Source: Nitrosopumilaceae archaeon
GTDB lineage: Archaea > Thermoproteota > Nitrososphaeria > Nitrososphaerales > Nitrosopumilaceae
Direction of reading: 5' to 3'
Length of the DNA: 64,000 nucleotides
Assembly (NCBI GenBank): GCA_965214835.1
Contig: CBDCCK010000002.1
Span: 2,112,001 to 2,176,000 of the forward strand
Shown: positions 1 to 64,000 of the stretch, piece after piece
How positions within the stretch are numbered: the first letter of the stretch is position 1
Layout: every line of letters begins with the position of its first letter
Notes under the pieces: generated by a model
Database searches by the model: none
What the model saw: only the letters and a program-made list of their open reading frames with translations
Told to the model about the DNA's origin: nothing
Program-made: the position numbers and the translations under genes

Positions 1-1246
1 CGAGTCCGCAAAGTCAGTCGATTCCGGAAATACCGAGATCTCCAAGCCCGGAGCCATGGTAATTCAGCACGACGACTATAGGATTGCCATAACAAAACCC
101 CCCTTCTCTGAAAAGTTCGAAATCACCATTGTGCACCCGATCGTACAGATGACCCTGGATGATTACTCGATCTCTGAAAAGCTGATGGAGCGCTTTGCCA
201 ACAACGCCGAGGGGATAATCATCTCCGGCGCCCCGGGCTCGGGAAAGTCGACACTGGCATCGGGGCTTGCAAACTTTTACCACAAGCAGGAAAAAATCGT
301 AAAGACGTTTGAATCCCCGAGGGATCTACAGGTGGATCCCGGAATCACGCAGTACACAAAGCTTGACGAAAGCTTTGAGAACTCCGCGGACATCCTGCTG
401 CTGGTCCGGCCCGATTACACCATATTTGACGAGGTCCGAAGGCGCGAGGACTTTGAGGTCTACTCCGATCTGCGCCTGACCGGCGTCGGGATGGTCGGCG
501 TGGTCCACGCAAACTCACCGATTGACGCAATACAGCGCTTTGTTGGAAAAATAGAGCTTGGCATGATCCCAAGCGTTCTTGACACGGTAGTCTTTGTAGA
601 GAACGGCCAGATCATCAAGGTTTACGGCCTCGAGCTGAAGGTCAAGGTTCCTGCCGGAATGGCAGAGCAGGACCTTGCTAGGCCCGTCATTGAGATAACG
701 AACTTTGAGGACGACAATCCCGAGTACGAGATCTATACGTTTGGCGAGGAAAACGTCATCATACCTGTTACAGAGAGAAAAACCAAGGCGGGAATCGAAA
801 AGCTTGCCGAGGACAAGATCCGCGAGATTATGGGAAGGTACGACCAGCGCGCAGAAGTCGAGATACTATCAGAGTCAAGCGTTCGTGTCAAGGTATCCGA
901 TCGAGCAATCCCGGGCATCATCGGCAGGGGGGGCTCCAACATCAGCGAGCTGGAAAAGAGGCTGGGCCTCCACATTGACGTGGTCGCCCGCGACGAGTCA
1001 GAGCCGGCATCCGATTCAGAGCTGCCGTTTGACTATTCCAAGTCAAAGTCGGCGGTGGTTTTCAGTGTTGACAGGAGCCACTCTGGCAAAAAGGCAGACG
1101 TGTTTGTAAGCGACAAGTACGTCACCTCAGTCCGTGTCAGCCGCAAGGGACAGATCAAAATACCCAAGCGCTCCCCAGATGCACGTAAAATTCTGAACTC
1201 GGCCGACTCTCAGGACGACATCCAGATACGCGTCAAAGATTCTTAA
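1..1246 (+). CDS. PINc/VapC-family ATPase with KH domain (PINA-like), 5'-truncated by window
   Basis: Frame open from base 2; Walker A GAPGSGKS, Walker B TIFDE, KH GxxG motif IIGRGG. Confidence 0.85.
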   Translation, partial: ESAKSVDSGNTEISKPGAMVIQHDDYRIAITKPPFSEKFEITIVHPIVQMTLDDYSISEKLMERFANNAEGIIISGAPGSGKSTLASGLANFYHKQEKIVKTFESPRDLQVDPGITQYTKLDESFENSADILLLVRPDYTIFDEVRRREDFEVYSDLRLTGVGMVGVVHANSPIDAIQRFVGKIELGMIPSVLDTVVFVENGQIIKVYGLELKVKVPAGMAEQDLARPVIEITNFEDDNPEYEIYTFGEENVIIPVTERKTKAGIEKLAEDKIREIMGRYDQRAEVEILSESSVRVKVSDRAIPGIIGRGGSNISELEKRLGLHIDVVARDESEPASDSELPFDYSKSKSAVVFSVDRSHSGKKADVFVSDKYVTSVRVSRKGQIKIPKRSPDARKILNSADSQDDIQIRVKDS

Positions 1247-1697
1247 AGCTGTCCAGGATCTTCGGGTTTGCCCTGAGAAACGTGATGAACTTTCTTAGCT
1301 GCCTGATTGTCTTCGGGTTCAGGTGGTGCTCGACTCCCTCTGCATCCTGGTTTGCCGTCTCGCTTCCAACCCCCAGTATCTCAAAGAACTCTAGGAGAAT
1401 TCCGTGCTTTTGCCGTATTCCCTCTGCAATCTGGGATCCCCGTGCAGTCAGGTTTATCCCGTGATACTTTTCATACTCCAAAAACCCGCCATCATCCAGC
1501 CTCTGCAGCATCTTGGTCACGCTGGGGGCGCTGACGTTCATGTACCTTGAGATGTCCAGCGTCGTGGCATATCCCTTCATCTCGACTAGCTCTGCAATGA
1601 CCTCTAGATAGTCCTCCATTCTGGAGCTTGATGCAGGCCTTGCCGACTGGTGCGCCGCCTTGATTGACTCTAGCCTGTCGTGCCTCTTTCCCTTCAA
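1233..1697 (-). CDS. DtxR/MntR metal-dependent transcriptional regulator
   Basis: MEDYLEVI, VSAPSVTKML HTH, DAEGVEHHL metal-binding motif. Confidence 0.9.
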   Translation of the reverse strand: MKGKRHDRLESIKAAHQSARPASSSRMEDYLEVIAELVEMKGYATTLDISRYMNVSAPSVTKMLQRLDDGGFLEYEKYHGINLTARGSQIAEGIRQKHGILLEFFEILGVGSETANQDAEGVEHHLNPKTIRQLRKFITFLRANPKILDSFKNL

Positions 1698-1818
1698 CTA
1701 GTATCTGGGTGTGAATACTCGTATAAATGCTGTCCATGCCGGGTTACGCAAGATTGACCATGGGGTAATCTATGTTGATCCTCGATTTTTAACTATTTTT
1801 CCTTGGATCATAATTACC

Positions 1819-2172
1819 ATGGAAGACCGGTTGGCAGCAAGGCTAGAGAGGATCCGCTCGTTTTCAGAGTCGGCAAAGCGGCGCGCAAGCCTGTATGCTG
1901 ATATCGCAAGAATCGAGGACAAGCACACTGCCCGTTCGCTGGGAAGCGTCCAGCGGGCCTCCGCACCCGGGAAAAAACTGCAGAAGGTAGGCTTTATAAT
2001 GCTGTGGGTTCCCGAGCCTACGATGGTCACCGCGGCAATCGGCGGCCCGATGATCCTGGCAGGAAGGTACCTTGAGAAAAAATACAACAGCTCGACCATC
2101 TCTGATGTGGGCCGCCAGACAAAGACTACCATCTCGTCAATCAACGACTTTAAAGCCGCGATTAACTCTTAG
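1819..2172 (+). CDS. hypothetical protein
   Basis: ORF from ATG 1819 following an AT-rich promoter-like region; short hydrophobic segment. Confidence 0.6.
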   Translation: MEDRLAARLERIRSFSESAKRRASLYADIARIEDKHTARSLGSVQRASAPGKKLQKVGFIMLWVPEPTMVTAAIGGPMILAGRYLEKKYNSSTISDVGRQTKTTISSINDFKAAINS

Positions 2173-2202
2173 TTTTTAAGCGGTTGCCAAGTATGGTGTA
2201 CC

Positions 2203-2694
2203 ATGCCGACACGGGTTCAGGTCATAGCCCCCATTGCAGCAGCTGCGTTCATTGTCGGGATCGTCGGACTGCTGTCCATCCCAAGCGACTCCAAGCTAGA
2301 GTCCGTCGAGTTCCCCCGGGGAACCGTCAAGGTCGACGACCGGGTTCTGGAGGTGCAGATTGCCGACAACGATCCCAGGCGCATCCGCGGACTGATGTTC
2401 CAGGAGCAGCTCCCCTATGATCAGGGGATGCTTTTTGTCTTTGACGAACCCGGGGTCTATTCCCTGTGGATGATCAACATGCAGTTCTCGCTTGACATGA
2501 TCTGGTTTGACGAGGACGGGGAAGTGGTGCACATTGAGACAAATGTCGAGCCGTGCAGGAGCGCGGTGGAAACCATGACCTGCCCCAGCAAGATCCCCTC
2601 CGCACATGCCATCTATGTGCTGGAGGTCACGGCGGGATTCGTGGAGGAATTTGGCATTGACGGCGACTCTAGGCTGGAGATAATCTCAATCTAG
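2203..2694 (+). CDS. DUF192 family protein, N-terminal TM anchor
   Basis: RGLMF..L....GMLFVF, WM.NM.F.LD, YVLEV.AG motifs. Confidence 0.9.
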   Translation: MPTRVQVIAPIAAAAFIVGIVGLLSIPSDSKLESVEFPRGTVKVDDRVLEVQIADNDPRRIRGLMFQEQLPYDQGMLFVFDEPGVYSLWMINMQFSLDMIWFDEDGEVVHIETNVEPCRSAVETMTCPSKIPSAHAIYVLEVTAGFVEEFGIDGDSRLEIISI

Positions 2695-2734
2695 CCTGCA
2701 AAGCCTTATCAGTCGCAAGCCCGACAGCTGCGTT

Positions 2735-3361
2735 ATGGATGTACGGGCCCTGATTGCCGCCGCGGGAGCCGGCGTCGCGATCTCCATTGGAGTCGCTGTC
2801 CTGTCTTTGACATCCGGGCCCGGCGTGGAGTTTGATCCCCTGGACTTTGACTATTCTATGAACTCGCAGATATCAGAGGCCCTTGCAGGCCATGACATCT
2901 CCATGTCCTCGCCTGTCAGGGCATCACAGGCGTTTGCCGTCCAAAAGTACTGCACGTTTTTTGACGATCCCAAAAAGCAGTCCCAGGTGCAGTACTGCAC
3001 CTCCACCGAACTGCTCGACGAAAACGGGCACTTTCTTGGCAACGTACACATGGTGGGCACCCCTGAGAATCCAAAGCTGGTCATAACCATCCTGGAGGCC
3101 TCGTTTGAGGAGATCAGCAGGGTGTCTACCGCCTTTGATGTAGTCATTGACAATACCGTCTGTGAGTGCTGGGAGGATCTCTCCCCAGGAGGATTTCCCT
3201 CCGTCCACGACTGGACAGCTGCCCTCGGGGACTTTCACCGGCAGGCGACCTTCCAGAATACGACCAAGTCGGCGGTGCTGACGCTGGATGGCCTAAAGAT
3301 ACAGTCCGAGGTCACCTCCATCGAGGGCGCATACGTCTGGAAGCTCTTCGTGGCAGGGTAG
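2735..3361 (+). CDS. hypothetical exported/membrane-anchored protein
   Basis: 208-aa ORF, N-terminal hydrophobic helix, paired Cys. Confidence 0.7.
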   Translation: MDVRALIAAAGAGVAISIGVAVLSLTSGPGVEFDPLDFDYSMNSQISEALAGHDISMSSPVRASQAFAVQKYCTFFDDPKKQSQVQYCTSTELLDENGHFLGNVHMVGTPENPKLVITILEASFEEISRVSTAFDVVIDNTVCECWEDLSPGGFPSVHDWTAALGDFHRQATFQNTTKSAVLTLDGLKIQSEVTSIEGAYVWKLFVAG

Positions 3362-3399
3362 ATCAAACACGTAAAATAGATTGCCGGCGTGTATCTGAC

Positions 3400-4158
3400 A
3401 TGTTCGATGGCGTGTGGCTTGTTCCCCTGGGCGTGGCAGCCGGAGTACTGGGCTCGATGATCGGTCTGGGAGGCGGCATTGTCGTGGTTCCGGTTCTGAC
3501 GTTCCTGGGATTCCCGCCCACCGCAGCTGCAAGCAACAGCCTGTTTGCGGCATTTAGCAACGCCGTGGCATCCACCGTTTCATACTCGAGGCAAAGGCGG
3601 ATAGAGTACGGGATCGGCCTGAGGCTGGGATTGCTCAGCATACCGGGAACCGTGCTTGGCGCGCTTGTCTCCGCAGACGTCTCACCCGGGGCCTTTAAGA
3701 TACTGTTTGCACTGGTCCTAGCCGCCTCCGGCATCTACATATTCCTGCGCAAGAGCATGCAGGCCAAGGAAAAAACCGCAGCCCAGGCAGTGCTTGCCCT
3801 GGCAGTCGGCGCCAGCTTTTTTGCGGGGATCATCTCCAGCCTCTTTGGAATAGGAGGGGGGATTGTCTTTGTCCCGCTGATGGTGGTGGCCATGTGCATG
3901 GACATGAGAAGGGCCGCGCCCACATCGCAGTTTGTGCTCCTCTTTGCCTCCTTTTCTGGCCTTGCAGTCCACTCCGCGTTGGGCCACCCTGATTTTTTGC
4001 AGTCCATGTATCTTGCAGCCGGCGCCTTTGTAGGGGGGCTGGTGGGATCCCGCCTGTCTTTGGAGATCAGGGAGGGATATCTCCGGATTCTGGTATCTGC
4101 AGTCCTCTTTGTTGCGGCCGTCAAGATGATCCTGGACTCCTTTGAAGCCATGCTCTGA
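3400..4158 (+). CDS. TauE/SafE (sulfite exporter) family membrane protein
   Basis: Duplicated G(L/I)GGG.V.VP motifs, multiple TM helices; ATG at 3400. Confidence 0.9.
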   Translation: MFDGVWLVPLGVAAGVLGSMIGLGGGIVVVPVLTFLGFPPTAAASNSLFAAFSNAVASTVSYSRQRRIEYGIGLRLGLLSIPGTVLGALVSADVSPGAFKILFALVLAASGIYIFLRKSMQAKEKTAAQAVLALAVGASFFAGIISSLFGIGGGIVFVPLMVVAMCMDMRRAAPTSQFVLLFASFSGLAVHSALGHPDFLQSMYLAAGAFVGGLVGSRLSLEIREGYLRILVSAVLFVAAVKMILDSFEAML

Positions 4159-4202
4159 GCCACGTGATGCTCTTGATTCGGCAGGTGCCCCCGGATATGC
4201 TG

Positions 4203-5978
4203 CTACCTTACCTCGTCAACGCAGAATATGACCTCTGGTGATGCGGCCGCGCCCGGTGATACGAGGAAGTTCAGCGCATTTGCAATCCTGCCGCTGTCCG
4301 GCTCTGCTCCCGTGACGGAGCCCGGCAGAACCGTGAACATCCTGACCCTTGACCTTAGGACGTCGCTGAGCTCCTGGTTGACCGTGGTGGTAAAGGGCCT
4401 CAGGGCCCCCCTGAAGACCTCGACCTGCATTCTTTTCACACCGGGAACCTTTCTTCCCACCGGCAGGCCCGGGCCTATTATTAAAATCGAGCCTGCAGCG
4501 TCCCTGAACCTTCGGGGGTCTTTTCTGCCTCCGGGTACAAAGTGCTCTAGTGCCTCCTGTGCGACCGTTGCAGGCGTCGTAATGAACTTTGCAGTCAGCT
4601 CCTCCCACCCTTCCCTGCTCAGCTCCGTAAGCCTTTCAATGTCTGGCAGGTTACCTGTGACGTGAACCACTGCTAGGATCTCGCCCAACCTTGCCTTTGC
4701 CGTGTCCAGCCATCTTGAGACCTCCTCTGGATTGGCAATATCCACTGCGTGGGAGTGGAACCTTGCACTGATCGAGTCCTGTAGTTTTTGCGGCGTACTG
4801 CTGGAGATAAGGCACGCTACCTTGCCGCCGTTTCTCTCAACATATGTTGCCAGGTGCTCCACTCTTGCGGCATCCGTCTGGTCTGTGGCATCCACCGTGA
4901 ACACGACGGCCTTTCCTGCAAAGTCCACCTGGCCTACGCGTGGCGCTGCGTTTCCAACATGTGCCCTTACCGGATAAAACACCCTGTCCCCGGGAATCAC
5001 CTTTCCGTTTAGGATCGGGGCTAGCCTGTCGTCACACAGATCAAGAACCGTCTCGGCGACGTGATCCTGCTTTAGGAACTCCCGGTCTGCAATCATGTGC
5101 GACGTGTTGCTTTGGATCTTTGCTGCAAGCCTCTGGATTTGCTCTAGCAGCCTTGTGTATGTCCCGGCAAGCTTGTCTGCGTCCCTGCCGCCTGACAGCT
5201 TTTGTGCGGCCCCTGCGACCCCCTCACTGTTTATTCCGTCGGACTCTATGCAGTCGAGCAGATCGTCTCTTGCCTCCTCGACCTGTACGGGTTCTAGATC
5301 CTCAAAGCCTGCGACCCTCATGAACTCGGCGGCAGCCTTTGGATAGACCGTCTTGTAGATCCTGTCTGAGTGAACCGGCCCCGGGTTTGTCGCAATCGAG
5401 ATTACACCCCTCTCTACCAGCTCCCACGACATTGCCTCTGCCAGCCTGTTTTTGGCGCCCTGGGCGGCAGTATACGGGCTTCTGAACCTGTACGGCCTCT
5501 GTTCAAGCGGCTTTTCCTCCGTAAAGAACGTCGAAATCGTAATTATCTTTCCGCCCTCCCTCATTACCCTGAGGCCCTGCACCGAGGTCCAAAACGTACC
5601 TGTCAGGTGAATGCCGACTGTGCCCTTGAACTCATCAAGCGGAGCGTTTGCAAAACATGTCACGGGGCCTGAGACCCCCGCGTTGTTGATTATATAGTCC
5701 ACCGTAGCACCCTCGCTTTTTAGGGCCTCAAACATGCTGTTGATGCTTGGCGCATCGCTTACGTCTACCCCGTCAAATATCCTGACTGTCGCACTGCTTT
5801 GCTTTTCCGCAATGATTCTCTTCAGCATTGCAGCCGTCTGGACAAGCGGCTCCCTTCGCCTGCCTAGGATGACCACGCTGGCCCCGTCCTCGACAAACCT
5901 CCTTGCAATCGTCTGCCCGATTCCCGTTCCACTACCTGTGATCAGTGCAAGCCTGCCTTGAAATTTTAACAACGACAT
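4203..5978 (-). CDS. two-domain SDR oxidoreductase resembling the N-terminal half of bifunctional malonyl-CoA reductase
   Basis: ITGSGTGIG, NNAG, YRFRSPY, PGPVHSDRI; second degenerate SDR domain; ATG at 5978. Confidence 0.8.
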   Translation of the reverse strand: MSLLKFQGRLALITGSGTGIGQTIARRFVEDGASVVILGRRREPLVQTAAMLKRIIAEKQSSATVRIFDGVDVSDAPSINSMFEALKSEGATVDYIINNAGVSGPVTCFANAPLDEFKGTVGIHLTGTFWTSVQGLRVMREGGKIITISTFFTEEKPLEQRPYRFRSPYTAAQGAKNRLAEAMSWELVERGVISIATNPGPVHSDRIYKTVYPKAAAEFMRVAGFEDLEPVQVEEARDDLLDCIESDGINSEGVAGAAQKLSGGRDADKLAGTYTRLLEQIQRLAAKIQSNTSHMIADREFLKQDHVAETVLDLCDDRLAPILNGKVIPGDRVFYPVRAHVGNAAPRVGQVDFAGKAVVFTVDATDQTDAARVEHLATYVERNGGKVACLISSSTPQKLQDSISARFHSHAVDIANPEEVSRWLDTAKARLGEILAVVHVTGNLPDIERLTELSREGWEELTAKFITTPATVAQEALEHFVPGGRKDPRRFRDAAGSILIIGPGLPVGRKVPGVKRMQVEVFRGALRPFTTTVNQELSDVLRSRVRMFTVLPGSVTGAEPDSGRIANALNFLVSPGAAASPEVIFCVDEVR

Positions 5979-6667
5979 GCATGCCAAACCTTTGCGATAT
6001 TTATTTGGATTGATCGGCCCGGGGCTGTCCAAAAAATTTCCCACAGGCTGACACAATCTGCCAGTCTGCCCCCGGATGTGGGCAGTTTCAGACGCAGAAC
6101 GGGACATTTTTGGCCAGCTTTGCACAAAAGGCAACGCAAACACCCGTGCGGATCATTACCTTGCGGCAGTTCTGTGGCCCAACAGTGCGGAGCTTGTGAT
6201 AAGCCATGCCGCAAGGTTGTAGCACAGCATGCAAGCGGACAGCACGCTGTGATGGCCCCGTCCAGCTTTTGCAGGACGAGCCCAGCCTCTTCACTGCTGA
6301 GAACAGGGACTCTGCCTGGCCTCATCCTGTGGTAGGCGCGTCAGAATCCGTCTGGCCTGCCGCGCAGCCACTGCAGCATCTTGGCCCGGGTGCCGAATCC
6401 GCAGCCTGTATACTGGGCGGCAGTCTTTGGCGCATGGGTCATGGCAAACGCGATGATGCACATGAGGGGGATCGCTACCGGGGATCCGCTGATCAACTGG
6501 CAGTGCCTCAGGGACGTACTCAAGCACTGTGCGCCCGGCCATGGGATGCTGCCTGGGCCACAGCCTTTGGTGCCTTCCTGAGTTGCTTCTGGGATGGCTG
6601 CAGGGATACGTGGCCCCATAGCCGCCGCGCCGAATATGTTTATTTGTGGGTGTAATTTCTAAAAACC

Positions 6668-6904
6668 ATGCATGACGCAGAACCCGACACGTTTGACCTG
6701 AAATCGATTCCCGAGGCCTACTCTGAGCTTCTAGCTGCTATAGGCATCGACTCTGCTGCCAAGGAGGTTGGCACCGACGATGTAGAGCACGGGGACTATT
6801 ACAGCAGGTATTTCTCCCAGTCCCCCCGGATGATTACCAACAAGGGATGTGTTGAGATCTCCGACTCGAACATCGACGTCGTTCAAATCATCCAAAAGGG
6901 GTAA
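6668..6904 (+). CDS. hypothetical protein
   Basis: 78-aa ORF; in frame with the next ORF. Confidence 0.65.
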   Translation: MHDAEPDTFDLKSIPEAYSELLAAIGIDSAAKEVGTDDVEHGDYYSRYFSQSPRMITNKGCVEISDSNIDVVQIIQKG

Positions 6905-6907
6905 AAG

Positions 6908-7282
6908 ATGCAGGATCCGAATCCACTCCCATGGGGCGCCTTGGACAGGTTCCAGGCGCACTTTATCGTCCGCAAGGATATCACCTCTGACGTCCTAGAT
7001 TACACTGCAAGGGCAGTCCTTGCGACCCGGGGCCGCTTTGGCGCAAAGGAGGTCGTATCTGTCAGCTGGAACGGCGGTAGGCTGGCATCCATACTGAATG
7101 ACGACTCTGCATTAAACGAGATGGTCTCACAGCAGCCTGTGGGGGACGCAAGCATCATCGTAGAGCCGACCGAAAACGCCGTAAGGATTCACAGCAGGTG
7201 GCAAAACAGGCATGATCTTGGGATCTCAAAGGAGATGTTTGAGGTCTACGACAGGATTGCCGGCCATGTTAAGGGACTCTAG
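6908..7282 (+). CDS. hypothetical protein
   Basis: 124-aa ORF. Confidence 0.7.
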   Translation: MQDPNPLPWGALDRFQAHFIVRKDITSDVLDYTARAVLATRGRFGAKEVVSVSWNGGRLASILNDDSALNEMVSQQPVGDASIIVEPTENAVRIHSRWQNRHDLGISKEMFEVYDRIAGHVKGL

Positions 7283-7812
7283 GCCTTCCACCAGTCCAGC
7301 GCAAGAAAGCCCACGCCCTTGGCCCTGGGTATGGCCAAAATGAACTGCTTTCTTACCGTCGTTGCAAGCCTTCCTGCCAGGACCACCCCAGTCGTTGTAA
7401 TGGAATCCCTTGGGCTGTATACTTGCACCAAATATGGCGCATGATCCACTCCGGGACCCCTTTCGTATACTGCAAAATCACAGCCAAACTTTATTCCCGG
7501 ATTTACAATGTATCCCCTGTCTCTAAAGCTCTTGTATACCTGGTACTTTCTGTCAAAGTCATGGTACTCTTGGCCGCAGATCCTGCCCATTTTGGCAGCT
7601 GACACCCTAGTCTTTGCAGACGTGATTTTTAGCCTCCCCTTCTCTAGCAGGTAATACCCCTCAATCAAGTCCAAGATCAGCGGAACGTCAATCTCCTCGG
7701 GCCTCGGCTTTGGAATCCCAATCGGCTTTCCATAGTATCCGTCAGAGAACAGCCTTCTAGAGTCGTCTATGTCCCACACTACAATCCTGTTGTCTATCAG
7801 CTCTGCCTTCAC
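7279..7812 (-). CDS. endA: tRNA-intron endonuclease
   Basis: GIKFGCDFAVY, HAPYLV, RLATTVRK catalytic Y/H/K. Confidence 0.92.
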   Translation of the reverse strand: MKAELIDNRIVVWDIDDSRRLFSDGYYGKPIGIPKPRPEEIDVPLILDLIEGYYLLEKGRLKITSAKTRVSAAKMGRICGQEYHDFDRKYQVYKSFRDRGYIVNPGIKFGCDFAVYERGPGVDHAPYLVQVYSPRDSITTTGVVLAGRLATTVRKQFILAIPRAKGVGFLALDWWKA

Positions 7813-7968
7813 AGGGAACCTGCAGCTTGCGAGCTATATGACAGTAGTCCTTGCACCGCGGCAGGCCCGCCTGTCCTGCATGCTGTGACTGCCTCATGCG
7901 GGACGGGATTGCCTGCAGAGGGCAAGGTCCCGACCGAAAACCTGCAAGGAAGAGCCGCCTGTCCTGTC

Positions 7969-8622
7969 CTAGAGGCTCAGTGCAAGCAGGATGAACGAGT
8001 CAGAGACCCTCTGACACTTGTCTGCCATCTCCTCGATTCCCTCGATGACGTCCTTCATCAAAAGCAGCTCCTTTGTATTTGAAACCTCGCCTAGCAGCTT
8101 GAGCGTGGCCTGCCTGTACTTGTTGTCTATCTCCCTCTCGATCTTTTGCGTCTCCTGGGCAAGCTCGATGGCACTTGCCGCGTTGTTGTTCAGGTTCCTG
8201 ATGATCTCGTTTAGCTTGTACACCTCGTCTACGACCAACTCGATTAGCTCCGTGACCTCCTTGTCCAGCTTTGAGTTCTTTAGCGTCGTGGCCTTTACGT
8301 TTGACAGCTTGAACGAAATCCCTGTGATGTACCCTGCAATCTCGTCCATCGTGTAGGCGGTGTTTAGAAGGTTTTCCCTGTTCATGATCAGCCCGCCAAC
8401 GTCGGCAACCTCCCTTGTAATTTTCCGTCGCAGCGTCTCGACCTCCTCCTCAATGCTGGAGATCTGCTCTAGCGCGTTCTTTACGCCGGACTTGTCTTTG
8501 GCAACCATCAGGCCTGGCAGCGTGGCAAGCTCCCTTGCCGCGTTTAGAATTCTGTTGATTTCGTCTTGAAGAACCGCAATCGCCTTTCTCTTAGCTTGAA
8601 CTTCAAGCTCGCCGCTATACAT
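7969..8622 (-). CDS. DUF47/PhoU-like phosphate transport regulator
   Basis: Helical acidic protein, IEREID and IEEMADKC; start MYSGE at 8622. Confidence 0.8.
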   Translation of the reverse strand: MYSGELEVQAKRKAIAVLQDEINRILNAARELATLPGLMVAKDKSGVKNALEQISSIEEEVETLRRKITREVADVGGLIMNRENLLNTAYTMDEIAGYITGISFKLSNVKATTLKNSKLDKEVTELIELVVDEVYKLNEIIRNLNNNAASAIELAQETQKIEREIDNKYRQATLKLLGEVSNTKELLLMKDVIEGIEEMADKCQRVSDSFILLALSL

Positions 8623-8670
8623 GCTGAAAACTAGGAATTTCGCAACTCTAATTAAATCCTCTGATATCAC

Positions 8671-8787
8671 CCGTCTTCCCAAATGCAGCTGACTCATGGC
8701 AGAGTAGGCAGCCGTATGCGGATCTGCAGGCGGCCTAGCTTTAGCTGTCAATCTTAATCGCTTTATGGGGAACTTTTGAAAAGACTG
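8671..8787. mobile_element. MITE family C (TIR approx. CAGTCTTCCCAGAAGT), copy 1
   Basis: Ends CCGTCTTCCCAAATG / ACTTTTGAAAAGACTG; internal GACTCATGG and GCGGATCTGCAGGC shared with copies at 25440-25549 and 42976-43082. Confidence 0.7.
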
Positions 8788-8793
8788 ATCCTG

Positions 8794-10560
8794 CTAGTAG
8801 GATCCCCGGTCTTGGGATACCTTTTTTTGCCCCTTGTACAGCGCGACTATCTCCTGATCAGTCGACGCGTCCTCTGCGGCCTTTTCCAGCCTGACCCTTC
8901 CCGTAAACTTTGGAAACCTCAGAGCCAGCCCGCTGTTTTTTCTAACCGCGCCCTTTGCTGACCTGTGTATCGGGCTCAGGGTAATCTCGGATGCGACAAT
9001 CTCGACTATGAGCTCGGGCTCAAACCACACGTCGGGCTCCATCACGCTTTCGATCCTGGGATTCCTTTTGATTGTGACCCTGCTTGAGAGCAGCTGGTAC
9101 AACTGATCCAGGTCATCATCGGTAAACCCCGTGCCTACCTTACAGATGCTGGGAAACGTGTCTGTCTCGTCGTCGTAGGATGCCAGCAGCAGGGTCCCGT
9201 ACCTGCCGGTCCTCCTTCCCCTTCCAAAGAAGGCCCCTATGACGACGAGATCCAGGCTGTCTCCCAGCTCGTTTCTGTACTCCCTTTTCAGCTTGAGCCA
9301 GTTGTTCCCCCTAGATCCTGCCTGGTACCTTGCATCAAGCAGCTTTAGCATCAGCCCCTCGCATCCTGCATTTATGCTGTTCTCCAAAAACTCCTCTATC
9401 TCGCTCTCGCTTGTCACCACCGTCATTGGAATGTGCCTTGCATAGTCGTCTTTTACGACGATCTTCTCTAGGATCCTCCTTCTTTTGCCATACTCTGACT
9501 CTAGGCAGTCCTTGCCGTTATAGTACAGGACGTCAAAGAAGTTTACTGTAATGGGATACTCTGATACTGCCTTTTCCACCCCGTACTTTCGCCTTCTGTG
9601 CATCAGCTCCTGGAACGGCAGGAACTCCCCGCTGTCCTCGTTGACTGCCACTGCCTCAGCCTCCAGTATCGCATCGTCTGCCTTGACGGCCTTGGGAATC
9701 CTCTCAACTATGTCCGGATAGTAGCTTGTGATGTTCTCCAGGCTCCTGGAGAATAGGACCACCCGCTCACCATCCGTGTGAATCTGCACCCTCTCCCCGT
9801 CCAGCTTGTACTCTGCTGCAAACCTCGCCCCCATCTTCTGGATTGCCTCCCGCTCGCTTTTTACCCTCTCTGCCAGCATCGGTCGGACCGGATGAAACAC
9901 CGCCACCTGGAATTCCTCCAGTCCCCTGGCACCCCCCTCTGCGATTGTCTGGGCAACCCTTCCCAAGTCACTTGAGACGTTGTACGCCCTCTCCAAAATC
10001 CCCCTGTTGGCCTTGTCTCCTGTGTGCGTGACTGCCAGCGCATCCATTACTGTATTCTCTGCCACTCCCAGCCGCAGGGTGCCCAGCAGCAGCTTTAGAA
10101 TAAAGCGTGCCTCGATCGGCGTCGCATCGTTGAGCAGGCTTGAGATGTATTTGATCTTCATGTCCTGGGATCTGGCACCCTCAAGCCCTGCAATTTTTAT
10201 CAAGGTCTCGTACACCCTTTCCACCGTGATGTCCTCTGCCATGAATGTAGTCTGGGTTTTCTGCTCCAGGATGATCGATGATGCAAGTCCCAGATCCCCC
10301 TCTTCCCCATAGGTCTCCTCTATTTTTTTTACGGGTATGCCAGACGACTTTGAGATCGCCCTGATTGCCAGCTTTTCTGCAACCCCCAACTCCACCCCCT
10401 CAAAGTTCGGGCGAAGCTTTCCCTGTATGAGGTAGACGATCTTTGAGATGACCCCCGGCGGCGTCTTTTCAAACAGCTCCACCAGATGCTGCGTCAGCTC
10501 CAGCCTCTTCCTGGTCTTCTCCATCCTTTCAAATGCCTCAGCTAGAACAGAAAACTCCAC
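8794..10560 (-). CDS. lig: ATP-dependent DNA ligase
   Basis: EYKLDGER, EGLMLK, WLKLK, LRFPKF motifs. Confidence 0.97.
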   Translation of the reverse strand: MEFSVLAEAFERMEKTRKRLELTQHLVELFEKTPPGVISKIVYLIQGKLRPNFEGVELGVAEKLAIRAISKSSGIPVKKIEETYGEEGDLGLASSIILEQKTQTTFMAEDITVERVYETLIKIAGLEGARSQDMKIKYISSLLNDATPIEARFILKLLLGTLRLGVAENTVMDALAVTHTGDKANRGILERAYNVSSDLGRVAQTIAEGGARGLEEFQVAVFHPVRPMLAERVKSEREAIQKMGARFAAEYKLDGERVQIHTDGERVVLFSRSLENITSYYPDIVERIPKAVKADDAILEAEAVAVNEDSGEFLPFQELMHRRRKYGVEKAVSEYPITVNFFDVLYYNGKDCLESEYGKRRRILEKIVVKDDYARHIPMTVVTSESEIEEFLENSINAGCEGLMLKLLDARYQAGSRGNNWLKLKREYRNELGDSLDLVVIGAFFGRGRRTGRYGTLLLASYDDETDTFPSICKVGTGFTDDDLDQLYQLLSSRVTIKRNPRIESVMEPDVWFEPELIVEIVASEITLSPIHRSAKGAVRKNSGLALRFPKFTGRVRLEKAAEDASTDQEIVALYKGQKKVSQDRGSY

Positions 10561-10596
10561 CTGATGTCTTGCCCTGCCCTGAATAAAAGTCTGAAT

Positions 10597-11007
10597 CTAG
10601 ATGTACCTGAAGATCGTCCTCTTTTCTGTATTCTTGCCGTCTGCCACCAGCGCAAAGTTGCACAGCGGATACGCCTCCTTGTACTGCTTCATAAAGCTCC
10701 ATGCGACGTCGTGGGTCTTAAACTCCGTCCTTATCCCCTCGATTCTGGACTCCTTTCCATACACGTCAAAGACGACTATGGAGTAGCTCTTTGGCCTGTT
10801 GTGAGGCCTTGCCTTTAAAAGCCACGCCAGTGCAAAGACAAACACTGCCCCTAGCACCACCGACTCTCCTGCATACCTGAAGAAGGCCATCACGACGCCT
10901 GGAATGGTCTCCCCGAACAGGTGTCCTACAGAGTATGAAAACGCGATCACGGCAACCGCTGTCATGATGTATGTCTTGAGATCAAACAGCTGGGAGAACG
11001 GACTCAA
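10597..11007 (-). CDS. hypothetical membrane protein
   Basis: 136-aa ORF with two hydrophobic segments. Confidence 0.65.
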   Translation of the reverse strand: MSPFSQLFDLKTYIMTAVAVIAFSYSVGHLFGETIPGVVMAFFRYAGESVVLGAVFVFALAWLLKARPHNRPKSYSIVVFDVYGKESRIEGIRTEFKTHDVAWSFMKQYKEAYPLCNFALVADGKNTEKRTIFRYI

Positions 11008-11054
11008 TCTGTATTTGGTAGGTTTGCCTTTTCTTTTAACTCTTGTCCAGCTCG

Positions 11055-12191
11055 CTAGTCCGGATCCTCGTAGCTTTCCTTTCTGTCGCCGGCATCCTGT
11101 GCGCCTCCAACCGGCCTCATCTTGGATCTTAGCACATCCATCCTGGCCTTGTACCCCTCGGCGTATTCCAGCTCCGACGGGACAAGCGTGGCCGGGTGGA
11201 TGAATCCCTGGCCCCTGATGGCCAGCGCCTTTTTTGTGGCAACCTCCCTCACATAATCCCAGTCCGGCGTCGAGAATCCGTCAAAGGGCCCCGTAAGCCT
11301 TCCCTCACGCATGCTGAATACCAGCGACTCTACTATCGGGATGCAAAAGTCAATCGTAGCTGCAGAGTTTAACTTTACGGGCATCAGGGGCATGTTGTGG
11401 CTTCCCCTCGTGTTTCCGGCAACATAGTGCGGGTTGTTAAACACACTTCCGGCCTCCTCTGTTGCCGGGAACCTTTTTTGCGTCCTCACTATGCATATGG
11501 GATCGTCTTTTCCCACGTATGTTCCTGCGATGTTGTGTAGCCTGTCTGTTGATGCGGCAACAATCGGCTCGCCGTCCTTTGTCGTAATCGTGTCTACCAC
11601 GTATCTTCCCGGATACATCAGTGCCGCCTCGATCGTCGGCTTGTCCTCCCACAGCGACAGCTCTGCAATCGAGCCCTCCTCCACATCCATGATGTTCATC
11701 CTTACGCCCTCTGCAAGCGACTTGTTTACGATCAGTCCCGTGTTGCTGAGCCCGTCTACAAACAGCCTGTAAAACGGATAGTTGAACGCGCCCGGCTCGG
11801 TCTTGTCTGCTGCAAACACCGTAAACGCCTCATTCGGCCTCTCTTCAAACTCCATCTCTGCAACGCCGGGCCCCATTCCCTTGATGTTTCCAGAGAACGA
11901 GTCCTTTAGCAGATCCTGTCCTGCGCCATAAAGGCCCTCGCTCCTTGCAACCTGGGTTCCTGCCATGAACGCATCCCATGCCAGCTGGTGAATCTCCTGG
12001 CTTTCAACCCCCCTTGTATGGGTCAAGAGGATATGGACGTCGTCCCCGCAGTATCCTATATAGCTGTCAATCCACAAGTCCGGCTTGCCGTTGACGGTCT
12101 TTTTTACGGCCTCAAGCAGTCCGTCACTTGGCCTTGTATGGCCCCCGATTCCTCCCACGTCGGCCTTGATGACTGAAACGGTAATTTTCAT
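11055..12191 (-). CDS. fbp: bifunctional fructose-1,6-bisphosphate aldolase/phosphatase
   Basis: IKADVGGIGGH, GLYGAGQDLL, DKTEPGAFN, YVGKDDP, RGSHNMPL. Confidence 0.96.
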   Translation of the reverse strand: MKITVSVIKADVGGIGGHTRPSDGLLEAVKKTVNGKPDLWIDSYIGYCGDDVHILLTHTRGVESQEIHQLAWDAFMAGTQVARSEGLYGAGQDLLKDSFSGNIKGMGPGVAEMEFEERPNEAFTVFAADKTEPGAFNYPFYRLFVDGLSNTGLIVNKSLAEGVRMNIMDVEEGSIAELSLWEDKPTIEAALMYPGRYVVDTITTKDGEPIVAASTDRLHNIAGTYVGKDDPICIVRTQKRFPATEEAGSVFNNPHYVAGNTRGSHNMPLMPVKLNSAATIDFCIPIVESLVFSMREGRLTGPFDGFSTPDWDYVREVATKKALAIRGQGFIHPATLVPSELEYAEGYKARMDVLRSKMRPVGGAQDAGDRKESYEDPD

Positions 12192-12234
12192 GGAATGGCT
12201 TGCGTCCACCTTGATTTATGTGTAGGCACTCTTT

Positions 12235-13530
12235 CAGCTAAGTGAAAAGTACCCCAGATCCTGCGTCATGGAGGGGGCTTGGGCTCCCTGATATAGATCC
12301 CCATACACTCCTTGAACACCAGCATCGTCATGACGTTTTGCACCCCGGGCCCCTCGCTGAGCAGCGCCCGGATAATTATCCACTCGTTGAACAGTACCAT
12401 CGAATAGTAAAAGCACAGCATCCTGGCAGCCAGATCTGTCGTCCGGGTCTTGGCCCTGCACTCCTCTAGCTTGGCGTATCCTGTCTCGATTCCCCACCTT
12501 GACGAGTACAGCTCGATCCTGATCTTGGGACAGTTCGTTGCAAACCCGATGAGCTTTTTCTCCGGCCTGTCCTCTGCCGCATCCACCGGCTTGTTGCCGT
12601 CCCCGGACTTTTTCCTGTCCGTTATTATCATCGTGTACGTGGTCGAGTCCGTGTTGTTCTCGATTATGTTTCCGGATACCCGGGATCTCTTATCGTCATC
12701 GAACTCGCTGAGTGCTGCGACAACGTTGCCCGTGTTCCTGCACGGCATCAGGAACTTTACTCCCCTCTCCTGCAGCATGGCAATCACCTCGACTGAGAAG
12801 AACTCGCGGTCAAGGAGGAGTAGGCGCACCTTGATTCCTGCCCTTTCAAGCTGGTCAAGGATCAAACCGGCCGATTCAGGCACGGAATCGAGCCTTTTTA
12901 CGTGCAGCGCGCCCAGTGTCAGGCCCAGCCCGTCGTCGACGCACTCGGCAGTGATGTACCTCTCGGCGTATGTCGTCCCGTCCTTTTTCTTCTGGCGCGA
13001 CAGGTTCTCGTCATGACTCCTGTCGTAGCGGGAGATCTTGTGCAGGTCTATTGCTATTGTCAGCCCTCTCTTGGGAATCCTTTTGGCCCTGCCCAGTCTT
13101 TCACACTGCCGTTTTATCTGCGCCTCAAAGGCCTCCTGCGCGGCCTCCGGAGTGGTCGCCTTGATCCTGTAGGCGTGCCATCTGGCAGAGGGCCCGGCTC
13201 CTCCTGTACGCCCCGTGGCGTTGACGCATCCGCCCACCGATGCGTCACTGAGTGCGCCGCGCATCATGCCGCGGTTCAGGTCGTCGATCCCGTATATGGC
13301 GTTGTGTTTCCCGGACATTCTGACGCAGGAGAGCATGTTCCTTCCGCCATCTGCAACATGTTCATATATGCGCGGGTTGTTGTCAAGATCGCGGCACTGT
13401 CTGGATTTTTGTTTTCCCAACGAAAACCACGGGGCCGCACCGTAATTGATCTGTTTGCATTTGCCAGTGTTGTCAAGATGGTCTAAATTCTTTGATTTTC
13501 TGCCTGACTGGGGTACTTTTCACTTAGCTG
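12235..13530 (-). mobile_element. ISH3-family (IS4-like) insertion sequence, apparently intact
   Basis: Perfect 23-bp TIR CAGCTAAGTGAAAAGTACCCCAG; 5-bp TSD TCTTT (12230-34 / 13531-35). Confidence 0.92.
12266..13420 (-). CDS. ISH3/IS4-type DDE transposase
   Basis: AIDLH, LLDREF, YSSRWGIETGY motif; start codon uncertain. Confidence 0.9.
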   Translation of the reverse strand: MGKQKSRQCRDLDNNPRIYEHVADGGRNMLSCVRMSGKHNAIYGIDDLNRGMMRGALSDASVGGCVNATGRTGGAGPSARWHAYRIKATTPEAAQEAFEAQIKRQCERLGRAKRIPKRGLTIAIDLHKISRYDRSHDENLSRQKKKDGTTYAERYITAECVDDGLGLTLGALHVKRLDSVPESAGLILDQLERAGIKVRLLLLDREFFSVEVIAMLQERGVKFLMPCRNTGNVVAALSEFDDDKRSRVSGNIIENNTDSTTYTMIITDRKKSGDGNKPVDAAEDRPEKKLIGFATNCPKIRIELYSSRWGIETGYAKLEECRAKTRTTDLAARMLCFYYSMVLFNEWIIIRALLSEGPGVQNVMTMLVFKECMGIYIREPKPPP

Positions 13531-13715
13531 TCTTTTTGAGTAAGGGTTTGCCCCTAGGCGATACTATCTGCAGATCCCTTGATCACATGGCCCCGTGCCA
13601 TGTCCTCGGGAGGGGCAGACTCGCCTTTCTGACTGATCCGCAAGAATCTCAAAATATTTGGTGGATTTGTCGTAAAAATCAGGGAGGCGAATCAACGGCA
13701 TGCGGGTGTGGCCTA

Positions 13716-14076
13716 GCTTGTTGCATAACCCTGCCTAAAATTTTGAGCTTGGCCAAAAATCACCAAGATGATCAACGGATCCTGACCGAGAGGGTAAAGG
13801 ATCATGGGAGCGGCATACATGGTACTTGGCATATACGGACAATGCGTTATACGTAGAGGGTGCAGACCTGGTCGTCGAGATCGTAATATCGGTCATAGAG
13901 CGCATGTTTGGCTAGGACGTGATGGGCCACAAGTGGTCCAACATGGTGCATGAGATAAAGTTGGGGGTGTGGATGTACAACAAGTGGGTTGTGGAGGCGG
14001 TTGGCCGTGTGGGAACCGCGCACCGGTTATGATCCGGGCGGATCGACTGGGCTCTAGTCGGGGTTGTGCAGCAGAC
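13716..14076 (+). mobile_element. internally deleted IS5-family element
   Basis: Ends GCTTGTTGCATAAC / GTTGTGCAGCAGAC flanked by TA; 5' part homologous to 18253-18380; C-terminal transposase remnant KWSNMVHEIKLGVWMYN. Confidence 0.7.
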
Positions 14077-14121
14077 TAGGAAATCGGAAAGGTAATAAAT
14101 GCCCTCTGATACGAGGTGGAT

Positions 14122-15420
14122 ATGGCAGATAAGGAGCACCTGAACTTAATCGTAACAGGTCATATTGATAATGGAAAGTCCACAACCATGGGACACTTTT
14201 TAATGGATCTCGGCGTTGTTGATGAGAGAACTATTGCAGCCCACGCCGCCGAATCCGAGAAGACCGGAAAGGGCGACACGTTCAAGTACGCCTGGGTCAT
14301 GGATAACATCAAAGATGAGAGGGAAAGGGGCATTACCATCGATCTCGCATTTCAAAAGTTCGAGACACCAAAGTACTTTTTCACGCTGATCGATGCCCCA
14401 GGCCACAGGGACTTTATCAAGAACATGATTACCGGCGCATCTGAGGCAGATGCCGCAGTCTTGGTACTATCTGCAAAGGAGGGCGAGACTGACACGGCAG
14501 TTGCAACGGGCGGGCAGGCAAGAGAGCACGCATTCCTATTAAAGACGCTGGGCGTGAACCAAATCATCGTTGCAATCAACAAGATGGATGACAGCAACTA
14601 TTCCGAGGACGCGTTCAAGGCGGCCAAGGAAAAGGGCGAAAAGCTCATCAAGTCAGTCGGCTACAAGCCTGACAACGTACCGTTCATTCCTGTCTCCGGG
14701 TGGAAGGGCGACAACCTGGTAAAAAGGTCAGAAAACATGTCGTGGTATTCCGGTAAGACACTGCTTGAGGCATTTGATGACTTTGCCGTGGCAGAAAAAC
14801 CGGTTGGAAAGCCGCTGCGCGTCCCAATCCAGGATGTCTACACCATTACCGGCGTGGGTACCGTGCCTGTGGGTAGGGTAGAGACTGGCACGATGAAGCC
14901 CAATGACAAAATCGTCGTAATGCCTTCGGGCGCAGTAGGCGAGATAAAGTCAATAGAGACACACCACACACAGCTGCCGTCTGCCTCGGCAGGCGACAAC
15001 ATCGGCTTTAACCTCCGGGGCATCGAAAAGAAGGACATCAAGAGGGGAGACGTCATGGGGAGTCCCAACGATCCGCCAAGGGTGGCAAAAGAGTTCAAGG
15101 CCCAGATTATCGTCATCCACCATCCGACGGCAATCGCGCCCGGATACACACCGGTAATGCACTGCCACACTGCGCAGGTGGCAGCGACCGTCACGGAGTT
15201 TATCTCAAAGATCAACCCGGCAACCGGCGCAACCGACGAAGAAAGCCCGAAATTCCTCAAGGTCGGAGACTCTGCAATCGTAAAGATCAGGCCGGTAAGA
15301 CCGACTCCTATTGAAACGTTCCAAGACTATCCGGAAATGGGAAGATTCGCACTCAGGGATATGGGTGCCACAATCGCAGCCGGAGTCGTCAAGGAAATCA
15401 CCGAAGAGCACAAGCCATAG
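14122..15420 (+). CDS. tuf: translation elongation factor EF-1alpha
   Basis: GHIDNGKST, DAPGHRDF, NKMD; SD GAGGTG upstream. Confidence 0.98.
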   Translation: MADKEHLNLIVTGHIDNGKSTTMGHFLMDLGVVDERTIAAHAAESEKTGKGDTFKYAWVMDNIKDERERGITIDLAFQKFETPKYFFTLIDAPGHRDFIKNMITGASEADAAVLVLSAKEGETDTAVATGGQAREHAFLLKTLGVNQIIVAINKMDDSNYSEDAFKAAKEKGEKLIKSVGYKPDNVPFIPVSGWKGDNLVKRSENMSWYSGKTLLEAFDDFAVAEKPVGKPLRVPIQDVYTITGVGTVPVGRVETGTMKPNDKIVVMPSGAVGEIKSIETHHTQLPSASAGDNIGFNLRGIEKKDIKRGDVMGSPNDPPRVAKEFKAQIIVIHHPTAIAPGYTPVMHCHTAQVAATVTEFISKINPATGATDEESPKFLKVGDSAIVKIRPVRPTPIETFQDYPEMGRFALRDMGATIAAGVVKEITEEHKP

Positions 15421-15430
15421 GTCGGGTTAG

Positions 15431-15739
15431 TTGACTCAGTCTGCCCGTATCAAACTCTCAAGCACCAGCCTCCCTAGGCTAGACGGGGTATGCGGCGAGA
15501 TTATGGGTATAGGCAAAAAGACCGGCGTCCGGGTAAAGGGGCCGACCCCGCTTCCTGTCAAGAGGCGGCACGTTGCTACAAGAAAATCCCCCTGCGGCAA
15601 CGGCACCGAGACCTACGAAAAGTGGGAGATGAGGATGCATAGGAGAATTATTGACATTAACGCAGATGACAAGGCAATCAGACAGCTGATGAGGCTAAAG
15701 ATACCAGATGACGTCTATATTGAGCTGTCGCTGACATAG
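15431..15739 (+). CDS. rps10: 30S ribosomal protein S10 (uS10)
   Basis: GPTPLP, RKSPCGNGTETYEKWEMRMHRR; directly follows tuf. Confidence 0.96.
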   Translation: MTQSARIKLSSTSLPRLDGVCGEIMGIGKKTGVRVKGPTPLPVKRRHVATRKSPCGNGTETYEKWEMRMHRRIIDINADDKAIRQLMRLKIPDDVYIELSLT

Positions 15740-15749
15740 GGGTTGTAAA

Positions 15750-15953
15750 ATGTCCAAAGACTCCCCTGAAGCTACCGAGGGCCTAGAGGCCGCACAGGCA
15801 GAAATATTTGACGTCGTCTACTCCTGCCTGAGGTGCGGGACAAACGTGTCCAATACAGATCTGAGCAGGCTACCTGAAATCAAGTGCATCTGTGGATTCA
15901 GGGTGTTTACCAAGGTCAGACCCCCTGTTGTAAAGTCCGTCAAGGCAGTGTAG
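15750..15953 (+). CDS. rpoP: RNA polymerase subunit P (Rpo12)
   Basis: YSCLRCG ... IKCICGFRVFTKVRPP zinc ribbon. Confidence 0.85.
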   Translation: MSKDSPEATEGLEAAQAEIFDVVYSCLRCGTNVSNTDLSRLPEIKCICGFRVFTKVRPPVVKSVKAV

Positions 15954-15955
15954 AA

Positions 15956-16153
15956 CTATCTGTCCTTTTTGTAGCTGTGCTCCCTTTGCAGGTGCGCCCT
16001 CATATCCTCCATGCTTGAGAAGTTTTTGGCACACTCCTTGCAGTCATACGGGCTGTCCTTAAAGTGGACCGCTTGCTTGTGATGCATCAGCTCCTCCTGC
16101 CGTGAGAACCCTGACGCGCACAAGCCACACCGGTGTTTTTTGAAGAGGCCCAT
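15956..16153 (-). CDS. double C2H2 zinc-finger protein
   Basis: Two CxxC-12-HxxxxH fingers. Confidence 0.85.
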   Translation of the reverse strand: MGLFKKHRCGLCASGFSRQEELMHHKQAVHFKDSPYDCKECAKNFSSMEDMRAHLQREHSYKKDR

Positions 16154-16156
16154 TCC

Positions 16157-16567
16157 CTATCCGTACTTTGCCTTTTGCTCGTCCCAGCACCTTCTGCAGA
16201 GCTGGCCTTCGATCTTCCACTTTGGCTTGGGGTTGTACCGTATCAGCCCCATCTTGCCGCTGCATATTGTGCAAAAGTTCCTTTTCTCGTTGAATCCTGA
16301 CTCTTTTTTATCAAAACACTCCTTGCAGAGTAGCCCATCCATGTCCCACTGCCACCTTGGCTCCCACATGTCTGAGATCTTCTTGGTGGTGCCGCAGACA
16401 ATACAGGGCTGCCTGACCTTGGCCTCGTAGAACTCGTTTGACTTGTCCATGTGGCAGTCCCCGCAGAGCCTTCCATTGATGTTCCACTCCCGCTTGGGCT
16501 TGTGCTTGTGAGTGAGCTCCTTGCTGCATACTGCGCAATATTCCACCTTTTTGCCAAACAGGCCCAT
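16157..16567 (-). CDS. multi-CxxC zinc-finger protein (three repeats)
   Basis: Three C..C ... P..W...G.LC..C modules; start MGLFGKK. Confidence 0.8.
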   Translation of the reverse strand: MGLFGKKVEYCAVCSKELTHKHKPKREWNINGRLCGDCHMDKSNEFYEAKVRQPCIVCGTTKKISDMWEPRWQWDMDGLLCKECFDKKESGFNEKRNFCTICSGKMGLIRYNPKPKWKIEGQLCRRCWDEQKAKYG

Positions 16568-16629
16568 GATATCACTGGCTGGTATTTGATTAAAAATGAT
16601 TCGAGGCAAAAACGGGCGGGATTTGGCGA

Positions 16630-16755
16630 CTAGGATTCGTCAAGAATCTTCTCGATTGCCTGGCTTGCGTTTAGCATGCCGTGCTCCCTTGCAAATTCCT
16701 CGATGATCCTGTACTGCTCGGTTGTAAAGCAGATCGGCATTGAGCGCTTGTCCAT
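16630..16755 (-). CDS. small ribbon-helix-helix (CopG-like) protein, 41 aa, below ORF-track cutoff
   Basis: MDKRSMPICFTTEQYRIIEEFAREHGMLNASQAIEKILDES; TATA-like TTAAATA upstream. Confidence 0.6.
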   Translation of the reverse strand: MDKRSMPICFTTEQYRIIEEFAREHGMLNASQAIEKILDES

Positions 16756-16808
16756 GATGGTAGCAGGGGCTGTTATTTAATATGCCTTCCGATGCTCGTA
16801 GCCTGTTG

Positions 16809-16950
16809 AACACATGATAAAAACGCCCCCGCCGTAGCCAGGGTGATGGATCAACCCCTCGTTATGCATGTGCTTCGCGCACTACCTGTTGAATGGGGAT
16901 ATCCGAGCTGCTGTGTTCCTGTGCTACGCGCACTGATGGATGAATGCAGC
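16809..16950 (+). ncRNA. predicted IS110 bridge RNA (copy 1); transcript ends unknown
   Basis: Two structurally parallel stem/internal-loop/hairpin units; loop 1 matches the target flanks, loop 2 matches the circle junction. Confidence 0.8.
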
Positions 16951-16995
16951 TTCTGATCTGTCAAACCATATCCGAAAGGAGGTGAAAGAAAAGGA

Positions 16996-18073
16996 TTGAG
17001 AAGCATAGGAATAGACATTGGAAAGAGAAAATGCGCAGTGTGCGTCATCGACGCCAAGGGACACGTGCTAGAGGAGGGCTCGTATAACAACACGTACAAG
17101 GAGGCATCAAAGCTTGCTGCACGACTGAAAAAAGAGTACAAAAAGTGCCAGGCCGCGTGCGAGTCAACGGGCAACATGTGGCTAAAGACGTTCAGGGCGT
17201 TTGAGGATCAGCATATCCCCATACTGCTTGCAAACACCCTCAAGATGAAGATAGTATCAGAGACCAGCGCAAAGACCGACCCGATAGACGCAAGGAAGAT
17301 AGCCGACACGCTCAGGGCCGGAATGATACCACGATGCTACGTGGCATCAGCAGAGCTGAGGGATGTCAGGGAGCTGATGAGGTACAGGATACGGATGGTA
17401 CAGGAGAGGACCGCAGTCATAAACGGGCTGCACAGCTTGGCTTGACAAGTACGACATAGCCATAGATGCATCCACGATGTACTCCAAGAAGGCCATACGG
17501 AAGATCTCCGATACCAGGCTGAACATGCCAAACGATGACAGGATACTGGCAAGCTGCACTAGGAGGATTGCATCAGTTACAGAGGAGATAGACCAAGCAG
17601 GGGAGGACATAGGAAGACAGGCAGGATCGAACGAGGATGCCAAGCTGCTGTTGAGCATGACGGGAATAGACACCTTTGCAGCAATGCTGCTGATAGCAGA
17701 GATCGGCGACATAACCAGATTTCCATCGCCGAACCAGCTTGTGTCCTGGGCCGGCATGTGTCCCCGGGTGTACCAGTCGGGGGATCGCGAGTACTACGGC
17801 CACATGAAAAAGGATGCAAACCGCAGGATCAACTGGCTGATGATCCAGATAGTCAACGTCGCCGTACAGCACGACGACAGGATGAAAGAGTTCTACGAGA
17901 GGGTCCGCAAAAGGAACGGCAACAACCACGTCATAGCGATAACGCATGTTGCAAACAAGATGCTCAGGATAATCTGGCACATGCTGACGACAAAGACTGC
18001 GTATTCATCGCGCAATGCTGTCCTGTACGACAAGAAGATCAAGAGGGTGACAGAACTGGCGGGAACGGCATAG
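16996..18073 (+). pseudogene. IS110 DEDD recombinase, 1-bp frameshift at ~17440
   Basis: GIDIGK, CESTG, KTDPIDA (DEDD); GMCPRVYQSG C-terminal domain; SD GGAGGTG. Confidence 0.92.
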
Positions 18074-18254
18074 GATTACCACCTTCCTCCCCCACCCACC
18101 CACCCAATGATCCGCCCGCACCCTGGCAGGTGCGACAGGACTGGCTCGTGCGTATTGCTAGCGTTAGCTATAAAGCACGGCCCGGCCGACTAGGCACGGA
18201 TCAGAAGACGAAAGGAACGTCGCCATGTTACTGGCGGGCGTTTTACCATGGATG

Positions 18255-18640
18255 CATAACTCTGCCTAAAATTTGAAACTTGACCAAAAATCACCCAAAT
18301 TATCAACGGATCCTGACCGAAAAAGTAATGGAATATGAGGATGCCACGTATGGTACTTGACACACACGGACAATGCCAAGTACGGAGGGGGGTAGGCCTA
18401 GTAGTCAAGTACGATCCAGGCTGGGAGAATGATCTCAAGAATGCCAACTGCCACAAGGAGGGTGCCCCGTTCCTGTACGCAGATGGCATGATAATGGTCG
18501 CGGCGGCCCTCAGAACCGCATTCATGATGCCGTACAGGCAGCTGTCAGGCATGATCAGGGAAATGCTAAGGGGCATGGACTCGTCGTGCTATGCCACGAT
18601 ATTTGGGAGGATGCAAAAGCTTGACGTCGACATTGCATAG
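18255..18640 (+). pseudogene. IS5-family element left end and transposase N-terminal remnant
   Basis: KEGAPFLYADG..PYRQLSG..YATIFGRMQKL; end homologous to 13716. Confidence 0.75.
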
Positions 18641-18699
18641 TCAACACATAAAAAAAACGGATTGTTTTGACAACTATTTTTGATCCAAAGATCTAAGAC

Positions 18700-19100
18700 T
18701 AGGGGAGCCATACATATGTGCATCAAAGCGCAAGCAGAACGAGTTCAAGGAGGCAGCGCAAAAGCTGATCAGGGAAAATACGGCACAAGGGTATACGGTA
18801 CTGGCAGAAGACGAGTCCTCCGTGCAGAAGACCTCGAACAGCCCCAAGCGTGGGTGGACAAAGCGCGGCATGAGCGTCACGGTGCCCTCGTCCCTGTCAC
18901 GGCCGCGCCGGTACATGTTTGGCGTACTGTCAGCTAGTAGACTTTATGCGTAATCGGTTCAGATCTAGGATTATTAGGAACAAATTCATCTCATTCAGGT
19001 CGATTACGCATAAAGTCTAGTGTATTCTACTTTATGTTCTATGACAAGACCAGCACCGACAGCTTTTGCGACTTTTTTGGCAAATGCACACAAGGTCTGA
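18700..19100 (+). pseudogene. IS630-family transposase fragment interrupted by a MITE
   Basis: TVLAEDES..RGW..YMFGVLSAS|VFYFMFYDKT..F; frame is restored when the MITE plus one AGT is removed. Confidence 0.7.
18939..19018. mobile_element. 80-bp MITE (family D)
   Basis: Perfect 18-bp TIR AGACTTTATGCGTAATCG, 3-bp TSD AGT; solo ends at 21018 and 25610-25625. Confidence 0.88.
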
Positions 19101-19228
19101 TCTACAAGCTTGGCGGTCATTTTACAGGAAGTTTTTTTGGATAGCCCCGGCTGATTTCTGGAAAAATTCCGGATAATGCAAGCTATACTTTTCTGACTGC
19201 AAAGATTTTACGTGGGCAGATCCCAGTC

Positions 19229-19741
19229 ATGCACATGAAAAAGCGCCAGATTGTAGTCATCGGGCACAACGACAACGGCTGTACGCCCGAGCACGAGAGG
19301 ATTGCATATGATACCGGTGTCGAGGTTGCAAAATCCGGCTCGGTCCTAGTTACCGGAGGCCTGGGAGGAGTGATGCGCGCCTCCTGCCATGGTGCATCTG
19401 ATGCAGGGGGCATAACCGTGGGCATACTGCCCCAGGATGATCCCGGCTTTGCCAACGAGTACTGCCAGATTGTAATACCAAGCGGCATGGGGCTGACCCG
19501 GGACTTTCTCAACGCGCTTTCGGCAGACGGCATCATAATCATCGGCGGCGGCTCTGGAACCCTCTCTGAGGTGTGTGCCGCGTACATGCACAAAAAGCCG
19601 ATGGTCGCAATCAGAAACACCGGCGGAACCGCCGACAGGTATGCTGACAGCTATGTCGATCACCGGCAGAATGTGAAGATCATAGGTGTGAGTACGCCAA
19701 AGGAGGCAGTGGAAAAAATCCTGGAACTGATCACTTCATAG
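19229..19741 (+). CDS. TIGR00725 / LOG-like Rossmann-fold protein
   Basis: VTGGLGGVM, VGILP, GGGSGTLSE. Confidence 0.88.
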   Translation: MHMKKRQIVVIGHNDNGCTPEHERIAYDTGVEVAKSGSVLVTGGLGGVMRASCHGASDAGGITVGILPQDDPGFANEYCQIVIPSGMGLTRDFLNALSADGIIIIGGGSGTLSEVCAAYMHKKPMVAIRNTGGTADRYADSYVDHRQNVKIIGVSTPKEAVEKILELITS

Positions 19742-20867
19742 ACTCTAGTAGCGGATCCGGCCTGTAGAACTCGCCGCCTTCCTGTGCAAGCCTGTCCAGC
19801 TCTGCAACGATTCTGCCCATCCCGATCTCCCTTGCCGTCTCAAACAGCGGCCTCTTGAGGCCCAGCCCCAGCCTTGCGGCCATTTCGAGCTCCTCAATGT
19901 CGCTTGCCTTGTTTGTGACCAGCCATGCTGCATTGTTGAGAACATTTGCCACCAGCGGGATGGGGTCGAACTTTCCTGCCAGCTCCTCTGAGAGCCCCAC
20001 CCTCTCATACTTGTCATCAGAGTACCTGTAGAACCCCTCGCCTGATTTCTGGCCCAGCCTCCCATCTTCGAACATCTTCCCGATTGTAGGATGCGGCAGG
20101 ACAACCTTCTTGTCCCTGAGATGCATCTCGGTAGTCGCCTTGTGGATGACGTCCATGCCGGTAAAGTCTGCCAGCTCAAAAACCCCCATCGGGAACCCCA
20201 TCTTGAACTTTACCGCAGAGTCAATCTCCTCCAGGGAGGCGCCCGTCCTGTCCATTGCATAGCATGCCTCGTGGACCATGGGGATAAACAGCCTGTTGAT
20301 TATGAATCCGGGAACGTCCCGCCTGCACAGGACTCCTTGCTTCCCTACGGACTCTACGTACTCCCTTGTCAGCCTGAGCGTCTCCTGGGAGGTCTTTTGG
20401 CCCGGGATGATCTCGACTAGCTTCATCAACTGCGGAGGATTGAAAAAGTGGATTCCGATGAATTTGTCCGGGCGCGAGATCGACTCTGCAATCTCGGTAA
20501 TCGGCAGCGTGCTTGTGTTTGATGCAAAGATCACCCCTTCATCGGATGCCTCGTCTAGCTCCGCATAGACCTTTTTTTTCAGATCCATGATTTCAGGAAC
20601 CACCTCGATTACCATCTCTGTGTCCCTGACTGCCTCCTTGAGATCCACGACCGGCGTTATTCTTCCAAATATTGCGTCTGCCTCGTCCTTTGGGATTTTT
20701 TCCTTTGAGACCATCTTGTCTAGGCTCCACCTGATCTTCTCCATCGCCTTATCCAGGAACTCCTGCCGGATGTCCCGCAGTACCACGTCGTATCCTGCAG
20801 CAGCTGAGACCTGCGCTATTCCGTGTCCCATGACCCCCGAGCCTAGAACCGTGATGCTCTTTACCAT
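19731..20867 (-). CDS. 3-hydroxyacyl-CoA (3-hydroxybutyryl-CoA) dehydrogenase
   Basis: GSGVMGHGIA, ASNTSTL, GIHFFNP, PGFIINR, GFPMG. Confidence 0.93.
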   Translation of the reverse strand: MVKSITVLGSGVMGHGIAQVSAAAGYDVVLRDIRQEFLDKAMEKIRWSLDKMVSKEKIPKDEADAIFGRITPVVDLKEAVRDTEMVIEVVPEIMDLKKKVYAELDEASDEGVIFASNTSTLPITEIAESISRPDKFIGIHFFNPPQLMKLVEIIPGQKTSQETLRLTREYVESVGKQGVLCRRDVPGFIINRLFIPMVHEACYAMDRTGASLEEIDSAVKFKMGFPMGVFELADFTGMDVIHKATTEMHLRDKKVVLPHPTIGKMFEDGRLGQKSGEGFYRYSDDKYERVGLSEELAGKFDPIPLVANVLNNAAWLVTNKASDIEELEMAARLGLGLKRPLFETAREIGMGRIVAELDRLAQEGGEFYRPDPLLESMK

Positions 20868-21164
20868 AAGTGAGGGATCCTGCCATCCCTTATTATCCTA
20901 TTTGACCGGCGATCCTTGACGTGTTGTCTGAAAACCATGTTCGTTAGTAACTGATGTCCGTCTACATACATTTTGGATCACTTTTTCTGACTGCTTTTGT
21001 GAACAGGCTAGGACACTAGACCTTATGCGTAATCGGTTAAAATCAAAAAAGTCAGGCAGCTTTTACGTCATTTTTGACAAATACACAAAGTATGATGGTA
21101 TCAGAAGGCGGTTGATCCGTTTGCATTCTTGCCAGTTTGACCCAGCTAGGATGCATTTTGCTTG

Positions 21165-21254
21165 TACGAGGCCACCTCTCATTGAGCAAATAGGCGTGAA
21201 TTCGCATGCTGCTGTGATTTTCATGCCTAGCCAGCAATGGGACGTGACCACGTA
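21165..21254. mobile_element. ~90-bp MITE family A (TA-bounded)
   Basis: Ends TACGAGGCCAC / GTGACCACGTA; homologous to 23210, 42741, 48648, 53450. Confidence 0.8.
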
Positions 21255-21336
21255 TGCTGTCCCGTCCGGTTCCTATCCTATAAGCAACCACGTTTAATCC
21301 GCATGGTTTTTAACGGATTTTCAAGCCTAGCTTGGC

Positions 21337-21501
21337 ATGGGGCTGTTTGGACGCAAAAAGGACGACAAGAATACAAAGTGCAAGGAATGTGGGCTGGATC
21401 TGCCCACCCCCGAAAGGCTTGAAAGGCACATGAAAAAGGCACACGGAAACATTCCTGAGAAAAAGTTTGATCCAAACCGTGCCGGGGATGGTACCTGGTA
21501 A
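21337..21501 (+). CDS. small C2H2 zinc-finger protein, 54 aa, below ORF-track cutoff
   Basis: MGLFGRKK...CKECGLDLPTPERLERHMKKAH; stop overlaps next ATG (TAATG). Confidence 0.8.
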   Translation: MGLFGRKKDDKNTKCKECGLDLPTPERLERHMKKAHGNIPEKKFDPNRAGDGTW

Positions 21502-21779
21502 TGGATGAGCTAAGCGACGGGAAAAAACACACCCTGATCTTCGGGGGCGCCCTGGTCATTGCGGGCCTAGTTATAGCAACCGTGGTGTTTCCCTTCTGGA
21601 ACCTGATACGCGAGGATGTCTTTGAGGAGGCCGAGATTCTAAAAAACGACGGGGGGATCTGCTATGTGGAGACCTCCGACAAGATCCCAAAGACCATTGA
21701 GGACTGTACCCACATGCCCGGAGACATCGTGGTGGTAAAATACGGCCGGGGACTCGCATGGGCGACCATCGAGCCCTGA
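21501..21779 (+). CDS. hypothetical membrane-anchored protein
   Basis: One TM helix; coupled to upstream ORF. Confidence 0.7.
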   Translation: MDELSDGKKHTLIFGGALVIAGLVIATVVFPFWNLIREDVFEEAEILKNDGGICYVETSDKIPKTIEDCTHMPGDIVVVKYGRGLAWATIEP

Positions 21780-21811
21780 ATGCTTAATACCGGACGGCCC
21801 GATCCACCGTC

Positions 21812-22219
21812 ATGGACTGCATATTTTGCAGGATTGCAGGCGGCAAGATTCCTGCAAGGATACTGTACGAATCCAACAGCGTTATGGCGTTTTTGGACGC
21901 GTTTCCACTGGCAAGGGGGCACTCCCTTGTAATTCCCAGGCGGCATTTTGAGAGGATCCAGGACATGCCTCCTGATGTAAGCTCTGCAGTCTTTGAAGTC
22001 GTCCGCAGGTTGGCATCCGGGGTTGATGCCGTTGCCGGCTCCACGCTGGTCGCTGTCCATAACGGACGGGGAAGCGGCCAGGAGGTTCCTCACGTCCACG
22101 TACACCTGATTCCCAGGGGACCTGATGATGGTGCAGGCACGGTGCACACCATGTTCAAAAACAGCGTCGAGCTAGATGACTCTGACCTTGCCTGCATCCA
22201 GGATGCCCTGAGGCTCTAG
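21812..22219 (+). CDS. HIT family hydrolase
   Basis: DCIFC, GHSLVIP, HVHVH. Confidence 0.95.
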   Translation: MDCIFCRIAGGKIPARILYESNSVMAFLDAFPLARGHSLVIPRRHFERIQDMPPDVSSAVFEVVRRLASGVDAVAGSTLVAVHNGRGSGQEVPHVHVHLIPRGPDDGAGTVHTMFKNSVELDDSDLACIQDALRL

Positions 22220-22881
22220 TGCGGGTATAGACGTTCCCTGGTGTCGCTGTTTTTGACGTTTATGGCTCTGGTCGGGCATGTCTCTGCTGCATTCATGATC
22301 TTGTTGATGCCCGCGCCCCGTCTGTTGATTACCCTGGATTTCGGGTTGGTTTGGGACTTTTTATCGATGTGAAAGACCTCTGGCGCGATGATCTCGCAGC
22401 TGCAGCACCCTATGCACAGGCTGGGATCCACGTCCACCAGCAGATCCGGCTGCTCCTTGGGCTCCTTTGTCTTGTCAAACTCCCCGTTTTGCCCGTCTGC
22501 ATTTACGGTCCTGTCGTACTCATCCCAGAACTTTCTTTCGTATTCTTTCCACCACTCGGGGTCTCCCTCCTCGAACCCCCGTGTGAACTTGCCCCAGTCC
22601 TGCTCCGGGGGATCCCCTCTTGGCGGTGCACCCCACGGTGACTGCGGCTTTGGCCTCCGGCGCGTCTTTTCTGTAGCGGTCGCCTTTTTTCCATTTTTAT
22701 GAAAGTCCTTTAGGACGTTGTAGGCCTCGGTGACCCTCTTGAACTTCATGCCGTCCTTTGACTCCTTGTTTTTATCCGGATGTGACTCTAGGGCCAGCCT
22801 CCTGTATGCGTCTCTGATTTCATCTAGGGTCGCGTCGCTTTGCAGCTGCAACGTCTGGTATGCCTGACTCGTGTTCACCAC
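22216..22881 (-). CDS. DnaJ-ferredoxin fusion (DnaJ-Fer)
   Basis: J-domain HPD plus CIGCCSC...CP ferredoxin. Confidence 0.92.
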   Translation of the reverse strand: MVNTSQAYQTLQLQSDATLDEIRDAYRRLALESHPDKNKESKDGMKFKRVTEAYNVLKDFHKNGKKATATEKTRRRPKPQSPWGAPPRGDPPEQDWGKFTRGFEEGDPEWWKEYERKFWDEYDRTVNADGQNGEFDKTKEPKEQPDLLVDVDPSLCIGCCSCEIIAPEVFHIDKKSQTNPKSRVINRRGAGINKIMNAAETCPTRAINVKNSDTRERLYPH

Positions 22882-23103
22882 CTTTCCAGTCTTCTTACTG
22901 TTTTAAAAACAATGTCTATTCTACGACCTCCTTGCCCTCGACTATCCACGCCAGCTTGACTATGCATAGAAGCCTTGTCTCTGGCCACCGTAAGGCACAC
23001 AAGGCGGCACCTAGTGCCTTCTATCCTACCGTTCTTGCCGTCATGTAGGACTCGGCCGTGCTGGTGCCCGGCCTCCTGTGTCATACCTTGTGGGTCATCT
23101 TCG

Positions 23104-23200
23104 GTAAGAGCTTGCACGCTCCAAAAGACACAGCGTGATGGGCAGGTGATCAAGGGTTTTGTCTTGGCATCAAAAACTATTGGGCTGCTCACCTCCATAG
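23104..23200. mobile_element. degenerate IS66-derived MITE
   Basis: Starts GTAAGAG; internal GGTGATCAAGG like 49179 and 58260; right end eroded. Confidence 0.45.
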
Positions 23201-23209
23201 ATCTAGCTG

Positions 23210-23298
23210 TACGAGGTCACCTACCCCACAAATCAGGCACGAATTGGCATGTACAATTGTGATTTCCATGCCTAGCCAGCAAGGGACGTGACCACATA
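23210..23298. mobile_element. MITE family A
   Basis: TACGAGGTCAC ... GTGACCACATA. Confidence 0.82.
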
Positions 23299-23322
23299 CA
23301 TCTAGCTGATCAGAAAAACCAC

Positions 23323-23409
23323 ACAACATCAGATCCTCAACTCTCTAGGCGTAAAACATTCATCCAAATTTCCTGTTCACGCCTGATTTTACGGATGATC
23401 TGACGTTGT
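23323..23409. mobile_element. putative MITE
   Basis: TIR ACAACATCAGATC / GATCTGACGTTGT (12/13). Confidence 0.55.
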
Positions 23410-23476
23410 ACAATCATTATAAGATACTAGCCTTCTGCGTCCTCAAACCCCCCAATACCGCCTATTGACAGCCTTT

Positions 23477-23935
23477 TCATTTTATGATGCCTGTCGCTCT
23501 GCCCTTGAAGTCAGACTCATACCATGTCGTCTTGTACTCTGCGTTTTTTCTAGGCGGGATGTTGACTGCAATGTGCGCAAAGGTCTTCCGGGTGCTCGTA
23601 GAGCCATGCGTGTGCAGCTGCCTTGCGGGGATGTATGCTGTGTCTCCTTTTTTTAGCGAGATTTTCTGCGTCCTTTTGATGCCAAAGCTGTCATTTTTAC
23701 CCCCATGCCTTTTGAACAGCTCCAGGCTACCTGGGCCCTCTGTTACAATGAGAACTTGGCCACCGTTGTGCCAGTGAAGCTTGGTCCTTGAACCCTTTTC
23801 AAAGTAAACGTGGTACATCTTATGCTCGGTGATTTTCAGCGCCTCTCCGATATCCCTCATGCGTGTCTTTGCAGTAAACCAGTCCGGATTGATTCTTCTC
23901 TGACTTCCTCCTGCGTAAATATTGATTTTGTCCAT
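23477..23935 (-). CDS. cupin domain protein
   Basis: HWHNGGQVLIVTEG and IPARQLHTHG cupin motifs. Confidence 0.9.
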   Translation of the reverse strand: MDKINIYAGGSQRRINPDWFTAKTRMRDIGEALKITEHKMYHVYFEKGSRTKLHWHNGGQVLIVTEGPGSLELFKRHGGKNDSFGIKRTQKISLKKGDTAYIPARQLHTHGSTSTRKTFAHIAVNIPPRKNAEYKTTWYESDFKGRATGIIK

Positions 23936-24121
23936 AATCTAAGCACATGCATGTATGTGATATACTTAGCTATATACTCGGTTTTCCCATCTATGTTAAA
24001 ACGCCCGGGCCCTTTAGCGGTGGCAAGCTGTGTCTCTCTGATCCACGCCTAGTTTGATATGGGCCGCCTTATGGCTTACGCTGGGTACAGGGGTCTGTTC
24101 CCCGTGTGGGAATGGTGCGCA

Positions 24122-25253
24122 TTACTTTGCTGTCTTCTTCCCAGCCTCGGATGGCGGCTCGGATGCTGCTGCAGTAGTAACAGCGGCAGTAGCAGCAGCC
24201 TCTGCCCTGTCCATCTTGAGGCCGTACGTCCTGGGATCGTGTCCGGAGTATGGCGTCTTTGTCACGAGCATGGACCAGATGATCCTGATCATCTTGGTTG
24301 CCACGTACGTCCTGGCCACCATGGACCTTGCGCTGCTCCTCTTCTTGGATCCTGCATGGATCCTTCCCATCCTCTCGTCGTATATGGCAGCCGTCCGCGC
24401 AGCCTGAAGCATCGCCCGGTTGCACCTGTGGTTGGATGTCTTTCTCATCTTGCCGCAGTACTCCCTGTCGCCGGACTGGTGGACGGTCGGACACATGCCG
24501 AACCACGCAACAAGCTTGCCCGGGGTCTTGAATCTGCCAGTATCTCCGATCTCGGAGACCAGCAGCATGGCCGCGAGTCGATCCCCGGAATGCTCATCGG
24601 GATCCTCGCATCCTCGCTGGCGCCGGCCTGTGCGGCTATCTTCGTCTCGATGTCTGCAATCTCCTCCGTGGGCTGCCTGACCCTTCTGGTATGCGCGCCA
24701 AGAACCGCCCCGTCGTTGGGATCATCAGGTGCCATGTCTGTCAGCTGCCTGAGTCCCTTGTCGGAGTACGCGTGTGACGAGTCGATCCTCTCGTAATACC
24801 TGTCCGGGAGGCCGTGGATCCGGTTGATCACGGCCGTCCTAGCCTGCACGGGGCCGATCCTGCAGCGCATCAGCTCCATGACGCTCCAGAGTCCGGGCGG
24901 TGCCACGTAGCACTTGGGAACCATTCCGGCCCTCAGGGCGTTTGTGAGCCTTCTTGCGTCGATTGGATCAGTCTTTACGTCAATGTCCGAGATTATCCGC
25001 ATCCTGTAGGTGTTGGCAAGCTTGACGGGTATTCCTGCGGACTAGAATGCCTCGTAGGTCTTGAGCCACATGTTGCCTGCGGACTCGCAGACGGCCTGGC
25101 AGTTCCTTCCGTAATTGAGCCTTGTCTTCCTGGCAAACAGGCCCGCCCTCCTTGGAGGTGTTCTCGTATGCCGTCTCTTCTTGGATCCTCTTTTTGTCGT
25201 CCATAATGCACGCTATGCGTTTTCTCTTTCCAATGTCTATTCCTATGCTGCAT
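24122..25253 (-). pseudogene. IS110 recombinase, multiple frameshifts/stops
   Basis: SIGIDIGK, KTDPIDA, GMCPTVHQSGD distributed over several frames. Confidence 0.9.
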
Positions 25254-25291
25254 TACATCTTTTCTCGTCTTCCTTTTTTTGTGGTTCAGAG

Positions 25292-25437
25292 GCTGCACAC
25301 GTCCATCAGCACGCCGTGGTGCACGAACACTGCAGCTCGGAATTACCGCATTCAGAAGTCAGCGCGCGGGGTGCATGGGAAGACAGCGGTTGATCCACGT
25401 CACCACTGCTACGGGCCCGGGCGTTTTAACCCGTGTT
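25292..25437 (-). ncRNA. predicted IS110 bridge RNA (copy 2) with a different target guide
   Basis: Same scaffold as copy 1; guides GTCTTCCCA and ACTTCTG match own flanks and the host MITE TIR. Confidence 0.75.
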
Positions 25438-25439
25438 CA

Positions 25440-25549
25440 AAAGTTCCCCACAAGACGGCTGCAAACTCGAAACGGTTCAAGCAAGGCTGCCTACAGATCC
25501 GCACACATCCATCTGCACCGCCACGAGTCAGTTACTTCTGGGAGGACTG
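25440..25549. mobile_element. MITE family C, copy 2 (remaining part of its left TIR at 23979-23989)
   Basis: Right end ACTTCTGGGAGGACTG; internal CTACAGATCCGCA and CCACGAGTCA. Confidence 0.7.
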
Positions 25550-26051
25550 TAGCTTGGTCTGATCAACGCATCTGCGTTTGGAAAACCTTGCGGAATTTTT
25601 AACCACGGTCGATTACGCAAAGTCTACTTTTCACTTAGCTGACTATAGCGTAGCACGCAGCACGGCTATGCCAGCTCCCACCATTAGGACATCCACGGCA
25701 CTTTCCATCATTTTGTCTACTGTGACTTGATTTAAGGTGTAACTCTTGCCGTTTTTCTGTTGTATGATCAAACGAAAGCGGTTCCGGAATTGGTGGGATC
25801 ATGCGACAGGCAAGCACGTACTAGACTTTTGCAGATGTAATTCGTGCCTAAAATCGTAAATCACCCAAGCCCGATCTGCTGCTGATGTGTGATACCACGC
25901 CTCCTTGGTAGCCATGCATGAAAATCAGTTCCATGCAGCTCGTACCTGGTTGCTAGGTGGAATGAGGCCTAGTGCATTTTGGTTAGGAAATTTAGCATTT
26001 TGTCTAAACAAGCAAAGCTGATCCCTATAAGATCACTTTTCACTTAAAACT

Positions 26052-26225
26052 ATGTCCTTCCAAGAACGGCAGCAGATGAGGAGTATAGACGAGCTAATCC
26101 TCCGGGCCACCCCAGAGGAACTCAAGAAAATCCAGGAGCTAGACGTCTCTACCCAGCTTGACGGCAGGTCGTTTTATGATACGTGTGTAGAGTCAAGGGA
26201 ATCCCCACTTGCCAGATCCAAATAG
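26052..26225 (+). CDS. small hypothetical protein, 57 aa, below ORF-track cutoff
   Basis: MSFQERQQMRSIDELILRATPEELKKIQELD...; TATA-like TATAA about 25 bp upstream. Confidence 0.55.
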   Translation: MSFQERQQMRSIDELILRATPEELKKIQELDVSTQLDGRSFYDTCVESRESPLARSK

Positions 26226-26265
26226 CCATTCTTAGTTTAAATGAGGGAATTTCAGCTTCTTGCAT

Positions 26266-27327
26266 ATGTCTGCCACAAAGGCCGTCAAAAAGACTGCCAA
26301 AAAGACGGCAAAAGGCACCGCCAAAAAGACGGCTTCAAAAAGAGTATCCAAGAAGACCAGAGTCGTCTGCATCTCCCACAAGGAGGATGCAGACGGAATC
26401 AGCTCAGCGGCGCTGATCCGCCAGGCGTTTGGTGGCGACTCTATCCTAGTTGACTATCCGGGACAGATGGATGCCATAGAGCAGGTATCTGGAGATGAGA
26501 GGCTAAAGGCACTGTACATCTGTGATCTGGGCCTCAGCAAAAAGAACCAGGACAGGTTCGTCGAGATCATGGCCGGACTTCGCAAGAGGCGCGTTGCAGT
26601 CACATACATTGACCACCATGACATTGATCCTGCAATCGCCAAGCAGCTAGGTGAGATCAAGGTCAGGATGATCCACGACACCGGCGAGTGCACCGCAGTT
26701 CAGGTGTACGACTCGTACAAGTCAAAGCTGAACGAGCACGCCTCGTTTGTTGCAGCCTGTGCCGCAATTACCGACTACATGGAGGACAGGCCAGTTGGCG
26801 CTAGGTTGCTGCAGGTATATGACAGGCAGTTTGCCTTGATCAACGCCACCGTCCTCACATACAACATCGTGGGGCATCAAAAGGACGAGGACTATCTGAT
26901 GTACCTGGTGGGGGAGCTGGCCGACTCTAAATACCCGCACCAGATTCCAAACTCCTTTGAGTTTGCACAAGTCCAGGTGGAGAGACTGGCAGAGGTCATC
27001 GCCAAGGTCAAAAAGGGGATGAAGAGGATGTCGAACCTGGGCCACATGGAGATTCTGGATGCCGGGGCAAGTGGCGCCGTAAACTTTGTGCTCGGCCTGT
27101 CCGGCAAGGACGTCGGGGTCGCCTACAAGGAAAGGGTTGATCACGGAATCTATGCCGTCTCTGTGCGCGGCTCCAAAGGCTGCAGGATCCACCTTGGAAA
27201 GATCGTCAATGTCCTGGCTGCCGATCTGGGTGGCTCCGGCGGCGGCCACGACAGGGCCTGCGGCGCAGTCATCCCAAAGCCCAAAATCAAGACATTCCTG
27301 AGGGAGTTTAACAAAAAGCTGGGATAG
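26266..27327 (+). CDS. DHH/DHHA1 phosphoesterase (RecJ-like) with K/A/T-rich N-terminal tail
   Basis: DADG, ICDLG, IDHH, GGGHDRACG. Confidence 0.9.
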   Translation: MSATKAVKKTAKKTAKGTAKKTASKRVSKKTRVVCISHKEDADGISSAALIRQAFGGDSILVDYPGQMDAIEQVSGDERLKALYICDLGLSKKNQDRFVEIMAGLRKRRVAVTYIDHHDIDPAIAKQLGEIKVRMIHDTGECTAVQVYDSYKSKLNEHASFVAACAAITDYMEDRPVGARLLQVYDRQFALINATVLTYNIVGHQKDEDYLMYLVGELADSKYPHQIPNSFEFAQVQVERLAEVIAKVKKGMKRMSNLGHMEILDAGASGAVNFVLGLSGKDVGVAYKERVDHGIYAVSVRGSKGCRIHLGKIVNVLAADLGGSGGGHDRACGAVIPKPKIKTFLREFNKKLG

Positions 27328-27396
27328 GTGCACTTAATCTGGGGCGCTTTTTTGTTCGGGACTGCAACTGACGCATCGTATGGGGTTTATGCCCTT

Positions 27397-27495
27397 GGAC
27401 AGGCATGCGCTAACCTGCGTGCAAATGTAATCATATTTGGGATTAAAAGTGGGATCAGAGGAATTGCAGGACAGGCATGCGCTAACCTGCGTGCA
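27397..27495. repeat. two perfect 27-bp direct repeats, 45-bp spacer
   Basis: GGACAGGCATGCGCTAACCTGCGTGCA at 27397 and 27469. Confidence 0.9.
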
Positions 27496-27578
27496 GCTGC
27501 AATCTTTATGTCTGGTCAGTAGGGATGTGGCCTCATACTTGGATAGGCTCTTACCTACAGGCCACGAATAGTCTGTTG

Positions 27579-27718
27579 AGTACATGATAAAAACACCCCA
27601 CTGTAGTCAGGGTGCTGGATCAGCCCCCACCATGCACGTGCTTCGCGCACTATCTGTTGAATGGGGCAGTCAGAGCTGCTGTGTTACTGTGCTTTACGTA
27701 CTGGTAGATGACTGCAGC
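27579..27718 (+). ncRNA. predicted bridge RNA of the mini-IS110
   Basis: Both loops and closing stems retained; TCTGTTG and TAGATG match its own flank and junction. Confidence 0.65.
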
Positions 27719-27947
27719 TTTTGGTACATCAAGACTAGGCGGAAAGAAACCGTCTGCGATGACTCGCCTCCTGTCCCACCACCCATCCAATGATCTGGGA
27801 GGATATGACATGACCGCACTGGGACAAGGCAGGTGCTATTGCATCGTGCAGCCAGCTAGCTGTAAAGTGGGTCACGATCAAGTAGGCATGGATCAGAGGA
27901 AACTAGGAGCATCGTCGTTTCTGCGATGGGTGTTTTTAACATAGATG
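27579..27947 (+). mobile_element. non-autonomous mini-IS110 (both non-coding ends, no recombinase)
   Basis: Collinear with the 5' and 3' non-coding regions of copy 1; TG core at both ends; sub-terminal IR ATGATAAAAACACCC / GGGTGTTTTTAACAT. Confidence 0.9.
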
Positions 27948-28029
27948 CATAACCATGATTTTAGGCACAAAAGATCAGTCACCTTTGCGTGTTCAGGCAC
28001 GGCTATGCAACAAGCGTAAGGTGCGAGAT

Positions 28030-28670
28030 CATGCCTCCACTATGAATCGATAAACGTTGATGCCTGTACCTGTAAGCGCACGTACGATATTCCGGTATGC
28101 ATACCTGCCAATACGGATATACAAGTAGGCGGGTCGGACGACATGACGGTTCGGCCGCAGGTACCAGTAGAGCCCCCGACTCCGGTTCTGCAGCCTGAGC
28201 CCGAGCCGGAACCAGAACCTGAACCCGAGCCACAGGTGCCTGTCGAGCCCCAGACCTCGGTACAACCGGATCCTAGGCCCCATGCCGCCTCGGAACCGGG
28301 AGGCACATGCCTGATAGCGACTGCCGCATACGGGATCAAGCTGGCGCCGCAGGTGCAGGCACTCGGAGATACGCGACAGTGCACTGCTCTCGACGGGCTC
28401 GGGCGCCTCCTTTGTTGCTGGATTCAACTCCATATACTATTCGTTCTCGTCGGCAGTAGCCGGCCTGGAGAGCCAGAACCCGGCATTTCGCGAGGCCGTA
28501 AGGGTGCTTGTGACCTCAATGATATCGACGCTGTCGATAATGTCGCTTGCTGAGGAGGGCTCAGATGCATCGGTACTGGCGCTGGGAGCCTCAGTTTGCC
28601 CTCAATATCGGCATGTGTGTAGCAGTGCCTGCAGCCGCCATCGTGGCTGTCCGGCGGCTGCGGGACTAAA
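28030..28670 (+). pseudogene. CFI-box-CTERM surface protein remnant with PE linker
   Basis: (PE)n then GGTCLIATAAYG..LAPQVQ; after a frameshift IRD...GFNSIYYSFS...NPAFREAV; boundaries approximate. Confidence 0.75.
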
Positions 28671-28963
28671 GTCTGCCGATCACCGAACGGTATGGGTGCA
28701 TTGCATCCTCTGCAAAGAAAAACAATGCATAAAGAGAATCGTTTTGCACTATTTTGATGCCTTGTGCTAGAAGATGGCTTGCTAGAGCCTCCAATACAAT
28801 CCTCCCACGTCTGTACCACATTCAAAACGGTGATGCCTAAAAAAACATCCAGACTGCGTTTTTGCATCGCCACTAGGCGGATGCTCCTGGCACCTTTCAG
28901 AGAAATCTGACCGGGCCCAGACATGTGCCGTTTTGGCAGCGCAGCTCCCTGCCCGGATCGCGT

Positions 28964-29416
28964 TTATTCTACCTCGACTATGGCATCAATCTCTGTCATT
29001 GAATCAAGCGGCAGGCTGGCAACCCCCACTGCGATTCTGGAGTGCCTTGCGGCCTCCCCGAACACATCAAACAGGAGGTCCGATGCTGCGTTGATCACCT
29101 TTGGATGCTGGCAAAACTCCGGATCCGAGTTTACAAACCCCGAAATCCTGACTATCTGTCTTACTTTGTCTAGGCTTCCAAGGTTTGCCTTTAGCTGGGA
29201 CAGGATGTTTATGGCGCAAATCCTTGCAGACCTTCTTGCATCCTCGATATTCTCATCGGTGACCTTTCCTGCAAATGCAACTCTTCCGTCCTGTAGCGGT
29301 ATCTGTCCTGACAAAAACACCAGATTCCCGACCCTGACGGCCGGAACGTAAGAGCCTGCAGGCGCGGGAGGGACAGGCAGTACAATTCCCAGCTCTGATA
29401 TCTTTTTCTCATACAT
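28964..29416 (-). CDS. RidA/YjgF family protein
   Basis: GSYVP, LSGQIP, HSRIAVGVASLP. Confidence 0.92.
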   Translation of the reverse strand: MYEKKISELGIVLPVPPAPAGSYVPAVRVGNLVFLSGQIPLQDGRVAFAGKVTDENIEDARRSARICAINILSQLKANLGSLDKVRQIVRISGFVNSDPEFCQHPKVINAASDLLFDVFGEAARHSRIAVGVASLPLDSMTEIDAIVEVE

Positions 29417-29451
29417 GACAAGCCTTCAAAGACCCGGCTTTTAGTTTTTAC

Positions 29452-30627
29452 CTATTTGAGAATCTTGATGTGAACCCTCTCTCCCCTCTGGCTGTTGTTC
29501 TGGTACGCCAGGCGTGTCTTGTAGCCATGCCTCCTGAGATACTCATCAAGGATACCTGCCCATGGCAGGGAATGCCCGCTGTTCAGCTTGGATTCCACCG
29601 TTATGCTCTTGTTTTTGGTATCGAGGCTGGCATGTCCAGAGCACACTATTCGTAGTGCCGAGTCGATGATCTCGATTACGTCGTCTATGGTTTTTCCCTC
29701 AAGGCTGATTCCATTTTTCTCAAGCAGCCCAAGGATTGCACGCCCGTTGCTCTTTGTAGCGGTGGTGTTTAGGACGTGGCCCAGTCCGTTCTCCTCCACC
29801 ATCTTGATCATCTTGTAGATCTCCTGCGATTCTGCCTTTGTCATGTCTGCCACCGGCTCCGTCTTTAGCCCCGATCTCCACGCGTGATTGAACAGCCTGG
29901 TCTGGCTTGCAGCCAGAATGTCCGTTGATGAAAACGTGGCACCCATGCCATTCTCACTGTCTATGAATAACACCTCACTTTGATCAAACACGAGGCAGTT
30001 CTGACCGGTCTCTGCCACCTTGATTTTTATCCCATCCGGGATCTTCTTAAACGCCTCGGAGCCCAACTGGCCTGCCGGCATTATGATCTTGATATCAAGG
30101 CTGCGCCGTGCAACTGCGACCAGCTGCTCCCTGCACTCTGATAGCAGGCCCAGCCCCCACTGATCCACTGCCAGAAGCATTGACTCCTTGGAGCCCTCGA
30201 TCATCTGCCCTATCTGGCCGAGGACGCTGTTTGCAGCAATGTGGAGGTATCTCCTCTCCTCTGCGCCACGCGCCTTTTTGCTCTCCTCGCTTGCCTGCTT
30301 GAGGCTTGATACGAGGGAATTCATCGCATTAACCTTGTCGATTTGCTCATGTATTGCCTCGTCAAACGCATCCTCCGGGGATACTGCCGTACACATTATG
30401 GGTTTGCTCCTAGACAGCATGACCAGCTTTTTCTTTTCTAGCTTGAGCAGCGTAGGGTACGCCTTGGTTCTGGGAATCTCCGCATAGTAGGCAAGCTCTC
30501 CTGCCGAAACGGTACCCTTTGAGATCAGCGTAACATACGCCTTGGCCTCGTACCTGCTCAGGCCGAACTCCTCCAGGCTTACCGTCAGTGCTTGCTCCTT
30601 GGCCACGCTATATCTTGCCCCCTGCAT
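29452..30627 (-). CDS. TrmB family transcriptional regulator
   Basis: FGLSRYEAKAYVTL, IPRTKAY. Confidence 0.9.
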   Translation of the reverse strand: MQGARYSVAKEQALTVSLEEFGLSRYEAKAYVTLISKGTVSAGELAYYAEIPRTKAYPTLLKLEKKKLVMLSRSKPIMCTAVSPEDAFDEAIHEQIDKVNAMNSLVSSLKQASEESKKARGAEERRYLHIAANSVLGQIGQMIEGSKESMLLAVDQWGLGLLSECREQLVAVARRSLDIKIIMPAGQLGSEAFKKIPDGIKIKVAETGQNCLVFDQSEVLFIDSENGMGATFSSTDILAASQTRLFNHAWRSGLKTEPVADMTKAESQEIYKMIKMVEENGLGHVLNTTATKSNGRAILGLLEKNGISLEGKTIDDVIEIIDSALRIVCSGHASLDTKNKSITVESKLNSGHSLPWAGILDEYLRRHGYKTRLAYQNNSQRGERVHIKILK

Positions 30628-30762
30628 AGGTAAAACTAGGAGCTAAAATCCTTTGCATAACTACTCAAAAAAATTACAAGACGTAACCCCAGCATCGTGT
30701 CACCGCGGTTACCCCGATCCCCGATACGCGAGCCTGATATACAAAACCCCGGACTCCAGTCC

Positions 30763-31323
30763 ATGTCTGGGAATACCTGCCGGGTCACGGTAATCTCGCG
30801 GGAGGAGATCCCGCATGCGGGCACCCTGCGGCCCCGGCTTGACTCCTCCTTGAGGCTAATCGGGTCGATAATCATTGAATTGGAGGACAAAAGGCGCGAT
30901 GTTGCAAAAGTCAACGACGTGCTTCTTTGCAGTGGCGAGCATGGATCACTTGAGGACGGCCTGTCTGATGAGCGTCTGGTGTGCCAGGCGATCATCGCAC
31001 TAGGCGCCATCCGGTCCAAGATCAGCGGCCTGTCTGCGCTGTCTGCAATTCCGGCCGCCCTGGCACCCGCGGTTCCCGCGGTTCGGGCCCTAAGCTCCGG
31101 CCTGTTTGGACTGGCGCCCGAATCCAGCCAGAGGCTGTGTGAGCTGTCCGTTGGCCTGGGAAGCATAGTGGTGGATTCGGCGTTCCTTACAGGCACCAGC
31201 TGCAATTTCGGGCTATCCAATGCCGAATCCGGCCGCCTGTTAGATGAAGCAAAGTTGATGGCCGACTCTAAAATAGACAAACAGCATCCTAATCTAGAAG
31301 GCACCAAAACAAACAGCACTTGA
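30763..31323 (+). CDS. divergent CdvB/ESCRT-III (Snf7-like) paralog
   Basis: LAPAV..VR.L..GL....PE and LDEA.....K....P.L patterns; two genes upstream of cdvC. Confidence 0.65.
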   Translation: MSGNTCRVTVISREEIPHAGTLRPRLDSSLRLIGSIIIELEDKRRDVAKVNDVLLCSGEHGSLEDGLSDERLVCQAIIALGAIRSKISGLSALSAIPAALAPAVPAVRALSSGLFGLAPESSQRLCELSVGLGSIVVDSAFLTGTSCNFGLSNAESGRLLDEAKLMADSKIDKQHPNLEGTKTNST

Positions 31324-31721
31324 CTATTCTATCCCCTAGGCGCAATCTTAAAAAAGACCTGGAGAAGGTAAGGCAGCTATCCTCCAAAATCGAGGGCAGG
31401 CTGCACGAATCCGGCCAATCAAGGATTGACCGCCTCTCCCAGGAACAGCTCCGGGATCTCGGCGAGATCCTGAGGCTGGCCGACTATATCCTTACAAAGC
31501 ACGAGGACAAAAAGGACCTGCATGACCTGCTCGGGGAGTTCGTGGCCATGATCAGGGACTCTGCGGGCTCAATCGACGAGATTGACTCTGACATCGACGA
31601 GCTTGTACTGTCTGCTGAGGCGTCCATATCACTCATCCGGGACGCCCAGACCCGGGTGGCCGAGAAGACCGACTTTGACGGGGCCCCGCGCGGACACAAG
31701 GGCAGCCTGGATCAGGTGTAA
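31320..31721 (+). CDS. hypothetical coiled-coil protein in the cdv cluster
   Basis: Overlaps the upstream stop; helical and charged. Confidence 0.6.
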   Translation: MTILSPRRNLKKDLEKVRQLSSKIEGRLHESGQSRIDRLSQEQLRDLGEILRLADYILTKHEDKKDLHDLLGEFVAMIRDSAGSIDEIDSDIDELVLSAEASISLIRDAQTRVAEKTDFDGAPRGHKGSLDQV

Positions 31722-31800
31722 ATAATTTTACCACTTTTTCGATCCCAGCTTACACCGTAGAATACCAACCCAGATCTACACTACATGCTAGGTAATTTCA

Positions 31801-32994
31801 ATGAGTATGGCCCCGCAAGAACTAGAAAACAGCGCAAGCAAGTATGCGTCTGACGCAATAAGGTTTGACTCCCAAGGTGCGCGCGGCATGGCCATTACCA
31901 ACTATCAAAAGGCCATAGACACGCTAGTCAAGCTCATACAGCTGTATCCTGCCAGCAAGCTAAACCCGATTTACAAGGAGAGAACCGACTCTTATCACAA
32001 GCGCATAACCGTATTGCGGGAGGCGCGCGGCGCAGAGCCCGTCGTTGATCCCAACGCGTCTGCCGAGGAGCAAAAAAAATCCCTCGATCAGCAGGAGGCA
32101 AACAACGACTTTGAGGATCTGATCATGAAGGAAAAGCCGGACATCAGCTGGACCGAGGTCATCGGGCTGGATGATGCCAAAAACGCACTGCGCGAGTCAA
32201 TCGTGTATCCGACAAAGCGCGCCGATCTCTTTCCGCTTGGCTGGCCCCGCGGCATACTCCTGTACGGGCCTCCGGGCTGCGGCAAGACAATCCTGGCTGC
32301 AGCGACTGCAAGCGAGATTGACGGATATTTCATCAACGTTGATGCGGCATCCATGATGAGCAAGTGGCTTGGCGAGGCAGAAAAGAACGTATCGAAGATA
32401 TTTGCCATGGCAAGGGGCTATGCAGACAAAGAAAACAAGCCCGTAATCCTTTTCGTTGACGAGGTCGACTCCCTCCTAGGATCCCGCAACAGCGAGGTGG
32501 GAGGGGAGGTCAGAACCAAGAACCAGTTCCTGACCGAAATGGACGGGATCAACGCCAAGGGAAAGGATCTAAAGCTGTACGTAATTGGCGCCACAAACAA
32601 GCCGTGGAGCTTGGACTGGCCGTTTTTGCGTAGGTTCCAAAAAAGAATCTACGTCAACCTTCCAACCCTGGAGGCACGTGAAAACCTGTTTGACCTGTAT
32701 ACTGCACCGCTACGCAAGGACGTCAAGGTCAGCTCGACGGAGCTGGCCAGACTGTTTGACGGGTACAGTGCAAGCGACATCAAGGACGTGTGCCAGAGCG
32801 CACAGCTGCATGCCGTCCACGAGCTGTTCAGCTCGCCTGACTATCACGAACCCGTGGACGGGGAGGAGCCCCAGCATCCAAAGAACCTTACCATGACTGA
32901 CTTTAAGAACATCATGGAGGAAAGGAAGCCCAGCGTTTCGACGGACATGATAAGGGCGTATCACAAGTGGAGCAACGAGTTCAGGGCGCTCTGA
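31801..32994 (+). CDS. cdvC: CdvC/Vps4 AAA ATPase with MIT domain
   Basis: N-terminal MIT; GPPGCGKT, SKWLGE, FVDE, ATNKPWSLD..FLRRFQKRIY. Confidence 0.92.
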   Translation: MSMAPQELENSASKYASDAIRFDSQGARGMAITNYQKAIDTLVKLIQLYPASKLNPIYKERTDSYHKRITVLREARGAEPVVDPNASAEEQKKSLDQQEANNDFEDLIMKEKPDISWTEVIGLDDAKNALRESIVYPTKRADLFPLGWPRGILLYGPPGCGKTILAAATASEIDGYFINVDAASMMSKWLGEAEKNVSKIFAMARGYADKENKPVILFVDEVDSLLGSRNSEVGGEVRTKNQFLTEMDGINAKGKDLKLYVIGATNKPWSLDWPFLRRFQKRIYVNLPTLEARENLFDLYTAPLRKDVKVSSTELARLFDGYSASDIKDVCQSAQLHAVHELFSSPDYHEPVDGEEPQHPKNLTMTDFKNIMEERKPSVSTDMIRAYHKWSNEFRAL

Positions 32995-33064
32995 TCCCCT
33001 GCGATCAGCGATCACCCCTCATAAAATTTAAATCACAAGTCAAAAGCAGTCCACGAGGGTCACA

Positions 33065-34222
33065 ATAACTACGAGGAAATCCGAGCACGCAAACAAGCTT
33101 GCAAAGCTGATCCTCGATGATGGCACCGTCATTGAGGGAATGGGCTTTGGCTATCCGACGACGGTTTTCGGCGAGGTCGTATTTAACACCGGAATGGTCG
33201 GATACCCTGAGACCATGACTGACCCGTCCTACAGCGGTCAGATCCTCACGCTGACTTATCCACTGGTGGGCAACTACGGGGTTCCTGATCCCTCAGAGAG
33301 GGACGGCGACGGCATCCCCAAGTCCTTTGAATCGGACAGGATCCAGGCTCGCGGACTGGTAGTCCATGAGCTGTCCCTGACTGCCAGCCACTGGAATGTA
33401 TCTATGACCCTTGATGAGTGGCTGTACAACGAAAAAATTCCGGGAATCTCCGGGATAGACACGCGGGCACTGACCAAAAAGCTCCGCTCAAAGGGCGTAA
33501 TGATGGGCGCACTGGCCGTCTCTGATGCCCCCATTGATGACGGCAAGGCAAGGCGGCAGCTTGCAGGGGCCACGCCGTACAGCTCCGAGCGGTTCATGGA
33601 TGCAGTGTCTACAAAGTCCGCCAAAGAGTATGGGGACCGGCCCGAGTCCGTAGTCGTAGTCGACACCGGTGCAAAGAATGCCATACTGAGAAATATCCGG
33701 GACATTGGCTACCGGGCAGTCAAGGTTCCCTGGAATGCCCCGGTCGAGGAGATCCTGTCCTACAGCCCAAAGGGGGTGGTAATCAGCAACGGCCCCGGCG
33801 ACCCCGAGCACTGCCCTGCAACGATTGACACTGCCAGGGCACTGATGGAAAGAGACGTACCCACCCTGGGCATCTGCTTGGGCGCGCAGATCATCGGGCT
33901 TGCCGGCAATGCCAGGACGTACAAGCTAAAGTACGGACATCGCGGCCAGAACAAGCCCTGCGTTGACCTGGACACAGGCCAGGTCTACGTTACCAGCCAA
34001 AACCACGGCTACTGCATAGACCCCGACTCGCTGGGCGACTCTGAGTTTGACCTGTGGTTTACAAACGCAGACGACAAGACGGTCGAGGGAATAAGGCACA
34101 GGAGGAAGAGAACCATCGCAGTACAGTTCCACCCAGAGGCCTCCCCCGGACCATATGACTGCAGGTTTGTCTTTGAAAGGCTCAAGCGACTGATGGAGGA
34201 GGATCGTCCTGCCAAAGAGTGA
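33065..34222 (+). CDS. carA: carbamoyl-phosphate synthase small subunit (probable ATA start)
   Basis: LILDDGT, GEVVFNTGM.GY, SNGPGDP, GICLG, QFHPE. Confidence 0.95.
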   Translation: MTTRKSEHANKLAKLILDDGTVIEGMGFGYPTTVFGEVVFNTGMVGYPETMTDPSYSGQILTLTYPLVGNYGVPDPSERDGDGIPKSFESDRIQARGLVVHELSLTASHWNVSMTLDEWLYNEKIPGISGIDTRALTKKLRSKGVMMGALAVSDAPIDDGKARRQLAGATPYSSERFMDAVSTKSAKEYGDRPESVVVVDTGAKNAILRNIRDIGYRAVKVPWNAPVEEILSYSPKGVVISNGPGDPEHCPATIDTARALMERDVPTLGICLGAQIIGLAGNARTYKLKYGHRGQNKPCVDLDTGQVYVTSQNHGYCIDPDSLGDSEFDLWFTNADDKTVEGIRHRRKRTIAVQFHPEASPGPYDCRFVFERLKRLMEEDRPAKE

Positions 34223-37200
34223 GGATCTGGCCAAAATCCTCGTTTTGGGCAGCGGCGCAATCAAGATCGGGGAGGCAGGGGAGTTTGACTATTCGGGCAG
34301 CCAGTGCCTCAAGGCCATACGTGAGGACGGCCTCAAAAGCGTCCTGATCAACCCCAACGTGGCCACAATCCAGACCGATACCAGGTTTGCAGACCGGGTG
34401 TACATGGTTCCAGTCAACCCGAAATATGTAGAATCCGTAATCGAAAAGGAGAGGCCCGACGGCCTGATGCTTGCATATGGCGGGCAGACGGCCCTGAACT
34501 GCGGCGTAAATCTGGAGGAGGCGGGAGCCTTGAAGAAATACGGCATCCGCGTTCTGGGTACACAGGTGCCGGGCATTCAGAGGACCGAGGACAGACAGCT
34601 CTTCAAGGACTCGATGACCCAGTGCGGCGTCCCCGTCCTGAAAAGCAAGACCGTGACTAACTTTGAGGATGCAAAAAGGGTGGCAGAGGAGCTGTGCTAT
34701 CCTGTGATAGTCAGGGTCGCCTATACCCTTGGGGGCAGGGGTGGCGGCATCGCCCACAACGAGATTGAGCTGCACGAGATTGTAGAGCGGGGAATCAACG
34801 CATCGCTGGTGGGTCAGGTGCTAGTCGAGGAGTACATCGGGCGCTGGAAGCAGATTGAGTATGAGGTGATGCAGGACTGTGTAGGCAACAGCGTGATTGT
34901 CTGCAACATGGAAAACGTCCTCTCGATGCGCGCGCATACGGGCGACAACATCGTCGTTGCCCCCTCCCAGACGATAGACAACTGCGAGTACCACATGCTG
35001 CGCTCTGCGGCGCTGCGCGCAACAAGGCACGTAGGCATCGTCGGCGAGTGCAACATACAGTATGCCATGGATCCGGACTCTGACAGGTACGTGGCAATCG
35101 AGATCAATCCCCGGCTCTCGCGCTCTTCAGCCCTTGCAAGCAAGGCGACCGGATACCCGCTTGCATACATGTCTGCCAAGATCGGCCTGGGCTATACCCT
35201 GCCCGAGCTGGAAAACCGCATCACGAGGTCGACTACTGCGTGCTTTGAGCCCTCCCTTGACTACATCGTGTGCAAGCATCCCAGGTGGGACTTTGGCAAG
35301 TTTGAGCTTGTGAACCGAAAGCTCGGCCCCACCATGAAGTCCGTAGGCGAGGTCATGGCCGTCGGCAGGAGCTTTGAGGAGTCTATACAAAAGGCCGTCC
35401 GCATGCTAGACATAGGGGACGATGGGCTCGTACTGAATCGCGCCGGCGGGGGGCCCCTTGCCGCAGAGGAGATTGAAAACCGCCTCTCGGACATGGATGA
35501 CCGCATTCTGTACAACGTCGCCGTCGCCCTCAAGATGGGGATCCCGGTGGAAAAAATCCATCAGCTGTCCGCAATAGACCCGTGGTTCATAGAAAAAATC
35601 AAGAACATCGTCGAGGCCGAGTCCGAGCTGAGGGCGGGGCCGCTGGGACCTGCACTGCTAAGGGAGTCAAAGCGCCTTGGATTCTCCGACGGCCAGATTG
35701 CGCGGGCAGTCCAGAAAACCCCTGCAGAGGTCAGGGCGCTGAGAAAAGAGCACGGCATCGTGCCTGCAGTAAAGCAGATTGACACCCTGGCAGCCGAGTG
35801 GCCTGCCAGGACAAACTACCTGTACCTTACCTATGGCGGGGCGGGACACGACGTTGCCATACCTGAGGCCGGAAGGGGGATCCTCGTCTTGGGCGCCGGC
35901 CCGTACAGGATTGGAAGCAGCGTGGAGTTTGACTGGGGGACCGTCAACATGGTCTGGTCGCTGCAGGGCAGGGGCGAGAAGAACATCTCCGTGGTAAACT
36001 GCAATCCAGAGACCGTCTCCACCGACTATGACATCTGCAGCAGGCTGTACTTTGAGGAGCTGACCCACGAGCGCATCATGGACATCACCGAGTTTGAGTC
36101 ATCCAAGGGAGTCATAACGTGCGTGGGCGGGCAGACTGCAAACAACCTGACCCCGGAGCTTGCCGATGCCGGCGTCAGCATAATCGGCACGCCTGCACGC
36201 GACGTCGATCGTGCAGAAAACAGATCCGTCTTTAGCGGCGAGCTGGACAAGCTGCACATACAGCAGCCTAGGTGGCAGGCGTTCTCGACGATGGCCGAGG
36301 CCAAGCGCTTTGCACAGGATGTCGGGTATCCAGTGCTGGTGAGGCCCTCGTACGTGCTCAGCGGCGCTGCCATGAAGGTGGTCTGGACTGCCGGCGAGCT
36401 CAAGACGTATGTGGAGAACGCCACCAGCATGTCCCCGGATCATCCTGTGGTCATATCCAAATTCATGCTAAACTCGCTGGAGCTTGACGTCGACGGCGTC
36501 TCTGACGGCAGCAACGTGGTGATCGGCGCGATCATAGAGCACATCGACAGCGCCGGCGTCCACTCCGGCGATGCAATGATGTGCATCCCCCCTTGGAGGC
36601 TCAACAACAGGATCATCGAGACCGTGACGGACTATACGAAAAAGATCGCAAGGACCTTCAACGTGAGGGGACCCTTTAACCTGCAGTTTTTGGTAAGCAA
36701 CAACCAGGTATATGTCATCGAGCTGAACATCAGGGCCTCCCGCTCGATGCCCTTTGTCTCAAAGCTGGTCAGAATCAACCTGATCGACCTGGCAGCGCGC
36801 GCCGTCCTAGGGGAGCGGCTGCCTGCGGTTCCGGACGACGCCTGGAAGAGGATACCCAACTACGGGATCAAGGTGCCGCAGTTCTCGTTTATGCAGCTGG
36901 ACGGCGCAGACATAGTGCTCGGCGTCGAGATGCAGTCGACCGGCGAGGCCGCCTGCTTTGGGACCAGCTTTTATGACGCGCTCTCAAAGGGCCTGACCTC
37001 GGTGGGATACAACCTTCCCTCCGAGGGGACCGCGCTGATTACCGTGGGCGGTGCCGAGAACAAGGGGAAGATACTGCACACCGTTGCCACCCTCAAGGAT
37101 CTCGGGTTCAAAATCCTGGCAACGGAGCACACTGCGGAGTTCTTTGAAGAAAAGCTCGGGGACGTGGAGATCGTCCATAAGATCAGCGAGCCCGAAAGAA

Positions 37201-37451
37201 AGCCAAACATATCGGACCTGCTCTACCAGAGAAAAATCGACTTTATAATCAACATCCCGGGAACCTCGACGCTTGAAAAGTATGTCGGGATGCTAAATGA
37301 CGAGTACCAGATCAGGCGCAAGTCCATCGAGCTTGGCATCCCTGTGCTGACCACGATGGAGCTTGCAGAGTCCTTTGTCAAGACACTCGAGTGGCTCCGG
37401 GACAACGAGACCACCAAGCGGCCTCTAGAGCCGTACCGCGAATACGACTAG
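34209..37451 (+). CDS. carB: carbamoyl-phosphate synthase large subunit (probable CTG start)
   Basis: (M)PK...KILVLGSGAIKIG.A.EFDYSG; duplicated ATP-grasp domains; MGS domain. Confidence 0.97.
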   Translation: MPKSEDLAKILVLGSGAIKIGEAGEFDYSGSQCLKAIREDGLKSVLINPNVATIQTDTRFADRVYMVPVNPKYVESVIEKERPDGLMLAYGGQTALNCGVNLEEAGALKKYGIRVLGTQVPGIQRTEDRQLFKDSMTQCGVPVLKSKTVTNFEDAKRVAEELCYPVIVRVAYTLGGRGGGIAHNEIELHEIVERGINASLVGQVLVEEYIGRWKQIEYEVMQDCVGNSVIVCNMENVLSMRAHTGDNIVVAPSQTIDNCEYHMLRSAALRATRHVGIVGECNIQYAMDPDSDRYVAIEINPRLSRSSALASKATGYPLAYMSAKIGLGYTLPELENRITRSTTACFEPSLDYIVCKHPRWDFGKFELVNRKLGPTMKSVGEVMAVGRSFEESIQKAVRMLDIGDDGLVLNRAGGGPLAAEEIENRLSDMDDRILYNVAVALKMGIPVEKIHQLSAIDPWFIEKIKNIVEAESELRAGPLGPALLRESKRLGFSDGQIARAVQKTPAEVRALRKEHGIVPAVKQIDTLAAEWPARTNYLYLTYGGAGHDVAIPEAGRGILVLGAGPYRIGSSVEFDWGTVNMVWSLQGRGEKNISVVNCNPETVSTDYDICSRLYFEELTHERIMDITEFESSKGVITCVGGQTANNLTPELADAGVSIIGTPARDVDRAENRSVFSGELDKLHIQQPRWQAFSTMAEAKRFAQDVGYPVLVRPSYVLSGAAMKVVWTAGELKTYVENATSMSPDHPVVISKFMLNSLELDVDGVSDGSNVVIGAIIEHIDSAGVHSGDAMMCIPPWRLNNRIIETVTDYTKKIARTFNVRGPFNLQFLVSNNQVYVIELNIRASRSMPFVSKLVRINLIDLAARAVLGERLPAVPDDAWKRIPNYGIKVPQFSFMQLDGADIVLGVEMQSTGEAACFGTSFYDALSKGLTSVGYNLPSEGTALITVGGAENKGKILHTVATLKDLGFKILATEHTAEFFEEKLGDVEIVHKISEPERKPNISDLLYQRKIDFIINIPGTSTLEKYVGMLNDEYQIRRKSIELGIPVLTTMELAESFVKTLEWLRDNETTKRPLEPYREYD

Positions 37452-37527
37452 AATGCACCCTGATGCGGCCGGACTCGCGGAGGCGCCAGGCCGCAGCGCG
37501 CGGATCTGCGGGCTGCCCGGAACCGTC

Positions 37528-38298
37528 CTACGCGGCGCCACTGGGAAGGCCGATAACCCTATCCAGCATGCCCTCGTCGCCTATGATCGAGCCGTCAAGC
37601 GTGATGATTCTTGCCGACTCAAACCCCCTGACCCTCTGTATTATCGGGGAGATCGACCTTTCGCGCCTCTGCCTGTGCGTTGCATAAAGGTACCGGTTAA
37701 ATGACGGCACCAGCAGCAGCTCGATCTGGCCCCTGGCCGAGGGGAACAGATCCTCCTTTCTGGCCCTTGCGGAGACCCAGACCCTCTGCCCGTTGAGCAC
37801 AGAGTCCTCGTCAAGGAATACCGGATGCATGTGCCCGGCTATGATCCTGTCGACGTGTGAAAGGTTCTCTGACGGCATCGCATGTCCGTGCGTCAGCAGG
37901 ATGTTCTCTAGCACCAGCCCGGACGGCCCGGTCAGGGTTATCTCGCTTGGGATCAGTCTCCGGATGTTGGCATCATGGTTTCCGGGAACCAGGGTTACGT
38001 CTGCCAGCCTTCCCATCTCCTCAAAGAAGAGCGGGACGTCGCTCCACTCAGCCCTTGAGATCGTCTTAGTGCCGGACTTGACGTCTCCGAGCAGGATCAG
38101 GGACTCTATTCCCTCGTCCCTGATTATTCCGGATATCTCGGATATGACCTCGTCCACTGTGGAGTTCCTTCCGACGAACACGTTGTTTGCTGCCAGCTGC
38201 GACTCAAAGCCGATGTGGAGATCCGCCACTGCCAGGTGCCTTCTCTCCCCCTCGATCACCAAGGCCGGCCTTGAGGGCACCATCCTAGTTGTGACCAT
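37528..38298 (-). CDS. metallophosphoesterase (calcineurin-like)
   Basis: DLH, GD, GNHD, HGH, GHMHP. Confidence 0.9.
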   Translation of the reverse strand: MVTTRMVPSRPALVIEGERRHLAVADLHIGFESQLAANNVFVGRNSTVDEVISEISGIIRDEGIESLILLGDVKSGTKTISRAEWSDVPLFFEEMGRLADVTLVPGNHDANIRRLIPSEITLTGPSGLVLENILLTHGHAMPSENLSHVDRIIAGHMHPVFLDEDSVLNGQRVWVSARARKEDLFPSARGQIELLLVPSFNRYLYATHRQRRERSISPIIQRVRGFESARIITLDGSIIGDEGMLDRVIGLPSGAA

Positions 38299-38332
38299 CA
38301 AGAATATACCCTGCATGCGTGATTAATCTATT

Positions 38333-38632
38333 GTGAAAGATACCGGGAAGGTCAGGAAGATCGTGGAGCAAGGGCGTGTAAAGCTGCACGTCTTTGAGCC
38401 TAGCAACCGGGGCATATGGACCGTCGTCGGTAGCGGGCGGGAGTACTGGGTCGAGCCGGACCTCGAGTTTTGCTCATGCGCCGGGTTTTACTTTGCGCGC
38501 CTGAGCGGAAAGGTGGGATGCTATCACCTCGAGTCCCTAAAAACTGCCATTGCCGAGGGGCAGTACGAGGCAGTAAGGTTTGCCGACGACGAGTACGGAG
38601 ACTTTATAACGTCGCTAGTAGCCGATCTGTGA
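38333..38632 (+). CDS. SWIM zinc-finger protein
   Basis: CSC...CYH. Confidence 0.8.
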   Translation: MKDTGKVRKIVEQGRVKLHVFEPSNRGIWTVVGSGREYWVEPDLEFCSCAGFYFARLSGKVGCYHLESLKTAIAEGQYEAVRFADDEYGDFITSLVADL

Positions 38633-38675
38633 GCCTACCGACACCCAAATAAACACCGGGGTTTTTACCTTTGTA

Positions 38676-39053
38676 TTGGTCAAAAAGCAAGCCGACCTGC
38701 AGAAGGTCGTCGATGAAATCGTCAACCTCAGCCCGAAGATGCGCTTTGTAGGAATCATCGATCTGAGGGGAAACATCGTAGAGGGGATCATGAAGGAGGG
38801 CAAGACCTCACTTGAATCCCAGAGGGAACAGGAGCACTTTTGCCAGCAAATCGCCGAGCGGCGAAGGATGCGAAAGGAGTTTGACAGAACCCTGGGCAAG
38901 GTAAGATACGTGCATGTGGAGCGCGACAATGTCAGCCAGCTGGTGGTGTATACGCCCAAGCGCACGATTTTTGTCACCTCCGAGCCCGACCTTGGCATCA
39001 ACAAGAAAATCCAGATAGTGACCCGAATCAAGAAGATCATTGCAGGCCTCTAG
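38676..39053 (+). CDS. DUF6659 / roadblock-like protein
   Basis: RFVGIID..G.IV ... FD..LG.V.Y..VER. Confidence 0.7.
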   Translation: MVKKQADLQKVVDEIVNLSPKMRFVGIIDLRGNIVEGIMKEGKTSLESQREQEHFCQQIAERRRMRKEFDRTLGKVRYVHVERDNVSQLVVYTPKRTIFVTSEPDLGINKKIQIVTRIKKIIAGL

Positions 39054-39063
39054 GGTGTGGGGA

Positions 39064-39312
39064 TTGGCCGGCTCTGAGTACCAAAGACAAATCAGGGCAA
39101 TATCCTCCGCGATGAGCTCCGACGGTATCTCCCCTGACGAGACAGACCCTGACGTACTCTCAAAATATCATGACTTTGCCAAGTCGGAGTTTCGCACAAG
39201 CGACGAGGCCGCCGCGCAGCTGGTCTTTGAATCCCTCGTGTACCTCAAGCTGCAAAATGCAGACCTGGATCCGCTGCCTGAGGGGGAAAAATTTGGAGTG
39301 GGGTTCAGCTAG
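39064..39312 (+). CDS. hypothetical protein
   Basis: TTG start after a G-rich SD-like sequence. Confidence 0.6.
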   Translation: MAGSEYQRQIRAISSAMSSDGISPDETDPDVLSKYHDFAKSEFRTSDEAAAQLVFESLVYLKLQNADLDPLPEGEKFGVGFS

Positions 39313-39605
39313 AGCTGAACCGTAAACAGGTCGTCCTTTGAGACTCCCTTCCACAGTCCGATCATGCCCTCCGGCTCGACCTGCTCTACCTTTGTGATTG
39401 CCTGGATCCTGATGTGATCCGGACTGGGAGGCATCCACAGCATTGCCATATAGTCCCCCACGCTGCCGACCTGCGTCGGAACCGCATCGACTATCTTGTC
39501 CATGGAAAACCCCCTTGCCTTTAGGGCGGCAGCTGCCTTTTCCCTAAGATCGGCCCGTCCGTGGGTGAAAAGGTATACCGTCTTGCTTGCATCAACCTCT
39601 GACAT
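39309..39605 (-). CDS. hypothetical protein
   Basis: 98-aa ORF. Confidence 0.7.
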   Translation of the reverse strand: MSEVDASKTVYLFTHGRADLREKAAAALKARGFSMDKIVDAVPTQVGSVGDYMAMLWMPPSPDHIRIQAITKVEQVEPEGMIGLWKGVSKDDLFTVQL

Positions 39606-39787
39606 GCTTGACCGTCGTTCCTCATTCTAAATCAACGTTTCTAAGGTCTCATCGTATGAGTTTACCCCTTCACCTACTTGGTGAATTCTTCCTGACCACC
39701 CGATCTATAAGATAGCATTACCTAGAAAAACGCATGTCATCAGGCTCGGAGGTCAAGATACTGCGCGACGAGATAGCCCGCCTCATA

Positions 39788-40893
39788 TAGCAACGAGCAT
39801 AAGTCTTTGAGCCAAAACAAGGTCATTCGAAAGGTATAATGATCACGTAACTGGCGCAGTATGTATGACAAAAGAAACAGACATTCTGTCAGAGGCCATG
39901 CGCAAAGAAAAGGATGTCAAAGTCTACAAGAAGATCATGGCGCTGATGTTTGTGCTAGAAGACGACATGGGCGTACCCGAGACTGCAAGAAAGATCCGGT
40001 GCAGTGAGAATTCCGTGCGCAACTGGCTGGCGAGGTTTTCGGAGGGCGGCATAGACGGTCTCCGGGATCTTCCCCGTTCCGGATGCAGACCAAAGGTGGA
40101 CAGAGAAAGTATTGCAGCCATAATGGATCTGTCCACTGCATGCAAAAGTACCGATGTCATGACGGTACGCGATGACATAAGGAATGCCACCGGGATAGAA
40201 TACAGCATAGAGCATGTCCGAAGACTGATGTGCCAGCACGGCCTGTCGCGCCGCAAGGTGCAAAACATACATGTCAACCATGCCACCCCAAGCTCGGTAT
40301 ACTCGTGGCAGCGATACCTTGAAAACGTGCGGATTCCGTGCCTGAAAAACGACGGTTTTACGCTGGTGTCATCTGATGAGGCGTTCTTCGTGCAGGGCGC
40401 ATACGACAGATACGTGTGGGGTCCGGTCGGCACCAGAAGCGTGGCATCGTATTCGGGGGACCACACAAAGGTGGCCGTGTTTGGAAGCATCGCAGAAGAC
40501 GGCAGAAGGCTATTCAGGACGTTTACGGGATCGTTTACGTCGGTGCAGTTCATAGAATGTCTGGAGGCGCTGCGCATCAAGTTTGGCAAGGTTGCAGTCT
40601 TTTGCGATAGGTGGAGTGTGCACAGATCTACTGATGTCGCAGAATATCTGGCGGGCCATCCCGACGTCAGACTGATAATGATTCCGAAAGGATCGCCGTA
40701 CCTCAATATCGTGGAAGAATGCTGGAACCTGGGCAAACATTTTGTTTTCAGGGGGATAGTGTACAGAAGGATCAGCGAGCTGCGGCACACCATATCCGAA
40801 TATTATAGGACGGTGTCATTTGCCCACCTTTGCATGTACAAGTACATTTACAGATCGCCGGTCAAAGCCCTCAATTACTTGTGACCGTTGCTA
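39788..40893 (+). mobile_element. IS630-family element
   Basis: TIR TAGCAACGAGCATAAGT / ACTTGTGACCGTTGCTA; TA duplication. Confidence 0.9.
39865..40884 (+). CDS. IS630 transposase (uninterrupted ORF)
   Basis: HTH WLARF..GG.DGL.D.PRSG; SDE, CDRWSVH, SPYLNIVE. Confidence 0.92.
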   Translation: MTKETDILSEAMRKEKDVKVYKKIMALMFVLEDDMGVPETARKIRCSENSVRNWLARFSEGGIDGLRDLPRSGCRPKVDRESIAAIMDLSTACKSTDVMTVRDDIRNATGIEYSIEHVRRLMCQHGLSRRKVQNIHVNHATPSSVYSWQRYLENVRIPCLKNDGFTLVSSDEAFFVQGAYDRYVWGPVGTRSVASYSGDHTKVAVFGSIAEDGRRLFRTFTGSFTSVQFIECLEALRIKFGKVAVFCDRWSVHRSTDVAEYLAGHPDVRLIMIPKGSPYLNIVEECWNLGKHFVFRGIVYRRISELRHTISEYYRTVSFAHLCMYKYIYRSPVKALNYL

Positions 40894-42740
40894 TAGCGGA
40901 GATTGGCAAGATGAAAAGGGAGTTTGCCACAAGAAACGGGGAGCTGGCCACACAGCTGGCCGAGGCCATGGCACGAATCGCGATGCTGGAGGCAGAAAAC
41001 CTGCAGCTCAGACAGCACATCAAATATTACGAAAACCCGCACACCCCACTCCTCGCAGAACTCGATTCCGACCAGGCAGAAAAAGGCCGCCGCCGCAAAG
41101 GCATCAGGCGGCGTGCCCGCACCTGCAAAGGCAAAACCGGGCCGCAAACCGGAACACGAGGGGGTATCACACAAGAGAAAGCCGACCGAGTTTGTAAAGC
41201 ACTGCCCCAAAAAGTGCGGCAAGTGCGGCGGCACCAACATGAAAAAGCCCGAAAAGATGTTCTCCAAGCTTGTGACCGAGACCCCCAGGAGGCCCGAGCC
41301 GGTCACGACACAGCACACCGCATACAGGCGCAAATGCGCCGACTGCGGCCACGAGTCCGTCGAGGACGACAGGTCATGGAACGTGCCGGGAACAGAATTT
41401 GGACCAAACATCACGGGGATGATGACTGCAATACACGTGGCACCTGCCTCCATACAGGCCACGGCCACGCTGTGCTCTGAGATCCTGGGCATGGACGTCT
41501 CAGAGGCAGGCGTGCTGCAGTGCCTGAGGGCCGGCGCCAATGCGATAAAGCCCGGCGTAGAGAGCATCAAGCAGGCCATCAGGGATTCTGATTATCTGCA
41601 TATTGACGAGACTGCCATGCCATACAACGGCAGGACGGCCCGCATATGGGTGGTCGTGGGAAGAAAAGGTGACGGCACCGTCACCGGGATCCACACGCTG
41701 GCCGCACCCAGCAGGGGCAGGGCCGTAGTTGACATGAACTTTCCATATTATGACAAACCGGTCACAGTCGACGGGTACGGCGTATACGCCGCATTCAAGA
41801 TCAGGCAGTGGTGCCGGATCCGCATACTCCGGGAGGCCAGGGAGGCCGGCAAGGTTTCCCGGCAGGCCCACGCGCTGTATGTGGCCCTCAAGAAAAAGTT
41901 TATCCATGCCAAGGGGCTGGGGCCACCGGAGGGCGCCGCCCAGCACGACATGCTGGTGGCAGAAACGCGCGGGCTGGCCGAGGCATTCGGCAGGGAGGCC
42001 GGATGCGAGAGCTTTGCCACAAAGCTTGGGAACGCCTCGGAATACCTGTACACGTTCGTGCTATACCCGGGCATGGAGCCCACCAACAACCTGGCCGAGC
42101 GCATGCTGAGGCCGTCCGTAATTGCACGCAAGATATTCCAGGGACTCCGTACCATGGAAGGCATGGAGATGTTCACCGTACTGATGACATGCGCGATGAA
42201 CTGGCGCGCCCGGGGATGCGGCGTGAGGGAGATGGTCGTCAAGACCCTGACTGGCAGCGTCGCCTGAGGGGTAAACTCTTACGTCTCATCTAAGTGAAGT
42301 GTGGATGGGACCTTTGCCTTGTCATTGAGGCACCATGGCTCCTGCCCAGTTTCTGTTCTTGCTCGATTTTTTTGGTACGCTTGTATGGATCTCAGCCAAG
42401 TGGAGGGTACCCCAGCCAGGCAGAAAACCGAGGGGTTCAGGTAGCAGCTTGGACTAGAAGATCAGGCGTGAATTTTGGTGCCCTGAAGGACTCACTGGCA
42501 GCACCTTGACGGTAGAAAGATTTGGAAAAACCACAATACACAAAGATCACAGTGCCTGCCTTCCAAGTATTGGCTGGGGATCTTGGCACTGCGGATATGG
42601 ACTGGAACAGTCCCTGCGTGCGTTGCATGTTTGAACACAAAGCCGGGGATGGAAAAGGCTGGAAAAGAGAGCCAGCACCTGCAAGGCAAGCACCAACAGA
42701 TGCAAAACAAGCACCAGCAGCTGCAAGAAGAGAAAGAGCG

Positions 42741-42832
42741 TATAATGTCACGTCCCCTTTGCTGGCCATGCATGAAAACCATATCTATACATGCCAATTC
42801 GTGCCTGATTGGCAGGGCTAGGTTGCCTCGTA
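42741..42832. mobile_element. MITE family A
   Basis: GTCACGTCCCC ... GGTTGCCTCGTA. Confidence 0.75.
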
Positions 42833-42975
42833 CTAAGTTTGTATCAAAATCCAGCTTTCGAACCCGATCAAGCAGATCCGTGCCTGAAATCAGGAACGGT
42901 TTAGCCCGAGCTGTTACCACAAAAGATCGGTTGTTTTTACGCGTTCAGGCACGGCTGTGCGACAGACCAACATTT

Positions 42976-43082
42976 GCCTTCCCAGCTTCCCGTAATGCGG
43001 TCAATCTTGTAGTTCAAGCTGACTGCCTGCAGATCCGCATGTGCCTGTCTGCTCCATGAGTCGGCTACATTTGGGAGTACTG
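42976..43082. mobile_element. MITE family C, copy 3
   Basis: GCCTTCCCAG ... TTTGGGAGTACTG, 5-bp direct repeat CATTT on both sides. Confidence 0.7.
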
Positions 43083-43126
43083 CATTTGGAGTAAATTTTT
43101 TAAGCCCTTTGCAGGCCCTCTCAGAT

Positions 43127-43792
43127 ATGAAGAAGACCGGACTGATCGCGGCCGCCGTGGTAGCCGCCGTGATCATCGGGATAGCCGCCTCATATGCGTC
43201 ATTTTCAGGCCCGGACGATGCCAACCTGGATGTGCAGAGGCGGCACGGTGATATCTCCACTGCCATGGGATCCCCAATACTGGGAAATCCAGATGCGCCT
43301 GTCACCATCGTTGAGTTTGGCGATTACCAGTGCCATGCATGCCACGCGTGGTTTCTAAACTCCGCCCCTGCAATCAAGCAAGACTACATCGATACCGGAA
43401 AGGCAAACCTGGTTTTTGTCGACCTTGCGTTTTTGGGACGCGACTCCCCGAGGGCCGCACAGGCAAGCTACTGCGCCGAGGATCAGGGAATGTACTGGGA
43501 GTATCACAATCTGATGTACCTCTCCCAGGAGGAGGAAATCGACAGCTGGGCAGGATCCGAGCGCCTAAGGGCCTTTGCGTTCAGTCTGGGACTGAACATG
43601 GGGCTCTTTGAGAGCTGTCTGGACTCTGGAAAATACTCTGAGCGCGTCCAGTTCAACGTCGGCGAGGGGCGCAAGGCAGGCGCAAGCAGCACCCCCACGT
43701 TCTTCATAGTGGGTCCTGACGGTCAGCAGCAAAAGATTGTCGGCGCGCAGCCCTACTCTGTATTCAAGCAGGTTCTTGATTCGATGGTCTAA
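43127..43792 (+). CDS. DsbA-family thiol-disulfide oxidoreductase, membrane-anchored
   Basis: EFGDYQCHAC, TPTF, GAQPY. Confidence 0.92.
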   Translation: MKKTGLIAAAVVAAVIIGIAASYASFSGPDDANLDVQRRHGDISTAMGSPILGNPDAPVTIVEFGDYQCHACHAWFLNSAPAIKQDYIDTGKANLVFVDLAFLGRDSPRAAQASYCAEDQGMYWEYHNLMYLSQEEEIDSWAGSERLRAFAFSLGLNMGLFESCLDSGKYSERVQFNVGEGRKAGASSTPTFFIVGPDGQQQKIVGAQPYSVFKQVLDSMV

Positions 43793-44266
43793 ATGGCATC
43801 CGTGCTCAGGCTGGTGTTTTCAAATCCCCTGTATGCTACAATTGCCGGCATGATCTTTGCCGGCCTGGCCATCCCGTTACTGATAATCTCCGAGTATGTG
43901 TTCCTAGAGCCGTATGTGGTGGCACACCTGCCTAGGGATGCCGAGCTTGGCTTTTCCCTGATTATAGTCCTGTCTGCGCTATCGGGACTTGTAATGTCGA
44001 TGAACGTCTATAGGATCCGCATGCTCCGGGGATCGTCTAAAAAGATGGGAGGCGGCGTGCTTGGAACAGTGGTTGGCGCAGCTGCCGGCGCATGCGGCTG
44101 CGGCCCCGTCGGATTCGCGATAATCTCCACCTTTGGCTCTGCCGGCGCAGTTGCGTCCTCGTTTGTAACAAACTACGAGATCCCAATCCGCCTGGCATCC
44201 ATTGCAATACTGTGCGCTGTTTACTGGACCACCACCAGATCCCTCAAGTCCGAGTGCAGGATCTGA
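43793..44266 (+). CDS. 4-TM membrane protein with CGC motif
   Basis: Abuts dsbA; ACGCGP, C-terminal ECRI. Confidence 0.75.
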   Translation: MASVLRLVFSNPLYATIAGMIFAGLAIPLLIISEYVFLEPYVVAHLPRDAELGFSLIIVLSALSGLVMSMNVYRIRMLRGSSKKMGGGVLGTVVGAAAGACGCGPVGFAIISTFGSAGAVASSFVTNYEIPIRLASIAILCAVYWTTTRSLKSECRI

Positions 44267-44418
44267 TCCCTAAAATCAGCTCGATATTGCCAAAAGGGCC
44301 AGCTTTTCCAGATCGAGCTTCCCATGTGCGTAGTATTCACGGCTACCAATTGATTACAAAAAGGACAATTTTTCTCAACCAAAGGATCCAAGATCCTGCC
44401 AAGCACATACAAGCACAT

Positions 44419-45835
44419 CAGTAGTTCCTCGATGTACTTTTGCAGGCACGATAATTACGCAATTTGCCGAGATTTTTTGACCATCATACTATAGATCAGG
44501 TGGTGTGCCAACCATCATCATGATACCAACACAAAACGACGTGTTTGCACACCAGTTTGACATAACATCGAGACAGTTTAAAACATTGCGACGGCGGTTT
44601 CCCAAGCTCGGGCTGGCCGTCTCAAAGAGTCGCAACGCAGTGTATGACCACATCGACGCACTGCGCGTTCTATATTTCATGTCTGAGAGGAAGATGTTTG
44701 CAGAATCTGCCGTGACGCACCTTCGCAGGCGGGCCTCAAAATGCAGCAGGCAGCAGCATGACGACGGGGCTGCCTCCAAGGGCGGCGCGTATAGTTGCCG
44801 TACGCCTAGTTCGGACTGGATCCTAAAGGCGATCCGGGGCGTCAGCCTGGATGATGCGCAAAAGTGGTGCAGCTCCATGCTGCAGCATACGGTAAGGTGC
44901 GCCCGCAGGTCAGGCATGCTGCACAACACGGACATCGTGGCAGTGGACGTTACCGACGTGGAATACTATGGCAAGGGCCTGGAGGATATCACCAGAAAGT
45001 CAAAGCCCAAGAACGGCACGTCGACGTTTCTCTCGCACATTACCATGCACGGAATAGGATCAGATGACGGGTCTGACCTCGTGCTTTCCTCGCTGCAGCT
45101 TCCAAAAGAGGCAAAACTGGCCGATTTCGTGCCTAAAATGATCCGCAAGGCGTCCAGATCAGGGATGAGGATCAAGACGTTCCTGTATGACCGCGGGTTC
45201 TTTAACGTGGACTGCATGAGGGCCGCAGAAACAAGCACGGGCAGCTACATCATGCCTGCCGTCAAGAACAGGAGGATAGTGGCGGCAATAGAGGAGCATG
45301 ACCGCGGAGAACGCGGTGCGGTATCAAAATATACAATGACCAACAAGGACGGCAAGAGCGCCACATTCAGGCTGATCATTGTGGAAAAGGACGAGGTAGA
45401 AAAGGACGGCACGGCAGCAGCAAAGAAGGACAAGGCAGAGGAGACCATAGCCGACAGGTACCAGGGTCTTTGCCACCAACATGTCTGCTAAAAGTGCAGA
45501 GGCAGTCATTGAGCAGATGCCGGAGGAGTACCGCAGTCGGTGGGGAATCGAGACGGGGTTCAGGGTGATCAAGGGGATAATGGGCAAGACGTGCAGCAAC
45601 TCCCCGGCAGTCAGGCTGCTGCTGTTCTATATGTCTGTCATACTGTACAACCTGTGGAGGACTGCCGTGTTCATAGACGTGGAATCCAAGTGGGACGGAT
45701 TTGCAGGAGGGAAGGGGTTTACCATGGCGCTGTTTGTAGAGTGCATCGTAGATGCGGCCGACTCGTTTGTAAACGATCGCGGAAAGTAGCGGAGGTGCCG
45801 TGCCCGGTCTGCAAAAGTACATCTAGGAAGTACTG
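44419..45835 (+). mobile_element. second ISH3/IS4-like element
   Basis: 27-bp TIR CAGTAGTTCCTCGATGTACTTTTGCAG (25/27); no clear TSD. Confidence 0.88.
44505..45789 (+). pseudogene. ISH3-type transposase, 1-bp frameshift at ~45465
   Basis: AVDVT, LYDRGF, YRSRWGIETGF in two frames. Confidence 0.88.
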
Positions 45836-46007
45836 ATCTGGTTGTACTGCTCTAACTATGGTAGCGATCAAAAGTTTGAGCACATGTGGGTATAAACTAC
45901 GCAGGAAGGCGATTTTGATCAGCCGATCCCAGTCATCATGATGAGCAACGATAGAAAGAACACGGGCTATTACCGACTCTACGAGCAAAAGCTCATCGGG
46001 ATCGTCA

Positions 46008-47123
46008 GTGAAATCGGTCAAAATGACGGGGCCGCCGCGGCATCCTGAGTCATCCGCGAAACAGATATTTGTCATGCAGGACGGAGTGACAGCATTGTCA
46101 AACGCAGAGCCAGAGGTGGGATTGAAGTTGTGGGGGGGGGGTACGGCTCTGGCATGCAATAGCGGCAGGGTGTCGCTTCTAATCCGGGTCTACAACGGGG
46201 AAAAGTACCTGGTGCCGTGCATAGAGTCCGCGCTTGCACAGACGTACGGCAACATCGAGGTCATAGCCGTAAACGACGGCTCCACGGACGGGTCAGCCGA
46301 GATACTGGGGCGGTACTCTGACAGGATCAGGATAGTCGACACAGAGCACGCGGGACGCTCGGCTGCCTACAACGCGGGGATCGCCCACATGACCGGGGAG
46401 TGGCTTGCAGTCCTGGACTATGACGACGTAATGTATCCTGACGCCGTAGAGAGGCTCGTCGGGGCCGCCGAGGGGCTTGACTCGTCATCGGCTACCAGGG
46501 TAATACCGTTCTTTGATCTGCAGATGCTGGGATCCGACGGAAGGCCAAACGGCAGGACGCAGTCGTACCACATGGACAACTCCATGGACGCGCTGGAGCA
46601 GGGCGCCTCGATGTTCATCATGTACTTTGGACAGATGTATGTCTCCATACTTCACAGATCGATTCTTGAGGACGTCGGGGGATTTGACGAGAGCCTTGGC
46701 CGAGGCGAGGACATAGAGTTCGGCATGCGGCTGACCGTAAACCACGGGTACAGGTTCCACCACGTTCCGGGCATCATATACGGGTACAGGCAGCACGGCG
46801 GGCAGGGCAGGCTGGGCTCAAGGGAGAGGAACGCCATGAGGCGCAGGATCCTGGAGCTGACCGTAGACAGGCTGGACGGGCCGGACAGGAGGAGATACGC
46901 CGAGGCCAGCAGGAGGATCGGACGCAGGTTCGTCGTCACATCTGCGTGCCGTCGCGCCGATCACACTCTGAGCTCGTTTGCGTACGGCGCCCATGAGGGT
47001 ACGGCGGCACGGCTTGCGGCCAGAGCGCTCGGGGCCCTGCTTGAATGCGGGCCCGCGCGCCGTCTCGCGGGCCTGCTGACGTACCGCCTGAGAACCGCAA
47101 GGATTAGGCCGCGGGAGGGCTGA
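46008..47123 (+). CDS. GT2 family glycosyltransferase (start uncertain)
   Basis: VYNGEKYL..CIES, VNDGSTD, LDYDD, GGFDE...GED. Confidence 0.9.
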   Translation: MKSVKMTGPPRHPESSAKQIFVMQDGVTALSNAEPEVGLKLWGGGTALACNSGRVSLLIRVYNGEKYLVPCIESALAQTYGNIEVIAVNDGSTDGSAEILGRYSDRIRIVDTEHAGRSAAYNAGIAHMTGEWLAVLDYDDVMYPDAVERLVGAAEGLDSSSATRVIPFFDLQMLGSDGRPNGRTQSYHMDNSMDALEQGASMFIMYFGQMYVSILHRSILEDVGGFDESLGRGEDIEFGMRLTVNHGYRFHHVPGIIYGYRQHGGQGRLGSRERNAMRRRILELTVDRLDGPDRRRYAEASRRIGRRFVVTSACRRADHTLSSFAYGAHEGTAARLAARALGALLECGPARRLAGLLTYRLRTARIRPREG

Positions 47124-47219
47124 GCCTGCCCACTACGGCCTGATGCTTCTGATCCAGTAATGTGACTTGCAGTCAAAGCTGAGCGGGAGGGCTGAGCCTG
47201 CCCACTACGGCCTGATGCT
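47111..47219. repeat. two perfect 37-bp direct repeats, 35-bp spacer
   Basis: GCGGGAGGGCTGAGCCTGCCCACTACGGCCTGATGCT at 47111 and 47183. Confidence 0.9.
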
Positions 47220-47623
47220 GCGCCTGAGAGGCGGCTCACGATTGGCAGGCTATGACCCACGTGAGCACGAATCCATGCCTGCAGGATCAAAACACCCAAA
47301 GCCCGGCACAGATCATGCGTCTAATCTACAGACTGGCAAGAAACCTACCGGTGCTCCGGATGTTTGAGGGAATGGCCGGGCTCGGCCTGTTGTGCGCCGG
47401 GATGCAGGAAAAGCAGAGACCAAGAAGATGATGCCCCCGGGAAGAGTGATCCGTCAAAAGCCGCGTGGGTGCCCGGATCTTGCTGTCATCTTGTTGAGCA
47501 GCCTAGCAGGGTGGTTCTTGCAGGCATTCTGAACCGTTTGGCGCACATCCGCATGCGCGTGATCAAAGCCTGCCAATTGTGAATCGCCTCCCTGCCACAG
47601 GGCGAATCACAGGTGTAGCCGCA

Positions 47624-48511
47624 CTACCGGAAGTTCTTCCAGGGAAGCCTGCGCCCCAGGATCCTCTCCGTCTCAGACACGTCGTCCCGGAGAAAGTCCC
47701 GCAGCCGGTGCCTGTCTGACGGGCTCATCTGCGGTTTTGGCCTTCTTTGTCTCAGGATTCTTTCGGTAGCAAACGTCCTGATGGGGGATGGGATGCGCTT
47801 CTGGGCTGACAGCGGTATGAGATCTATGACTTTGAGCAATGCATGAAAGCGGTGGACATGAAAGCTGTTGTGGGCCTTGAGAACGAACGAGTCAAGGTCG
47901 GCAGTACACCCCCTTCCCACAAAGTCCAGCAGGCCGGCCACAGTATCCCTCGGGTTTTCGACCAGATCCTCGAGGAGTATCACCTTGACGTTCTGCCTCC
48001 CAAAGGCAGAAATCCACATGGACAGGGGCTCAGAATAGTAATACTTGTTTGACTTTCTGAGATCCAGCAGATCGCTGTCGTTGTTGATGTCGTTGCGGCA
48101 TATGTCGCCATAGTTGCCGTCGACGAAACGGCCAACTGTTTGTGCAAAAGTTGCGGCAGTCCTTTGCCATGTCAGGATCTCAAACAGGAACCGCGAAAAC
48201 AGCTGCTCGACGGGATCCCTCAGGGTGATCAGGATTTTTGCGTCCGACCGGACTGCACGGATCCGCCGGCACGCCGTACTGCTAAAGTAATATTGCGAGG
48301 GGTCGACAATCACCCTCTCGTCTCTGACGCCACTGTAACGCGAAAGGTACTGCCTCTTGGTGATATTGCGCAGAAAGTAGCTCGTATCCTTCACTGAAGG
48401 AACGTACATCCCACGGATCCCCCTCAGAATGTGATACATCGTAGTCGTTCCTGTTTTTCCGGGGCCGACATAGAAGAGGTTGGGCCACCTCACGGCATCA
48501 GCCTTGCGCAT
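47624..48511 (-). CDS. sulfotransferase domain protein
   Basis: PNLFYVGPGKTGTT 5'-PSB loop; LRDPVEQLFS 3'-PB motif. Confidence 0.88.
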   Translation of the reverse strand: MRKADAVRWPNLFYVGPGKTGTTTMYHILRGIRGMYVPSVKDTSYFLRNITKRQYLSRYSGVRDERVIVDPSQYYFSSTACRRIRAVRSDAKILITLRDPVEQLFSRFLFEILTWQRTAATFAQTVGRFVDGNYGDICRNDINNDSDLLDLRKSNKYYYSEPLSMWISAFGRQNVKVILLEDLVENPRDTVAGLLDFVGRGCTADLDSFVLKAHNSFHVHRFHALLKVIDLIPLSAQKRIPSPIRTFATERILRQRRPKPQMSPSDRHRLRDFLRDDVSETERILGRRLPWKNFR

Positions 48512-48647
48512 CAGATAGTCTCTTGATCAGCCAATTGAAATACGTGTTGGTTGGGACAAAATCCCGGAGTGCAGACGGAGTAGCGAAAATCCGGTCTCGC
48601 CTCTTTGAAAGTCCAGATTCCATGTCCTCTCATTGAAGGAGCAGTCG

Positions 48648-48876
48648 TATGTGGTCACGTCCCCCTGAGAGTTGATTCGAAATTAGCAAACTCATTATTT
48701 GTGAACGAATTTGCATAAAGCAGCTCAAAACACCAACAAAATACAGATTATCTGTGAAATTACTTGAAAAATTCGTACGGTCTCTAATTTCGGATCACCT
48801 CTCTGTTGACTAGGCATGAAAATCATAGTCATAGATGTCAGTTCGTGCCTGATTGGCAGGGGTAGGTGACCTCGTA
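48648..48876. mobile_element. MITE family A interrupted by another MITE
   Basis: TATGTGGTCAC ... GTGACCTCGTA. Confidence 0.82.
48668..48802. mobile_element. 135-bp nested MITE
   Basis: TIR AGAGTTGATTCGAAATTAG (17/19), 3-bp TSD CTG. Confidence 0.8.
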
Positions 48877-49178
48877 CAACATGTGGATGCCCCTTCGATT
48901 GGAAAAGGTGACCACGCTCCCACCCGCGTCCTCGCCTACGTAAACTGGTATGTTGTGTTTTGCAGCCATGTCCAAGGCGTCCTCAAACATGCTCCTAGCT
49001 TTTGCCTCATCCCATGAAGAATCAACACACCCGTAGGATTTCATAACTTTCATGTATGTTGACTACCTATTAAAAGTCGGCAGATTGCTACATGACCGTA
49101 CCTGAAGGGCAGGAAACCTAGCAAAAATTACCAGCATGATTAACGGACTCAAACCAAAATGATCCAAGACCGTGAGGG

Positions 49179-49268
49179 GTACGAGTTTACTCCCTCCTGA
49201 AAATATGGTGTGGCAGGCATGGTGATCAAGGTTCTGACCGGTAGTGTTGTTTAGGGGCAGACTCTTAC
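49179..49268. mobile_element. IS66-derived MITE
   Basis: GTACGAGTTTAC ... GGGGCAGACTCTTAC. Confidence 0.72.
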
Positions 49269-49317
49269 CTGATCCTGCGTGTAAAGTATAATAACGATGC
49301 ACCACATACGTAACAGC

Positions 49318-49887
49318 ATGCGGCAGGCTGCACGGATACTTGTAAGCGGAATCGTTCAAGGCGTCGGCTTTCGCTATCTGGTCAGACACGAGGCAGACAA
49401 CCAGAGAATCGTCGGACATGTCGAGAACCTTGATGACGGCACGGTTCTGATAGAGTGTGAGGGCAAAAGGGAGGATATTGAGGGACTTGTCGCCTCGATA
49501 AGGGACAGTAAAAAGCCAGTGCAAATACGTGATATCGACGTACAATATTCAGAGGATGTCGGAAGGTTCAAGGTATTTAGGATAGTTCCGGGAAAGATGG
49601 AAAACGAGCTTGTAGAGGGCTTTGCCACCGGTGCTATGTACCTGAGGAGCATTGACACAAGGCAGGATCAGATGCTAGACAAGCAGGATCAGATGCTAGA
49701 CAAGCAGGATCAGACCATAACGGAGATCCGAGATCTTTCATCTGGCATCCGCGAGATGCTTGACTCTTGGTTTGAGAGGATAGAGAACGACATATCCAAG
49801 ATAAAATCAAAACTGCAGATATGCCCAGCCTCCGCCGGTGCTGGCAGAGTCATATCGCAAGAATTTGCTCACTCGCCCACAAAGTGA
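49318..49887 (+). CDS. acylphosphatase with C-terminal heptad-repeat coiled coil
   Basis: SGIVQGVGFR, GHVENLDDGTV; QDQMLDK repeats. Confidence 0.88.
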   Translation: MRQAARILVSGIVQGVGFRYLVRHEADNQRIVGHVENLDDGTVLIECEGKREDIEGLVASIRDSKKPVQIRDIDVQYSEDVGRFKVFRIVPGKMENELVEGFATGAMYLRSIDTRQDQMLDKQDQMLDKQDQTITEIRDLSSGIREMLDSWFERIENDISKIKSKLQICPASAGAGRVISQEFAHSPTK

Positions 49888-49947
49888 CCTTGTGACGCTT
49901 CGGATCTGCAGTGGCGAAAGTCTTTGATAATCAAAAAGCGCCTTCCT

Positions 49948-50058
49948 CAGCTAAGTGAAAAGTACCAAAAAATCGAGTAAAAACAAAAGCCGGGCAAGAA
50001 ACACGACGCCTCAACAATAAGACAAAAAGAGCGGTTCCGTTTACATTTCACTTAGCTG
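49948..50058. mobile_element. 111-bp MITE of the ISH3 element at 12235
   Basis: TIR CAGCTAAGTGAAA; 5-bp TSD TTCCT. Confidence 0.88.
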
Positions 50059-50255
50059 TTCCTGCATAGCTCATAGTGCGCATAGTTGAAAATGGGGGTA
50101 TTTTCTTACCGAAATATGCACGATGTGTCAAAATTATGTTGCAATTTTTGATGTGTGTATTACACTCGGCGTGTCCCGGGGAGAATTACCACTCATGAAT
50201 ATCCCAGTTCTCCACAAGCAGTGTGCTTAAATAGAAACCCTGCAAGCAGCCATCA

Positions 50256-50684
50256 TTGGGAAAAAAGATACTGATAGTGATCATTGGCGTCGCCATAATT
50301 GGCGCCCTGTTTACCCTGCTTGGCCAGATCTCGACGGACGTAGAACAGAACCAGGCTTTTGCCGACGTTGCATACTGCGGCCATGGGGTGGATCTGGACG
50401 GCCTTGACCTTCGTGTCAGCATCTGCATGGAAAACCTCGGCAACGTCGAGGCGGTTCTGAACCGTGCCGACGTGCGGTTTTATGATGGTGACAGTGAGGT
50501 TGGAACCGTTGACCTGCCTTATGACATGCAGATTGCGCCGGGGGAGGTCGTATGGGCAGATGTAGATCTGACATCCTCGGGACTGGTGGACGTGATACGC
50601 GAGGTTGGAGCTGATAACATGATAGTTCATTATTGCGCCTATTATGATAGTGCTGCAGGTCCATTTGAGAGCTGCAGTGCCTGA
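50256..50684 (+). CDS. hypothetical membrane-anchored beta-rich (LEA_2-like) protein
   Basis: N-terminal TM helix; ENLGN and IAPGE patterns. Confidence 0.65.
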   Translation: MGKKILIVIIGVAIIGALFTLLGQISTDVEQNQAFADVAYCGHGVDLDGLDLRVSICMENLGNVEAVLNRADVRFYDGDSEVGTVDLPYDMQIAPGEVVWADVDLTSSGLVDVIREVGADNMIVHYCAYYDSAAGPFESCSA

Positions 50685-50907
50685 TCCTGCAGCGGTTAGC
50701 TGCTATCCCCTCATTTTTGGATAACGGACAGATCTGGGTGACCTGATTCCTTTTGTTTAGAACCGCCTACGGCTGCCTGGTGGCAAAAGTGGGTGCACTG
50801 TCCACCTTGAGGGATCTGCTTCGAACTGCCAGTTTGCGGTACAATCTGCTGGAGTCCCATCCCGGGACAAACCGATAACTTTTGTACTGCCGCAAGAAAA
50901 AAACCAC

Positions 50908-52065
50908 ATGCCTCAAAACTCCAGCGAGATCAGGGCTGCAATCGAGGCAAAGTGGAGGGAATATCTCTCAAGGTACGGAAACCTCTTCTCCTCGGACAGT
51001 CTGAGCGGGGCCAGCCCACCGTCCGTCTTTGTCGGATCCTACAACTATCCAAATGTTCTGGTCGGACCCATGGTTCCACCTGTGCATGGCGACACAACCC
51101 TGTTGGATGCCCCCGAAAGATGGGTGGGAAAAACCCTTGAGGAGATTGTAAATTATAGGCTGAGTCTTGTCCGGGGAACCCAAAAAATTCCAGTCGAGAA
51201 CCCCTCGGGGAGGTACATTGAAAACCTGCAGGAGGTCGCCATGGCCTCCGGACCCACCGACTCTGAAATCCAGTTTACAAAGTCCACCGTGCCGATAGCC
51301 TCGATTGACGGAGAGAGCGCGCCGTTTGGGCCGGTCGGGGAGGTAAAGTCTGCAAGATATGCCGGCACCACCTCTGAGAAGCAAATCGAAAGGACGTACT
51401 ATGACCGAGACCTCAAGGCAAGGGATGCCGTCCTCAGCCTGTACAACTCCGGAATAGAGATCTCAAAAATACAGAGATGCCTCAGCCTTGGGATGGTGGG
51501 GCAGAAAAGGAGGCTGGTTCCAACCCGCTGGAGCATAACTGCCACCGATGACATGGTTTCAGACTCTTTGGTCGCGCAGGTTCTGGATCATCCTGTCATT
51601 GACCACTATCGCGTGTTCGGATTCGAGCACCTGGGGAACCTCTTTTCGGTGATACTGTTCCCCCACAGGTGGCTGTACGAGATGATCGAGGCGTGGTATT
51701 CCGGCGGCGTACTGGGGTTTGGCTCCGATCATGAGGATGCAAGGGGAATTGATCACCCGCCTGAAATAGCAGGCGCGTATTTTGCCGCAAAGCTTGGCGC
51801 CGCCGAGTATCTGGCAAGGAAGAAAATCCAGGCAGGCGTCTTGATCCTGCGCGAAATCAGACCCGAGTATGCAGTGCCGGTCGGCGTCTGGCAGGTCCGA
51901 GAGGGAGTCAGGGAGGCGATGAGGCAGGCCCCTGAGATTCTAGACGACTTTGAGGGGTCTTTGCAGTCCGCATGCAGCAAGATGAGCATAAGCGGGCACG
52001 AATGGCTTGCCCGGGGGAGCATATCCAGGCTCTTGAGGCAAAAGGCGCTTTCGGACTATTTTTAG
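50908..52065 (+). CDS. nreA: Nre family archaeal DNA repair protein
   Basis: SPPSVFVG..NYP, LVPTRWSITA.D, PVGVWQVRE; C-terminal PIP box QKALSDYF. Confidence 0.9.
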   Translation: MPQNSSEIRAAIEAKWREYLSRYGNLFSSDSLSGASPPSVFVGSYNYPNVLVGPMVPPVHGDTTLLDAPERWVGKTLEEIVNYRLSLVRGTQKIPVENPSGRYIENLQEVAMASGPTDSEIQFTKSTVPIASIDGESAPFGPVGEVKSARYAGTTSEKQIERTYYDRDLKARDAVLSLYNSGIEISKIQRCLSLGMVGQKRRLVPTRWSITATDDMVSDSLVAQVLDHPVIDHYRVFGFEHLGNLFSVILFPHRWLYEMIEAWYSGGVLGFGSDHEDARGIDHPPEIAGAYFAAKLGAAEYLARKKIQAGVLILREIRPEYAVPVGVWQVREGVREAMRQAPEILDDFEGSLQSACSKMSISGHEWLARGSISRLLRQKALSDYF

Positions 52066-52152
52066 AACGCTTTTGTTTTTTTCAAAAATGCTGCGGGTCT
52101 TGCATCTTCCGGCACCCGTGTGCCTGTGTGGGGCCTTTGCCCTTCGCATCCC

Positions 52153-52243
52153 GTAAGAGTTTACCCCTCAGGCTGTACTACTGGCCGGAACCTTCATGGT
52201 CACGCCTGCCACGTCGTATCTTGGGGGAGGGGTAAACTCTTAC
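52153..52243. mobile_element. 91-bp IS66-derived MITE
   Basis: Perfect TIR GTAAGAGTTTACCCCTC; 8-bp TSD CGCATCCC. Confidence 0.92.
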
Positions 52244-52365
52244 CGCATCCCAGCCATGCACTCGTTGCATGTAGATCCGCACCGCCATCAGTGTCTGGAT
52301 GATTGCTAGGTGGATGTGCCTCGTGCCTGTGCTTGGTTTAAAACTGGAGGGGGAAAACCATCATC

Positions 52366-53316
52366 ATGAAGGCAACAGTCTTTGATGGCAGGCAACTGCA
52401 GTATGATTCCAAATTCTCCGATCCCGAGCCTGGCGAATCGCTGGTCAAGGTAGCCCTGGCAGGAATCTGCGGAACCGACTTGGAGATCCTGCGGGGATAC
52501 ATGGGCTATCACGGAATACCGGGCCATGAGTTTGTCGGCGTGGTTGAAAAGTCAGAGAATCCGGGCCTAGTTGGCAGGCGGGTTGTGGGCGAAATCAATG
52601 CCGCATGTGGAAGATGCGACCGCTGCGCAAAAGGCCTGGGACGGCACTGCCCACATCGCACCGTCTTGGGAATTCTCAACAGGAACGGGGCCTTTGCGGA
52701 ATACCTGTCGCTTCCCGCAAAAAACCTGCATGCCGTACCTGATTCTGTCTCAGACGAGCAGGCAGTCTTCGTCGAGCCCCTCGCAGCTGCATTTGAGATC
52801 AAGGAGCAGGTCCGGATACGGCCTGATTGGAGGATCGGGATCGTAGGCGACGGCCGGCTTGCACAGCTAATTGCAATGGTGCTAAATCTGTCCTCCCCGG
52901 ACGTGACATGCTTTGGCCGCCACCAAAACAAGCTCCGGCGACTGGAAAAGCTCGGCATGCGGGTAAAAACAGGCATCGGCACGTCAGACGGGCATGGCTT
53001 TGACCTAGTCGTTGAGGCCACGGGCAGCCCCTCTGGATTCGGTGATGCCATGAGGATTGTAAGGCCCCGCGGCACCGTCGTACTGAAATCCACGACTGCG
53101 TCGCAAAAGAATCCGGATCTGACCCCTGCCGTCGTAAACGAGGTTACTGTAGTGGGCTCCCGCTGCGGCCCATTCCGGCCCGCGATCGAGGCGCTGTCCG
53201 GCGGGGCCATTCCCGTTGTCGACCTGGTTGATTCTGTCTATCCGCTAGAGGAATTCAGGCAGGCCTTTGAGCGTGCACAAAAGCCCGGGGTCATGAAGGT
53301 TCTTTTAAGACCATGA
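52366..53316 (+). CDS. zinc-dependent alcohol dehydrogenase (MDR)
   Basis: GICGTD, GHEFVG, CxxCxxC...C. Confidence 0.92.
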   Translation: MKATVFDGRQLQYDSKFSDPEPGESLVKVALAGICGTDLEILRGYMGYHGIPGHEFVGVVEKSENPGLVGRRVVGEINAACGRCDRCAKGLGRHCPHRTVLGILNRNGAFAEYLSLPAKNLHAVPDSVSDEQAVFVEPLAAAFEIKEQVRIRPDWRIGIVGDGRLAQLIAMVLNLSSPDVTCFGRHQNKLRRLEKLGMRVKTGIGTSDGHGFDLVVEATGSPSGFGDAMRIVRPRGTVVLKSTTASQKNPDLTPAVVNEVTVVGSRCGPFRPAIEALSGGAIPVVDLVDSVYPLEEFRQAFERAQKPGVMKVLLRP

Positions 53317-53449
53317 GTCACGGGACTATTTGCAAGGCTGCGGGCGGCGTTTTATCTTGATTCGATGCAGAACCAGCTTGTATCCCCTGTAGACAATCCT
53401 GCAGGTATCGGTCAGTGCGGGGTTTTTAAAATGACAGGCTGTCGCCCTG

Positions 53450-53539
53450 TATGTGGTCACGTCCCCTTGTTAGCTAGGCACGAAAATCACAATCATGCAT
53501 CTAATTCGTGCCTGACTGATGGGGGTAGGTGGCCTCGTA
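53450..53539. mobile_element. MITE family A
   Basis: TATGTGGTCAC ... GTGGCCTCGTA. Confidence 0.82.
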
Positions 53540-53629
53540 CGTCGCCCTTTCATGCAGTCCACAAGGCACTCCTGTTTTTTGCGTCTTCACTGCCGGATCG
53601 GCGCGATTCTTGCAGGTACGCCATGGATT

Positions 53630-53740
53630 GTAACAGCTCGGATTCTGGAAGTTGTTCCTGATTTCAGGTACGAATATACTCAGGAGGCCTCCAGAGGTGG
53701 TAAAATCCACGCCTGAACTCCCAGAGCCCGACCTGTTACC
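53630..53740. mobile_element. ~110-bp MITE family B ((G)GTAACAG ends)
   Basis: GTAACAGCTCGG / CCGACCTGTTAC with (C)ATGGATT duplication. Confidence 0.8.
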
Positions 53741-53763
53741 ATGGATTCCCTTATTTATCAGTC

Positions 53764-55188
53764 ATGCCTTGGTCTGTCATGTATCGTGTGGCAACAATGA
53801 TGCTGTCTGCGCTTGTCCTGTCGGGGCTGGCAGCGCCTGCCTTTGCCGCATGCCCGGCGATCTTCCCGCCTCTGGACTTTCATGTGATGCCAGACGACGA
53901 CGTCCAGGCCTTTGTCACGTATTCTGAGCCCCTCAGGATCCAGACACTGGTGGTGCAGCCCACATTTTCGGGAACCGCAACGGAGTTTGGGATGGTCATA
54001 CCCATCCCCGCTTGGCCCGAGATCAACGAGGCCCCCGAAGACATGTTCGAGGAGCTTTGGGAATACACGGGATTTCAAGAACATGTGGCAATGATTGCGA
54101 CAATCGAGGAATCTACTCTTCTCGGTGAATCGTCCGTAGTCGTGCTAGAGCAAAAGGCCGTGGGCGACTTTGAGACGACCCTGTTGACTGCAGGCGATGC
54201 CGGGGATCTGGTCGACTGGCTGAACTCGCACGACTTTCAGTTCGTAGGGGAGGATAAAGCAAACTTTGATTATTATGTGCAAAAGGGCGGGTACTATTTT
54301 GTAGCCATGAGGGTGAACATGGACGAGGCGGACGTCGGCGCCGACGGCATGATCAACGGAAAGCTGCGGCCGATAGAGTTTGTGTTCAAAAGTGAGCAGC
54401 CCATGCTGCCGTTCCGAATAATGGCACATGATATGGATCAGATGAGCTTTACACTGTACACGCTGGGCGAGATTCCCTATTATATCCCCGGGGTGAAAGT
54501 AACCTTTGCAGACAGGGTGCAGGACTGGCGCGGCGAACTCGAGTCGCTGGAAAGGTATCACCCAGCAGACCGGTGGCTGCTAAAGATGCACGTGGATTTT
54601 GATCCAAGGGCAATCGAGGGGAGCCTCATACTGCAGCGCTTCCACGACATTGGCGACTGGATTCCAATGCATCTGCCCGATATCGTGATCAACCCACACA
54701 TGTCCCTTCCGGGCTCCGGCATAGTGGTGCCCTTCCACCTGCTTGAGATGGACAGGGAGAGGATGGCCGGGATTGTGGAGGCAATCTCTGATGCCAAGTC
54801 ACTGGATTCAGAGTGTGATGACACAACACAGGCAATGCTCAGGCAGGACGGCAGCGGGCCCGTCTGCGTCGACGAACCGGCTGTGAGCCAGTACGCGCAG
54901 AGGGGCTGGGTGGAAATAGAGGCGCTGGCAGGAATGGATCCATGGAAGCGGGCGTTGGCGCTAGATGGGATCCTTCTGACGCCGAGCCTTGCATATTCTG
55001 CAACCCCGTTTGAGCAGGTACTCCTTGGCATTCCGCCTGAGAACATAGAGTGCAAGGACTACATGCAGCTGATGATCAGGCCTAGCGGAGGTTCTGCCTG
55101 CATCATGGAGTCAAGCGTAGACGGCCTTGCAGAGAGAGGGTGGACAAAGTCAACTATGGCTGCCGATGAGCTGCGACGGCTGTCATGA
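53764..55188 (+). CDS. exported DUF2330-like protein with two C-terminal Cys-pair/RGW repeats
   Basis: Signal peptide; EFGMVIPIP, L.DWL....F, YFVA, LRPIEF; C...R..G....C......L..RGW twice. Confidence 0.75.
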   Translation: MPWSVMYRVATMMLSALVLSGLAAPAFAACPAIFPPLDFHVMPDDDVQAFVTYSEPLRIQTLVVQPTFSGTATEFGMVIPIPAWPEINEAPEDMFEELWEYTGFQEHVAMIATIEESTLLGESSVVVLEQKAVGDFETTLLTAGDAGDLVDWLNSHDFQFVGEDKANFDYYVQKGGYYFVAMRVNMDEADVGADGMINGKLRPIEFVFKSEQPMLPFRIMAHDMDQMSFTLYTLGEIPYYIPGVKVTFADRVQDWRGELESLERYHPADRWLLKMHVDFDPRAIEGSLILQRFHDIGDWIPMHLPDIVINPHMSLPGSGIVVPFHLLEMDRERMAGIVEAISDAKSLDSECDDTTQAMLRQDGSGPVCVDEPAVSQYAQRGWVEIEALAGMDPWKRALALDGILLTPSLAYSATPFEQVLLGIPPENIECKDYMQLMIRPSGGSACIMESSVDGLAERGWTKSTMAADELRRLS

Positions 55189-55350
55189 CGGCACCGCAAA
55201 AAGGGCCGTGCCGTACCTCTGGCTGAATACTGCATCACCGCACCGTGGCACAAGGCCGGCTTCCCCTGACCAGATAATCATGAACCTGTGCCGTATCTGT
55301 GATTTTTATGCCTAGCCAGCAGGGGGGGATGTGGCCTCATACGCCGGATT

Positions 55351-55461
55351 GGCAGCAGCTCGGACTCGAAGCTTCGGCATGAATTTTACCGCCAAAGAGG
55401 CCTCCGCAGGTGTAACTCGTGCCTGAAATCACAAGTCGCTTCCAAAGCCCGATCTGTTGCC
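55351..55461. mobile_element. MITE family B, inverted copy
   Basis: Collinear with the reverse complement of 53630-53740. Confidence 0.72.
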
Positions 55462-55771
55462 ATTTTTGAAAGGTGGTGGGCTGTGGGGCATGATCCACCC
55501 TAATTTTTCAGTATTTTTTAGTTCTTTGGAGATTATCTGCAGTTCCCTTTCCATCTTGTATGCCCCTGCCTTCCTGCCTTTTTCATGCGCTGCATCAAAC
55601 GCGACAGGGGAGCGATTTGGCCGGACAAGCTTTTGATCCTCGGCAACCCCTGCCTCACCGTATAGGGTGGGACAGGGAGCTGCAAGCTTGGGAAATTTCA
55701 CCTTTGCCGTCTAGTTCACCGCACAGGAAGGTCTTTCTAAACGGCATGCAGACAAGAGCAGGTGAGATCTA

Positions 55772-56476
55772 TTGCCATCCAAGCTATATGTTTTACTATA
55801 TGATCTGAATCCCCGGTTGTGGCTTTGTCCATTTGCCAGCAGGTCGGTTTACCATATCGTGATGCTGGGGCTGTTTTACCATGTGCTGGGTCTGGTCTTG
55901 TTTGATGCAGGAAACAGGATCGCAGGCCACGCGGTTCCCGAATACGCCCCGTCCGGCCTGCCGGTCTCCATCGTCTCTGCACTGGCCTCGGGGCCGATAG
56001 AGGAGTCGATATTTTTTGGAATACCATACCTAGTGTTTTCCAGCCCGTATGCACTTCTGGCGGCAGGCTCTATTTGGTCACTGCTACACCTGTTCAACGC
56101 GGCCGCCCTTGATCCTGCCAGCATCTCATATGGCGCCTTTTTGTTTACGATTCCACACATCTTTTTTAGCATCAGGACCTGGACCTGCGGCCGGGGATGG
56201 ATTGCAATTGCCTTTCACTCTGCGTGGAATCTGGCCGTGCTGCTGTCTGCCTGCGGTACCGGCTCCGTTGCTTGCAGCGTGTTCGGGGAGGGAGACCTCC
56301 TCCCCAAGGACATGCTGCTGCTTGCAGTCTCGGTCACCGTCTCTGTCCTGATTTACATGTCATACAAGAGGAAGCAGGGACGGCCCTTCCCGCGGATCTA
56401 TTATGCAGCATCCCTGTCGGTTTTGATCCTGGCCGCGGCGGCCCTGATGATTTTAAGCCTGTGGCTACTTCCTTAG
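55772..56476 (+). CDS. CPBP (Abi/CAAX) intramembrane metalloprotease
   Basis: PIEE..F, W...H, FHSAWN; start uncertain. Confidence 0.8.
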   Translation: MPSKLYVLLYDLNPRLWLCPFASRSVYHIVMLGLFYHVLGLVLFDAGNRIAGHAVPEYAPSGLPVSIVSALASGPIEESIFFGIPYLVFSSPYALLAAGSIWSLLHLFNAAALDPASISYGAFLFTIPHIFFSIRTWTCGRGWIAIAFHSAWNLAVLLSACGTGSVACSVFGEGDLLPKDMLLLAVSVTVSVLIYMSYKRKQGRPFPRIYYAASLSVLILAAAALMILSLWLLP

Positions 56477-57076
56477 CTGCCTTTGCAGCGCAACTAGGTT
56501 CCGTATGTTTGCATCTATTGCCCTGCGCAATCCCGGCAGATTCCTGTAGAGATACCTCCACTGCTCGACGAATTTTGGATCAGATGTAAGCAGTATCTCC
56601 CCGATGAAGACGAACATTTCATGGGATATGTCGCCTGGATTGCTCCTGAGCAGGGAAATCTGTTCCTCTATTGAAATCCCGTATTCTACGTATCTTCTGA
56701 AGACCGTCTTTGATGCCTTGGGGTTGACTGCAATTCTTTTCACGTCGAATCCCTCCCCGTTTAGCATTTCCAAAAACTCAGACCTTTGGCTCCATATCAG
56801 AAAGTAGTTCTCTAGCTTCTGGCGTATGGCCCTGTCAATTCTTGCAAAGTACACAATCCCGTAAAATGTCGGACCATACGCCTTTTTTTTGCGCCCGTCT
56901 GTTTTTTGCTCGTATACCTTCAGCCTTCCGGTCCCCTCCAGATCCTTAAAGTGCCTGTGAATCGTGCCCAGGGAAATCCGCGTGCCGGTACCTGTGGAGT
57001 ACAGGGTTTGCGGACCCCTGTCTAGTATGTGCCTGAATATATCCGCCGAGATCCTGTCCTTTCCTGATATGTCCAT
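56465..57076 (-). CDS. winged-helix transcriptional regulator
   Basis: ISLGTIHRHFKDL..GRKKKAY. Confidence 0.75.
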   Translation of the reverse strand: MDISGKDRISADIFRHILDRGPQTLYSTGTGTRISLGTIHRHFKDLEGTGRLKVYEQKTDGRKKKAYGPTFYGIVYFARIDRAIRQKLENYFLIWSQRSEFLEMLNGEGFDVKRIAVNPKASKTVFRRYVEYGISIEEQISLLRSNPGDISHEMFVFIGEILLTSDPKFVEQWRYLYRNLPGLRRAIDANIRNLVALQRQLRK

Positions 57077-57131
57077 CTTATTCCATATATTTGGAAATAA
57101 TGGATATATTCATTTCTATCGATATATTACT

Positions 57132-58232
57132 ATGTACCGTGAACTTGCAATCATTCTGGCAGTATTTTGCACGGCCCCAGTATATGGCGTGCAGCTTGAC
57201 GCTAACATACTAGGAGATCAGATAGAGCCGGAGTTTAGGTTTCTAAGGGTGGTGACCATTGAACATCCTGCCGGCAGTCAGCTTGCAGAGGCGTTCAGAG
57301 ACGCAGACTCTGAGATTGCATTTGCCATCAACTCTACGGGCCCTAGCGGCCTGGTGGATACCTTCAACCGGGGCATACGGGAGGAGCTTAGCACCGCTGC
57401 CGTCGAAAGCATCGCATTAAAATACAGGGCAGTGATCTCGCCGCAGCCGCAGTCTACTACGATCGAATACAAGGTTGATGTAATCCCCGTGTTGTCTGGC
57501 ACTACAAGCTCTGATTTTGTGGACTTTCAGTGGAGGGGCTTTGACATTACCGAACCTGTAGTGGTTTCCACCCGGTACGGGGAGTATGACATCAACCATC
57601 CTTCATCTGCACTGCAGGCGCTTGCACCCCTGGCATACGAAAAGCTCGAAAAGACCGGTGCCGACAGGCTGCTGTCTGCCCATATGCTTGATGCCTCGGG
57701 ACTGCGGATCCCGCTGCCAGACTGGCACTTCCTGTTTGACCCCATAGGGAGGCTACTACCCGACATGGCAATCGATACCGTGGTATCTCAGTACAGCCTG
57801 GGCCAGTGCAAGATTACCGACAAGCAGATCTGCAGGGACAAAAGCCACAAAGTGGACGTACGTCTGGACGAAAAATACACGATCCACTCAACAGAATCAA
57901 AGGATGATGCGACCGTGATGCTCCTAGGATATACCATGGTGACATCAGTCCATGGGTTGGAATACTTTGAGCGCATTCCCGAGGCGGCCACCGGCCCGAT
58001 TGAGGATCTCTCCGTCATGCTGATATACGGCATGGCAGGCATAGCAGCTGCTGCAGGAGGGATATTCTTCGTCATCAGTGGAAGAAAATCACGCAAGGAG
58101 GAGGGAATGGGCCAGACAGGAATAGATCCTGCCAACCTGATATCCTACGATACCGCTGCAGGCAGCGGCGCCTATCACACCAACCGGGGCGAGTCCGTTG
58201 TGCGCGGGACTGTGGCGCGCTCGGCCGTATAG
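57132..58232 (+). CDS. exported protein with C-terminal TM anchor
   Basis: Signal peptide, C-terminal TM plus basic residues; divergent from the regulator across an AT-rich gap. Confidence 0.75.
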   Translation: MYRELAIILAVFCTAPVYGVQLDANILGDQIEPEFRFLRVVTIEHPAGSQLAEAFRDADSEIAFAINSTGPSGLVDTFNRGIREELSTAAVESIALKYRAVISPQPQSTTIEYKVDVIPVLSGTTSSDFVDFQWRGFDITEPVVVSTRYGEYDINHPSSALQALAPLAYEKLEKTGADRLLSAHMLDASGLRIPLPDWHFLFDPIGRLLPDMAIDTVVSQYSLGQCKITDKQICRDKSHKVDVRLDEKYTIHSTESKDDATVMLLGYTMVTSVHGLEYFERIPEAATGPIEDLSVMLIYGMAGIAAAAGGIFFVISGRKSRKEEGMGQTGIDPANLISYDTAAGSGAYHTNRGESVVRGTVARSAV

Positions 58233-58259
58233 TCCTGCACCGCAACCTTCCACCCACCT

Positions 58260-58360
58260 GTAAGAGTTTACCCTCCAGAAAATACGGTGTGGGGAGCATG
58301 GTGATCAAGGCCCTGGCCGGCAGTGTCGCCTGGGGGGGGGGGGGGGGGGTAACCTCTTGT
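58260..58360. mobile_element. IS66-derived MITE with expanded G18 tract
   Basis: GTAAGAGTTTACCCT ... G18-TAACCTCTT. Confidence 0.75.
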
Positions 58361-58362
58361 CT

Positions 58363-58587
58363 TCACCCGTTGACAAAGGAGTATTTCTCCCCGCATTTGC
58401 CGCACCTGTCATGAACGCCCTCCTCCGGCTTTGTCATCCCGCAGGTGCTGCAATACCGCATGGCACTCCTTTCCATGATCTGCTGAGAGCAGCTTAGCAT
58501 CTCCTTGGGAGTATGCTGGCTTTTTGGTCTAGTGCAGATGGGACACAACTCGTCTCCTGTCATTGGCTTTGGTGGATCCGTCATCAT
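58363..58587 (-). CDS. small zinc-finger protein
   Basis: CPIC..H..C, CSTC, CGKC. Confidence 0.65.
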   Translation of the reverse strand: MMTDPPKPMTGDELCPICTRPKSQHTPKEMLSCSQQIMERSAMRYCSTCGMTKPEEGVHDRCGKCGEKYSFVNG

Positions 58588-58864
58588 GTTTTGTAGGTCG
58601 GCAATTTTTCCTTTTATTAATTACGCATAAAACCGGGGATTTGGCGCGTTTTTGGAGTCATTTGTAGGGTATCATGGCCCGTACGTGGCCTGCCGCACGG
58701 ATAATGTGGGCCGGCCCTGGGGTGCGCAAAAACCACCCTTGCACCGACGTCCGCAGTACTGCCGTGCGTTTGGCAGGCAGCCACCTGTTCCGATCCAGAC
58801 CATGGACAAAAGTCGGCCGAGTCAAATACTTTGAATATTTATTGATCTGCATTTCGCTTAATGT

Positions 58865-59797
58865 ATGCAGGACAGGAAGCTGCTGATTGGAATCGGCATG
58901 GTATCTGTCCCCTTCATCGTGGCCCTCTCCCTGCACCCTGACAGCTTTGGCTTTAGCTGGAACCAGGGACGCGGCGGCTTTATGTTTGCACTGGCATTTG
59001 TCATTGCCGAGCTGGTCGGATTAAAGCTGTCCGTCCCCAAGACGCGGCTGCTGTATGCCGTTCCAGTCACTGCTGCCATCATCGGATATTTTGTTGCCCT
59101 GGAGATCGGGCTCCGCGAGGCAATCAACGATGCGGCCTCCAGCTACGACGTCCAGCTGTTGGATTCCTGGACCTGGATGTGGGACTTTGTGCTTATGGCA
59201 ATCTATATGATTGCCGTGCTTTTCATCTTCTTTGGAAAAAGATGGATCCGCATCGGCCCTGCAGGCCCGATCTTTCTTGCAGGAAGCGCCGCAATTTTGT
59301 CCCTGGATGCGTTTTTCCCCTACGATACCCTGGGGCCGCTACAGTATGTCGTCCCATACCTGGTTCAGGCAAACGTCTGGGTGATCACCGCACTCGACCT
59401 TGGAACTGCGACTGCGCGGGACAATGTGATGTTCCTGCGAGGAGACTTTGGGCCGATGGTACTGCAGGTATTCTGGCCGTCTGCCGGCGTTCACAGTGTG
59501 ATCATCTATTCCCTTGTCATGATGGCATTTTTGCTCAAGATGCGGATTCCAAGAGGGCGCAAGTCGGTGTATTTTGTCCTGGGAATCCTGGGAACCATCG
59601 GCGTGAACATGATCAGGATCTTCTCCCTGTCCGTTTATGCGCTAAAGGTCACGACTGACGCTGCGCGGTGGGAGGAGTTCCACAAGATAGCCGGAGAGAT
59701 AATGTTCCTTCCATGGCTGTTTATGTTCCTGATGGCAGTCATGATAATAGAGTCTAGGCGCCTCAGGCGTGAGGAGGACTCTAAAAACAGTCCGTAG
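58865..59797 (+). CDS. thaumarchaeosortase (archaeosortase family)
   Basis: Multi-TM; WPSAG (Ser at the Cys position), N..RI, FH. Confidence 0.88.
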   Translation: MQDRKLLIGIGMVSVPFIVALSLHPDSFGFSWNQGRGGFMFALAFVIAELVGLKLSVPKTRLLYAVPVTAAIIGYFVALEIGLREAINDAASSYDVQLLDSWTWMWDFVLMAIYMIAVLFIFFGKRWIRIGPAGPIFLAGSAAILSLDAFFPYDTLGPLQYVVPYLVQANVWVITALDLGTATARDNVMFLRGDFGPMVLQVFWPSAGVHSVIIYSLVMMAFLLKMRIPRGRKSVYFVLGILGTIGVNMIRIFSLSVYALKVTTDAARWEEFHKIAGEIMFLPWLFMFLMAVMIIESRRLRREEDSKNSP

Positions 59798-59925
59798 TGA
59801 TGCGGGATCCCCTGACATCTGGCACCGGTGCCTAGACTGCAAGAAGGGCTCAAAACAGCTCACAATGCTGCGCCTGCAAGCTCATCGAACCAGATGAGCT
59901 TGAGCCAGCGCGAGGGGGGGGGGCT

Positions 59926-61017
59926 CTAAAAATAACTAGTAATGCTGCTCTGTCCCTGGATTTCGGTCAGCTCTGAGACCTTCACGCCCAGCCTTCTGAC
60001 CGGGAGATCCTGGCCCTCTAGTGCTTCTGCCAGCAGTGACTCTGCTGTCTTTTCCAGCTCCCTTTGGCTGTTGGTCGGGTTTCTGAGCATCCTTGACTTT
60101 GTCCGGCTTGACAGATCCGACTGAAAAAACTGTATTCCTACGGACTTGAACATGCGGTTGTTCTCCAAGACCGTCTGGTGTAGCTGCCCGCAGATCTTCC
60201 TTAGCACTGGCAGCAAAAACCCGTACTCTTTGGAGTCCTGCCTTAGTGTGACGATCCTGCTGTATTGTATGCTGGGCTCCCGTTTTTTTACTGGTTCGTT
60301 GCTTATCCCCCTTGCAGAATTGTAGATGTATGCGCCGCTCCTTCTGCCAAAAACCTGGTTCAGCCTGAAGATATCGACTTGTCTTAGCTCACCGATGGTC
60401 TCCAGGTTCATCTCCGAGAACCTCTCCTCTGTCTTTTTGCCGATTCCCGGAATGTCCCTGATTTTCAGCTGATCCAAAAATCCCTCCACCTGTCCGGACT
60501 CTACGACCGTCAGGCCGTCAGGCTTTTTGAAATCCGACGCGATTTTTGAGACCAGCTTGTTCGGAGACACCCCCACTGAGCAGGTCATTTTCAGCTTTTC
60601 CCTGATTTGGTTTTTGATCTTCTGTGCTAGGTGGCTTGCAGTCTTAAAGTCACCTCCCGCCTTTTTTGTGACCTCCAGATACGCCTCATCCCGCCCCACA
60701 TACTCAAACACGTCTGCGTTCTCGCTCATAATTTTCATTGCCTGTTCTGAAACCTCCGAGTAAAAGTCAAAGTCTACGGGCAGAAAAACCGCATCAGGGG
60801 CCCCCTCCAGCCTGTTTTTTGCAAACCTTATCGGCATTCCTGACCTTACCCCGAAATCCCTGGCCGCATAGTTGGCAGTGGCAATGGCCCCACTGTCCTC
60901 CCCCCTGTCTGAAAACACACATACTGCAACGGGCCTTCCTTTCAGGGTGGGGTTTCGTATCTCTTCACATTGTGCATAGAAGTAATCAAAATCAATGTGG
61001 AAGATAATCCTGCCCAT
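59926..61017 (-). CDS. dinB: Y-family DNA polymerase IV (Dpo4/DinB)
   Basis: HIDFDYFYAQ, NYAAR.FGV, DEAY, SKIASD..KP; PIP box QSSITSYF. Confidence 0.95.
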   Translation of the reverse strand: MGRIIFHIDFDYFYAQCEEIRNPTLKGRPVAVCVFSDRGEDSGAIATANYAARDFGVRSGMPIRFAKNRLEGAPDAVFLPVDFDFYSEVSEQAMKIMSENADVFEYVGRDEAYLEVTKKAGGDFKTASHLAQKIKNQIREKLKMTCSVGVSPNKLVSKIASDFKKPDGLTVVESGQVEGFLDQLKIRDIPGIGKKTEERFSEMNLETIGELRQVDIFRLNQVFGRRSGAYIYNSARGISNEPVKKREPSIQYSRIVTLRQDSKEYGFLLPVLRKICGQLHQTVLENNRMFKSVGIQFFQSDLSSRTKSRMLRNPTNSQRELEKTAESLLAEALEGQDLPVRRLGVKVSELTEIQGQSSITSYF

Positions 61018-61094
61018 GTTATCTGTTGCTGGAAATTACTTATTATAATATCGAGGGCAGCTCATCTAAATACTCCAATGGCCTGTCCTTGTAT

Positions 61095-61340
61095 GTGAGT
61101 GATCCTGTTACCGTAAGCGAAGGGGGCGTAAACCTCAAGCCCAATCTAATGGAAAAAGAGAGGCTCTATCACTGCTTTTTCCGTGATAGGCTAATGCTGT
61201 TCTTCAAAGATGCTCAGGACTTCCTTAACTGCTACGAGATTGAGGAGAGGGATCTTGTAGAGAACGCTCGGGGCGCCTCAGACGGTGACATTGAAAAAAT
61301 TTTTGAAGAGTATATTAGAACCCAAGACCTTAATAATTAA
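61095..61340 (+). CDS. hypothetical protein
   Basis: In-frame GTG start; ORF-track frame 61026. Confidence 0.6.
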   Translation: MSDPVTVSEGGVNLKPNLMEKERLYHCFFRDRLMLFFKDAQDFLNCYEIEERDLVENARGASDGDIEKIFEEYIRTQDLNN

Positions 61341-61377
61341 ATAAAAGCAAATCAAGTTTTTGTAGCGACGATGCAAA

Positions 61378-61977
61378 TTGAGCGATCCAAGAAAATCTAA
61401 AGATGCTGAGGATATTTTAGCAGAATTTACTAGCAATAAGGAACCTCCGCCAGAACCAACTATGGAACCAGAACCTCCGCCAGAACCAACTATGGAACCA
61501 GAACCTGCGCCAGAACCAACTATAGAACCAGAGCCTGCACTGGAGCCAACTGCAGAACCAACAGAGCCAACTGCAGAACCAACAGAGCCAACTGCAGAAC
61601 CAACAGAGCCAACTGCAGAACCAACAGAGCCAACTGCAGAACCAACAGAGCCAACTGCAGAACCTGAACCAGCACCAGAAAGTCCTGATAACTCGGGAGC
61701 CAATCTTGAACGTAATGTTATCTTTGTTGGAACAAAACCCATCATGACATATGTGACTGCAACACTAACACAGCTGGCCTCGCAGAATGTAGTGACCATC
61801 AAGGCCAGGGGAAAAAGGATCACACAGGCAGTTGATGTATCGCAAATGATTGTAAAGCGCATGGATACTGTAGGATACGTCGTGTCCAAAGTCAGAATAG
61901 CATCTGACTCTTTGACCTCTCAGGATGGAAGAGAAAGAAACGTCTCCACCATTGAAATTGACATTACAAAAGCGTAA
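61378..61977 (+). CDS. albA: Alba DNA/RNA-binding protein with long acidic P/E/T-repeat N-terminus
   Basis: IFVGTKPIMTYV, IKARG..I..AVDV, VSTIEI. Confidence 0.92.
   Translation: MSDPRKSKDAEDILAEFTSNKEPPPEPTMEPEPPPEPTMEPEPAPEPTIEPEPALEPTAEPTEPTAEPTEPTAEPTEPTAEPTEPTAEPTEPTAEPEPAPESPDNSGANLERNVIFVGTKPIMTYVTATLTQLASQNVVTIKARGKRITQAVDVSQMIVKRMDTVGYVVSKVRIASDSLTSQDGRERNVSTIEIDITKA
61441..61664 (+). repeat. coding tandem repeats: 30 bp x3 and 21 bp x~6
   Basis: GAACCTCCGCCAGAACCAACTATGGAACCA; GAGCCAACTGCAGAACCAACA. Confidence 0.9.
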
Positions 61978-61988
61978 CACTAGAGGGA

Positions 61989-62200
61989 TTGTTCTTGTCA
62001 TCGTAGTCTCTATTTCACTAGCGGGCCTGGCATCTGTGGCAATCGGAGACTCCTGCGAGATTCAGCACGTAGATCTGCTTGCCGACATCAACGAATACGA
62101 GCAGACCATGGATCCTGATTTTTGCTACTCTGTAGTTGAGCGGATTGGCTCATTTAACGACAAGTGTGATATTCATCTTGAAATACTAGATTGTGGGTAG
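61989..62200 (+). CDS. small exported Cys-containing hypothetical protein (start uncertain)
   Basis: Hydrophobic N-terminus, four Cys, ends EILDCG. Confidence 0.45.
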
Positions 62201-62809
62201 ATCTGCCAGGAAGGTCACCCCAAAGTAGATCAGCACACCGCTTACTGCGACTCCAGCGGCCTTGTAACTCCTGTCTGATAGAAATCTGCTGCCTTTTGAT
62301 GCCAGTAGCGCCGTGGCCCCCAGCCACGCAAAATCCATCCATATGTGCAGCGCAAACATGACAAGGATCCCGTAGGCTGACCACAGCTCCATTGAGTCTG
62401 AGATTAGCTTGGAGCCTATTGTAAGCCACCAAATTATGAAAAACGGGTTCAGGCCGCTCAGAATGACGCCTGCCAGTATTGGTCCGTGCCCGCGGTTTTT
62501 TGGCTCAGATGATTTATCCGCAATGACTGATCTGATCTGCAGCCCCGCAAAGGCAAACAGCCCAGCCGCACCCAGTACCGTAATGCTGGCCCTGAGCTGT
62601 GGGATCGCCTCAAGCGAGACAATTCCAGCTCCCAAAACCATGACCAGTGGCAGCTCGATGGCCGCGTGCCCAATCGCAATCTTTAGCCCCGCCCATGCCC
62701 CATGCCTGATTCCGTAGAAAAGGTTTGATGCAAACAGTGGGCCCGGAGACATGACCCCGGACATGGATATCAGCACAACTGCCGCTGCAAAGGCAAGAAA
62801 CTCCTGCAT
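62186..62809 (-). CDS. LysE family translocator
   Basis: SGVMSPGPL, GH..IE, LNPFFIIWW. Confidence 0.88.
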   Translation of the reverse strand: MQEFLAFAAAVVLISMSGVMSPGPLFASNLFYGIRHGAWAGLKIAIGHAAIELPLVMVLGAGIVSLEAIPQLRASITVLGAAGLFAFAGLQIRSVIADKSSEPKNRGHGPILAGVILSGLNPFFIIWWLTIGSKLISDSMELWSAYGILVMFALHIWMDFAWLGATALLASKGSRFLSDRSYKAAGVAVSGVLIYFGVTFLADLPTI

Positions 62810-62844
62810 ATGCCAAATCTTGGGGCCAAAGCCAGTTAATACGG

Positions 62845-63561
62845 TTATCCGTACATGCCGTCCTTTAGGTGCCTTGCCTCCTGTTCGGTCTCTTTGATTA
62901 TTTTTTCTGCCTTTTTTGCCTCGTCTTGCAGCAGCTCGATGTTGCAGGATGCCCCCGGAACCAGTTTTGACATGGCGCCGCATAGCTGGGCACTGGCCTT
63001 AAAGTCCGGCCCCTGGCTTACCGAGTGAAACAGGATAACCGCGACGTCCTGTCCGCGCAGCATCCCCTCATTGAGCAGGCATCCCGGAATTCCCGGAATC
63101 GTCCCCTGACTCAGAACGCTGATTCCCGCCTCCAGCAGTCTTTTTTTTGCACCGTCCGTGCTTGCTGCGGCCAGCACCCCATCACCGAGATCTGGAATCC
63201 TTACTGCAACGCTTGACACAATCAAGCCTACTTTGTGCTCCTTGGCCCAGTCCAGCATTGATCTTGCAATGATCCTGTGCAGTGATCCGTGAATCGTAAG
63301 ATATGACGAAAAGATCCCTACCTTGAGATCATTGTTTACAAATATTCTTGTGGGGTAGTTTGGCTTCCCGTCCCTCACTAGGCTTACCGGGGGAAAGCTG
63401 TCTGAATCGATGATCCCTGCCTGCCTGAACTGTGACGTGTGGATCATTGACTCTGTGGCAATCGCACTGGAGAATCCTACGGATGGAAAGCCGTCAATCA
63501 GGTAGCCGTCTTTGAGGTTGATTTGCTCTAGCTCCCTTATTGTGATTTCTGGCTGCGACAT
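62845..63561 (-). CDS. proteasome assembly chaperone (PAC2) family protein
   Basis: GFPSVG..S.IA, FPP, GPDF..A. Confidence 0.85.
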   Translation of the reverse strand: MSQPEITIRELEQINLKDGYLIDGFPSVGFSSAIATESMIHTSQFRQAGIIDSDSFPPVSLVRDGKPNYPTRIFVNNDLKVGIFSSYLTIHGSLHRIIARSMLDWAKEHKVGLIVSSVAVRIPDLGDGVLAAASTDGAKKRLLEAGISVLSQGTIPGIPGCLLNEGMLRGQDVAVILFHSVSQGPDFKASAQLCGAMSKLVPGASCNIELLQDEAKKAEKIIKETEQEARHLKDGMYG

Positions 63562-63603
63562 GACTGAACTGGCTCTGTAGTGGGTAATAGGTTTTGCCTG
63601 GTT

Positions 63604-64000
63604 CTAGCCTAGCCTTGCAGCCAGTGCCGCGTATATGAATGGCAAAATCGCCGTGGCCTCTGCGTGGATGGTTATCTCCCTTGCCTTGGTGGTGACCTTT
63701 CCCCATGATATTGCCTCCCTGACCAGCGCGCCGCTAAGGCTGCCGTCGAATTCCTGTGCCGTGGTAAGATATACCGCATAGTCAAGCCCCTCCCTGTACT
63801 GGTTCCACCACAGCGTGTGGTGCTTGGATATGCCTCCCCCTATCATCATCGCCCCCGACTTTTGCGCCTTGAATACGTGCCCGGATAACAGGCCCGCATC
63901 CGAAATCAGATCCAGTCCAAAGTCCGGGTGCTTTTGCGCAAACATCCAGACCTGGCTTCCCACTGCCCCGTCCATGATGCCTGGAACCACCACTGGGATC
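63604..64000 (-). CDS. dys: deoxyhypusine synthase, 5'-truncated by window
   Basis: GGGISKHH, DGSLSGA..REAISWGK. Confidence 0.95.
   Translation of the reverse strand, partial: IPVVVPGIMDGAVGSQVWMFAQKHPDFGLDLISDAGLLSGHVFKAQKSGAMMIGGGISKHHTLWWNQYREGLDYAVYLTTAQEFDGSLSGALVREAISWGKVTTKAREITIHAEATAILPFIYAALAARLG

Follow-up and report, generated by a model that had tools for sequence, protein, structure and literature searches.

IS4321 and IS5075, which belong to the IS1111 group, reportedly insert site and orientation specifically into the 38-bp terminal inverted repeats (TIRs) of Tn21-family transposons. Homing to transposon ends is known from a few bacterial cases and is unusually systematic in the genome described here. 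In the IS110 group, IS621 is described as carrying a bridge RNA upstream of the recombinase gene, with a target loop and a loop for the joined element ends, and as targeting REP sequences (Durrant et al. 2024, PMC11208160). For ISEc11, ISKpn4, ISPst6, and ISPa11 of the IS1111 family, a seekRNA gene downstream of tnp and extensions of 7 and 3 bp are described, and the same account gives natural reprogramming among close relatives, targets that are often repeats (attC and REP), and rare exceptions with upstream or double noncoding regions, namely ISMtsp17, ISHvo10, and ISAcp5 (Siddiquee et al. 2024, PMC11187229). MITEPpu9 is presented as the ssr9 module of ISPpu9 flanked by the IS ends, with transposase thought to be supplied in trans (PMC12288879). 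RNA-guided DEDD recombinases are being developed into tools for writing genomes, and the targets they choose in nature have been catalogued only in part.

The window, a 64,000-nucleotide stretch of the genome of a Nitrosopumilaceae archaeon, contains three DEDD elements, all of which were positioned 8 to 9 nt inside the TIR of another transposon (Table 1). The elements resemble IS4321/IS5075 in being DEDD ISs that lie inside the TIR of another transposon, in their site and orientation specificity, and probably in their subterminal inverted repeats, which are gapped here. Whereas IS4321/IS5075 are a single bacterial element pair with one TIR family, the elements here are archaeal, occupy at least five TIR families in one genome, insert at the extreme tip (7 to 9 nt), and carry the predicted guide RNA gene upstream of the transposase gene. 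The first-pass annotation had drawn the comparison with IS4321/IS5075, and the comparison is apt, the present elements having an IS1111-like guide order and probably also IS1111-like, if gapped, subterminal repeats. We conclude that IS4321/IS5075 in Tn21 TIRs are the closest precedent and that the present case looks like a more systematic variant.

TABLE 1 Positions of the DEDD elements and their transposon hosts in the window
Feature	Coordinates	Strand	Remarks
IS5-type nonautonomous element, 361 bp	13716..14076	.	Both TIR tips intact
Outer 8 nt of IS5-type TIR split by copy 1	16801..16808	+	GCCTGTTG
DEDD (IS110/IS1111-type) insertion sequence, lineage A1, copy 1	16809..18254	+	
Predicted bridge/seek RNA gene of copy 1	16809..16975	+	Noncoding left end, two loops
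Transposase N-terminal half, PF01548 DEDD_Tnp_IS110	16996..17445	+	E 1e-29 (1.1e-29); ends at TGA
Transposase C-terminal half, PF02371	17423..18073	+	+1 frame; E 6e-25 (5.7e-25); first ATG 17477
Inner part of host split by copy 1	18255..~18640	+	CATAAC... and ~390 bp of IS5-family left end
Outer 9 nt of MITE TIR split by copy 2	23979..23987	-	GGAAAACCG
DEDD element, family B, copy 2	23988..25437	-	Several frameshifts; ~65% nucleotide identity to copy 1
MITE body and inner TIR half split by copy 2	25438..25549	-	Inner half ACTTTTG, 25444-25438
Outer 8 nt of IS5-type MITE TIR split by mini element	27571..27578	+	GTCTGTTG; TA at 27569-27570
Protein-less mini element, 369 bp	27579..27947	+	Left end and right end joined, without transposase gene
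Remainder of ~76-bp IS5-type MITE	27948..28015	+	CATAACC... to second TIR

The limits of copy 1 (16809-18254) follow from its junctions, which read ...TA-GCCTGTTG / AACACATG...CCATGGATG / CATAAC... and enclose 1,446 bp with one copy of the core TG included. On the left, TA at 16799-16800 precedes the TIR fragment, and the core TG lies at 16807-16808. On the right, 406 nt of host sequence showed 86% identity with an intact copy of the IS5 family, and the remnant ends at about 18640, at the start of another repeat. An unoccupied target, GCTTGTTGCATAAC (13716-13729), forms the left tip of the 361-bp IS5-type element, which has its right TIR at 14063-14076 and TA at 13714-13715 and 14077-14078. 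Positions 13722-13860 of that element aligned with 18253-18391, the flank of copy 1, at 78% identity. Thus, the first-pass reading of an empty IS5-derivative end at 13716 and of an IS5 TIR split by copy 1 was borne out.

Copy 2, a decayed member of sister family B read on the minus strand, is flanked by ...GGGGAACTTTTG on one side and GGAAAACCG on the other and splits the tip of an abundant MITE of ~90 to 120 bp whose other TIR lies at 25534-25549. Its predicted bridge RNA (25437-25277) carries guides GTCTTCCCA and GACTTCTGA, which specify ACTTCTG^GGAAGAC. The left end of the mini element carries a complete but decayed predicted bridge RNA, and the element lies between GTCTGTTG and CATAACC in a MITE whose second TIR, GCTATGCAACAAGC, is at 28002-28015. 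That copy 2 split a MITE TIR and the mini element an IS5-type one had been proposed from the letters alone, and in both cases the coordinates and flanks agreed.

The transposase frames of copy 1 overlap at 17423-17445, with an extra G within AGCTTGGCTTGAC (17434-17446). The same +1 frameshift was found in 10 of 11 lineage-A copies and may be programmed; both full copies of family B were broken. An intact copy had both domains and scored 234 bits against NF033542 (cutoff, 140). The DEDD transposase, insertion at a specific site and orientation with a core at both junctions and without target duplication, and an element-encoded RNA predicted to contain a target loop and a joined-ends loop place the elements in the IS110 family in the broad sense. 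As in the IS110 group proper, a long noncoding region lies upstream of tnp (RNA, 16809 to ~16975; open reading frame from 16996). The guide order of that group, in which the bottom-strand match LTG/LDG is 5′ of the top-strand complement RTG/RDG in each loop, was not found. Instead, in the target loop of copy 1, GTTATGCA (16861-16868), the complement of top-strand TGCATAAC, comes before CCTGTTG (16885-16891), the same letters as the left target. In the donor loop, TGTGTTC (16912-16918), the complement of left-end GAACACA, comes before ATGGATGA (16936-16943), which repeats the right end and runs one base into the left end. The target loop thus corresponds to CCTGT-TG-CATAAC, the TIR that was split, and the donor loop to the ends of the element itself when joined.

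The guide order found here is that of the IS1111 group. TAAAAACGCCCCCGCC and GGCGGGCGTTTTAC, near the left and right ends, respectively, were identified by direct reading and not listed by an ungapped repeat finder; they form gapped subterminal inverted repeats of ~14 nt, compared with none or short, imperfect ones in the IS110 group proper and 11 to 13 bp in IS1111. Natural reprogramming and repeat targets are likewise reported for the seekRNA elements. Unlike those elements, copy 1 has its guide-bearing RNA upstream rather than downstream of tnp, with no guide matches seen in its downstream 181-nt noncoding region (18074-18254), and its extensions are ~8 to 9 nt on each side (AACACATGA..., ...CATGGATG) rather than 7 bp on the left and 3 bp on the right. 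IS621 shares the noncoding RNA upstream of the recombinase gene, the two internal loops, and repeated sequences as targets but differs in guide order, which is reversed here in both loops, and in its core, CT as opposed to the TG found here. At the protein level, similarity to IS621 was remote (PDB 8wt6; E 9e-9; C-terminal part only), and the nearest plasmid-borne matches were haloarchaeal "IS110 family transposase" genes at 31 to 35% identity. We conclude that the architecture is a hybrid of an upstream RNA gene and IS1111-like guide order, and the element may belong with ISMtsp17, ISHvo10, and ISAcp5.

The predicted RNA is presumably expressed in this organism, and its fold was conserved. 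In the alignment, 36 pairs were formed by 95.1% of cells, versus 30 to 51% when the partners were slid, and the guide columns were the least conserved. Six pairs had changed on both sides, with most of the compensatory changes stemming from the single split between lineages A and B. A search of Rfam gave no match. The scaffold was 80 to 100% identical in nucleotide sequence within lineage A, yet at least three different guide pairs were present. Lineage A1 carries rc(RTG) TGCATAACG and LTG ACCTGTTGA; A2 carries TGAAAATGA and CGTAGTTGA, matching CAGTAGTTG^AAAATG; and two of three minis with divergent guides carry TGTCGCGTA, in one case paired with GAGGTTGA, an approximate match to GGGGTTG^TCGCCTA. 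Family B carries TGGGAAGAC and GACTTCTGA. The donor loop covaried with the right end, full copies combining ATGGATG with ...CATGGATG and three minis combining ATAGATG with ...CATAGATG. Moreover, in a distant family with ~30% identity (family C), each of the three full copies sits 7 nt within a tip of the GTAYGWG^GTCACC type, with 7, 22, and 15 matches that are uninterrupted, and a guide base covaried with the flank (GTAACCT with AGGTTAC; GTAAACT with AGTTTAC). A genome of the same genus (G004) held four copies with the same RNA scaffold, and nine uninterrupted sites there were the termini of a repeat, distinct from the targets in this genome.

Guides and TIRs corresponded genome wide. All 11 full-length lineage-A copies had the junction form xxGT-TG / AACAC...GGA-TG / flank, with TG at both junctions and a constant relation of junction to flank, and in 8 of the 11 the left flank was TAG(C/A/T)CTGTTG and the right flank CATAAC. 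The first-pass annotation would have been contradicted by copies lying mostly in non-transposon sequence; rather, the reconstructed empty sites of nine copies matched intact transposon termini, each at 7 to 24 uninterrupted loci. On the left, these matches start ~10 nt from the joint, and they extend rightward into the repeat, with unique sequence farther left, and the half-sites of the remaining two copies were TIR-like. By guide, the target TIRs belong to an IS5-family IS and its MITEs (host open reading frame, 166.7 bits against NF033579; cutoff, 140), an ISH3-like IS (111 against NF033541, under the cutoff of 225), a 128-bp MITE, the ~90-bp MITE of family B, and a fifth type for family C. 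One host MITE had 156 TIR ends and 53 copies of 125 to 130 bp. The proposal that one lineage tracks at least two unrelated TIR families therefore held, the lineage-A guide pairs matching IS5-family, ISH3-like, and 128-bp MITE tips. The 13-mer CCTGTTGCATAAC, expected 0.1 times in the genome, occurred unoccupied four times, always at a TIR tip, and was split by full-length copies six more times. The site was perfect in six of eight A1 full copies and had one mismatch in the other two. Among empty A1 sites, only 4 were perfect and 26 had one mismatch.

Repeats make up 34.8% of the genome, such that mere adjacency to a repeat is unremarkable, and the constant offset and guide match count instead. 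The same abundance could suggest that the elements are not targeted at all and that the pattern arose because repeats are densely nested, because mobile hosts carried DEDD elements along with them, or because repeats recombined with one another. Some junctions fit such an origin: the left and right flanks of certain copies come from different TIR families, as in minis 639987 and 3124524 (left half IS5 type, right side from a different MITE), and other ISs have inserted into DEDD elements. Counting against guided insertion, the resident guide was mismatched at several junctions, those of the two minis among them, as well as at A2 copies 1302401 and 1519223 (four mismatches each) and at B copy 2665847 (seven). 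Three A1 copies have MITE hosts that are almost identical, and such copies could partly reflect comobilization or duplication rather than independent insertion. Nonetheless, A1 occupies four host contexts, the only ones certainly distinct, that share only the 14-nt TIR; the offset was constant per TIR family and the orientation fixed; all eight A1 full copies matched the resident guide with at most one mismatch; and guide and flank covaried in families A, B, and C and in the same-genus genome. Nesting alone would not be expected to produce such regularities, and we consider an untargeted origin very improbable. We conclude that these are very probably bridge/seek-RNA-guided DEDD ISs, of the broad IS110 family with IS1111-like traits, whose target loops are programmed for the terminal 13 to 14 nt of other transposons' TIRs.

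In silico, the support for guided homing to TIR tips is good and covers the junctions, the empty sites, the matches of guide to target and guide to donor, the conservation of the RNA fold, and the pattern across the genome. The recombination chemistry we infer from the mechanism as outlined in PMC11208160 and PMC11187229. The element would leave as a circle; one loop of the left-end RNA would pair with the joined element ends, ATGGA-TG-AACACA, and the other with a TIR tip, CCTGT-TG-CATAAC in the case of copy 1. Strand exchange by the recombinase at the shared TG would then place the element 7 to 9 nt inside the TIR in a single orientation and without target duplication, and changes of guide would have moved sublineages to different TIR families. 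The preference for TIR tips probably has three causes: in this genome, one-third of which consists of repeats, no other short sequences are as abundant or as conserved; the tips are sites that do the cell no harm; and they move along with their host transposons.

A host element with a split TIR is probably crippled at that end as a side effect. A stronger reading is that disarming is selected, the cell or the element community gaining because RNA-guided insertion into TIR tips would immobilize other transposons while guides diversify after the active families. Consistent with a selected role, all resolved targets, which among families A to E were those of A, B, and C, were TIR tips cut 7 to 9 nt from the end, a position that would leave the cleavage site on one side of the insertion and the inner transposase-binding part on the other; IS5-type tips with a perfect match were mostly occupied (six versus four empty); and the genome contains guides to at least five TIR families. 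Overall occupancy was low, however: an IS5-type left half was present at ~14 lineage-A junctions, whereas 53 IS5-type tips were empty; a perfect site was occupied by one A2 copy, whereas 23 perfect ISH3-like sites were empty; and the 57 perfect 14-mers of the family-B MITE in the genome were empty. Moreover, many hosts were short MITEs or remnants rather than autonomous copies, and repeats still make up 34.8% of the genome. Site abundance and neutrality would explain the same pattern, as for the REP-, attC-, and Tn21-TIR-targeting relatives. Because occupancy is low, the anti-transposon function raised in the first-pass annotation is not supported, and we regard a selected role as very unlikely.

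Guided homing with crippling as a side effect bears on genome ecology as a concrete case of transposons with other transposons as their niche, and it indicates that homing to transposon ends is not peculiar to IS4321/IS5075 but can be a clade-wide habit, in archaea. Related RNA scaffolds, several guide pairs, and many occupied and unoccupied sites in one cell make a compact natural experiment that could inform rules of mismatch tolerance and retargeting. A broader and rather doubtful extension is that an archaeal bridge-RNA clade comprises specialized parasites of TIR tips, with guides that turn over like spacers after abundant transposons, protein-less minis that borrow the recombinase for their own guide sets, and a net measurable restraint of other transposons; if true, it would constitute a natural RNA-guided layer of transposon against transposon.

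Candidate guide-carrying nonautonomous elements are present in the genome. Like MITEPpu9, the minis are nonautonomous derivatives of an IS110-family element, but MITEPpu9 carries the sRNA gene ssr9 rather than a bridge RNA, whereas the minis keep a complete two-loop guide RNA. Some minis carry guides that were absent from all full-length copies. The DEDD elements of this genome also serve in turn as insertion sites for other ISs.

Element limits were set by BLAST of the region of copy 1, the full-length lineage A element in the window, and of its ends. Lineage A comprises DEDD (IS110/IS1111-type) elements, and all 11 full-length copies had the same layout: a left flank ending xxGT-TG, an element running from AACACATG to ...CCATGGA-TG, and immediately thereafter the right flank. 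Gapped subterminal inverted repeats are visible in copy 1 and were not reported by an ungapped inverted-repeat finder. When the genome was searched by tblastn with the copy 1 ORFs, 11 loci were found at 84 to 100% identity to the N-terminal half, together with sister family B at 47 to 60% (one copy in the window, ~24206-25249, minus strand) and more DEDD families at about 30%. Families D and E, at about 30% identity to lineage A, abut repeats. Contig pieces of four sequencing runs on the window had loose ends at 16804 and 18254, the boundaries of copy 1, and one piece left at 16859 into the guide sequence of sublineage A2; the pieces were short, as expected for repeats, and contained no joints, and thus neither an empty site nor a circle junction was seen. 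These observations are consistent with the element as defined and carry no further weight.

Features of the window and of the surrounding genome (G000)
Feature	Location	Strand	Remarks
Class V fructose-1,6-bisphosphatase	window 11055-12209		archaeal marker gene beside the elements
EF-1-alpha-type GTPase	window 14116-15420		archaeal marker gene beside the elements
Copy 1 proper (lineage A)	window 16809-18254	+	
Copy 1 transposase, two adjacent ORFs	window 16996-17445, 17477-18073	+	DEDD_Tnp_IS110 and Transposase_20 domains
Complete minis	window 27579-27947; G000:C2 639991-640362, 2955616-2955986, 3124154-3124520		about five more are truncated
IS5-type insertions in DEDD left ends	G000:C2 ~477323-477398; ~639950-639990 and ~1909315-1909345		

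Empty sites were rebuilt by joining both flanks of every copy and were then compared with the genome. For 9 of the 11 full-length lineage A copies, the rebuilt site matched 7 to 24 uninterrupted loci, and the match began ~10 nt to the left of the joint and continued rightward, with unique sequence further left, indicating that the repeat begins 8 nt (plus TA) before the insertion point. Copy 1 is immediately flanked by TA-GCCTGTTG on the left and by CATAAC on the right, and an uninterrupted TA-GCTTGTTGCATAAC was found at 13714-13729, where it forms the left tip, or outer end of the terminal inverted repeat (TIR), of a 361-bp element with its other tip at 14063-14076. The right flanks of the A1 copies, the sublineage of copy 1, fell into four contexts that had only the 14-nt tip in common: both ends of a 1.3- to 1.4-kb IS, the ORF of which scored 166.7 bits against the NCBIfam IS5 model (cut-off, 140), and both ends of a ~76-bp MITE. 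The protein-less mini element in the window sits in a MITE of the latter type, the second TIR of which is at 28002-28015. Copy 2, a decayed family B element, has ...ACTTTTG on one side and GGAAAACCG on the other, the split site being the tip of a MITE family of ~90 to 120 bp that is very abundant. With up to 2 mismatches allowed, ACTTCTGGGAAGAC had 172 matches in the genome, including 57 perfect ones; in nearly all cases TG comes next and unrelated sequence after it. The insertion coordinates in the window on which the first-pass annotation based its proposal of guided insertion into the TIRs of other transposons hold.

The joint lay 7 to 9 nt inside the repeat in every resolved case, so that the recognized 13- to 14-mer coincides exactly with the outermost stretch of the TIR. 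Proximity by chance, as might be expected where repeats are dense, was rejected, since offset, orientation, and match to the guide all argue against it. Landing of TIR-bearing elements beside resident DEDD elements was rejected as well, because the insertion divides the TIR and leaves 8 nt of it on one side.

An alignment of left ends indicated that all positions were conserved except for two pairs of short segments. RNAalifold predicted a closing stem around two arms, each consisting of an outer stem, an internal loop, and a hairpin, and the variable segments were the strands of the loops. Across 12 sequences, 95.1% of the pair cells in the fold were standard, versus 30 to 51% when partners were slid by 1 to 3 columns. 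Six of the 36 pairs were changed on both sides, most of them tracing to the split between lineage A and family B, so that few events underlie the covariation; one more comes from relatives in G004, a genome of the same genus, with hairpins GGGC/GCCC in place of GTGC/GCAC. In copy 1 the predicted RNA, ~160 nt long, maps to 16809-~16975, upstream of the transposase ORFs. In its first loop, GTTATGCA complements the top-strand TGCATAAC, and CCTGTTG is identical to the left target. In the second loop, TGTGTTC complements GAACACA of the left end, and ATGGATGA is identical to the right end extended by one base, the first of the left end. An Rfam scan of window positions 13000-29000 (E of ≤1) returned no matches and no curated bridge-RNA family. 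The RNA and its guiding role are predicted from sequence, and we conclude that the RNA so predicted explains the insertion sites. The 12 nt at 16950-16961, on the 3′ side of the stem that closes the RNA, show 92% complementarity to 18196-18207 in the right non-coding end, and the two might pair alternatively in a transcript across the predicted circle junction, ...CCATGGA-TG-AACACATG...

Different guides specified different TIR families. Those of A1 (8 full copies) specify CCTGT-TG-CATAAC, the IS5-type tip, and six of the copies are in perfect 13-mers and two in one-mismatch sites. Empty A1 sites comprised 4 perfect matches, 26 single-mismatch sites, and 89 two-mismatch sites, and 4, 22, and 27 of these, respectively, were preceded by AG, as TIR tips are; 0.1 perfect sites were expected under a uniform model. 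By these counts, there is an apparent preference of full A1 copies for perfect-match sites. Sublineage A2 has three full copies, 85 to 92% identical to A1 in nucleotides, one of which carries the sole intact ORF. Its guides specify GTAGT-TG-AAAATG, the tip CAGTAGTTGAAAATGTACC of a 1,364-bp IS with an ORF resembling ISH3/IS4 transposases, although its 111 bits fall short of the ISH3 cut-off of 225. Of the A2 copies, one occupies a perfect site and another a diverged ISH3-like tip; the third is flanked by an ISH3-like half at its left and by a different MITE at its right.

Guides of family B specify ACTTC-TG-GGAAGAC, and the half-site was present at 4 of 5 B left junctions. In family C (about 30% protein identity), the GTATGAG at the left is not the element end and is instead the outer 7 nt of the tip GTAYGWG^GTCACC, which had 308 matches in the genome at up to 3 mismatches. 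An empty-site search that demanded 15 nt on the left found none, because only 7 to 9 nt of TIR stands there; family C was recovered with a relaxed threshold, at which the empty sites of its three full copies had uninterrupted matches at 7, 22, and 15 loci. In a comparison of two family C copies, a single guide base changes together with the flank. A solo 64-bp lineage A right end (G000:C2 662072-662135) abuts the tip (TG-TCTTATACGGAAATTA...) of a ~1,047-bp repeat family, which may be a sixth targeted TIR type.

The first ~160 nt of lineage A is also found without the transposase gene in about nine mini elements in the genome. Four minis are complete at ~370 bp, with the left end joined to the right end via a common internal deletion, and these keep the whole two-loop RNA and both ends. 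The right end reads ...CATAGATG in minis versus ...CATGGATG in full copies, and in three minis the donor loop matches the mini's own right end (ATAGATG). Target guides absent from every full-length copy were found in three minis, two with TGTCGCGTA, in one case paired with GAGGTTGA, and the third with a related variant. The guides of the three approximate GGGGT-TG-TCGCCTA, the tip of a 125- to 130-bp MITE with 156 TIR ends, and the match is imperfect because the minis are old. Judged by what they retain, the minis look like self-guided non-autonomous elements needing only recombinase in trans. The portions of the literature available to us describe no minis carrying a bridge RNA, and MITEPpu9 was the only relevant non-autonomous IS110 derivative.

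Ten of the 11 lineage A copies contain one extra G (AGCTTGGCTTGAC; window 17423-17446) in the transposase gene, which places the C-terminal half in the +1 frame. The shift site at 17440-17446 reads GCT-TGA-C, with a zero-frame stop, and the copy at G000:C2 513383-514516 alone lacks the extra G and has a single 378-aa ORF. Between frameshifted copies 8 to 15% apart in nucleotides, dN/dS was 0.2 to 0.3 in both halves. The pattern suggests that the +1 shift is programmed, or that the split protein works, and not that these copies are dead.

With the intact lineage A protein, related elements were found in 7 of 30 other genomes searched. G004 (49% identity) has four copies with the same RNA scaffold, one of which deviates from the others in left guide and left flank alike, and nine uninterrupted sites there are the termini of a repeat starting GTAAGTGTTTACGTCGTG^CCTAG. 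A small palindromic repeat is formed by the joined flanks in G010, a genome of the same family (60% identity). Compared with what is described for IS621 (PMC11208160), the two-loop logic is the same, including the overlap at the core dinucleotide, but the strand order is reversed, the top-strand complement coming first as in the IS1111-type seekRNAs (Siddiquee et al., PMC11187229). The latter are normally downstream of tnp, with mention of rare exceptions having upstream or double non-coding regions (PMC11187229). Lineage A, as predicted here, is a hybrid of IS621-like and IS1111-like architectures.

Natural guide reprogramming is known (PMC11187229). We found no description of multi-family, clade-wide TIR targeting, although the target tables of PMC11208160 and PMC11187229 may hold TIR targets. 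Titles and abstract openings on IS110, MITEs, archaea, and inverted-repeat insertion did not describe the pattern, and no paper was found on IS110 hyperparasitism of transposons.

The sequence evidence gives good support to guided homing to TIR tips, with the caveats that most lineage A copies carry the frameshift and that the copies whose MITE hosts are nearly identical may include some that did not insert independently. Tips are probably favored as the only part common to an IS, its decayed copies, and its MITEs, which gives the largest number of identical, harmless sites; they are also held constant by the host transposon's own needs. Abundance and harmlessness could likewise cover the REP, attC, and Tn21-TIR targets of bacterial relatives, and IS4321 and IS5075 reportedly target TIRs. 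The first-pass annotation had raised the further idea that insertion disarms the host transposon. A selected anti-transposon role of such putative disarming is possible but not indicated, given that the majority of tips are unoccupied, that many host elements are remnants, and that repeats still make up one-third of the genome. Repeats of at least 50 bp and at least 80% identity cover 34.8% of the archaeal genome (3.22 Mb, with a second contig of 13 kb) and 24.5% of the window, which corresponds to G000:C2 2112001-2176000.

Several MITE families in the genome have 50 to 150 copies each. Three chimeric junctions (G000:C2 1517777-1519227, 639987-640362, and 3124154-3124524) have the outer half of an IS5-type or ISH3-like TIR on the left and the inner portion of the 128-bp MITE's TIR (TCGCCTAATTC...) on the right, and the GTTG at the joint is common to all three TIR families. 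The chimeras suggest that copies in different hosts recombined or that insertion or excision took place on a half match, and later recombination or half-matched events are likewise suggested for some junctions that disagree with the resident guide. In a family B left-end fragment (G000:C2 ~1751780-1751871), the left target guide DNA (GACTTCTG) is directly continued by GAAAGACTG, which belongs to the outer portion of the MITE tip specified by that guide, and it looks as if the guide's own DNA recombined with its target.

Nesting was also reciprocal: IS5-type elements lie inside the left ends of lineage A and family C elements, each immediately past the motif GTAG(C/T)C, which is conserved in the RNA gene, and a family B copy is interrupted by an ISH3-like IS (G000:C2 2329749-2331112). 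Separately, tandem 30-nt and 21-nt repeats at window 61411-61665 lie within a minus-strand ORF (61278-61889) whose product is a low-complexity repeat protein with no relation to the DEDD elements.

Follow-up and report, generated by a model that had tools for sequence, protein, structure and literature searches.

Introduction

Bridge RNAs and seekRNAs underlie a new class of programmable recombinases, and work on these systems has so far dealt almost entirely with bacterial, IS621-like representatives. The titles, abstracts and passages of the literature consulted here show that bridge and seek RNAs, the covariation of their guides with targets, natural reprogramming, archaeal IS110 recombinases and model-based surveys are already in print; 662 archaeal IS110 recombinases were reported in one such source (10.1101/2024.06.21.599552), and 32,190 predicted bridge RNAs with 86 models in a 2026 preprint (10.64898/2026.10.21.760802). 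According to passages of Siddiquee et al. (PMC11187229), elements of the IS1111 group have subterminal inverted repeats and usually a downstream non-coding region (NCR), and the exceptions named there among IS1111 relatives are ISMtsp17, with an upstream NCR, and ISHvo10 and ISAcp5, with NCRs on both sides. IS4321 and IS5075, which belong to the IS1111 family, target the terminal repeats of Tn21 transposons (PMC11208160, citing its reference 10), and a passage of the same paper attributes the divergence of IS110 and IS1111 to translocation of the RNA between the element ends.

We describe here an element in the window, by which we mean the whole 64,000-nucleotide stretch of DNA that was analysed. 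Judging from sequence, it is very probably an IS110-family element of an ammonia-oxidising archaeon with a bridge (seek) RNA that would guide its recombinase. The titles, abstracts and passages searched describe neither this thaumarchaeal family nor the set of traits that it unites; survey supplements may list the family.

The element and its copies in the genome

The source genome (3.22 Mb, 2 contigs) carries the element described here (copy 1) on the + strand of the window at 16809..18252. It is 1444 bp long and owns one of the two TG dinucleotides that flank it. Its borders, 16809 and 18252, are the points at which the copies cease to resemble each other, the conserved target excepted. On the left, the target half CCTGT and the core TG (16802..16808, +) lie within the terminal repeat of another, IS5-like element; on the right, the core TG and the target half CATAAC (18253..18260, +) make up the flank TGCATAAC.

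Eight copies in the genome, that of the window included, are ~98% identical, and others were found at 92%, 86% and 83-89% identity, in addition to a family of 65% identity and many isolated 5′ ends. A member of the 65% family with decayed ORFs occupies 23990..25437 on the - strand of the window, with the guides UCUUCCCA and ACUUCUG and the flanks TGGGAAAA and ACTTTTG. Similarity between copies continues into the flanks, which means that the element inserts into a sequence that is itself repeated: six of the eight near-identical copies have CCTGTTG as their left flank, the remaining two deviate from it by one base, and TGCATAAC directly follows 10 of the 14 right ends examined, these 10 being all of the main-type ends.

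A search of the assembly for the circle junction found none, and comparison of contigs from four DNA runs with 16300-18800 revealed no joint with an empty site or a circle. In this interval the contigs were short and broken at repeat borders, with other left flanks as loose ends, and the sole joint listed from them (18076-18173, one contig) was unrelated. A 12-nt inverted repeat of 92% complementarity was also noted between 16950-16961, at the 3′ edge of the bridge-RNA region, and 18196-18207, ~50 nt inside the right end.

Predicted structure of the bridge RNA

The first ~155 nt of copy 1 most likely encode a bridge (seek) RNA on the recombinase strand, its RNA nature and its transcription being deduced from the DNA. 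A consensus fold was obtained with RNAalifold from 16 copies of the own genome (alignment A1), and a covariance model (R1) was built from the A1 consensus after removal of five predicted guide-guide pairs. The predicted fold is in all likelihood a three-way junction, in which a 7-bp closing helix (UGGAUCA at 16847..16853 with UGAUCUG at 16954..16960, both +; taken from the RNAalifold consensus and tested on alignments A2 and A4) encloses a target-binding arm (16855..16898, +) and a donor-binding arm (16905..16953, +). Both arms are built alike, with an outer stem that leads through an internal loop to an inner hairpin of 4 bp. The target arm comprises the outer stem CCCC/GGGG, a 5′ guide (16861-16868), the inner hairpin (16870-16882), a 3′ guide (16885-16891) and AAU, and the donor arm comprises the outer stem GAGCUGC/GCAGC.UC, a 5′ guide (16912-16919), the inner hairpin (16921-16933) and a 3′ guide (16936-16942). 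A possible 5′ stem-loop (16825..16844, +) is the weakest helix, with 64-75% of cells paired in relatives, and may precede the transcription start.

The structure was examined in A2, which holds 27 sequences of relatives, none of them used for the consensus, and in A4, which holds 66 distinct sequences from named public records. In A2, 91.7% of cells were paired and 24 of the 32 pairs had changed on both sides; in A4 these values were 94.8% and 25 of 32, and the counts lean towards the model, since both alignments were fitted to it, the consensus itself having come from other sequences. The covariation score in A2 was 0.409, compared with at most 0.099 when partners were slid. The closing helix showed compensatory changes at 7/7 pairs, with 96.2% of cells paired in A4, and each inner hairpin was compensated at 4/4 pairs in A4. 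An earlier reading of the DNA without database searches (the sequence-only reading) had proposed a covariance model from the genomic copies as a check, and the structure so modelled holds in the relatives, where none of 500 A2 shuffles attained the observed value on any measure.

G-U cells exceeded A-C cells (58:13 and 145:29), which favours the +, recombinase-sense strand as the folding strand. Folding of the single sequence was uninformative (z = -1.28 for the + strand and -1.95 for the - strand), and the structural support is therefore covariation. An Rfam search of the region returned only chance-level matches (E >=5) and no bridge-RNA family. A kink-turn RNA resembling C/D-box sRNAs, prompted by GUGAUGG ... 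CUGA, was considered and rejected, as the candidate boxes lie in a regular Watson-Crick helix with 7/7 pairs compensated.

The sequence-only reading had also remarked that the two loops share almost one inner hairpin, namely GTGC-TTCGC-GCAC in the target arm and GTGC-TACGC-GCAC in the donor arm, and we found that this extends to relatives: in 15 of 46 distinct combinations the target and donor arms of one RNA have the same inner stem, compared with 3.0 expected, with stem types that vary by lineage (GTGC, GGGC, GCAC and CGGC; A4 columns 96-136 and 206-230; L081-L160). This twinning suggests concerted evolution, via gene conversion or a protein contact surface shared by both arms.

Target guides and flanking sequences

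The 5′ target guide GUUAUGCA (16861..16868, +) is complementary to the top strand of the core and right flank, and the 3′ target guide CCUGUUG (16885..16891, +) equals the top strand of the left flank and core, so that it pairs with the bottom strand. Both matches had been pointed out from the sequence of copy 1, and both are exact: as DNA, the 5′ guide GTTATGCA is the reverse complement of the right flank TGCATAAC (18253-18260), and CCTGTTG (16885-16891) is identical to the left flank (16802-16808).

Guide/flank covariation, the absence of which had been named as refuting the sequence-only reading, was examined by permutation in the own genome and its relatives, with one row per distinct guide and the core positions left out. 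Loop segments were taken by model column and flanks by model position 1, with no hand correction, and right ends were located by the 3′ donor guide (<=1 mismatch) together with a subterminal-repeat score. On the left side, 193 of 270 positions matched across 54 distinct 3′ guides (null mean 75.7, maximum 112), and on the right side 167 of 234 positions matched across 39 distinct 5′ guides (null mean 72.0, maximum 113); 0/50,000 permutations reached the observed value on either side, and relatives alone gave the same outcome. Poor matches occurred in 14 of the 54 distinct guides on the left (<=2/5) and in 6 of the 39 on the right (<=2/6), and these rows include cases in which the model misplaces the first bases of the element. 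The right flank does not match the guide at C2:1519219, C2:1301361 and C2:2665851. The TG core proposed earlier is borne out by 90 of 107 left flanks that end in TG and 59 of 65 right flanks that start with it.

The genome holds three guide sets, which correspond to three different predicted targets. Set 1 is GUUAUGCA/CCUGUUG, with the flanks CCTGTTG and TGCATAAC; set 2, in the copy at C2:514647, is CAUUUUCA/GUAGUUG (as DNA, CATTTTCA/GTAGTTG), with the flanks GTAGTTG and TGAAAATG; and set 3, in the 65% family, is UCUUCCCA/ACUUCUG (as DNA, TCTTCCCA/ACTTCTG), its copy at C2:685688 having the flanks ACTTCTG and TGGGAAGA(C). Copies with different loop segments thus lie in different flanks, and this is natural retargeting within one genome.

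Three loci of one public genome (L075, L087 and L088) begin with TTCATTTG in place of AACACATG, the 8 nt with which the element normally starts. TTCATTTG is identical to the 3′ target guide of the copy in question, a pattern that exchange at the second TG inside the left end would produce.

Target sites at the termini of other mobile elements

Uninterrupted predicted targets are far more frequent in the genome than uniform chance predicts: for the three targets, exact occurrences numbered 4, 23 and 57, compared with 0.1, 0.1 and 0.02 expected, and occurrences with <=1 mismatch numbered 30, 40 and 106, compared with 3.8, 3.8 and 1.0 expected. From context, each of the three targets is the terminus of another repeated mobile element. 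Copy 1 itself lies ~80 bp ahead of a DDE_Tnp_1_5 (IS5-like) transposase fragment. The target-bearing elements are this IS5-like element (window 18335-18640, +), a MITE-like palindromic unit of ~90 bp (C2:3110706-3110779), an element of ~1.36 kb (C2:2694605-2695968) and a short, highly abundant repeat, of which 106 near-exact termini were counted (C2:2803597-2803813).

Donor guides and element ends

The donor segments lie where the sequence-only reading had placed them, with TGTGTTCC at 16912-16919 and ATGGATG at 16936-16942. The match proposed there also holds: ATGGATG equals the right IS end plus TG, and the reverse complement of TGTGTTCC agrees with TG+AACACA at 7/8 positions. The first 6 nt of the 5′ donor guide, as reverse complement, matched the left IS end at 127 of 192 positions (null 107.5; 1/50,000 permutations), in a test with low diversity of sequences; the core and the base beside it are usually unpaired in this guide.

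Right ends located independently via the target guide showed the element-end form in 12 of 28 listed loci, and in all 12 the 3′ donor guide equals the 5 nt preceding the right end (ATAGG, ATAGA or ACAGA). With ATGGA of the window family, four right-end variants match their own 3′ donor guide. All 18 distinct pairs taken together gave 31/90 matches compared with 25.2 (182/50,000 permutations), with many chance matches, and because this test is weak we rely on the 12 of 28 loci with the element-end form. Inspection by eye showed no consistent pattern of a donor-side handshake guide.

The element ends also carry subterminal inverted repeats, CATGATAAAAACGCCCCCGCC on the left (16813..16833, +), with an A-rich TATA-like stretch inside, and GGCGGGCGTTTTACCATG on the right (18233..18250, +). 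A repeat search missed them because of indels, and gapped local alignment recovered them (17 matching positions between 16813-33 and 18233-50, score 28; 1/5000 shuffles). Left- and right-end repeats covary among relatives.

TATA-like A/T-rich stretches occur within the repeats at 16817-16823 and 18240-18246. In a joined right-end/left-end junction, the right-end copy would sit ~26 nt upstream of left-end position ~15, and the left-end copy lies ~26 nt upstream of the closing helix. By analogy, these stretches are a possible archaeal counterpart of the IS621 junction promoter.

The recombinase and its frameshift

The recombinase is encoded on the + strand in two halves. The N-terminal half (16996..17445) carries the RuvC-like DEDD domain (PF01548, DEDD_Tnp_IS110, E = 1e-29), and the C-terminal half, in the +1 frame (17446..18073), carries the Tnp domain with the motif GLCPRVYQSG (PF02371, E = 6e-25); the listed ORF of the latter spans 17477-18073, and its frame is open from the frameshift site on. 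The NCBIfam model NF033542, 'IS110 family RNA-guided transposase', scored 234 bits against a cutoff of 140, and the solved bridge recombinases ISCro4 (E = 4e-9) and IS621 (E = 9e-9) were matched with DEDD and SG positions aligned. By these protein matches, the element is assigned to the IS110 family in the broad ISfinder sense.

The frameshift noticed earlier at ~17440 is real: compared with the intact copy, the window copy has one extra nucleotide near 17439, which leads to a stop codon. This insertion is common to 10 copies, namely the eight near-identical ones, C2:1519219 and C2:1302397, which fall into three diverged lineages, and the genome contains only one intact ORF of the window copy's group (378 aa, C2:513383-514516). 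The frameshift site (17437-17446) reads GCU-UGA-C, where skipping of the U restores the frame with the length unchanged. Between the main family and C2:1519219, both of which are frameshifted, the N-terminal half gave a dN/dS of 0.31 and the C-terminal half one of 0.25, which indicates that both halves have been kept under purifying selection. Programmed frameshifting, a functional split protein and supply in trans are each possible readings of the split recombinase.

Relatives, distribution and mini-elements

Within the same taxonomic family, R1 matched in 22 of the 101 genomes, one of the 22 (G077) being unpublished, and in 11 of the 27 genera. When contigs of one genome per species were searched with a protein profile (A3) made from ten intact members of the element family, 127 relatives emerged. 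Of the best 80 of these 127, 78 are titled Nitrosopumilus, Cenarchaeum, Nitrosopumilaceae, Nitrososphaerales, Nitrosotalea, Nitrosopolaris or Thaumarchaeota; the earlier label 'thaumarchaeal' fits this distribution, almost all of the best 80 belonging to Nitrosopumilaceae or Nitrososphaerales. At 74 of the same 80 loci, an R1 match immediately precedes the recombinase ORF in the same orientation. Of the 27 R1 loci from relatives, 10 have an intact ORF, 354-400 aa in length.

The other two of the best 80 (L114 and L120) lie on short contigs from MAGs titled Kaiserbacteria and Gemmatimonadales, which could reflect a binning error or transfer to bacteria.

In the plasmid collection, where tblastn returned only generic 'IS110 family' names, the best match was an element on a plasmid of Haloarcula sp. 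GH36 (L161, 253076-255438; 34.6% identity). Read by eye, this element has a perfect 15-bp subterminal repeat, the right end ATAGG|TG and an upstream two-arm RNA, and in this manual reading the RNA segments match its own flanks in the same guide order as in the window element. R1 gave no significant match to it (best E = 0.33). The Haloarcula element hints that the layout is widespread in archaea.

The genome also contains mini-elements that consist of the bridge-RNA region and the right end without the recombinase gene. One of 367 bp lies in the window (27579..27945, +), others of ~367 bp at C2:2955986(-) and C2:3124520(-), and partial ones at C2:639991, C2:10110 and C2:655667(-). They are colinear, each has different target guides, and their donor guide and right end are ATAGA, not ATGGA. 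These mini-elements have no ORF at all and retain the whole RNA structure.

Proposed mechanism and alternative explanations

In the mechanism that we propose, the recombinase would bind the bridge RNA, and the element ends would be joined in a circular intermediate. In the donor arm, the partner of the 5′ segment would be the outermost 5-6 nt of the left IS end, and that of the 3′ segment the right IS end's last 5 nt together with the core TG. Guided by this RNA, the DEDD/Ser recombinase would then bring the joined ends into register with the target and exchange strands at TG; in this genome, the targets are the ends of other mobile elements. With its frameshifted recombinase the window copy is probably not autonomous, and it probably depends either on a frameshifting event or on an enzyme provided in trans.

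All of this evidence comes from DNA, and the guides might act as DNA: pairing with the target would then fall to the left end, whose top strand would fold while single-stranded or in a cruciform, much as subterminal guide sequences act in IS200/IS605 elements, with no RNA involved. Covariation and the G-T excess are compatible with this, as they show only that the + strand folds. We nevertheless consider it very improbable, since the protein belongs to a family in which RNA use has been shown (the IS621 and ISCro4 structures; the NCBIfam 'RNA-guided transposase' model), passages of PMC11208160 and PMC11187229 describe double-stranded circles as the mobile form of IS110/IS1111 elements, and the structured region directly 5′ of the ORF on the sense strand at 74 of 80 loci is as expected of a transcript. 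The same position immediately 5′ of the ORF would also suit a structured leader that regulates the recombinase, for which the 12-nt inverted repeat between the RNA 3′ edge and the right end could be a regulatory feature, and the flank matches would then be by-products of insertion into element-like sequences. Such a leader is less credible still: the guides vary from lineage to lineage at exactly the points where the flanks vary, left as well as right and on opposite strands, the stems have been conserved or show compensating changes, and the mini-elements without an ORF keep the full structure with diversified guides.

A bridge RNA that guides recombination is accordingly the reading that we prefer, and it may be asked whether copy 1 still takes part in it. 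The RNA design could be genuine and copy 1 with its near-identical sisters be dead relics, which the insertion shared by ten copies and the single intact 378-aa ORF of the group would lead one to expect. We regard this as possible and as the less likely case. The eight ~98% copies stand in different flanks and are all frameshifted, so their multiplication postdates the insertion; dN/dS between two lineages that carry it speaks for selection on both halves; and the intact copy, which has identical donor guides and ends, could supply the recombinase in trans.

A wider reading, offered tentatively, joins these observations: the family may be a separate, largely archaeal bridge-recombinase lineage between IS110 and IS1111, with the guide order and subterminal repeats of IS1111 and an upstream RNA; its RNA would be a closed three-way junction of two twin modules that evolve in concert; its mini-elements would carry individually retargeted RNAs without a recombinase; and its top subfamily would need a +1 frameshift at GCU-UGA-C or work as two polypeptides. 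The principle has already been established, and given the survey numbers of the 2026 preprint (10.64898/2026.10.21.760802) the family extends it and is no surprise. It offers many natural retargeting events (at least 54 distinct 3′ and at least 39 distinct 5′ guides with cognate sites) and a compact RNA with both ends locked in a single helix. By inserting into the mobile-element termini of ammonia-oxidising archaea, it represents parasitism on other mobile DNA, and its mini-elements are self-guided non-autonomous derivatives, with their own bridge RNA and no recombinase gene. The combination of traits may show how the IS110 and IS1111 groups diverged.

Comparison with known systems

The comparison is with IS621, IS1111 and their relatives as portrayed in passages of the cited papers. 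As in IS621, a DEDD and Ser recombinase is accompanied by an RNA that is encoded in the non-coding end, 5′ of the gene, with the target loop ahead of the donor loop, and each of the two pseudo-symmetric loops has two guide segments that address opposite strands and overlap at the 2-nt core (PMC11208160, PMC11208158). The AA after the 3′ target guide matches the first bases of the left IS end, like the handshake guide described for IS621. Unlike IS621 as described, the element has the core TG (CT in IS621), a closing helix that gives a three-way junction, subterminal repeats of ~17 nt (2-3 bp in IS621) and nearly identical inner hairpins, and its protein matches at E ~1e-8.

The sequence-only reading had called the layout IS621-type, which stands as regards a DEDD recombinase adjoining a two-loop RNA, the guides and the 2-nt core, but not as regards the strand order of the guides. 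In each loop the complement of the top strand comes first, which is the reverse of IS621 and the order of IS1111 seekRNAs in the passages compared (PMC11208160, PMC11187229), and the IS621 order, scored as a control, gave no signal (88 vs 83.3 and 44 vs 45.1). The reversed order is equivalent to both DNA partners being turned by 180 degrees and involves no new chemistry, the genes being inverted relative to the asymmetric recombination site.

The element shares with IS1111 (ISEc11), as characterized in passages of PMC11187229, the guide order, subterminal inverted repeats (7-17 bp in IS1111), the motif GL-P----SG, targets that are mobile-element ends or repeats, and natural reprogramming. In contrast to the IS1111 elements described there, its RNA lies upstream of the recombinase gene and not downstream, its guides lie in simple twin internal loops, and the proteins of its family have 354-400 aa, compared with the 330-350 aa quoted for IS1111. 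A long upstream NCR in an IS1111-like element recalls ISMtsp17 and ISHvo10/ISAcp5, which are compared here by description, the passages of PMC11187229 leaving their RNAs undescribed; the window element has a further NCR of 180 nt downstream. IS4321/IS5075 likewise insert at a fixed position within the terminal inverted repeat of another mobile element, as far as the passage on them goes, whereas the host here is an archaeon and the targets are an IS5-like element and MITE-like repeats. Judged by traits, namely subterminal repeats, the GL-P----SG motif, the IS1111 guide order and the upstream RNA, the family would be best described either as IS1111-like, its bridge RNA lying upstream, or as intermediate between IS110 and IS1111.

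Follow-up and report, generated by a model that had tools for sequence, protein, structure and literature searches.

An inactive archaeal IS110-family element with a predicted bridge RNA directed at MITE ends

The element, its recombinase pseudogene and its host repeat

The window analyzed here is a 64,000-nt stretch of a Nitrosopumilaceae archaeon genome (assembly GCA_965214835.1, contig CBDCCK010000002.1, positions 2,112,001–2,176,000), and all coordinates refer to it unless given as genome positions. Its minus strand carries, at 23988–25437, an IS110-family element of 1450 bp (with the TG core counted once) that we assign to a lineage termed B and refer to as copy 2. It is 65% identical in DNA to copy 1, an element of lineage A1 at 16809–18254 on the plus strand. 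The lineage-B left end occurs at five places in this genome; a DNA search that covered 25 relatives found it nowhere else, and two weak matches in genome G002 (70% identity) are A-like in appearance.

A TG dinucleotide immediately precedes the left end of copy 2 and also forms the last two bases of its right end. The adjoining flanks, read on the minus strand, are the left target half with the core (25438–25444) and the right target half (23981–23987). The same core dinucleotide is found at both sides without a target-site duplication, as in other members of the IS110 family. Genome-wide, TG is present at 19 of the 23 left and 21 of the 22 right junctions. Seven bases inside the left end lies one arm of a perfect 18-bp sub-terminal inverted repeat (25413–25430), whose partner occupies 23995–24012. 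The left arm includes an A/T-rich, TATA-like box that probably acts in a promoter.

The recombinase gene of copy 2 (24122–25249, minus strand) is a pseudogene, disrupted by two frameshifts and a single in-frame TAG. A tblastn search with the intact A2 protein of a sister lineage recovers amino acids 22–69 in frame 3, 68–245 in frame 1 (including the stop) and 246–369 in frame 3, and identity to the intact sister protein is 42–54% across residues 22–369. The pieces score 56.3 bits against PF02371 (cut-off 21.3) and 19.4 bits against PF01548, the latter under its cut-off of 29. Against NF033542, “IS110 family RNA-guided transposase”, the intact sister protein reaches 234 bits (cut-off 140), and it matches the solved IS621 and ISCro4 recombinases with E ∼1e-9, a remote similarity. 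By its predicted domain content, an N-terminal DEDD (RuvC-like) domain and a C-terminal Tnp (Transposase_20) domain, copy 2 belongs to the IS110 family. Given the two frameshifts and the in-frame stop, it should be unable to make recombinase, and in lacking an open recombinase frame it reads as a relic rather than an active element. The second full B copy carries one frameshift in this gene, and no B copy of this genome has an intact one. In the A family, the same one-base shift recurs in 10 of 11 copies; the lineage with the shift appears to have gone on to acquire new guides and to multiply, with divergence of up to 12%.

Copy 2 sits in the terminal inverted repeat of a MITE of ∼121 bp with C-A-G ends that spans 23979–25549. 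The body and far end of the MITE lie at 25438–25549, and its near end resumes on the other side of the insertion, at 23979–23987. The MITE end word forms 64 inverted pairs in the genome, 25 of them exactly 121 bp (the modal length), and 56 copies measure 110–130 bp. The 105 nt of left flank next to copy 2 match 53 of these 56 copies, with 87.6% identity to the best. The repeat is small, present in many copies, bounded by terminal inverted repeats and devoid of predicted coding capacity, all of which identify it as a MITE; no obvious target-site duplication was seen among 40 copies viewed. A further, degenerate copy of this MITE was matched by blastn at 8671–8787.

We also compared contigs from four sequencing runs of one study with the interval 16500–27900. 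These contigs break at repeat borders and none spans an empty copy-2 site. The loose contig ends at 25441 in the four runs derive from other copies of the MITE.

The predicted bridge RNA and its two loops

Within the 5′ non-coding end of copy 2, a bridge RNA of ∼120 nt is predicted on the minus strand at 25279–25401, with a closing stem around two stem-loops that each contain an internal loop. A covariance model scores this segment at 108 bits, identifies 24 loci in this genome and, among 140 other genomes of the order, finds matches in 8. When the fold is imposed on 20 sequences, 98% of positions pair, against 25–57% in slid controls, and six pairs are changed on both sides. For 13 relatives, in an alignment that was itself fitted to the covariance model, pairing is 96% (slid controls, 34–44%) and 18 of 25 pairs are double-changed. 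Covariation supports the predicted RNA fold both in this genome and in the eight others. The copy-2 RNA has lost one stem pair in each of two helices. Single-sequence folding energies are no better than those of shuffled sequences (z = 0.19, −1.53, −0.14 and −1.02), which is why we rely on comparative structure. A cmscan search of window positions 16000–26000 against Rfam 15, at E values up to 1, gave no family match. The prediction, a structured left-end RNA with two internal loops, has the architecture of a bridge RNA.

The first of these loops is the putative target loop. It is closed by a 4-bp stem and has an internal hairpin between two guide segments, which we name according to the definitions of left and right guides found in passages of Durrant et al. 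(2024; PMC11208160). As the right target guide, the 5′ segment (25375–25384, minus strand) complements the top strand across the core and right target half. The 3′ segment (25353–25359, minus strand) is the left target guide and has the same sequence as the top strand of the left target half and core. An original prediction, made from the sequence of the window, had described the loop and both guides on the minus strand, and our analysis locates them at 25384–25375 and 25359–25353. The predicted segments fit both target halves and overlap on the core, with an exact match in the lineage-B consensus.

In copy 2 itself the fit is imperfect. The flanks 25444–25438 and 23987–23981 (7 + 7) rejoin to a 14-mer that agrees with the guide-predicted 14-mer at 12 of 14 positions, the figure originally proposed, and both mismatches can be located: the fifth base of the left half (T in the flank, C in the guide) and the fourth flank base past the core on the right (A in the flank, G implied by the guide). 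An unoccupied MITE end elsewhere has the same two variants. At five other B right ends the right guide is exactly the reverse complement of the junction across the six scored bases; in copy 2 it has one mismatch. The left guide equals the left flank at all three other full B left ends, again with one mismatch in copy 2, and a fifth B left junction, that of a fragment at genome position 1751777–1751863, carries the left half with one mismatch.

Target-like sites are abundant. The opposite end of the host MITE holds an unoccupied one at 25534–25547 on the plus strand (genome position 2137534 corresponds to window position 25534), with one mismatch; this 13/14 copy had been part of the original prediction, as had the MITE-end words at 8673 and 8772–8785. 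The latter are where they were said to be, within the copy at 8671–8787: a 9-letter word at 8673, and at 8772–8785 a 14-mer with three mismatches to the predicted one. A count of such sites had also been proposed. On both strands of contig C2 (3.21 Mb) the predicted 14-mer occurs 57 times exactly, 106 times with up to one mismatch and 172 times with up to two; the expectation for exact copies from base composition is 0.023, and the 57 observed lie at MITE ends.

The second loop resembles a donor loop. Its 5′ segment (25323–25330, minus strand) is complementary to the core and the first bases of the left end, with seven of eight positions in register by eye; the first core base is mismatched throughout. 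Its 3′ segment (25300–25306, minus strand), meant to match the last seven bases of the right end, does so at 5/7 in copy 2 and at 7/7 in the remaining 13 of the 14 paired elements. Between lineages A and B, and likewise between genomes G004 and G010, changes in this segment are accompanied by matching changes in the right end. Across elements, the putative donor loop is complementary to the joined ends of the element that carries it. In both loops the right guide is the 5′ segment, an order opposite to that of the guides in IS621.

Guides and flanks across lineages and genomes

Relatives of copy 2 allow guides to be compared with flanks more widely, and for this we permuted guides among elements 20,000 times as a shuffle control. 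At 23 left ends, left guides match their own flanks at 95 of 115 positions (five variable positions each); the shuffle mean is 60.8 and none of the 20,000 permutations reached 95. At the 14 two-ended elements, right guides match at 69/84, with a shuffle mean of 44.6 and one permutation in 20,000 that reached 69.

The matches are specific to lineage. The left flanks of four B elements agree with the B guide at 19/20 positions, with the A1 guide at 9/20 and with the A2 guide at 1/20, and eight B right flanks agree with the same guides at 38/48, 9/48 and 16/48, respectively. The claim that copy 2 has a guide set different from that of copy 1, fitted to the MITE terminal inverted repeat, is borne out by these counts. 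So is the expectation that a second guide set would lend independent internal support to the bridge-RNA reading. A1 guides at B-type sites, which had been named in advance as evidence against this reading, were not encountered: A1 flanks match B guides at only 17/40 positions on the left and 8/48 on the right. The other observation named in that way was B guides at unrelated sites. Partly against the reading are two of the eight B right junctions, which lack the predicted half-site (0/6 and 3/6). Further exceptions are two of three A2 right junctions, which match at 2/6 each, and one solo A right end, also at 2/6. For the first of the two B exceptions, the copy that ends at genome position 2667290, the right flank is unique sequence and a later insertion cannot explain the exception. 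The flanks of A2 1300846 and of the solo A end at 662064 are repeats that begin at the junction, which suggests that another element abuts each of them.

We extended the comparison to 13 elements in eight other genomes, nine of which had no part in model building. In 13/13, a match to the element's own 7-nt left guide lies 25–40 nt upstream of the predicted RNA (seven exact, six with one mismatch) and directly precedes a sequence resembling a left-end start. Guides of other elements match anywhere in the 100-nt window in 23/156 control trials. The right guide matches downstream with one mismatch in 5/13, against 23/156 in the control, most loci having too little downstream DNA.

Copy 1 and the A2 lineage clarify how the guide sets are related. 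The predicted bridge RNA of copy 1 (16843–16963, plus strand), with its right guide at 16861–16869 and left guide at 16885–16891, fits its own flanks fully, at 5/5 variable positions on the left and 6/6 on the right. Between copies 1 and 2, the predicted RNAs differ at 10 of 13 target-guide positions, at 2 of 17 donor-guide positions and at 28 of 92 non-guide positions. The likeness of the two donor loops (copy-2 segments 25330–25323 and 25306–25300), noted at the outset, holds in these numbers. The further proposal, of a target-guide swap with scaffold and donor retained, does not: with 65% DNA identity and 28/92 non-guide RNA differences, copies 1 and 2 are not one swapped element, and copy 2 is moreover dead, with a donor segment that matches at 5/7. 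They are better described, from their sequences, as old separate lineages than as a fresh swap within one element. Clean retargeting with scaffold and donor kept is instead apparent elsewhere in the genome, between A1 and A2, whose RNAs differ at 9/13 target-guide positions, 2/88 other positions and 0/17 donor-guide positions. The sister lineages have other guides, which fit the ends of other repeat elements.

Shorter relatives are also present. A non-autonomous element of 369 bp (27579–27947, plus strand) carries a predicted bridge-RNA gene at 27612–27731 without a recombinase gene, and lies inside the end of another small repeat. Its left guide fits the flank at 5/5, and its sub-terminal inverted repeat is 15 bp at 93%. 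Guide-coding DNA is the exact point at which two truncated copies stop.

Proposed mechanism and relation to known systems

We propose, with a probability of about 0.85, that copy 2 is an inactive lineage-B IS110 element that was aimed at MITE ends by a bridge RNA. In this model, the active element would have made the ∼120-nt RNA from its left end, with the start probably set by the TATA-like box in the sub-terminal repeat, which lies upstream of the closing stem by ∼25 nt. Of the two internal loops, the first would pair with both halves of the 14-bp target, and the second likewise with the two ends of the element itself in their circularly joined form. Strand exchange at the TG core by the DEDD/Tnp recombinase would leave TG on both sides and no target duplication. 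A lineage-B target in the MITE terminal inverted repeat would offer over 100 nearly identical insertion sites located outside host genes. Copy 2 would have entered one such MITE end with two guide mismatches and then decayed.

The matching segments might instead act as DNA, in the manner of an attP-like internal copy of the attachment site that is read by the recombinase or engages in DNA-DNA pairing, in which case the apparent fold would be protein-binding DNA. Sequence identity by itself cannot separate RNA-DNA from DNA-DNA pairing, and the two truncated copies ending at guide-coding DNA imply that this DNA can itself join rearrangements. We nevertheless consider such a role very unlikely. 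Five helices are kept by compensatory changes (the 18/25 double-changed pairs), a signature of RNA structure that is unlike a protein-binding site, and the sole core departure from identity in the G004 right guide would be a G-U pair in RNA. One target half is carried as identical sequence and the other as its reverse complement, with overlap on the core, as described for bridge RNA in passages of PMC11208160; the same passages report RNA dependence in vitro for this recombinase family.

The bridge-RNA model also has to be weighed against copying of the MITE and the IS as one composite, by segmental duplication or by MITE transposition with cargo, such that the site match was inherited. Copy 2 does lie wholly inside one MITE with both ends (23979–25549), and a 1.57-kb unit of this kind could move in principle. 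The surroundings of the other B junctions make this extremely unlikely, however: they differ from one another, with one in another MITE sub-type and two sharing no more than ∼10 terminal bases with the MITE, and beyond the MITE end the right flanks consist of unique sequence. The flanks of the two MITE-hosted B copies differ in their best MITE match and, by eye, in MITE sub-type, which points to independent insertions. No second locus with copy 2 in the same MITE sub-type and with shared internal mutations was found by blastn, and the first insertion into a MITE end would in any case still need a guide-matched event. Finally, a chance or low-complexity match between a short loop and an abundant repeat, to which the 172 sites with up to two mismatches might seem to invite any element, is contradicted by the shuffle and relatives tests (0/20,000 left and 1/20,000 right; the same rule in lineages with unrelated targets and in eight other genomes) and by insertion at the exact core position within the 14-mer.

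The bridge-RNA model places copy 2 close to IS621 and the IS110 group as described in passages of PMC11208160. Points of likeness are a recombinase with DEDD and Tnp domains, a left-end RNA that has one loop for the target and one for the donor, insertion without target duplication, and repeated sequences as natural targets. The two mismatches of copy 2 are within the range given there, where natural guides agree with their targets with 0–2 mismatches and off-target insertions have one or two. Against the same passages, the core is TG here and CT in IS621; the target spans 14 bp (7 + 7, each side including the core once) rather than 11 bp; and the right guide is 9–10 nt rather than 4 nt, extendable to 7. 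Unlike in IS621, the closing stem would join the two stem-loops into one unit of ∼120 nt. The host here is an archaeon, and protein similarity to IS621 is remote (E ∼1e-9).

Other features recall the IS1111-group elements that target transposon ends. In both cases the target is a terminal inverted repeat belonging to a different transposon, and sub-terminal inverted repeats are present. The targets of those elements are, however, 38-bp ends of large bacterial transposons, whereas here the host is a 121-bp archaeal MITE, and they carry the guide RNA in the right end, according to passages of PMC11208160, rather than in the left end. The perfect 18-bp repeat of copy 2 compares with 2–3 bp given there for the IS110 group and 7–17 bp for the IS1111 group. 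Group assignment is mixed on these predicted features, the RNA position being that of the IS110 group and the repeat length IS1111-like. ISPpu9 and ISPpu10 of Pseudomonas putida offer a further parallel (PMC12288879), as IS110-family insertions in an abundant short repeat (REP), with a small-RNA module that occurs with and without the transposase gene and a proposed use of transposase in trans. The ssr9 RNA is described there as lying downstream of the transposase gene and as dispensable for transposition, whereas the short elements here keep a 5′ bridge-RNA gene and guide sets of their own.

The copies described here are of a kind already known, from bridge RNAs and from IS1111-group targeting of transposon ends; as archaeal members they are new, and several of their side features are unusual. 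They add nothing new in principle to the published bridge-RNA mechanism. Archaeal IS110 recombinases have been counted (662 homologues), and in the literature passages searched we found no description of the guide RNAs of archaeal IS110 elements. With its small ∼120-nt scaffold, TG core, long right guide and intact 378-aa recombinase (encoded at C2 513383–514516, genome positions), the system is a candidate for programmable recombination.

More tentatively, and with the balance of likelihood against it, RNA rather than protein may define the mobile lineages of this genome. There would be at least four or five guide sets, each for a different transposon or MITE terminus, and both full elements and elements of ∼370–400 bp consisting of the RNA gene plus ends would share a trans-acting recombinase, naturally split between its RuvC-like and Tnp domains with both frames under purifying selection. 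In A1 the two frames are 149 aa and 198 aa long. What the locus and its relatives do provide is a compact natural record of target change, in which related lineages stand together, each fitting a different repeat-element end, and in which the A1/A2 pair differs almost only in its predicted target guides.

An IS110 relic within a MITE end

The 3.22 Mb genome lies on two contigs and is archaeal, as indicated by an aEF-1-alpha-type elongation factor at window 14116-15420. Copy 2, an IS110 element of the lineage termed B, runs on the minus strand from 25437 down to 23988 and interrupts a small repeat element with C-A-G ends (MITE), which spans 23979-25549 in the coordinates of the original prediction. 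Its reading-frame pieces match both Pfam domains of IS110 transposases and are 42-54% identical, over amino acids 22-369, to an intact 378-aa sister protein from the same genome. This sister protein scores 234 bits against NCBIfam NF033542 ("IS110 family RNA-guided transposase"; cut-off 140) and finds the solved recombinases IS621 and ISCro4 with E values of about 1e-9.

Copy 2 is a relic, its decay being evident from a broken gene, lost stem pairs and a donor loop that fits its own right end poorly. The recombinase gene carries two frameshifts and one in-frame TAG; compared with other B copies, the RNA lacks one base pair each in the closing stem and the target hairpin; and the 3' donor segment matches the right end at 5/7 positions, compared with 7/7 in the other 13 paired elements. 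No intact recombinase gene occurs among the B copies of the genome, and the lineage-B left end was not found in the 25 relatives searched.

The target loop, the first internal loop of the predicted bridge RNA, corresponds to both flanks. Its 5' segment (25384-25375, minus strand) reverse-complements the three final element bases together with the right flank, and its 3' segment (25359-25353, minus strand) is identical to the left flank up to and including the TG just before the element. Each target half has one mismatch, and at both the guide implies a G:C pair where the flank has A:T. The mismatches probably predate the insertion, because an unoccupied MITE end of the same sub-type (genome position 2417824) has the identical two variants. 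Insertion at off-target sites with one or two mismatches is among the results described by Durrant et al. (2024; PMC11208160).

Guides and flanks across the genome

Using blastn and a covariance model built in this analysis, we found 24 loci of the RNA scaffold. Lineage A1 comprises eight copies of about 98% mutual identity, including copy 1 (16809-18254, plus strand), and lineage A2 three copies with 86-92% identity to A1. Lineage B has four left ends, including copy 2, plus a truncated fifth (genome 1751777-1751863); the remaining nine loci are short elements and fragments without a recombinase gene.

Guides and flanks were tabulated from coordinates at variable positions only. Of 115 positions, 95 agree between left guides and the left flanks of the same elements (shuffled mean 60.8; none of 20000 shuffles reaches 95); for right guides and the right flanks of the same elements, agreement is 69/84 in 14 paired elements (shuffled mean 44.6; 1/20000 reaches 69). 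The lineages separate cleanly in the cross table: B guides agree with B flanks at 19/20 left and 38/48 right positions (8 junctions), A1 guides with B flanks at 9/20 and 9/48, and A1 guides with A1 flanks at 38/40 and 48/48. Copy 2 has target guides that differ from those of copy 1 and match the MITE end, as originally proposed. Exceptions at the right junction are 2667290 (0/6) and the solo B 1849662 (3/6) in lineage B, and A2 1517769, A2 1300846 and the solo A 662064 (2/6 each) in the A family. In addition, the left-flank match is poor in several short elements (2-3/5). In the A1 copy at 1835893 on contig C2 (CBDCCK010000002.1), the left guide is altered by two C-to-T changes, with the flank still an A1 site (3/5); short element 639991 has a left guide identical to this altered one, at a site altered to match (5/5).

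All five sequence statements made earlier about copy 2, its flanks, the MITE ends and the donor loop are correct, and the reading of a bridge RNA with retargeting is supported. The further claim, that target guides had been swapped while scaffold and donor were kept, is not supported for copies 1 and 2: 10/13 target-guide and 2/17 donor-guide positions differ, but so do 28/92 other RNA positions, and overall DNA identity is 65%. Copies 1 and 2 are old sister lineages. Changes concentrated in the guides, in the sense originally meant, are instead found between A1 and A2 (9/13 target-guide, 2/88 other RNA and 0/17 donor-guide positions; Fisher p = 1.7e-8) and between A1 and one short element (11/13, 5/88 and 1/17, respectively).

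The predicted RNA, the recombinase and the element ends

The manually drawn structure of the RNA comprises five helices: the closing stem plus target and donor stems that each enclose an inner hairpin. Across 20 sequences, taken from this genome and three relatives (G002, G004 and G010), 98% of positions assigned to stems are paired and 6 pairs are changed on both sides, with 25-57% paired in slid controls. A model of the RNA part finds matches in 9/141 genomes of the order, including the source genome. On 13 elements from this search, in a model-fitted alignment, 96% are paired and 18/25 pairs are changed on both sides (slid controls 34-44%). All 13 have their own left guide, with at most one mismatch, 25-40 nt upstream of the RNA and directly before a left-end-like start, compared with 23/156 for foreign guides; the right guide is found downstream in 5/13, most loci being too short to contain a right end. 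Single-sequence folding energies are unremarkable, and there is no Rfam match.

In 10/11 A-family copies (8 A1, 2 A2) one additional base, common to them all and placed where the RuvC-like domain is linked to the Tnp domain (window 17420-17490 in copy 1), divides the recombinase between two frames, one of 149-168 aa and the other of 198 aa. These copies diverge by up to 12% and carry two different guide sets. Among A-family copies, the recombinase is fused only at genome 513383-514516; relatives in G004 and G010 are also fused. The dN/dS of 0.21-0.31 for both frames, calculated between lineages that share the shift, suggests that the A-family recombinase works as a split or +1-recoded protein.

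Elements of ~370-400 bp, at window 27579-27947 and on contig C2 near 10110, 639991, 655667, 2955986 and 3124520, combine an A-like left end containing a complete bridge-RNA gene, an unrelated middle of ~200 bp and a B-like right end. They are without a recombinase gene and differ in their target guides; those of 2955986 and of the short element 2928844 are directed at the end of a further, different repeat element.

Copy 2 has a perfect 18-bp sub-terminal inverted repeat (25413-25430 and 23995-24012) exactly 7 bases in from each end, and the short element in the window has one of 15 bp at 93% (27584-27598 and 27928-27942). An A/T-rich box in the left arm, about 25 nt upstream of the closing stem, may be an archaeal TATA box. 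In copy 1, 12 nt at 18196-18207, about 50 nt from the right end, show 92% complementarity with the closing stem's 3' strand (16950-16961); right ends in lineage B and in G010 contain similar words.

At 1751700-1752000 on contig C2 (minus strand), a MITE contains a B left end that breaks off exactly after the left-guide-coding bases and continues directly with the MITE tip. This looks like an aberrant excision in which guide-coding DNA, identical to a left target half, was used as a false left junction. Two scaffold copies (685600-687060 and near 504067-504218) break off just past the 3' donor-guide segment, a mimic of the right end. At both, an IS630-like element or its end adjoins (DDE_3 81.5 bits, HTH_33), and in the former a B right end comes 1.2 kb further on.

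Known systems and the targets of each lineage

The bridge-RNA mechanism, and the tracking of natural targets by natural guides, have been published (Durrant et al., 2024; PMC11208160), and both REP repeats (PMC12288879) and transposon terminal repeats (IS4321/IS5075) are reported targets of the IS110 family. Unlike the system of Durrant et al., the one described here has a TG core, a 7 + 7 target with a long right guide, a closing stem and an archaeal host. Copy 2 also combines an inverted repeat of the length that Durrant et al. give for the IS1111 group with the left-end RNA of the IS110 group. The observation on copy 2 is confirmed, and the locus is a further case of a known mechanism.

On contig C2, exact copies of the B 14-mer number 57, against 0.023 expected, and allowing up to two mismatches raises the count to 172. 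The 14-mer is the terminal inverted repeat of the MITE, of which there are 64 inverted pairs, most often 121 bp long; 56 copies fall between 110 and 130 bp. Copy 2 and the B copy at 1315096 have 105-108 nt of MITE body as their left flanks, and since the insertion took place 9 bases in from the tip, the right flank is nearly devoid of MITE. Window 18930-19025 and 23230-23400 hold further high-copy repeats, marked by very high summed depth of contigs and numerous joints.

The predicted A2 13-mer has 23 exact copies and serves as terminal repeat to an insertion sequence of 1.38 kb that encodes a 415-aa DDE_Tnp_1 transposase (for example, contig C2 1763089-1764465). One such element splits a B copy at 2329749-2331112. 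The A1 13-mer has 4 exact copies and 26 that differ at one position; both a ~90-bp repeat and larger repeats end in it. An unoccupied site with one mismatch is located at a repeat-element end at window 13700-13730 (near 13717). By these target identities, every lineage has its own kind of landing site, the end of a different mobile element resident in the genome.

Follow-up and report, generated by a model that had tools for sequence, protein, structure and literature searches.

Bridge recombinases are under development as programmable genome-writing tools. The bridge RNA of IS621 and the IS110 group (Durrant et al., Nature 2024, PMC11208160) is described there as an RNA encoded in the left end of the element and containing two loops, one for the target and one for the donor. 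In each loop, one side is the sense of the left half plus the core, and the other is complementary to the core plus the right half. IS621 has a dinucleotide core at both junctions, makes no target duplication and uses repeats as targets, and its donor sequences are more conserved than its targets. The short archaeal IS110 derivative analysed here (hereafter the mini) resembles IS621 in all these points as that paper presents them. It differs in having a TG rather than a CT core, a closing helix (P0) around both arms and subterminal inverted repeats, in residing in an archaeal host, so that a sigma-70 junction promoter cannot apply, and in being a natural element without a recombinase. The same paper describes a 298-bp RE-LE donor, encoding donor, bridge RNA and promoter, that undergoes recombination when the recombinase is supplied from elsewhere; this construct is the laboratory equivalent of the mini.

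In the related seekRNA systems (Siddiquee et al., Nat Commun 2024, PMC11187229), a non-coding RNA region is reported to be needed in cis or in trans for transposition, as we propose for the mini. The ISEc21 non-coding RNA region works in trans, as do the transposase and non-coding region of ISEc11, and centre-replaced derivatives move when transposase and RNA are both provided in trans. The constructs described in that paper are engineered, whereas the archaeal mini is a natural lineage that has lost its gene.

Enzyme and guide RNA as separate natural evolutionary units have barely been described. MITEPpu9 of Pseudomonas putida KT2440 (ISPpu9, IS110 family; Nucleic Acids Res 2025, PMC12288879) is, as reported there, similar to the mini in that it lacks a recombinase, is bounded by the end sequences of its IS110-family parent, contains a small RNA gene and occurs in parent-linked as well as unlinked copies. 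Its minicircles depend on the transposase, which means that it is mobilised in trans, whereas for the mini trans mobilisation is deduced from the distribution of copies. In MITEPpu9, ssr9 is flanked by short end boxes of 43 and 16 bp, and in that account Ssr9 figures as a small RNA complementary to the antisense RNA Asr9 and is not presented as a bridge RNA. In contrast, the mini keeps a whole predicted two-loop bridge RNA and ∼170 nt of right end, and its target guides have diversified. The three unlinked copies of MITEPpu9 are reported in the same context in related strains, whereas minis are found at different loci in two archaeal species. "MITE-like" is also the term that the authors of that paper use for MITEPpu9; the minis lack classical terminal inverted repeats and a target-site duplication. 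Because MITEPpu9 is known, the mini is less novel than an earlier note on this DNA had thought.

A natural two-component split that implies function in trans has also been described for ∼800-bp IS110 elements without a 5′ UTR (bioRxiv 10.64898/2026.08.14.744561). According to that preprint these are recombinases without a bridge RNA, so the mini, an RNA without a recombinase, is their mirror image. A MITE census lists the ISfinder entry 'ISNme5_IS110' among its MITE-like matches. In the literature that we searched, in which coverage of subscription journals is thin, we found no description of a natural bridge-RNA-only IS110 derivative. Guide-only copies escape annotation pipelines that seek bridge RNAs only beside IS110 recombinase genes, and one recent survey, by its own description, dropped sequences without a flanking recombinase.

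A recombinase-free IS110 derivative in an archaeal genome

The window, i.e. the whole stretch of 64,000 nucleotides analysed here, comes from a Nitrosopumilaceae archaeon and contains a mini at 27579-27947. It is 369 bp long with one TG included and 367 bp with none. A TG stands at both junctions, with boundaries TAGTCTGTTG / AGTACATG...CATAGATG / CATAACC (slashes mark the junctions). The features of the mini, its host repeat and its full-length relatives in the window are as follows.

16809..18254, forward strand: copy 1, a full-length family-A IS110 element with a bridge RNA in its left end and the recombinase domains PF01548 and PF02371
23988..25438, reverse strand: decayed IS110 copy of family C, given for context, with a guide class of its own
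27569..27578, forward strand: left half of the target, where the terminal repeat of the host ∼80-bp MITE begins (TAGTCTGT plus core TG), from comparison with empty MITE copies
27579..27947, forward strand: window mini, 3′ TG core counted, no recombinase ORF; one of four complete copies in the genome
27579..27615, forward strand: left terminus AGTACATG (family consensus AACACATG) and left subterminal inverted repeat arm ATAAAAACACCCCACTGTAG
27616..27728, forward strand: bridge-RNA-like module closed by helix P0 (27616-27622 with 27722-27728), from the RNAalifold consensus of 24 sequences
27624..27666, forward strand: putative target-binding arm, stem CCCC/GGGG (27624-27627 with 27663-27666)
Within the target arm, forward strand: RTG-like CACCATGCA at 27628-27636, hairpin at 27638-27650, LTG-like TATCTGTTG at 27651-27659
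27673..27721, forward strand: putative donor-binding arm, stem GAGCTGC/GCAGCTTT
Within the donor arm, forward strand: RDG-like TGTGTTAC at 27680-27687, hairpin at 27689-27701, LDG-like TGGTAGATG at 27702-27710
27724..27778, forward strand: junction segment at the site of ORF loss, common to all minis and unaligned to copy 1
27779..27947, forward strand: non-coding right-end region, homologous to the right end of copy 1
27909-27947, forward strand: last 39 nt of the mini, with hairpin, right inverted repeat arm, T-run and terminal ATAGA-TG
27948..28018, forward strand: remainder of the host ∼80-bp MITE (CATAACC...GCTATGCAACAAGCGTA), from comparison with the empty copies C2:3110703 and C2:3164685

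The earlier note had described a recombinase-free 367-bp element that keeps both non-coding ends of copy 1, and BLASTN and global alignment agree on this. When window positions 27501-28050 were searched against the window by BLASTN, the left end of copy 1 was matched by 27569-27723 (to 16799-16955, 81.5%, E 5e-37) and its right end by 27857-27953 (to 18165-18260, 69.7%, E 7e-4). In a global alignment, positions 1-145 of the mini correspond to copy-1 positions 1-147 with 81-88% identity per block. Some 55 nt (27724-27778) are then unaligned to copy 1, and the right end resumes at copy-1 position 1283, so that the whole recombinase ORF is absent. No ORF with PF01548 and PF02371 domains was found in 27579-27947. 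The longest ORF in the mini (78 codons), which spans the junction both here and in the mini at C2:2955986, was rejected as coding; it is broken in five of the seven minis.

The termini of the minis differ (AACACATG vs CATAGATG), and their inverted repeats are subterminal only. As the earlier note had observed, this repeat has changed on both sides, from AAAACGCCC / GGGCGTTTT in copy 1 to AAAAACACCC / GGGTGTTTTT in the window mini.

Target site and spread of the minis

The window mini interrupts the terminal repeat of an ∼80-bp MITE exactly, at the site that is the usual target of copy 1's family. With the mini taken out, the flanks rejoin into a normal copy of this MITE with a single shared TG and no target duplication: 27569-27578 joined to 27948 onward matches empty MITE copies (TAGTCTGTTGCACAACC...). 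More generally, elements of families A, B and C as well as minis are inserted at termini of other repeat families. Empty sites in the genome number 51, 43 and 172 for families A, B and C, respectively, the 51 being sites of the ∼80-bp MITE class at ≤2 mismatches, and 87 for the terminus of a second repeat, MITE-135. Contigs of sequencing runs X2, X5 and X6 confirm both junctions of the window mini, and those of X7 the left one. The contigs of the four runs contain neither an empty allele of this exact site nor a contig that skips the mini. In the congeneric genome G002, the locus orthologous to the window has no mini, but it does not represent a clean empty site because the host MITE and ∼1.3 kb more are also missing.

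The earlier note had proposed to look for the same deletion junction in copies at other loci, and the search found such copies in two genomes. The genome under study (G000) contains four complete minis (the window copy, C2:639991, C2:2955986 and C2:3124520) and three partial ones (C2:655670, C2:10110 and C2:635597), all with the same internal junction. G002 contains three complete minis and one partial mini at non-orthologous loci, and the unique flanks of these copies map to other places in G000. Minis are 78-90% identical to one another, and ∼70% identical to the right end of any full-length element. Their scaffolds (the left end outside the guides) share 80-96% identity with the family-A and family-B scaffolds, and the terminal 39 nt are 90% identical among seven minis. 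There is no sign of recent movement, because at this level of identity no near-identical pair exists apart from one segmental duplicate.

These copies bear on the alternative that the earlier note had allowed for, namely that the element is the relic of a deletion that took place in situ in a full-length copy and has never been mobile as a mini. The window copy looks decayed and a full-length parent with a mini-type right end was not found, as might be expected of such a relic. However, seven complete copies in two genomes share both the junction and a diverged right end unlike that of any full-length copy, and this combination is not expected of independent deletions. We therefore find an in-situ relic hardly credible, whereas a single deletion followed by spread of the minis is well supported by these comparisons.

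Spread need not involve a recombinase, as minis might have been multiplied through segmental duplication or carried along within other repeats. Two observations fit such passive spread: C2:635597-635703 and its flank are a segmental duplicate of the right end of C2:639991, and three minis have in common a unit of ∼530 bp, consisting of a mini and a truncated MITE-135, with 86-87% identity. On the other hand, the window copy splits its target repeat at the guide-predicted TG and the two halves rejoin intact. Likewise, C2:2955986 lies at the TG of a site (GGGGGTTG / CTGCGTAATTCGCC) that resembles the MITE-135 terminus (GGGGTTG / TCGCCTAATTC) for about 20 nt. Furthermore, the left flanks of all mini copies differ, and the G002 copies lie in different unique contexts. 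Passive spread is thus an improbable account of the family. That the mini is a non-autonomous element borrowing its recombinase in trans, as the earlier note had proposed, is well supported by the copy distribution, and it is from this distribution only that we infer mobilisation in trans.

The bridge-RNA-like module and its guides

We aligned 24 elements, comprising families A, B and C, minis, left-end relics and full-length elements of genomes G010 and G004. The RNAalifold consensus of these sequences has 26 pairs in five helices. Paired cells amount to 96.5%, compared with 27-57% in slid controls; five pairs change on both sides, and there are 20 cells with both-side changes, compared with 3.4 in shuffles. 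The left end is thus predicted to encode a two-loop bridge RNA, with stems backed by covariation. Rfam, run with permissive filters on window positions 16000-29000, returned no family at E ≤ 1.

The putative target guides covary with the flanks. In the dereplicated set, LTG-like segments match left flanks at 76/105 positions vs a null of 44.9 (0/20,000 permutations, p < 5e-5), and RTG-like segments match right flanks at 44/80 vs 27.3 (p = 1e-4). The donor guides are too uniform for their covariation to reach significance (25/30 vs 22.3, p about 0.1). Donor guides match the ends in families A, B and C and in G010 and G004, the G010 elements pairing ATAGGTG ends with ATAGGTG guides. Half of the minis have ATGGATG in the donor loop and ATAGATG at the right end. 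The donor loop of four of the nine minis contains TAGA and suits the mini right end ATAGATG better than does the family-A and family-B sequence ATGGATG. Among the nine minis, the target-guide columns are less conserved than the rest (0.67 vs 0.85 identical, p = 0.001), while the 5′ strand of P0 and the target-arm stems are identical throughout (1.00).

In the window copy, the paired changes that the earlier note had reported are present. The LTG-like loop TCTGTTG (27653-27659) equals the left flank TCTGTTG (5/5 non-core positions), as CCTGTTG equals CCTGTTG in copy 1. The LDG-like loop GTAGATG matches the right end ATAGATG at 6/7 positions, where copy 1 has ATGGATG in both places. That note was also right that the other two guides fit less well: the RTG-like segment matches TGCAT of the right flank and then fails (3/5 non-core), and two substitutions at the left terminus lower the match of the RDG-like segment with the core plus left end to 4/8. 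The left-flank match hinges on one variable base; empty sites of this MITE class naturally read TAG[C/T/A][C/T]TGTTG, so this lone match could be due to chance.

Copy 1, the family-B copy and five of the seven complete minis gave the canonical two-arm fold; the family-C copy, the window copy and mini G2_C67 did not. Only one of the five canonically folding minis has a z below -2. The minimum-energy fold of the window copy misses the target arm (z = +0.71), and 155/200 shuffles fold as well. The window copy is old, looks decayed and is probably no longer mobile; its left terminus and two of its guides have drifted and its RNA fold is unconvincing.

Source of the recombinase and of the guides

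The recombinase gene of copy 1 is split by one extra base near 17436-17445, and all eight family-A copies are frameshifted, with half-protein frames of 162 and 216 codons. At the frameshift site (AGC TTG GCT TGA C), no slippery run was recognised. The only intact close relative in the genome, at C2:514647-513238, is a protein of 378 aa that matches NF033542 at 234 bits (cut-off 140). It is related to the structurally solved IS621 and ISCro4 transposases, although its similarity to IS621 is low (E 9e-9) and confined to the C-terminal domain.

We hold it to be fairly probable that the window element is a copy of a recombinase-less, RNA-guided, MITE-like IS110 family mobilised in trans, at least part of which probably guided itself. 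In brief, an ancestral IS110 element would have lost its ORF while keeping the left end with the bridge RNA gene, the ∼170-nt right end and the TG core. By an IS110/IS621-type mechanism, the donor loop would recognise the RE-TG-LE junction, presumably in circular intermediates, and the target loop a chromosomal XXXXX-TG-XXXXX sequence, after which a DEDD/Tnp recombinase, presumably from a full-length relative, would exchange strands at TG. No target duplication would arise, because strand exchange takes place at TG. The window copy would have entered the terminal repeat of the ∼80-bp MITE, a standard family-A site, by the same route. At least some of the minis were probably guided by the bridge RNA that they themselves encode, which was presumably transcribed, and would thereby have drifted to new targets. 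If this reading is true, the guide RNA module itself is a unit of selection, the minis form a natural panel of compatible scaffolds with different guides, and bridge-RNA biology reaches ammonia-oxidising-type archaea.

Self-guidance is where the main competing explanation departs from this reading. It regards the minis as ordinary MITEs with functional ends, for which both the recombinase and the bridge RNA of full-length elements act in trans, while their own RNA is inert and decaying. It would account for three findings that also weigh against the earlier claim that the mini supplies its own bridge RNA. The window site is fitted by the family-A bridge RNA as well (9/10) as by its own (8/10); mini C2:655670 lies at a family-B left half-site; and within minis only, the match of own guide with own flank is marginal (30/45 vs 25.8 expected, p = 0.05). 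The absence of a canonical fold in the window copy and G2_C67 fits as well, and bridge RNA has been reported to function in trans in the laboratory (PMC11187229, PMC11208160). However, neutral decay should be even, yet in the nine minis variation peaks in the target-guide columns and the scaffold stems do not vary at all. Also against this explanation, the donor loops of four of the nine minis fit the mini right end better than family A and B loops do. In addition, no guide class but its own (LTG GAGGTTG; RTG reverse complement TGTCGCGTAA) matches the site that C2:2955986 occupies. In the five genomes searched, this RTG class is found on that mini and on the left-end relic x_2928 (2 mismatches), and on no full-length element; a third bearer, x_504, was seen only in the 24-element alignment. 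We regard purely borrowed guides as unlikely, if worth serious consideration, and the use of own guides by the minis, as judged from these sequence patterns, as likely but unproven. The earlier claim is thus supported in part: the conserved scaffold, the hypervariable target guides and the site of C2:2955986 speak for it, and the three findings listed above against it.

In four elements, the full-length family-B copy C2:1519219 and three minis, the right junction is located at the TG of the MITE-135 terminus, a site specified only by mini or relic bridge RNAs, and the left flank of all four comes from another site class. Such hybrid flanks in three minis are not explained by simple insertion. 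These elements could point to minis being co-opted, as the earlier note had also considered, as stand-alone guide or decoy RNA genes that would serve to redirect the recombinase of full-length elements, or to titrate it, and not to multiply themselves, the more so as guides outnumber enzymes because all family-A recombinases are frameshifted. Nevertheless, the reciprocal junctions expected from one-sided recombination are absent: GGGGTTG+CATAAC has 0 matches at ≤1 mismatch, and the single match of GGGGTTG+AAAATGTA is merely a family-B empty-site variant. There is also no sign of copies being kept at fixed loci. We consider a co-opted, non-propagating role very improbable.

The reading that we favour, mobilisation in trans with partial self-guidance, can be tentatively extended, though we think the extension somewhat doubtful. 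Within the genus there might be an ecosystem of "one enzyme, many guides", in which minis with working bridge RNAs evolve their own target loops, one sub-lineage has been retargeted to the other MITE family, and mini guides are the cause of retargeting as well as of one-sided (half-match) chromosomal recombination. Dependence on the single intact recombinase may then be just as great for the eight frameshifted family-A copies. Moreover, mini guides may work in trans at junctions that belong to other elements, which would explain the four elements that combine a right junction at the MITE-135 terminus with a foreign left flank.

Finally, an exact-pattern scan with a mini-specific 25-mer gave 0 matches in metagenome contigs, and in genome contigs it matched three contigs of one MAG, an uncultured Nitrosopumilaceae archaeon.

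Anatomy of the window copy and its full-length relatives

The recombinase-less IS110 derivative at 27579-27947 (a mini; hereafter the window copy) has, by sequence reading, the boundaries TAGTCTGTTG/AGTACATGATAAAAACACCCC ... GGGTGTTTTTAACATAGATG/CATAACC. A BLASTN search of the window with this region as query aligns its ends to those of copy 1, the full-length family-A element at 16809-18254: 27569-27723 matches 16799-16955 at the left (81.5% identity, E 5e-37) and 27857-27953 matches 18165-18260 at the right (69.7% identity, E 7e-4). In a global alignment, copy-1 positions 1-147 form the left part of the mini and position 1283 to the terminus its right part, ~55 nt (27724-27778) are unaligned, and the recombinase ORF is gone. 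Sequence reading and alignment bear out the site type and the terminal TG cores given in the earlier note, and its size of 367 bp becomes 369 bp when one TG is counted. Because the window flanks, with the mini taken out, rejoin as a normal ~80-bp MITE, the window copy has simply inserted into a site of the family-A type. Directly upstream of this host MITE, 27400-27496 holds a 24-nt direct repeat (caggcatgcgctaacctgcgtgca, twice, ~73 bp apart). A short GAACC/GAGCC-rich repeat at 28192-28231, within the ORF 28143-28553, has loose ends and very high contig depth in sequencing run X7, and is probably a low-complexity repeat common to other organisms.

Copy 1 matches PF01548 (DEDD_Tnp_IS110) and PF02371 (Transposase_20) on two ORFs. 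Full-length elements in the source genome (G000) belong to family A (n = 8, ~98% identical), family B (n = 3), and family C (n = 2), and the repeat family at whose terminus they lie differs from one IS110 family to the next. The ~80-bp MITE, the ~135-bp MITE (MITE-135), and the ~1.37-kb element each have one IS110 guide class that targets them preferentially.

IS110 families and target repeats in G000 (empty sites counted with up to 2 mismatches)
Family A: target TAGYYTGT-TG-CAYAAC, terminal repeat of the ~80-bp MITE and relatives, 51 empty sites
Family B: target CAGTAGT-TG-AAAATG, terminal repeat of the ~1.37-kb element, 43 empty sites
Family C: target ACTTC-TG-GGAAGAC, end of another repeat, 172 empty sites
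Window 23988-25438 (-): decayed family-C IS110, ~65% identical to copy 1, broken ORF; guide class ACTTCTG with complement TGGGAAGAC, site ACTTTTG/GGAAAAC
~80-bp MITE: terminal repeat TAGYYTGTTGCAYAAC
MITE-135: terminal repeat GGGGTTGTCGCCTAATTC, 8-bp duplication, at least 68 copies spanning nearly the full query, 87 terminus sites
~1.37-kb element: terminal repeat CAGTAGTTGAAAATGTACCCC

Nested small repeats crowd G000 genome-wide (e.g. contig positions C2:3110703-3110782, C2:1806197, and C2:2694603-2695970).

Copies and spread of the mini family

Searching the whole of G000 by BLASTN and nhmmer identified three more complete minis of 367-373 bp, along with partial copies.

Further mini copies in G000
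C2:639991-640363: complete
C2:2955986-2955616 (-): complete
C2:3124520-3124154 (-): complete
C2:655670 (-): partial, without right end
C2:10110 (+): partial, right end cut by insertion of a MITE with a complete terminal repeat
C2:635597-635703: right-end fragment, segmental duplicate of the 639991 copy

The earlier note had proposed looking for copies with the same deletion junction, and the internal junction is indeed common to all copies found. When G000 and 30 relatives were searched, 4/31 genomes had any match, and complete minis were confined to G000 and the congeneric G002, whose assembly (76% complete) has three complete minis and one partial. The unique flanks of G002 minis lead to G000 positions without a mini. 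At the G002 locus orthologous to the window the mini is absent, but this is not a clean empty site because the host MITE and ~1.3 kb more are also missing. An exact 25-mer scan of genome contigs detected the family in only one other species representative, a MAG of an uncultured Nitrosopumilaceae archaeon, and there were no exact mini 25-mers in JGI metagenome contigs. The SSU rRNA of G000 is archaeal (1452.6 bits).

Complete minis are mutually 78-90% identical and do not cluster by species, and at the right end they share only ~70% identity with any full-length element. Judged from these sequences, one deletion followed by spread is therefore the only economical reading of the family, rather than a relic. 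The complete minis include no near-identical pair that would show recent movement, and the family is old.

Hybrid flanks occur in one full-length family-B copy and in three minis, two of them from G000 and one from G002 (C2:639991-640363, C2:3124520-3124154, and C2:1519219-1517777 in G000; L006:753-1117 in G002). On the left these elements have a flank of the A or B site class; on the right they abut a MITE-135 copy without exactly its first 7 nt, which places the right junction at the TG that MITE-135-specific guides would use. These flanks may reflect one-sided recombination guided in trans (the title and abstract of a 2026 preprint speak of 'half-match recombination') or may reflect homologous exchange between copies; a search for the reciprocal junctions expected from hybrid flanks returned none.

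Bridge RNA fold and guide-flank covariation

We aligned 24 left ends (families A/B/C, nine minis, relics, and full-length elements from the relatives G010 and G004) and folded them with RNAalifold. In the consensus, a closing helix (P0) surrounds two arms of the same design, arm 1 with CCCC/GGGG, a large internal loop, and an apical GTGC/GCAC hairpin, and arm 2 with GAGCTGC/GCAGCTT. Over the 26 pairs counted, 96.5% of alignment cells are paired, versus 27-57% when the 3' partners are slid; 5/26 pairs change on both sides, with 20 both-side-change cells observed versus 3.4 in shuffles. Under the guide definitions set out in passages of Durrant et al. (PMC11208160), the left-end loop segments behave like IS621 guides. 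The left target guide (LTG)-like segment, on the 3' side of arm 1, is sense to the left flank plus TG, and the right (RTG)-like segment, on the 5' side, complements TG plus the right flank; the left donor guide (LDG)-like segment, on the 3' side of arm 2, is sense to the right-end terminus, and the right (RDG)-like segment, on the 5' side, complements the start of the left end. Several guide classes can be told apart, each with its own flanks.

Examples of guide classes and sites
CCTGTTG with GTTATGCA: site CCTGTTG/CATAAC
GTAGTTG with CATTTTCA: site GTAGTTG/AAAATG
ACTTCTG with TCTTCCCA: site ACTTCTG/GGAAGAC
GTCGTG and TTTGTG: two G004 elements, flank matching in each

After dereplication, LTG-like segments match left flanks at 76/105 positions versus 44.9 expected (reached in 0/20,000 permutations), RTG-like segments match right flanks at 44/80 versus 27.3 (p = 1e-4), and donor-side guides match ends at 25/30 versus 22.3 (p ~0.1, with too little diversity); these p-values are indicative only, because dereplication alone accounts for relatedness. 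All elements also have a subterminal inverted repeat (e.g. window 27587-27606 with 27921-27940). On our reading it still pairs in the window copy, where one pair has gone from G-C to A-T by changes on both sides and two have become G-T; read as RNA, G-T would be tolerated on the + strand only. At an RE-LE junction, this repeat would form a long hairpin with the TG core in its loop.

The window copy is probably a fossil. Among the minis it has diverged furthest (79-84% overall identity to the others, 80-83% to family A and B scaffolds), and its left terminus is AGTACATG in place of AACACATG, so that the RDG-like guide matches at only 4/8. Its RTG-like segment has drifted and lost one base, and P0 has, in our own reading of the fold, two mismatches. 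Single-sequence folding, which recovers the canonical fold in 5/7 complete minis, does not form its target arm and gives a fold no more stable than those of shuffled sequences (z = +0.71, versus -1.98 for copy 1 and -3.15 for a family-B copy).

Weighing points for and against, own-guide use appears likely for part of the mini family. In its favor, target-guide columns are the most variable across the nine minis (0.67 identity versus 0.85 elsewhere, p = 0.001), whereas the P0 5' strand and both target-arm stem strands are invariant; this is the pattern that a working, retargeting guide would leave, and decay spread evenly along the element would not produce it. The mini at C2:2955986 has LTG GAGGTTG and RTG complement TGTCGCGTAA at the site GGGGGTTG/CTGCGTAATTCGCC, which resembles the terminus of the abundant MITE-135 (GGGGTTG/TCGCCTAATTC); its host may be a relative of MITE-135, since the right-flank likeness fades after ~20 nt. 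Across five genomes searched, this RTG class recurs on the left-end relic x_2928 (2 mismatches) and never adjoins a recombinase gene; a third bearer, x_504, appears in the 24-left-end alignment only. All complete minis have ATAGA before the final TG at the right end (TA in mini m_639), and a donor-loop TAGA matching these ends occurs in 4/9 minis, versus TGGA in families A and B. On the other hand, own guides match own flanks only marginally among minis alone (30/45 versus 25.8, p = 0.05), the mini at C2:655670 lies at a family-B left half-site, the family-A bridge RNA fits the window-copy site at 9/10 positions, versus 8/10 for its own, and 4/9 minis have a one-base donor-loop mismatch.

Known systems and a candidate recombinase source

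The mechanism proposed for the minis fits IS110/IS621 bridge recombination as set out in passages of PMC11208160, where engineered RE-LE donors work; RNA or transposase works in trans (passages of PMC11187229 and PMC11208160). The closest counterparts are MITEPpu9, a naturally occurring IS110 derivative that has an sRNA gene but no recombinase and forms minicircles in a transposase-dependent manner (passages of PMC12288879, which give the sRNA no bridge RNA role), and, as its mirror image, a recombinase that lacks the 5' UTR, in a 2026 preprint (bioRxiv 10.64898/2026.08.14.744561). The papers covered, an incomplete set, describe no IS110 lineage in nature that is guide-only and has diversified its guides. 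The family should interest workers on bridge recombinases and archaeal mobile DNA, although its mechanism is unsurprising.

G000 contains 31 PF01548 matches. The only intact recombinase ORF among families A and B, at C2:514647-513238, is a single open frame of 378 aa that reaches 234 bits against NF033542 ('IS110 family RNA-guided transposase') and shows a distant relationship to the IS621 and ISCro4 transposases of solved structure. One extra G, at window 17436-17445, is common to 8/8 family-A copies and one family-B copy (besides the window, C2:677616, 1098261, 1835893, 1942410, 2178172, 2580232, 2951779, and 1519219) and breaks the gene into two frames, of 162 and 216 codons. Active-looking family A may itself be non-autonomous, or the split/frameshifted protein may work. 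Near the recombinase ORF start, two family-A copies and one family-B copy (C2:1098261, C2:677616, and C2:1302397) carry the same 2-bp deletion (gcgCAgtgt), which suggests gene conversion or a deletion hot spot.
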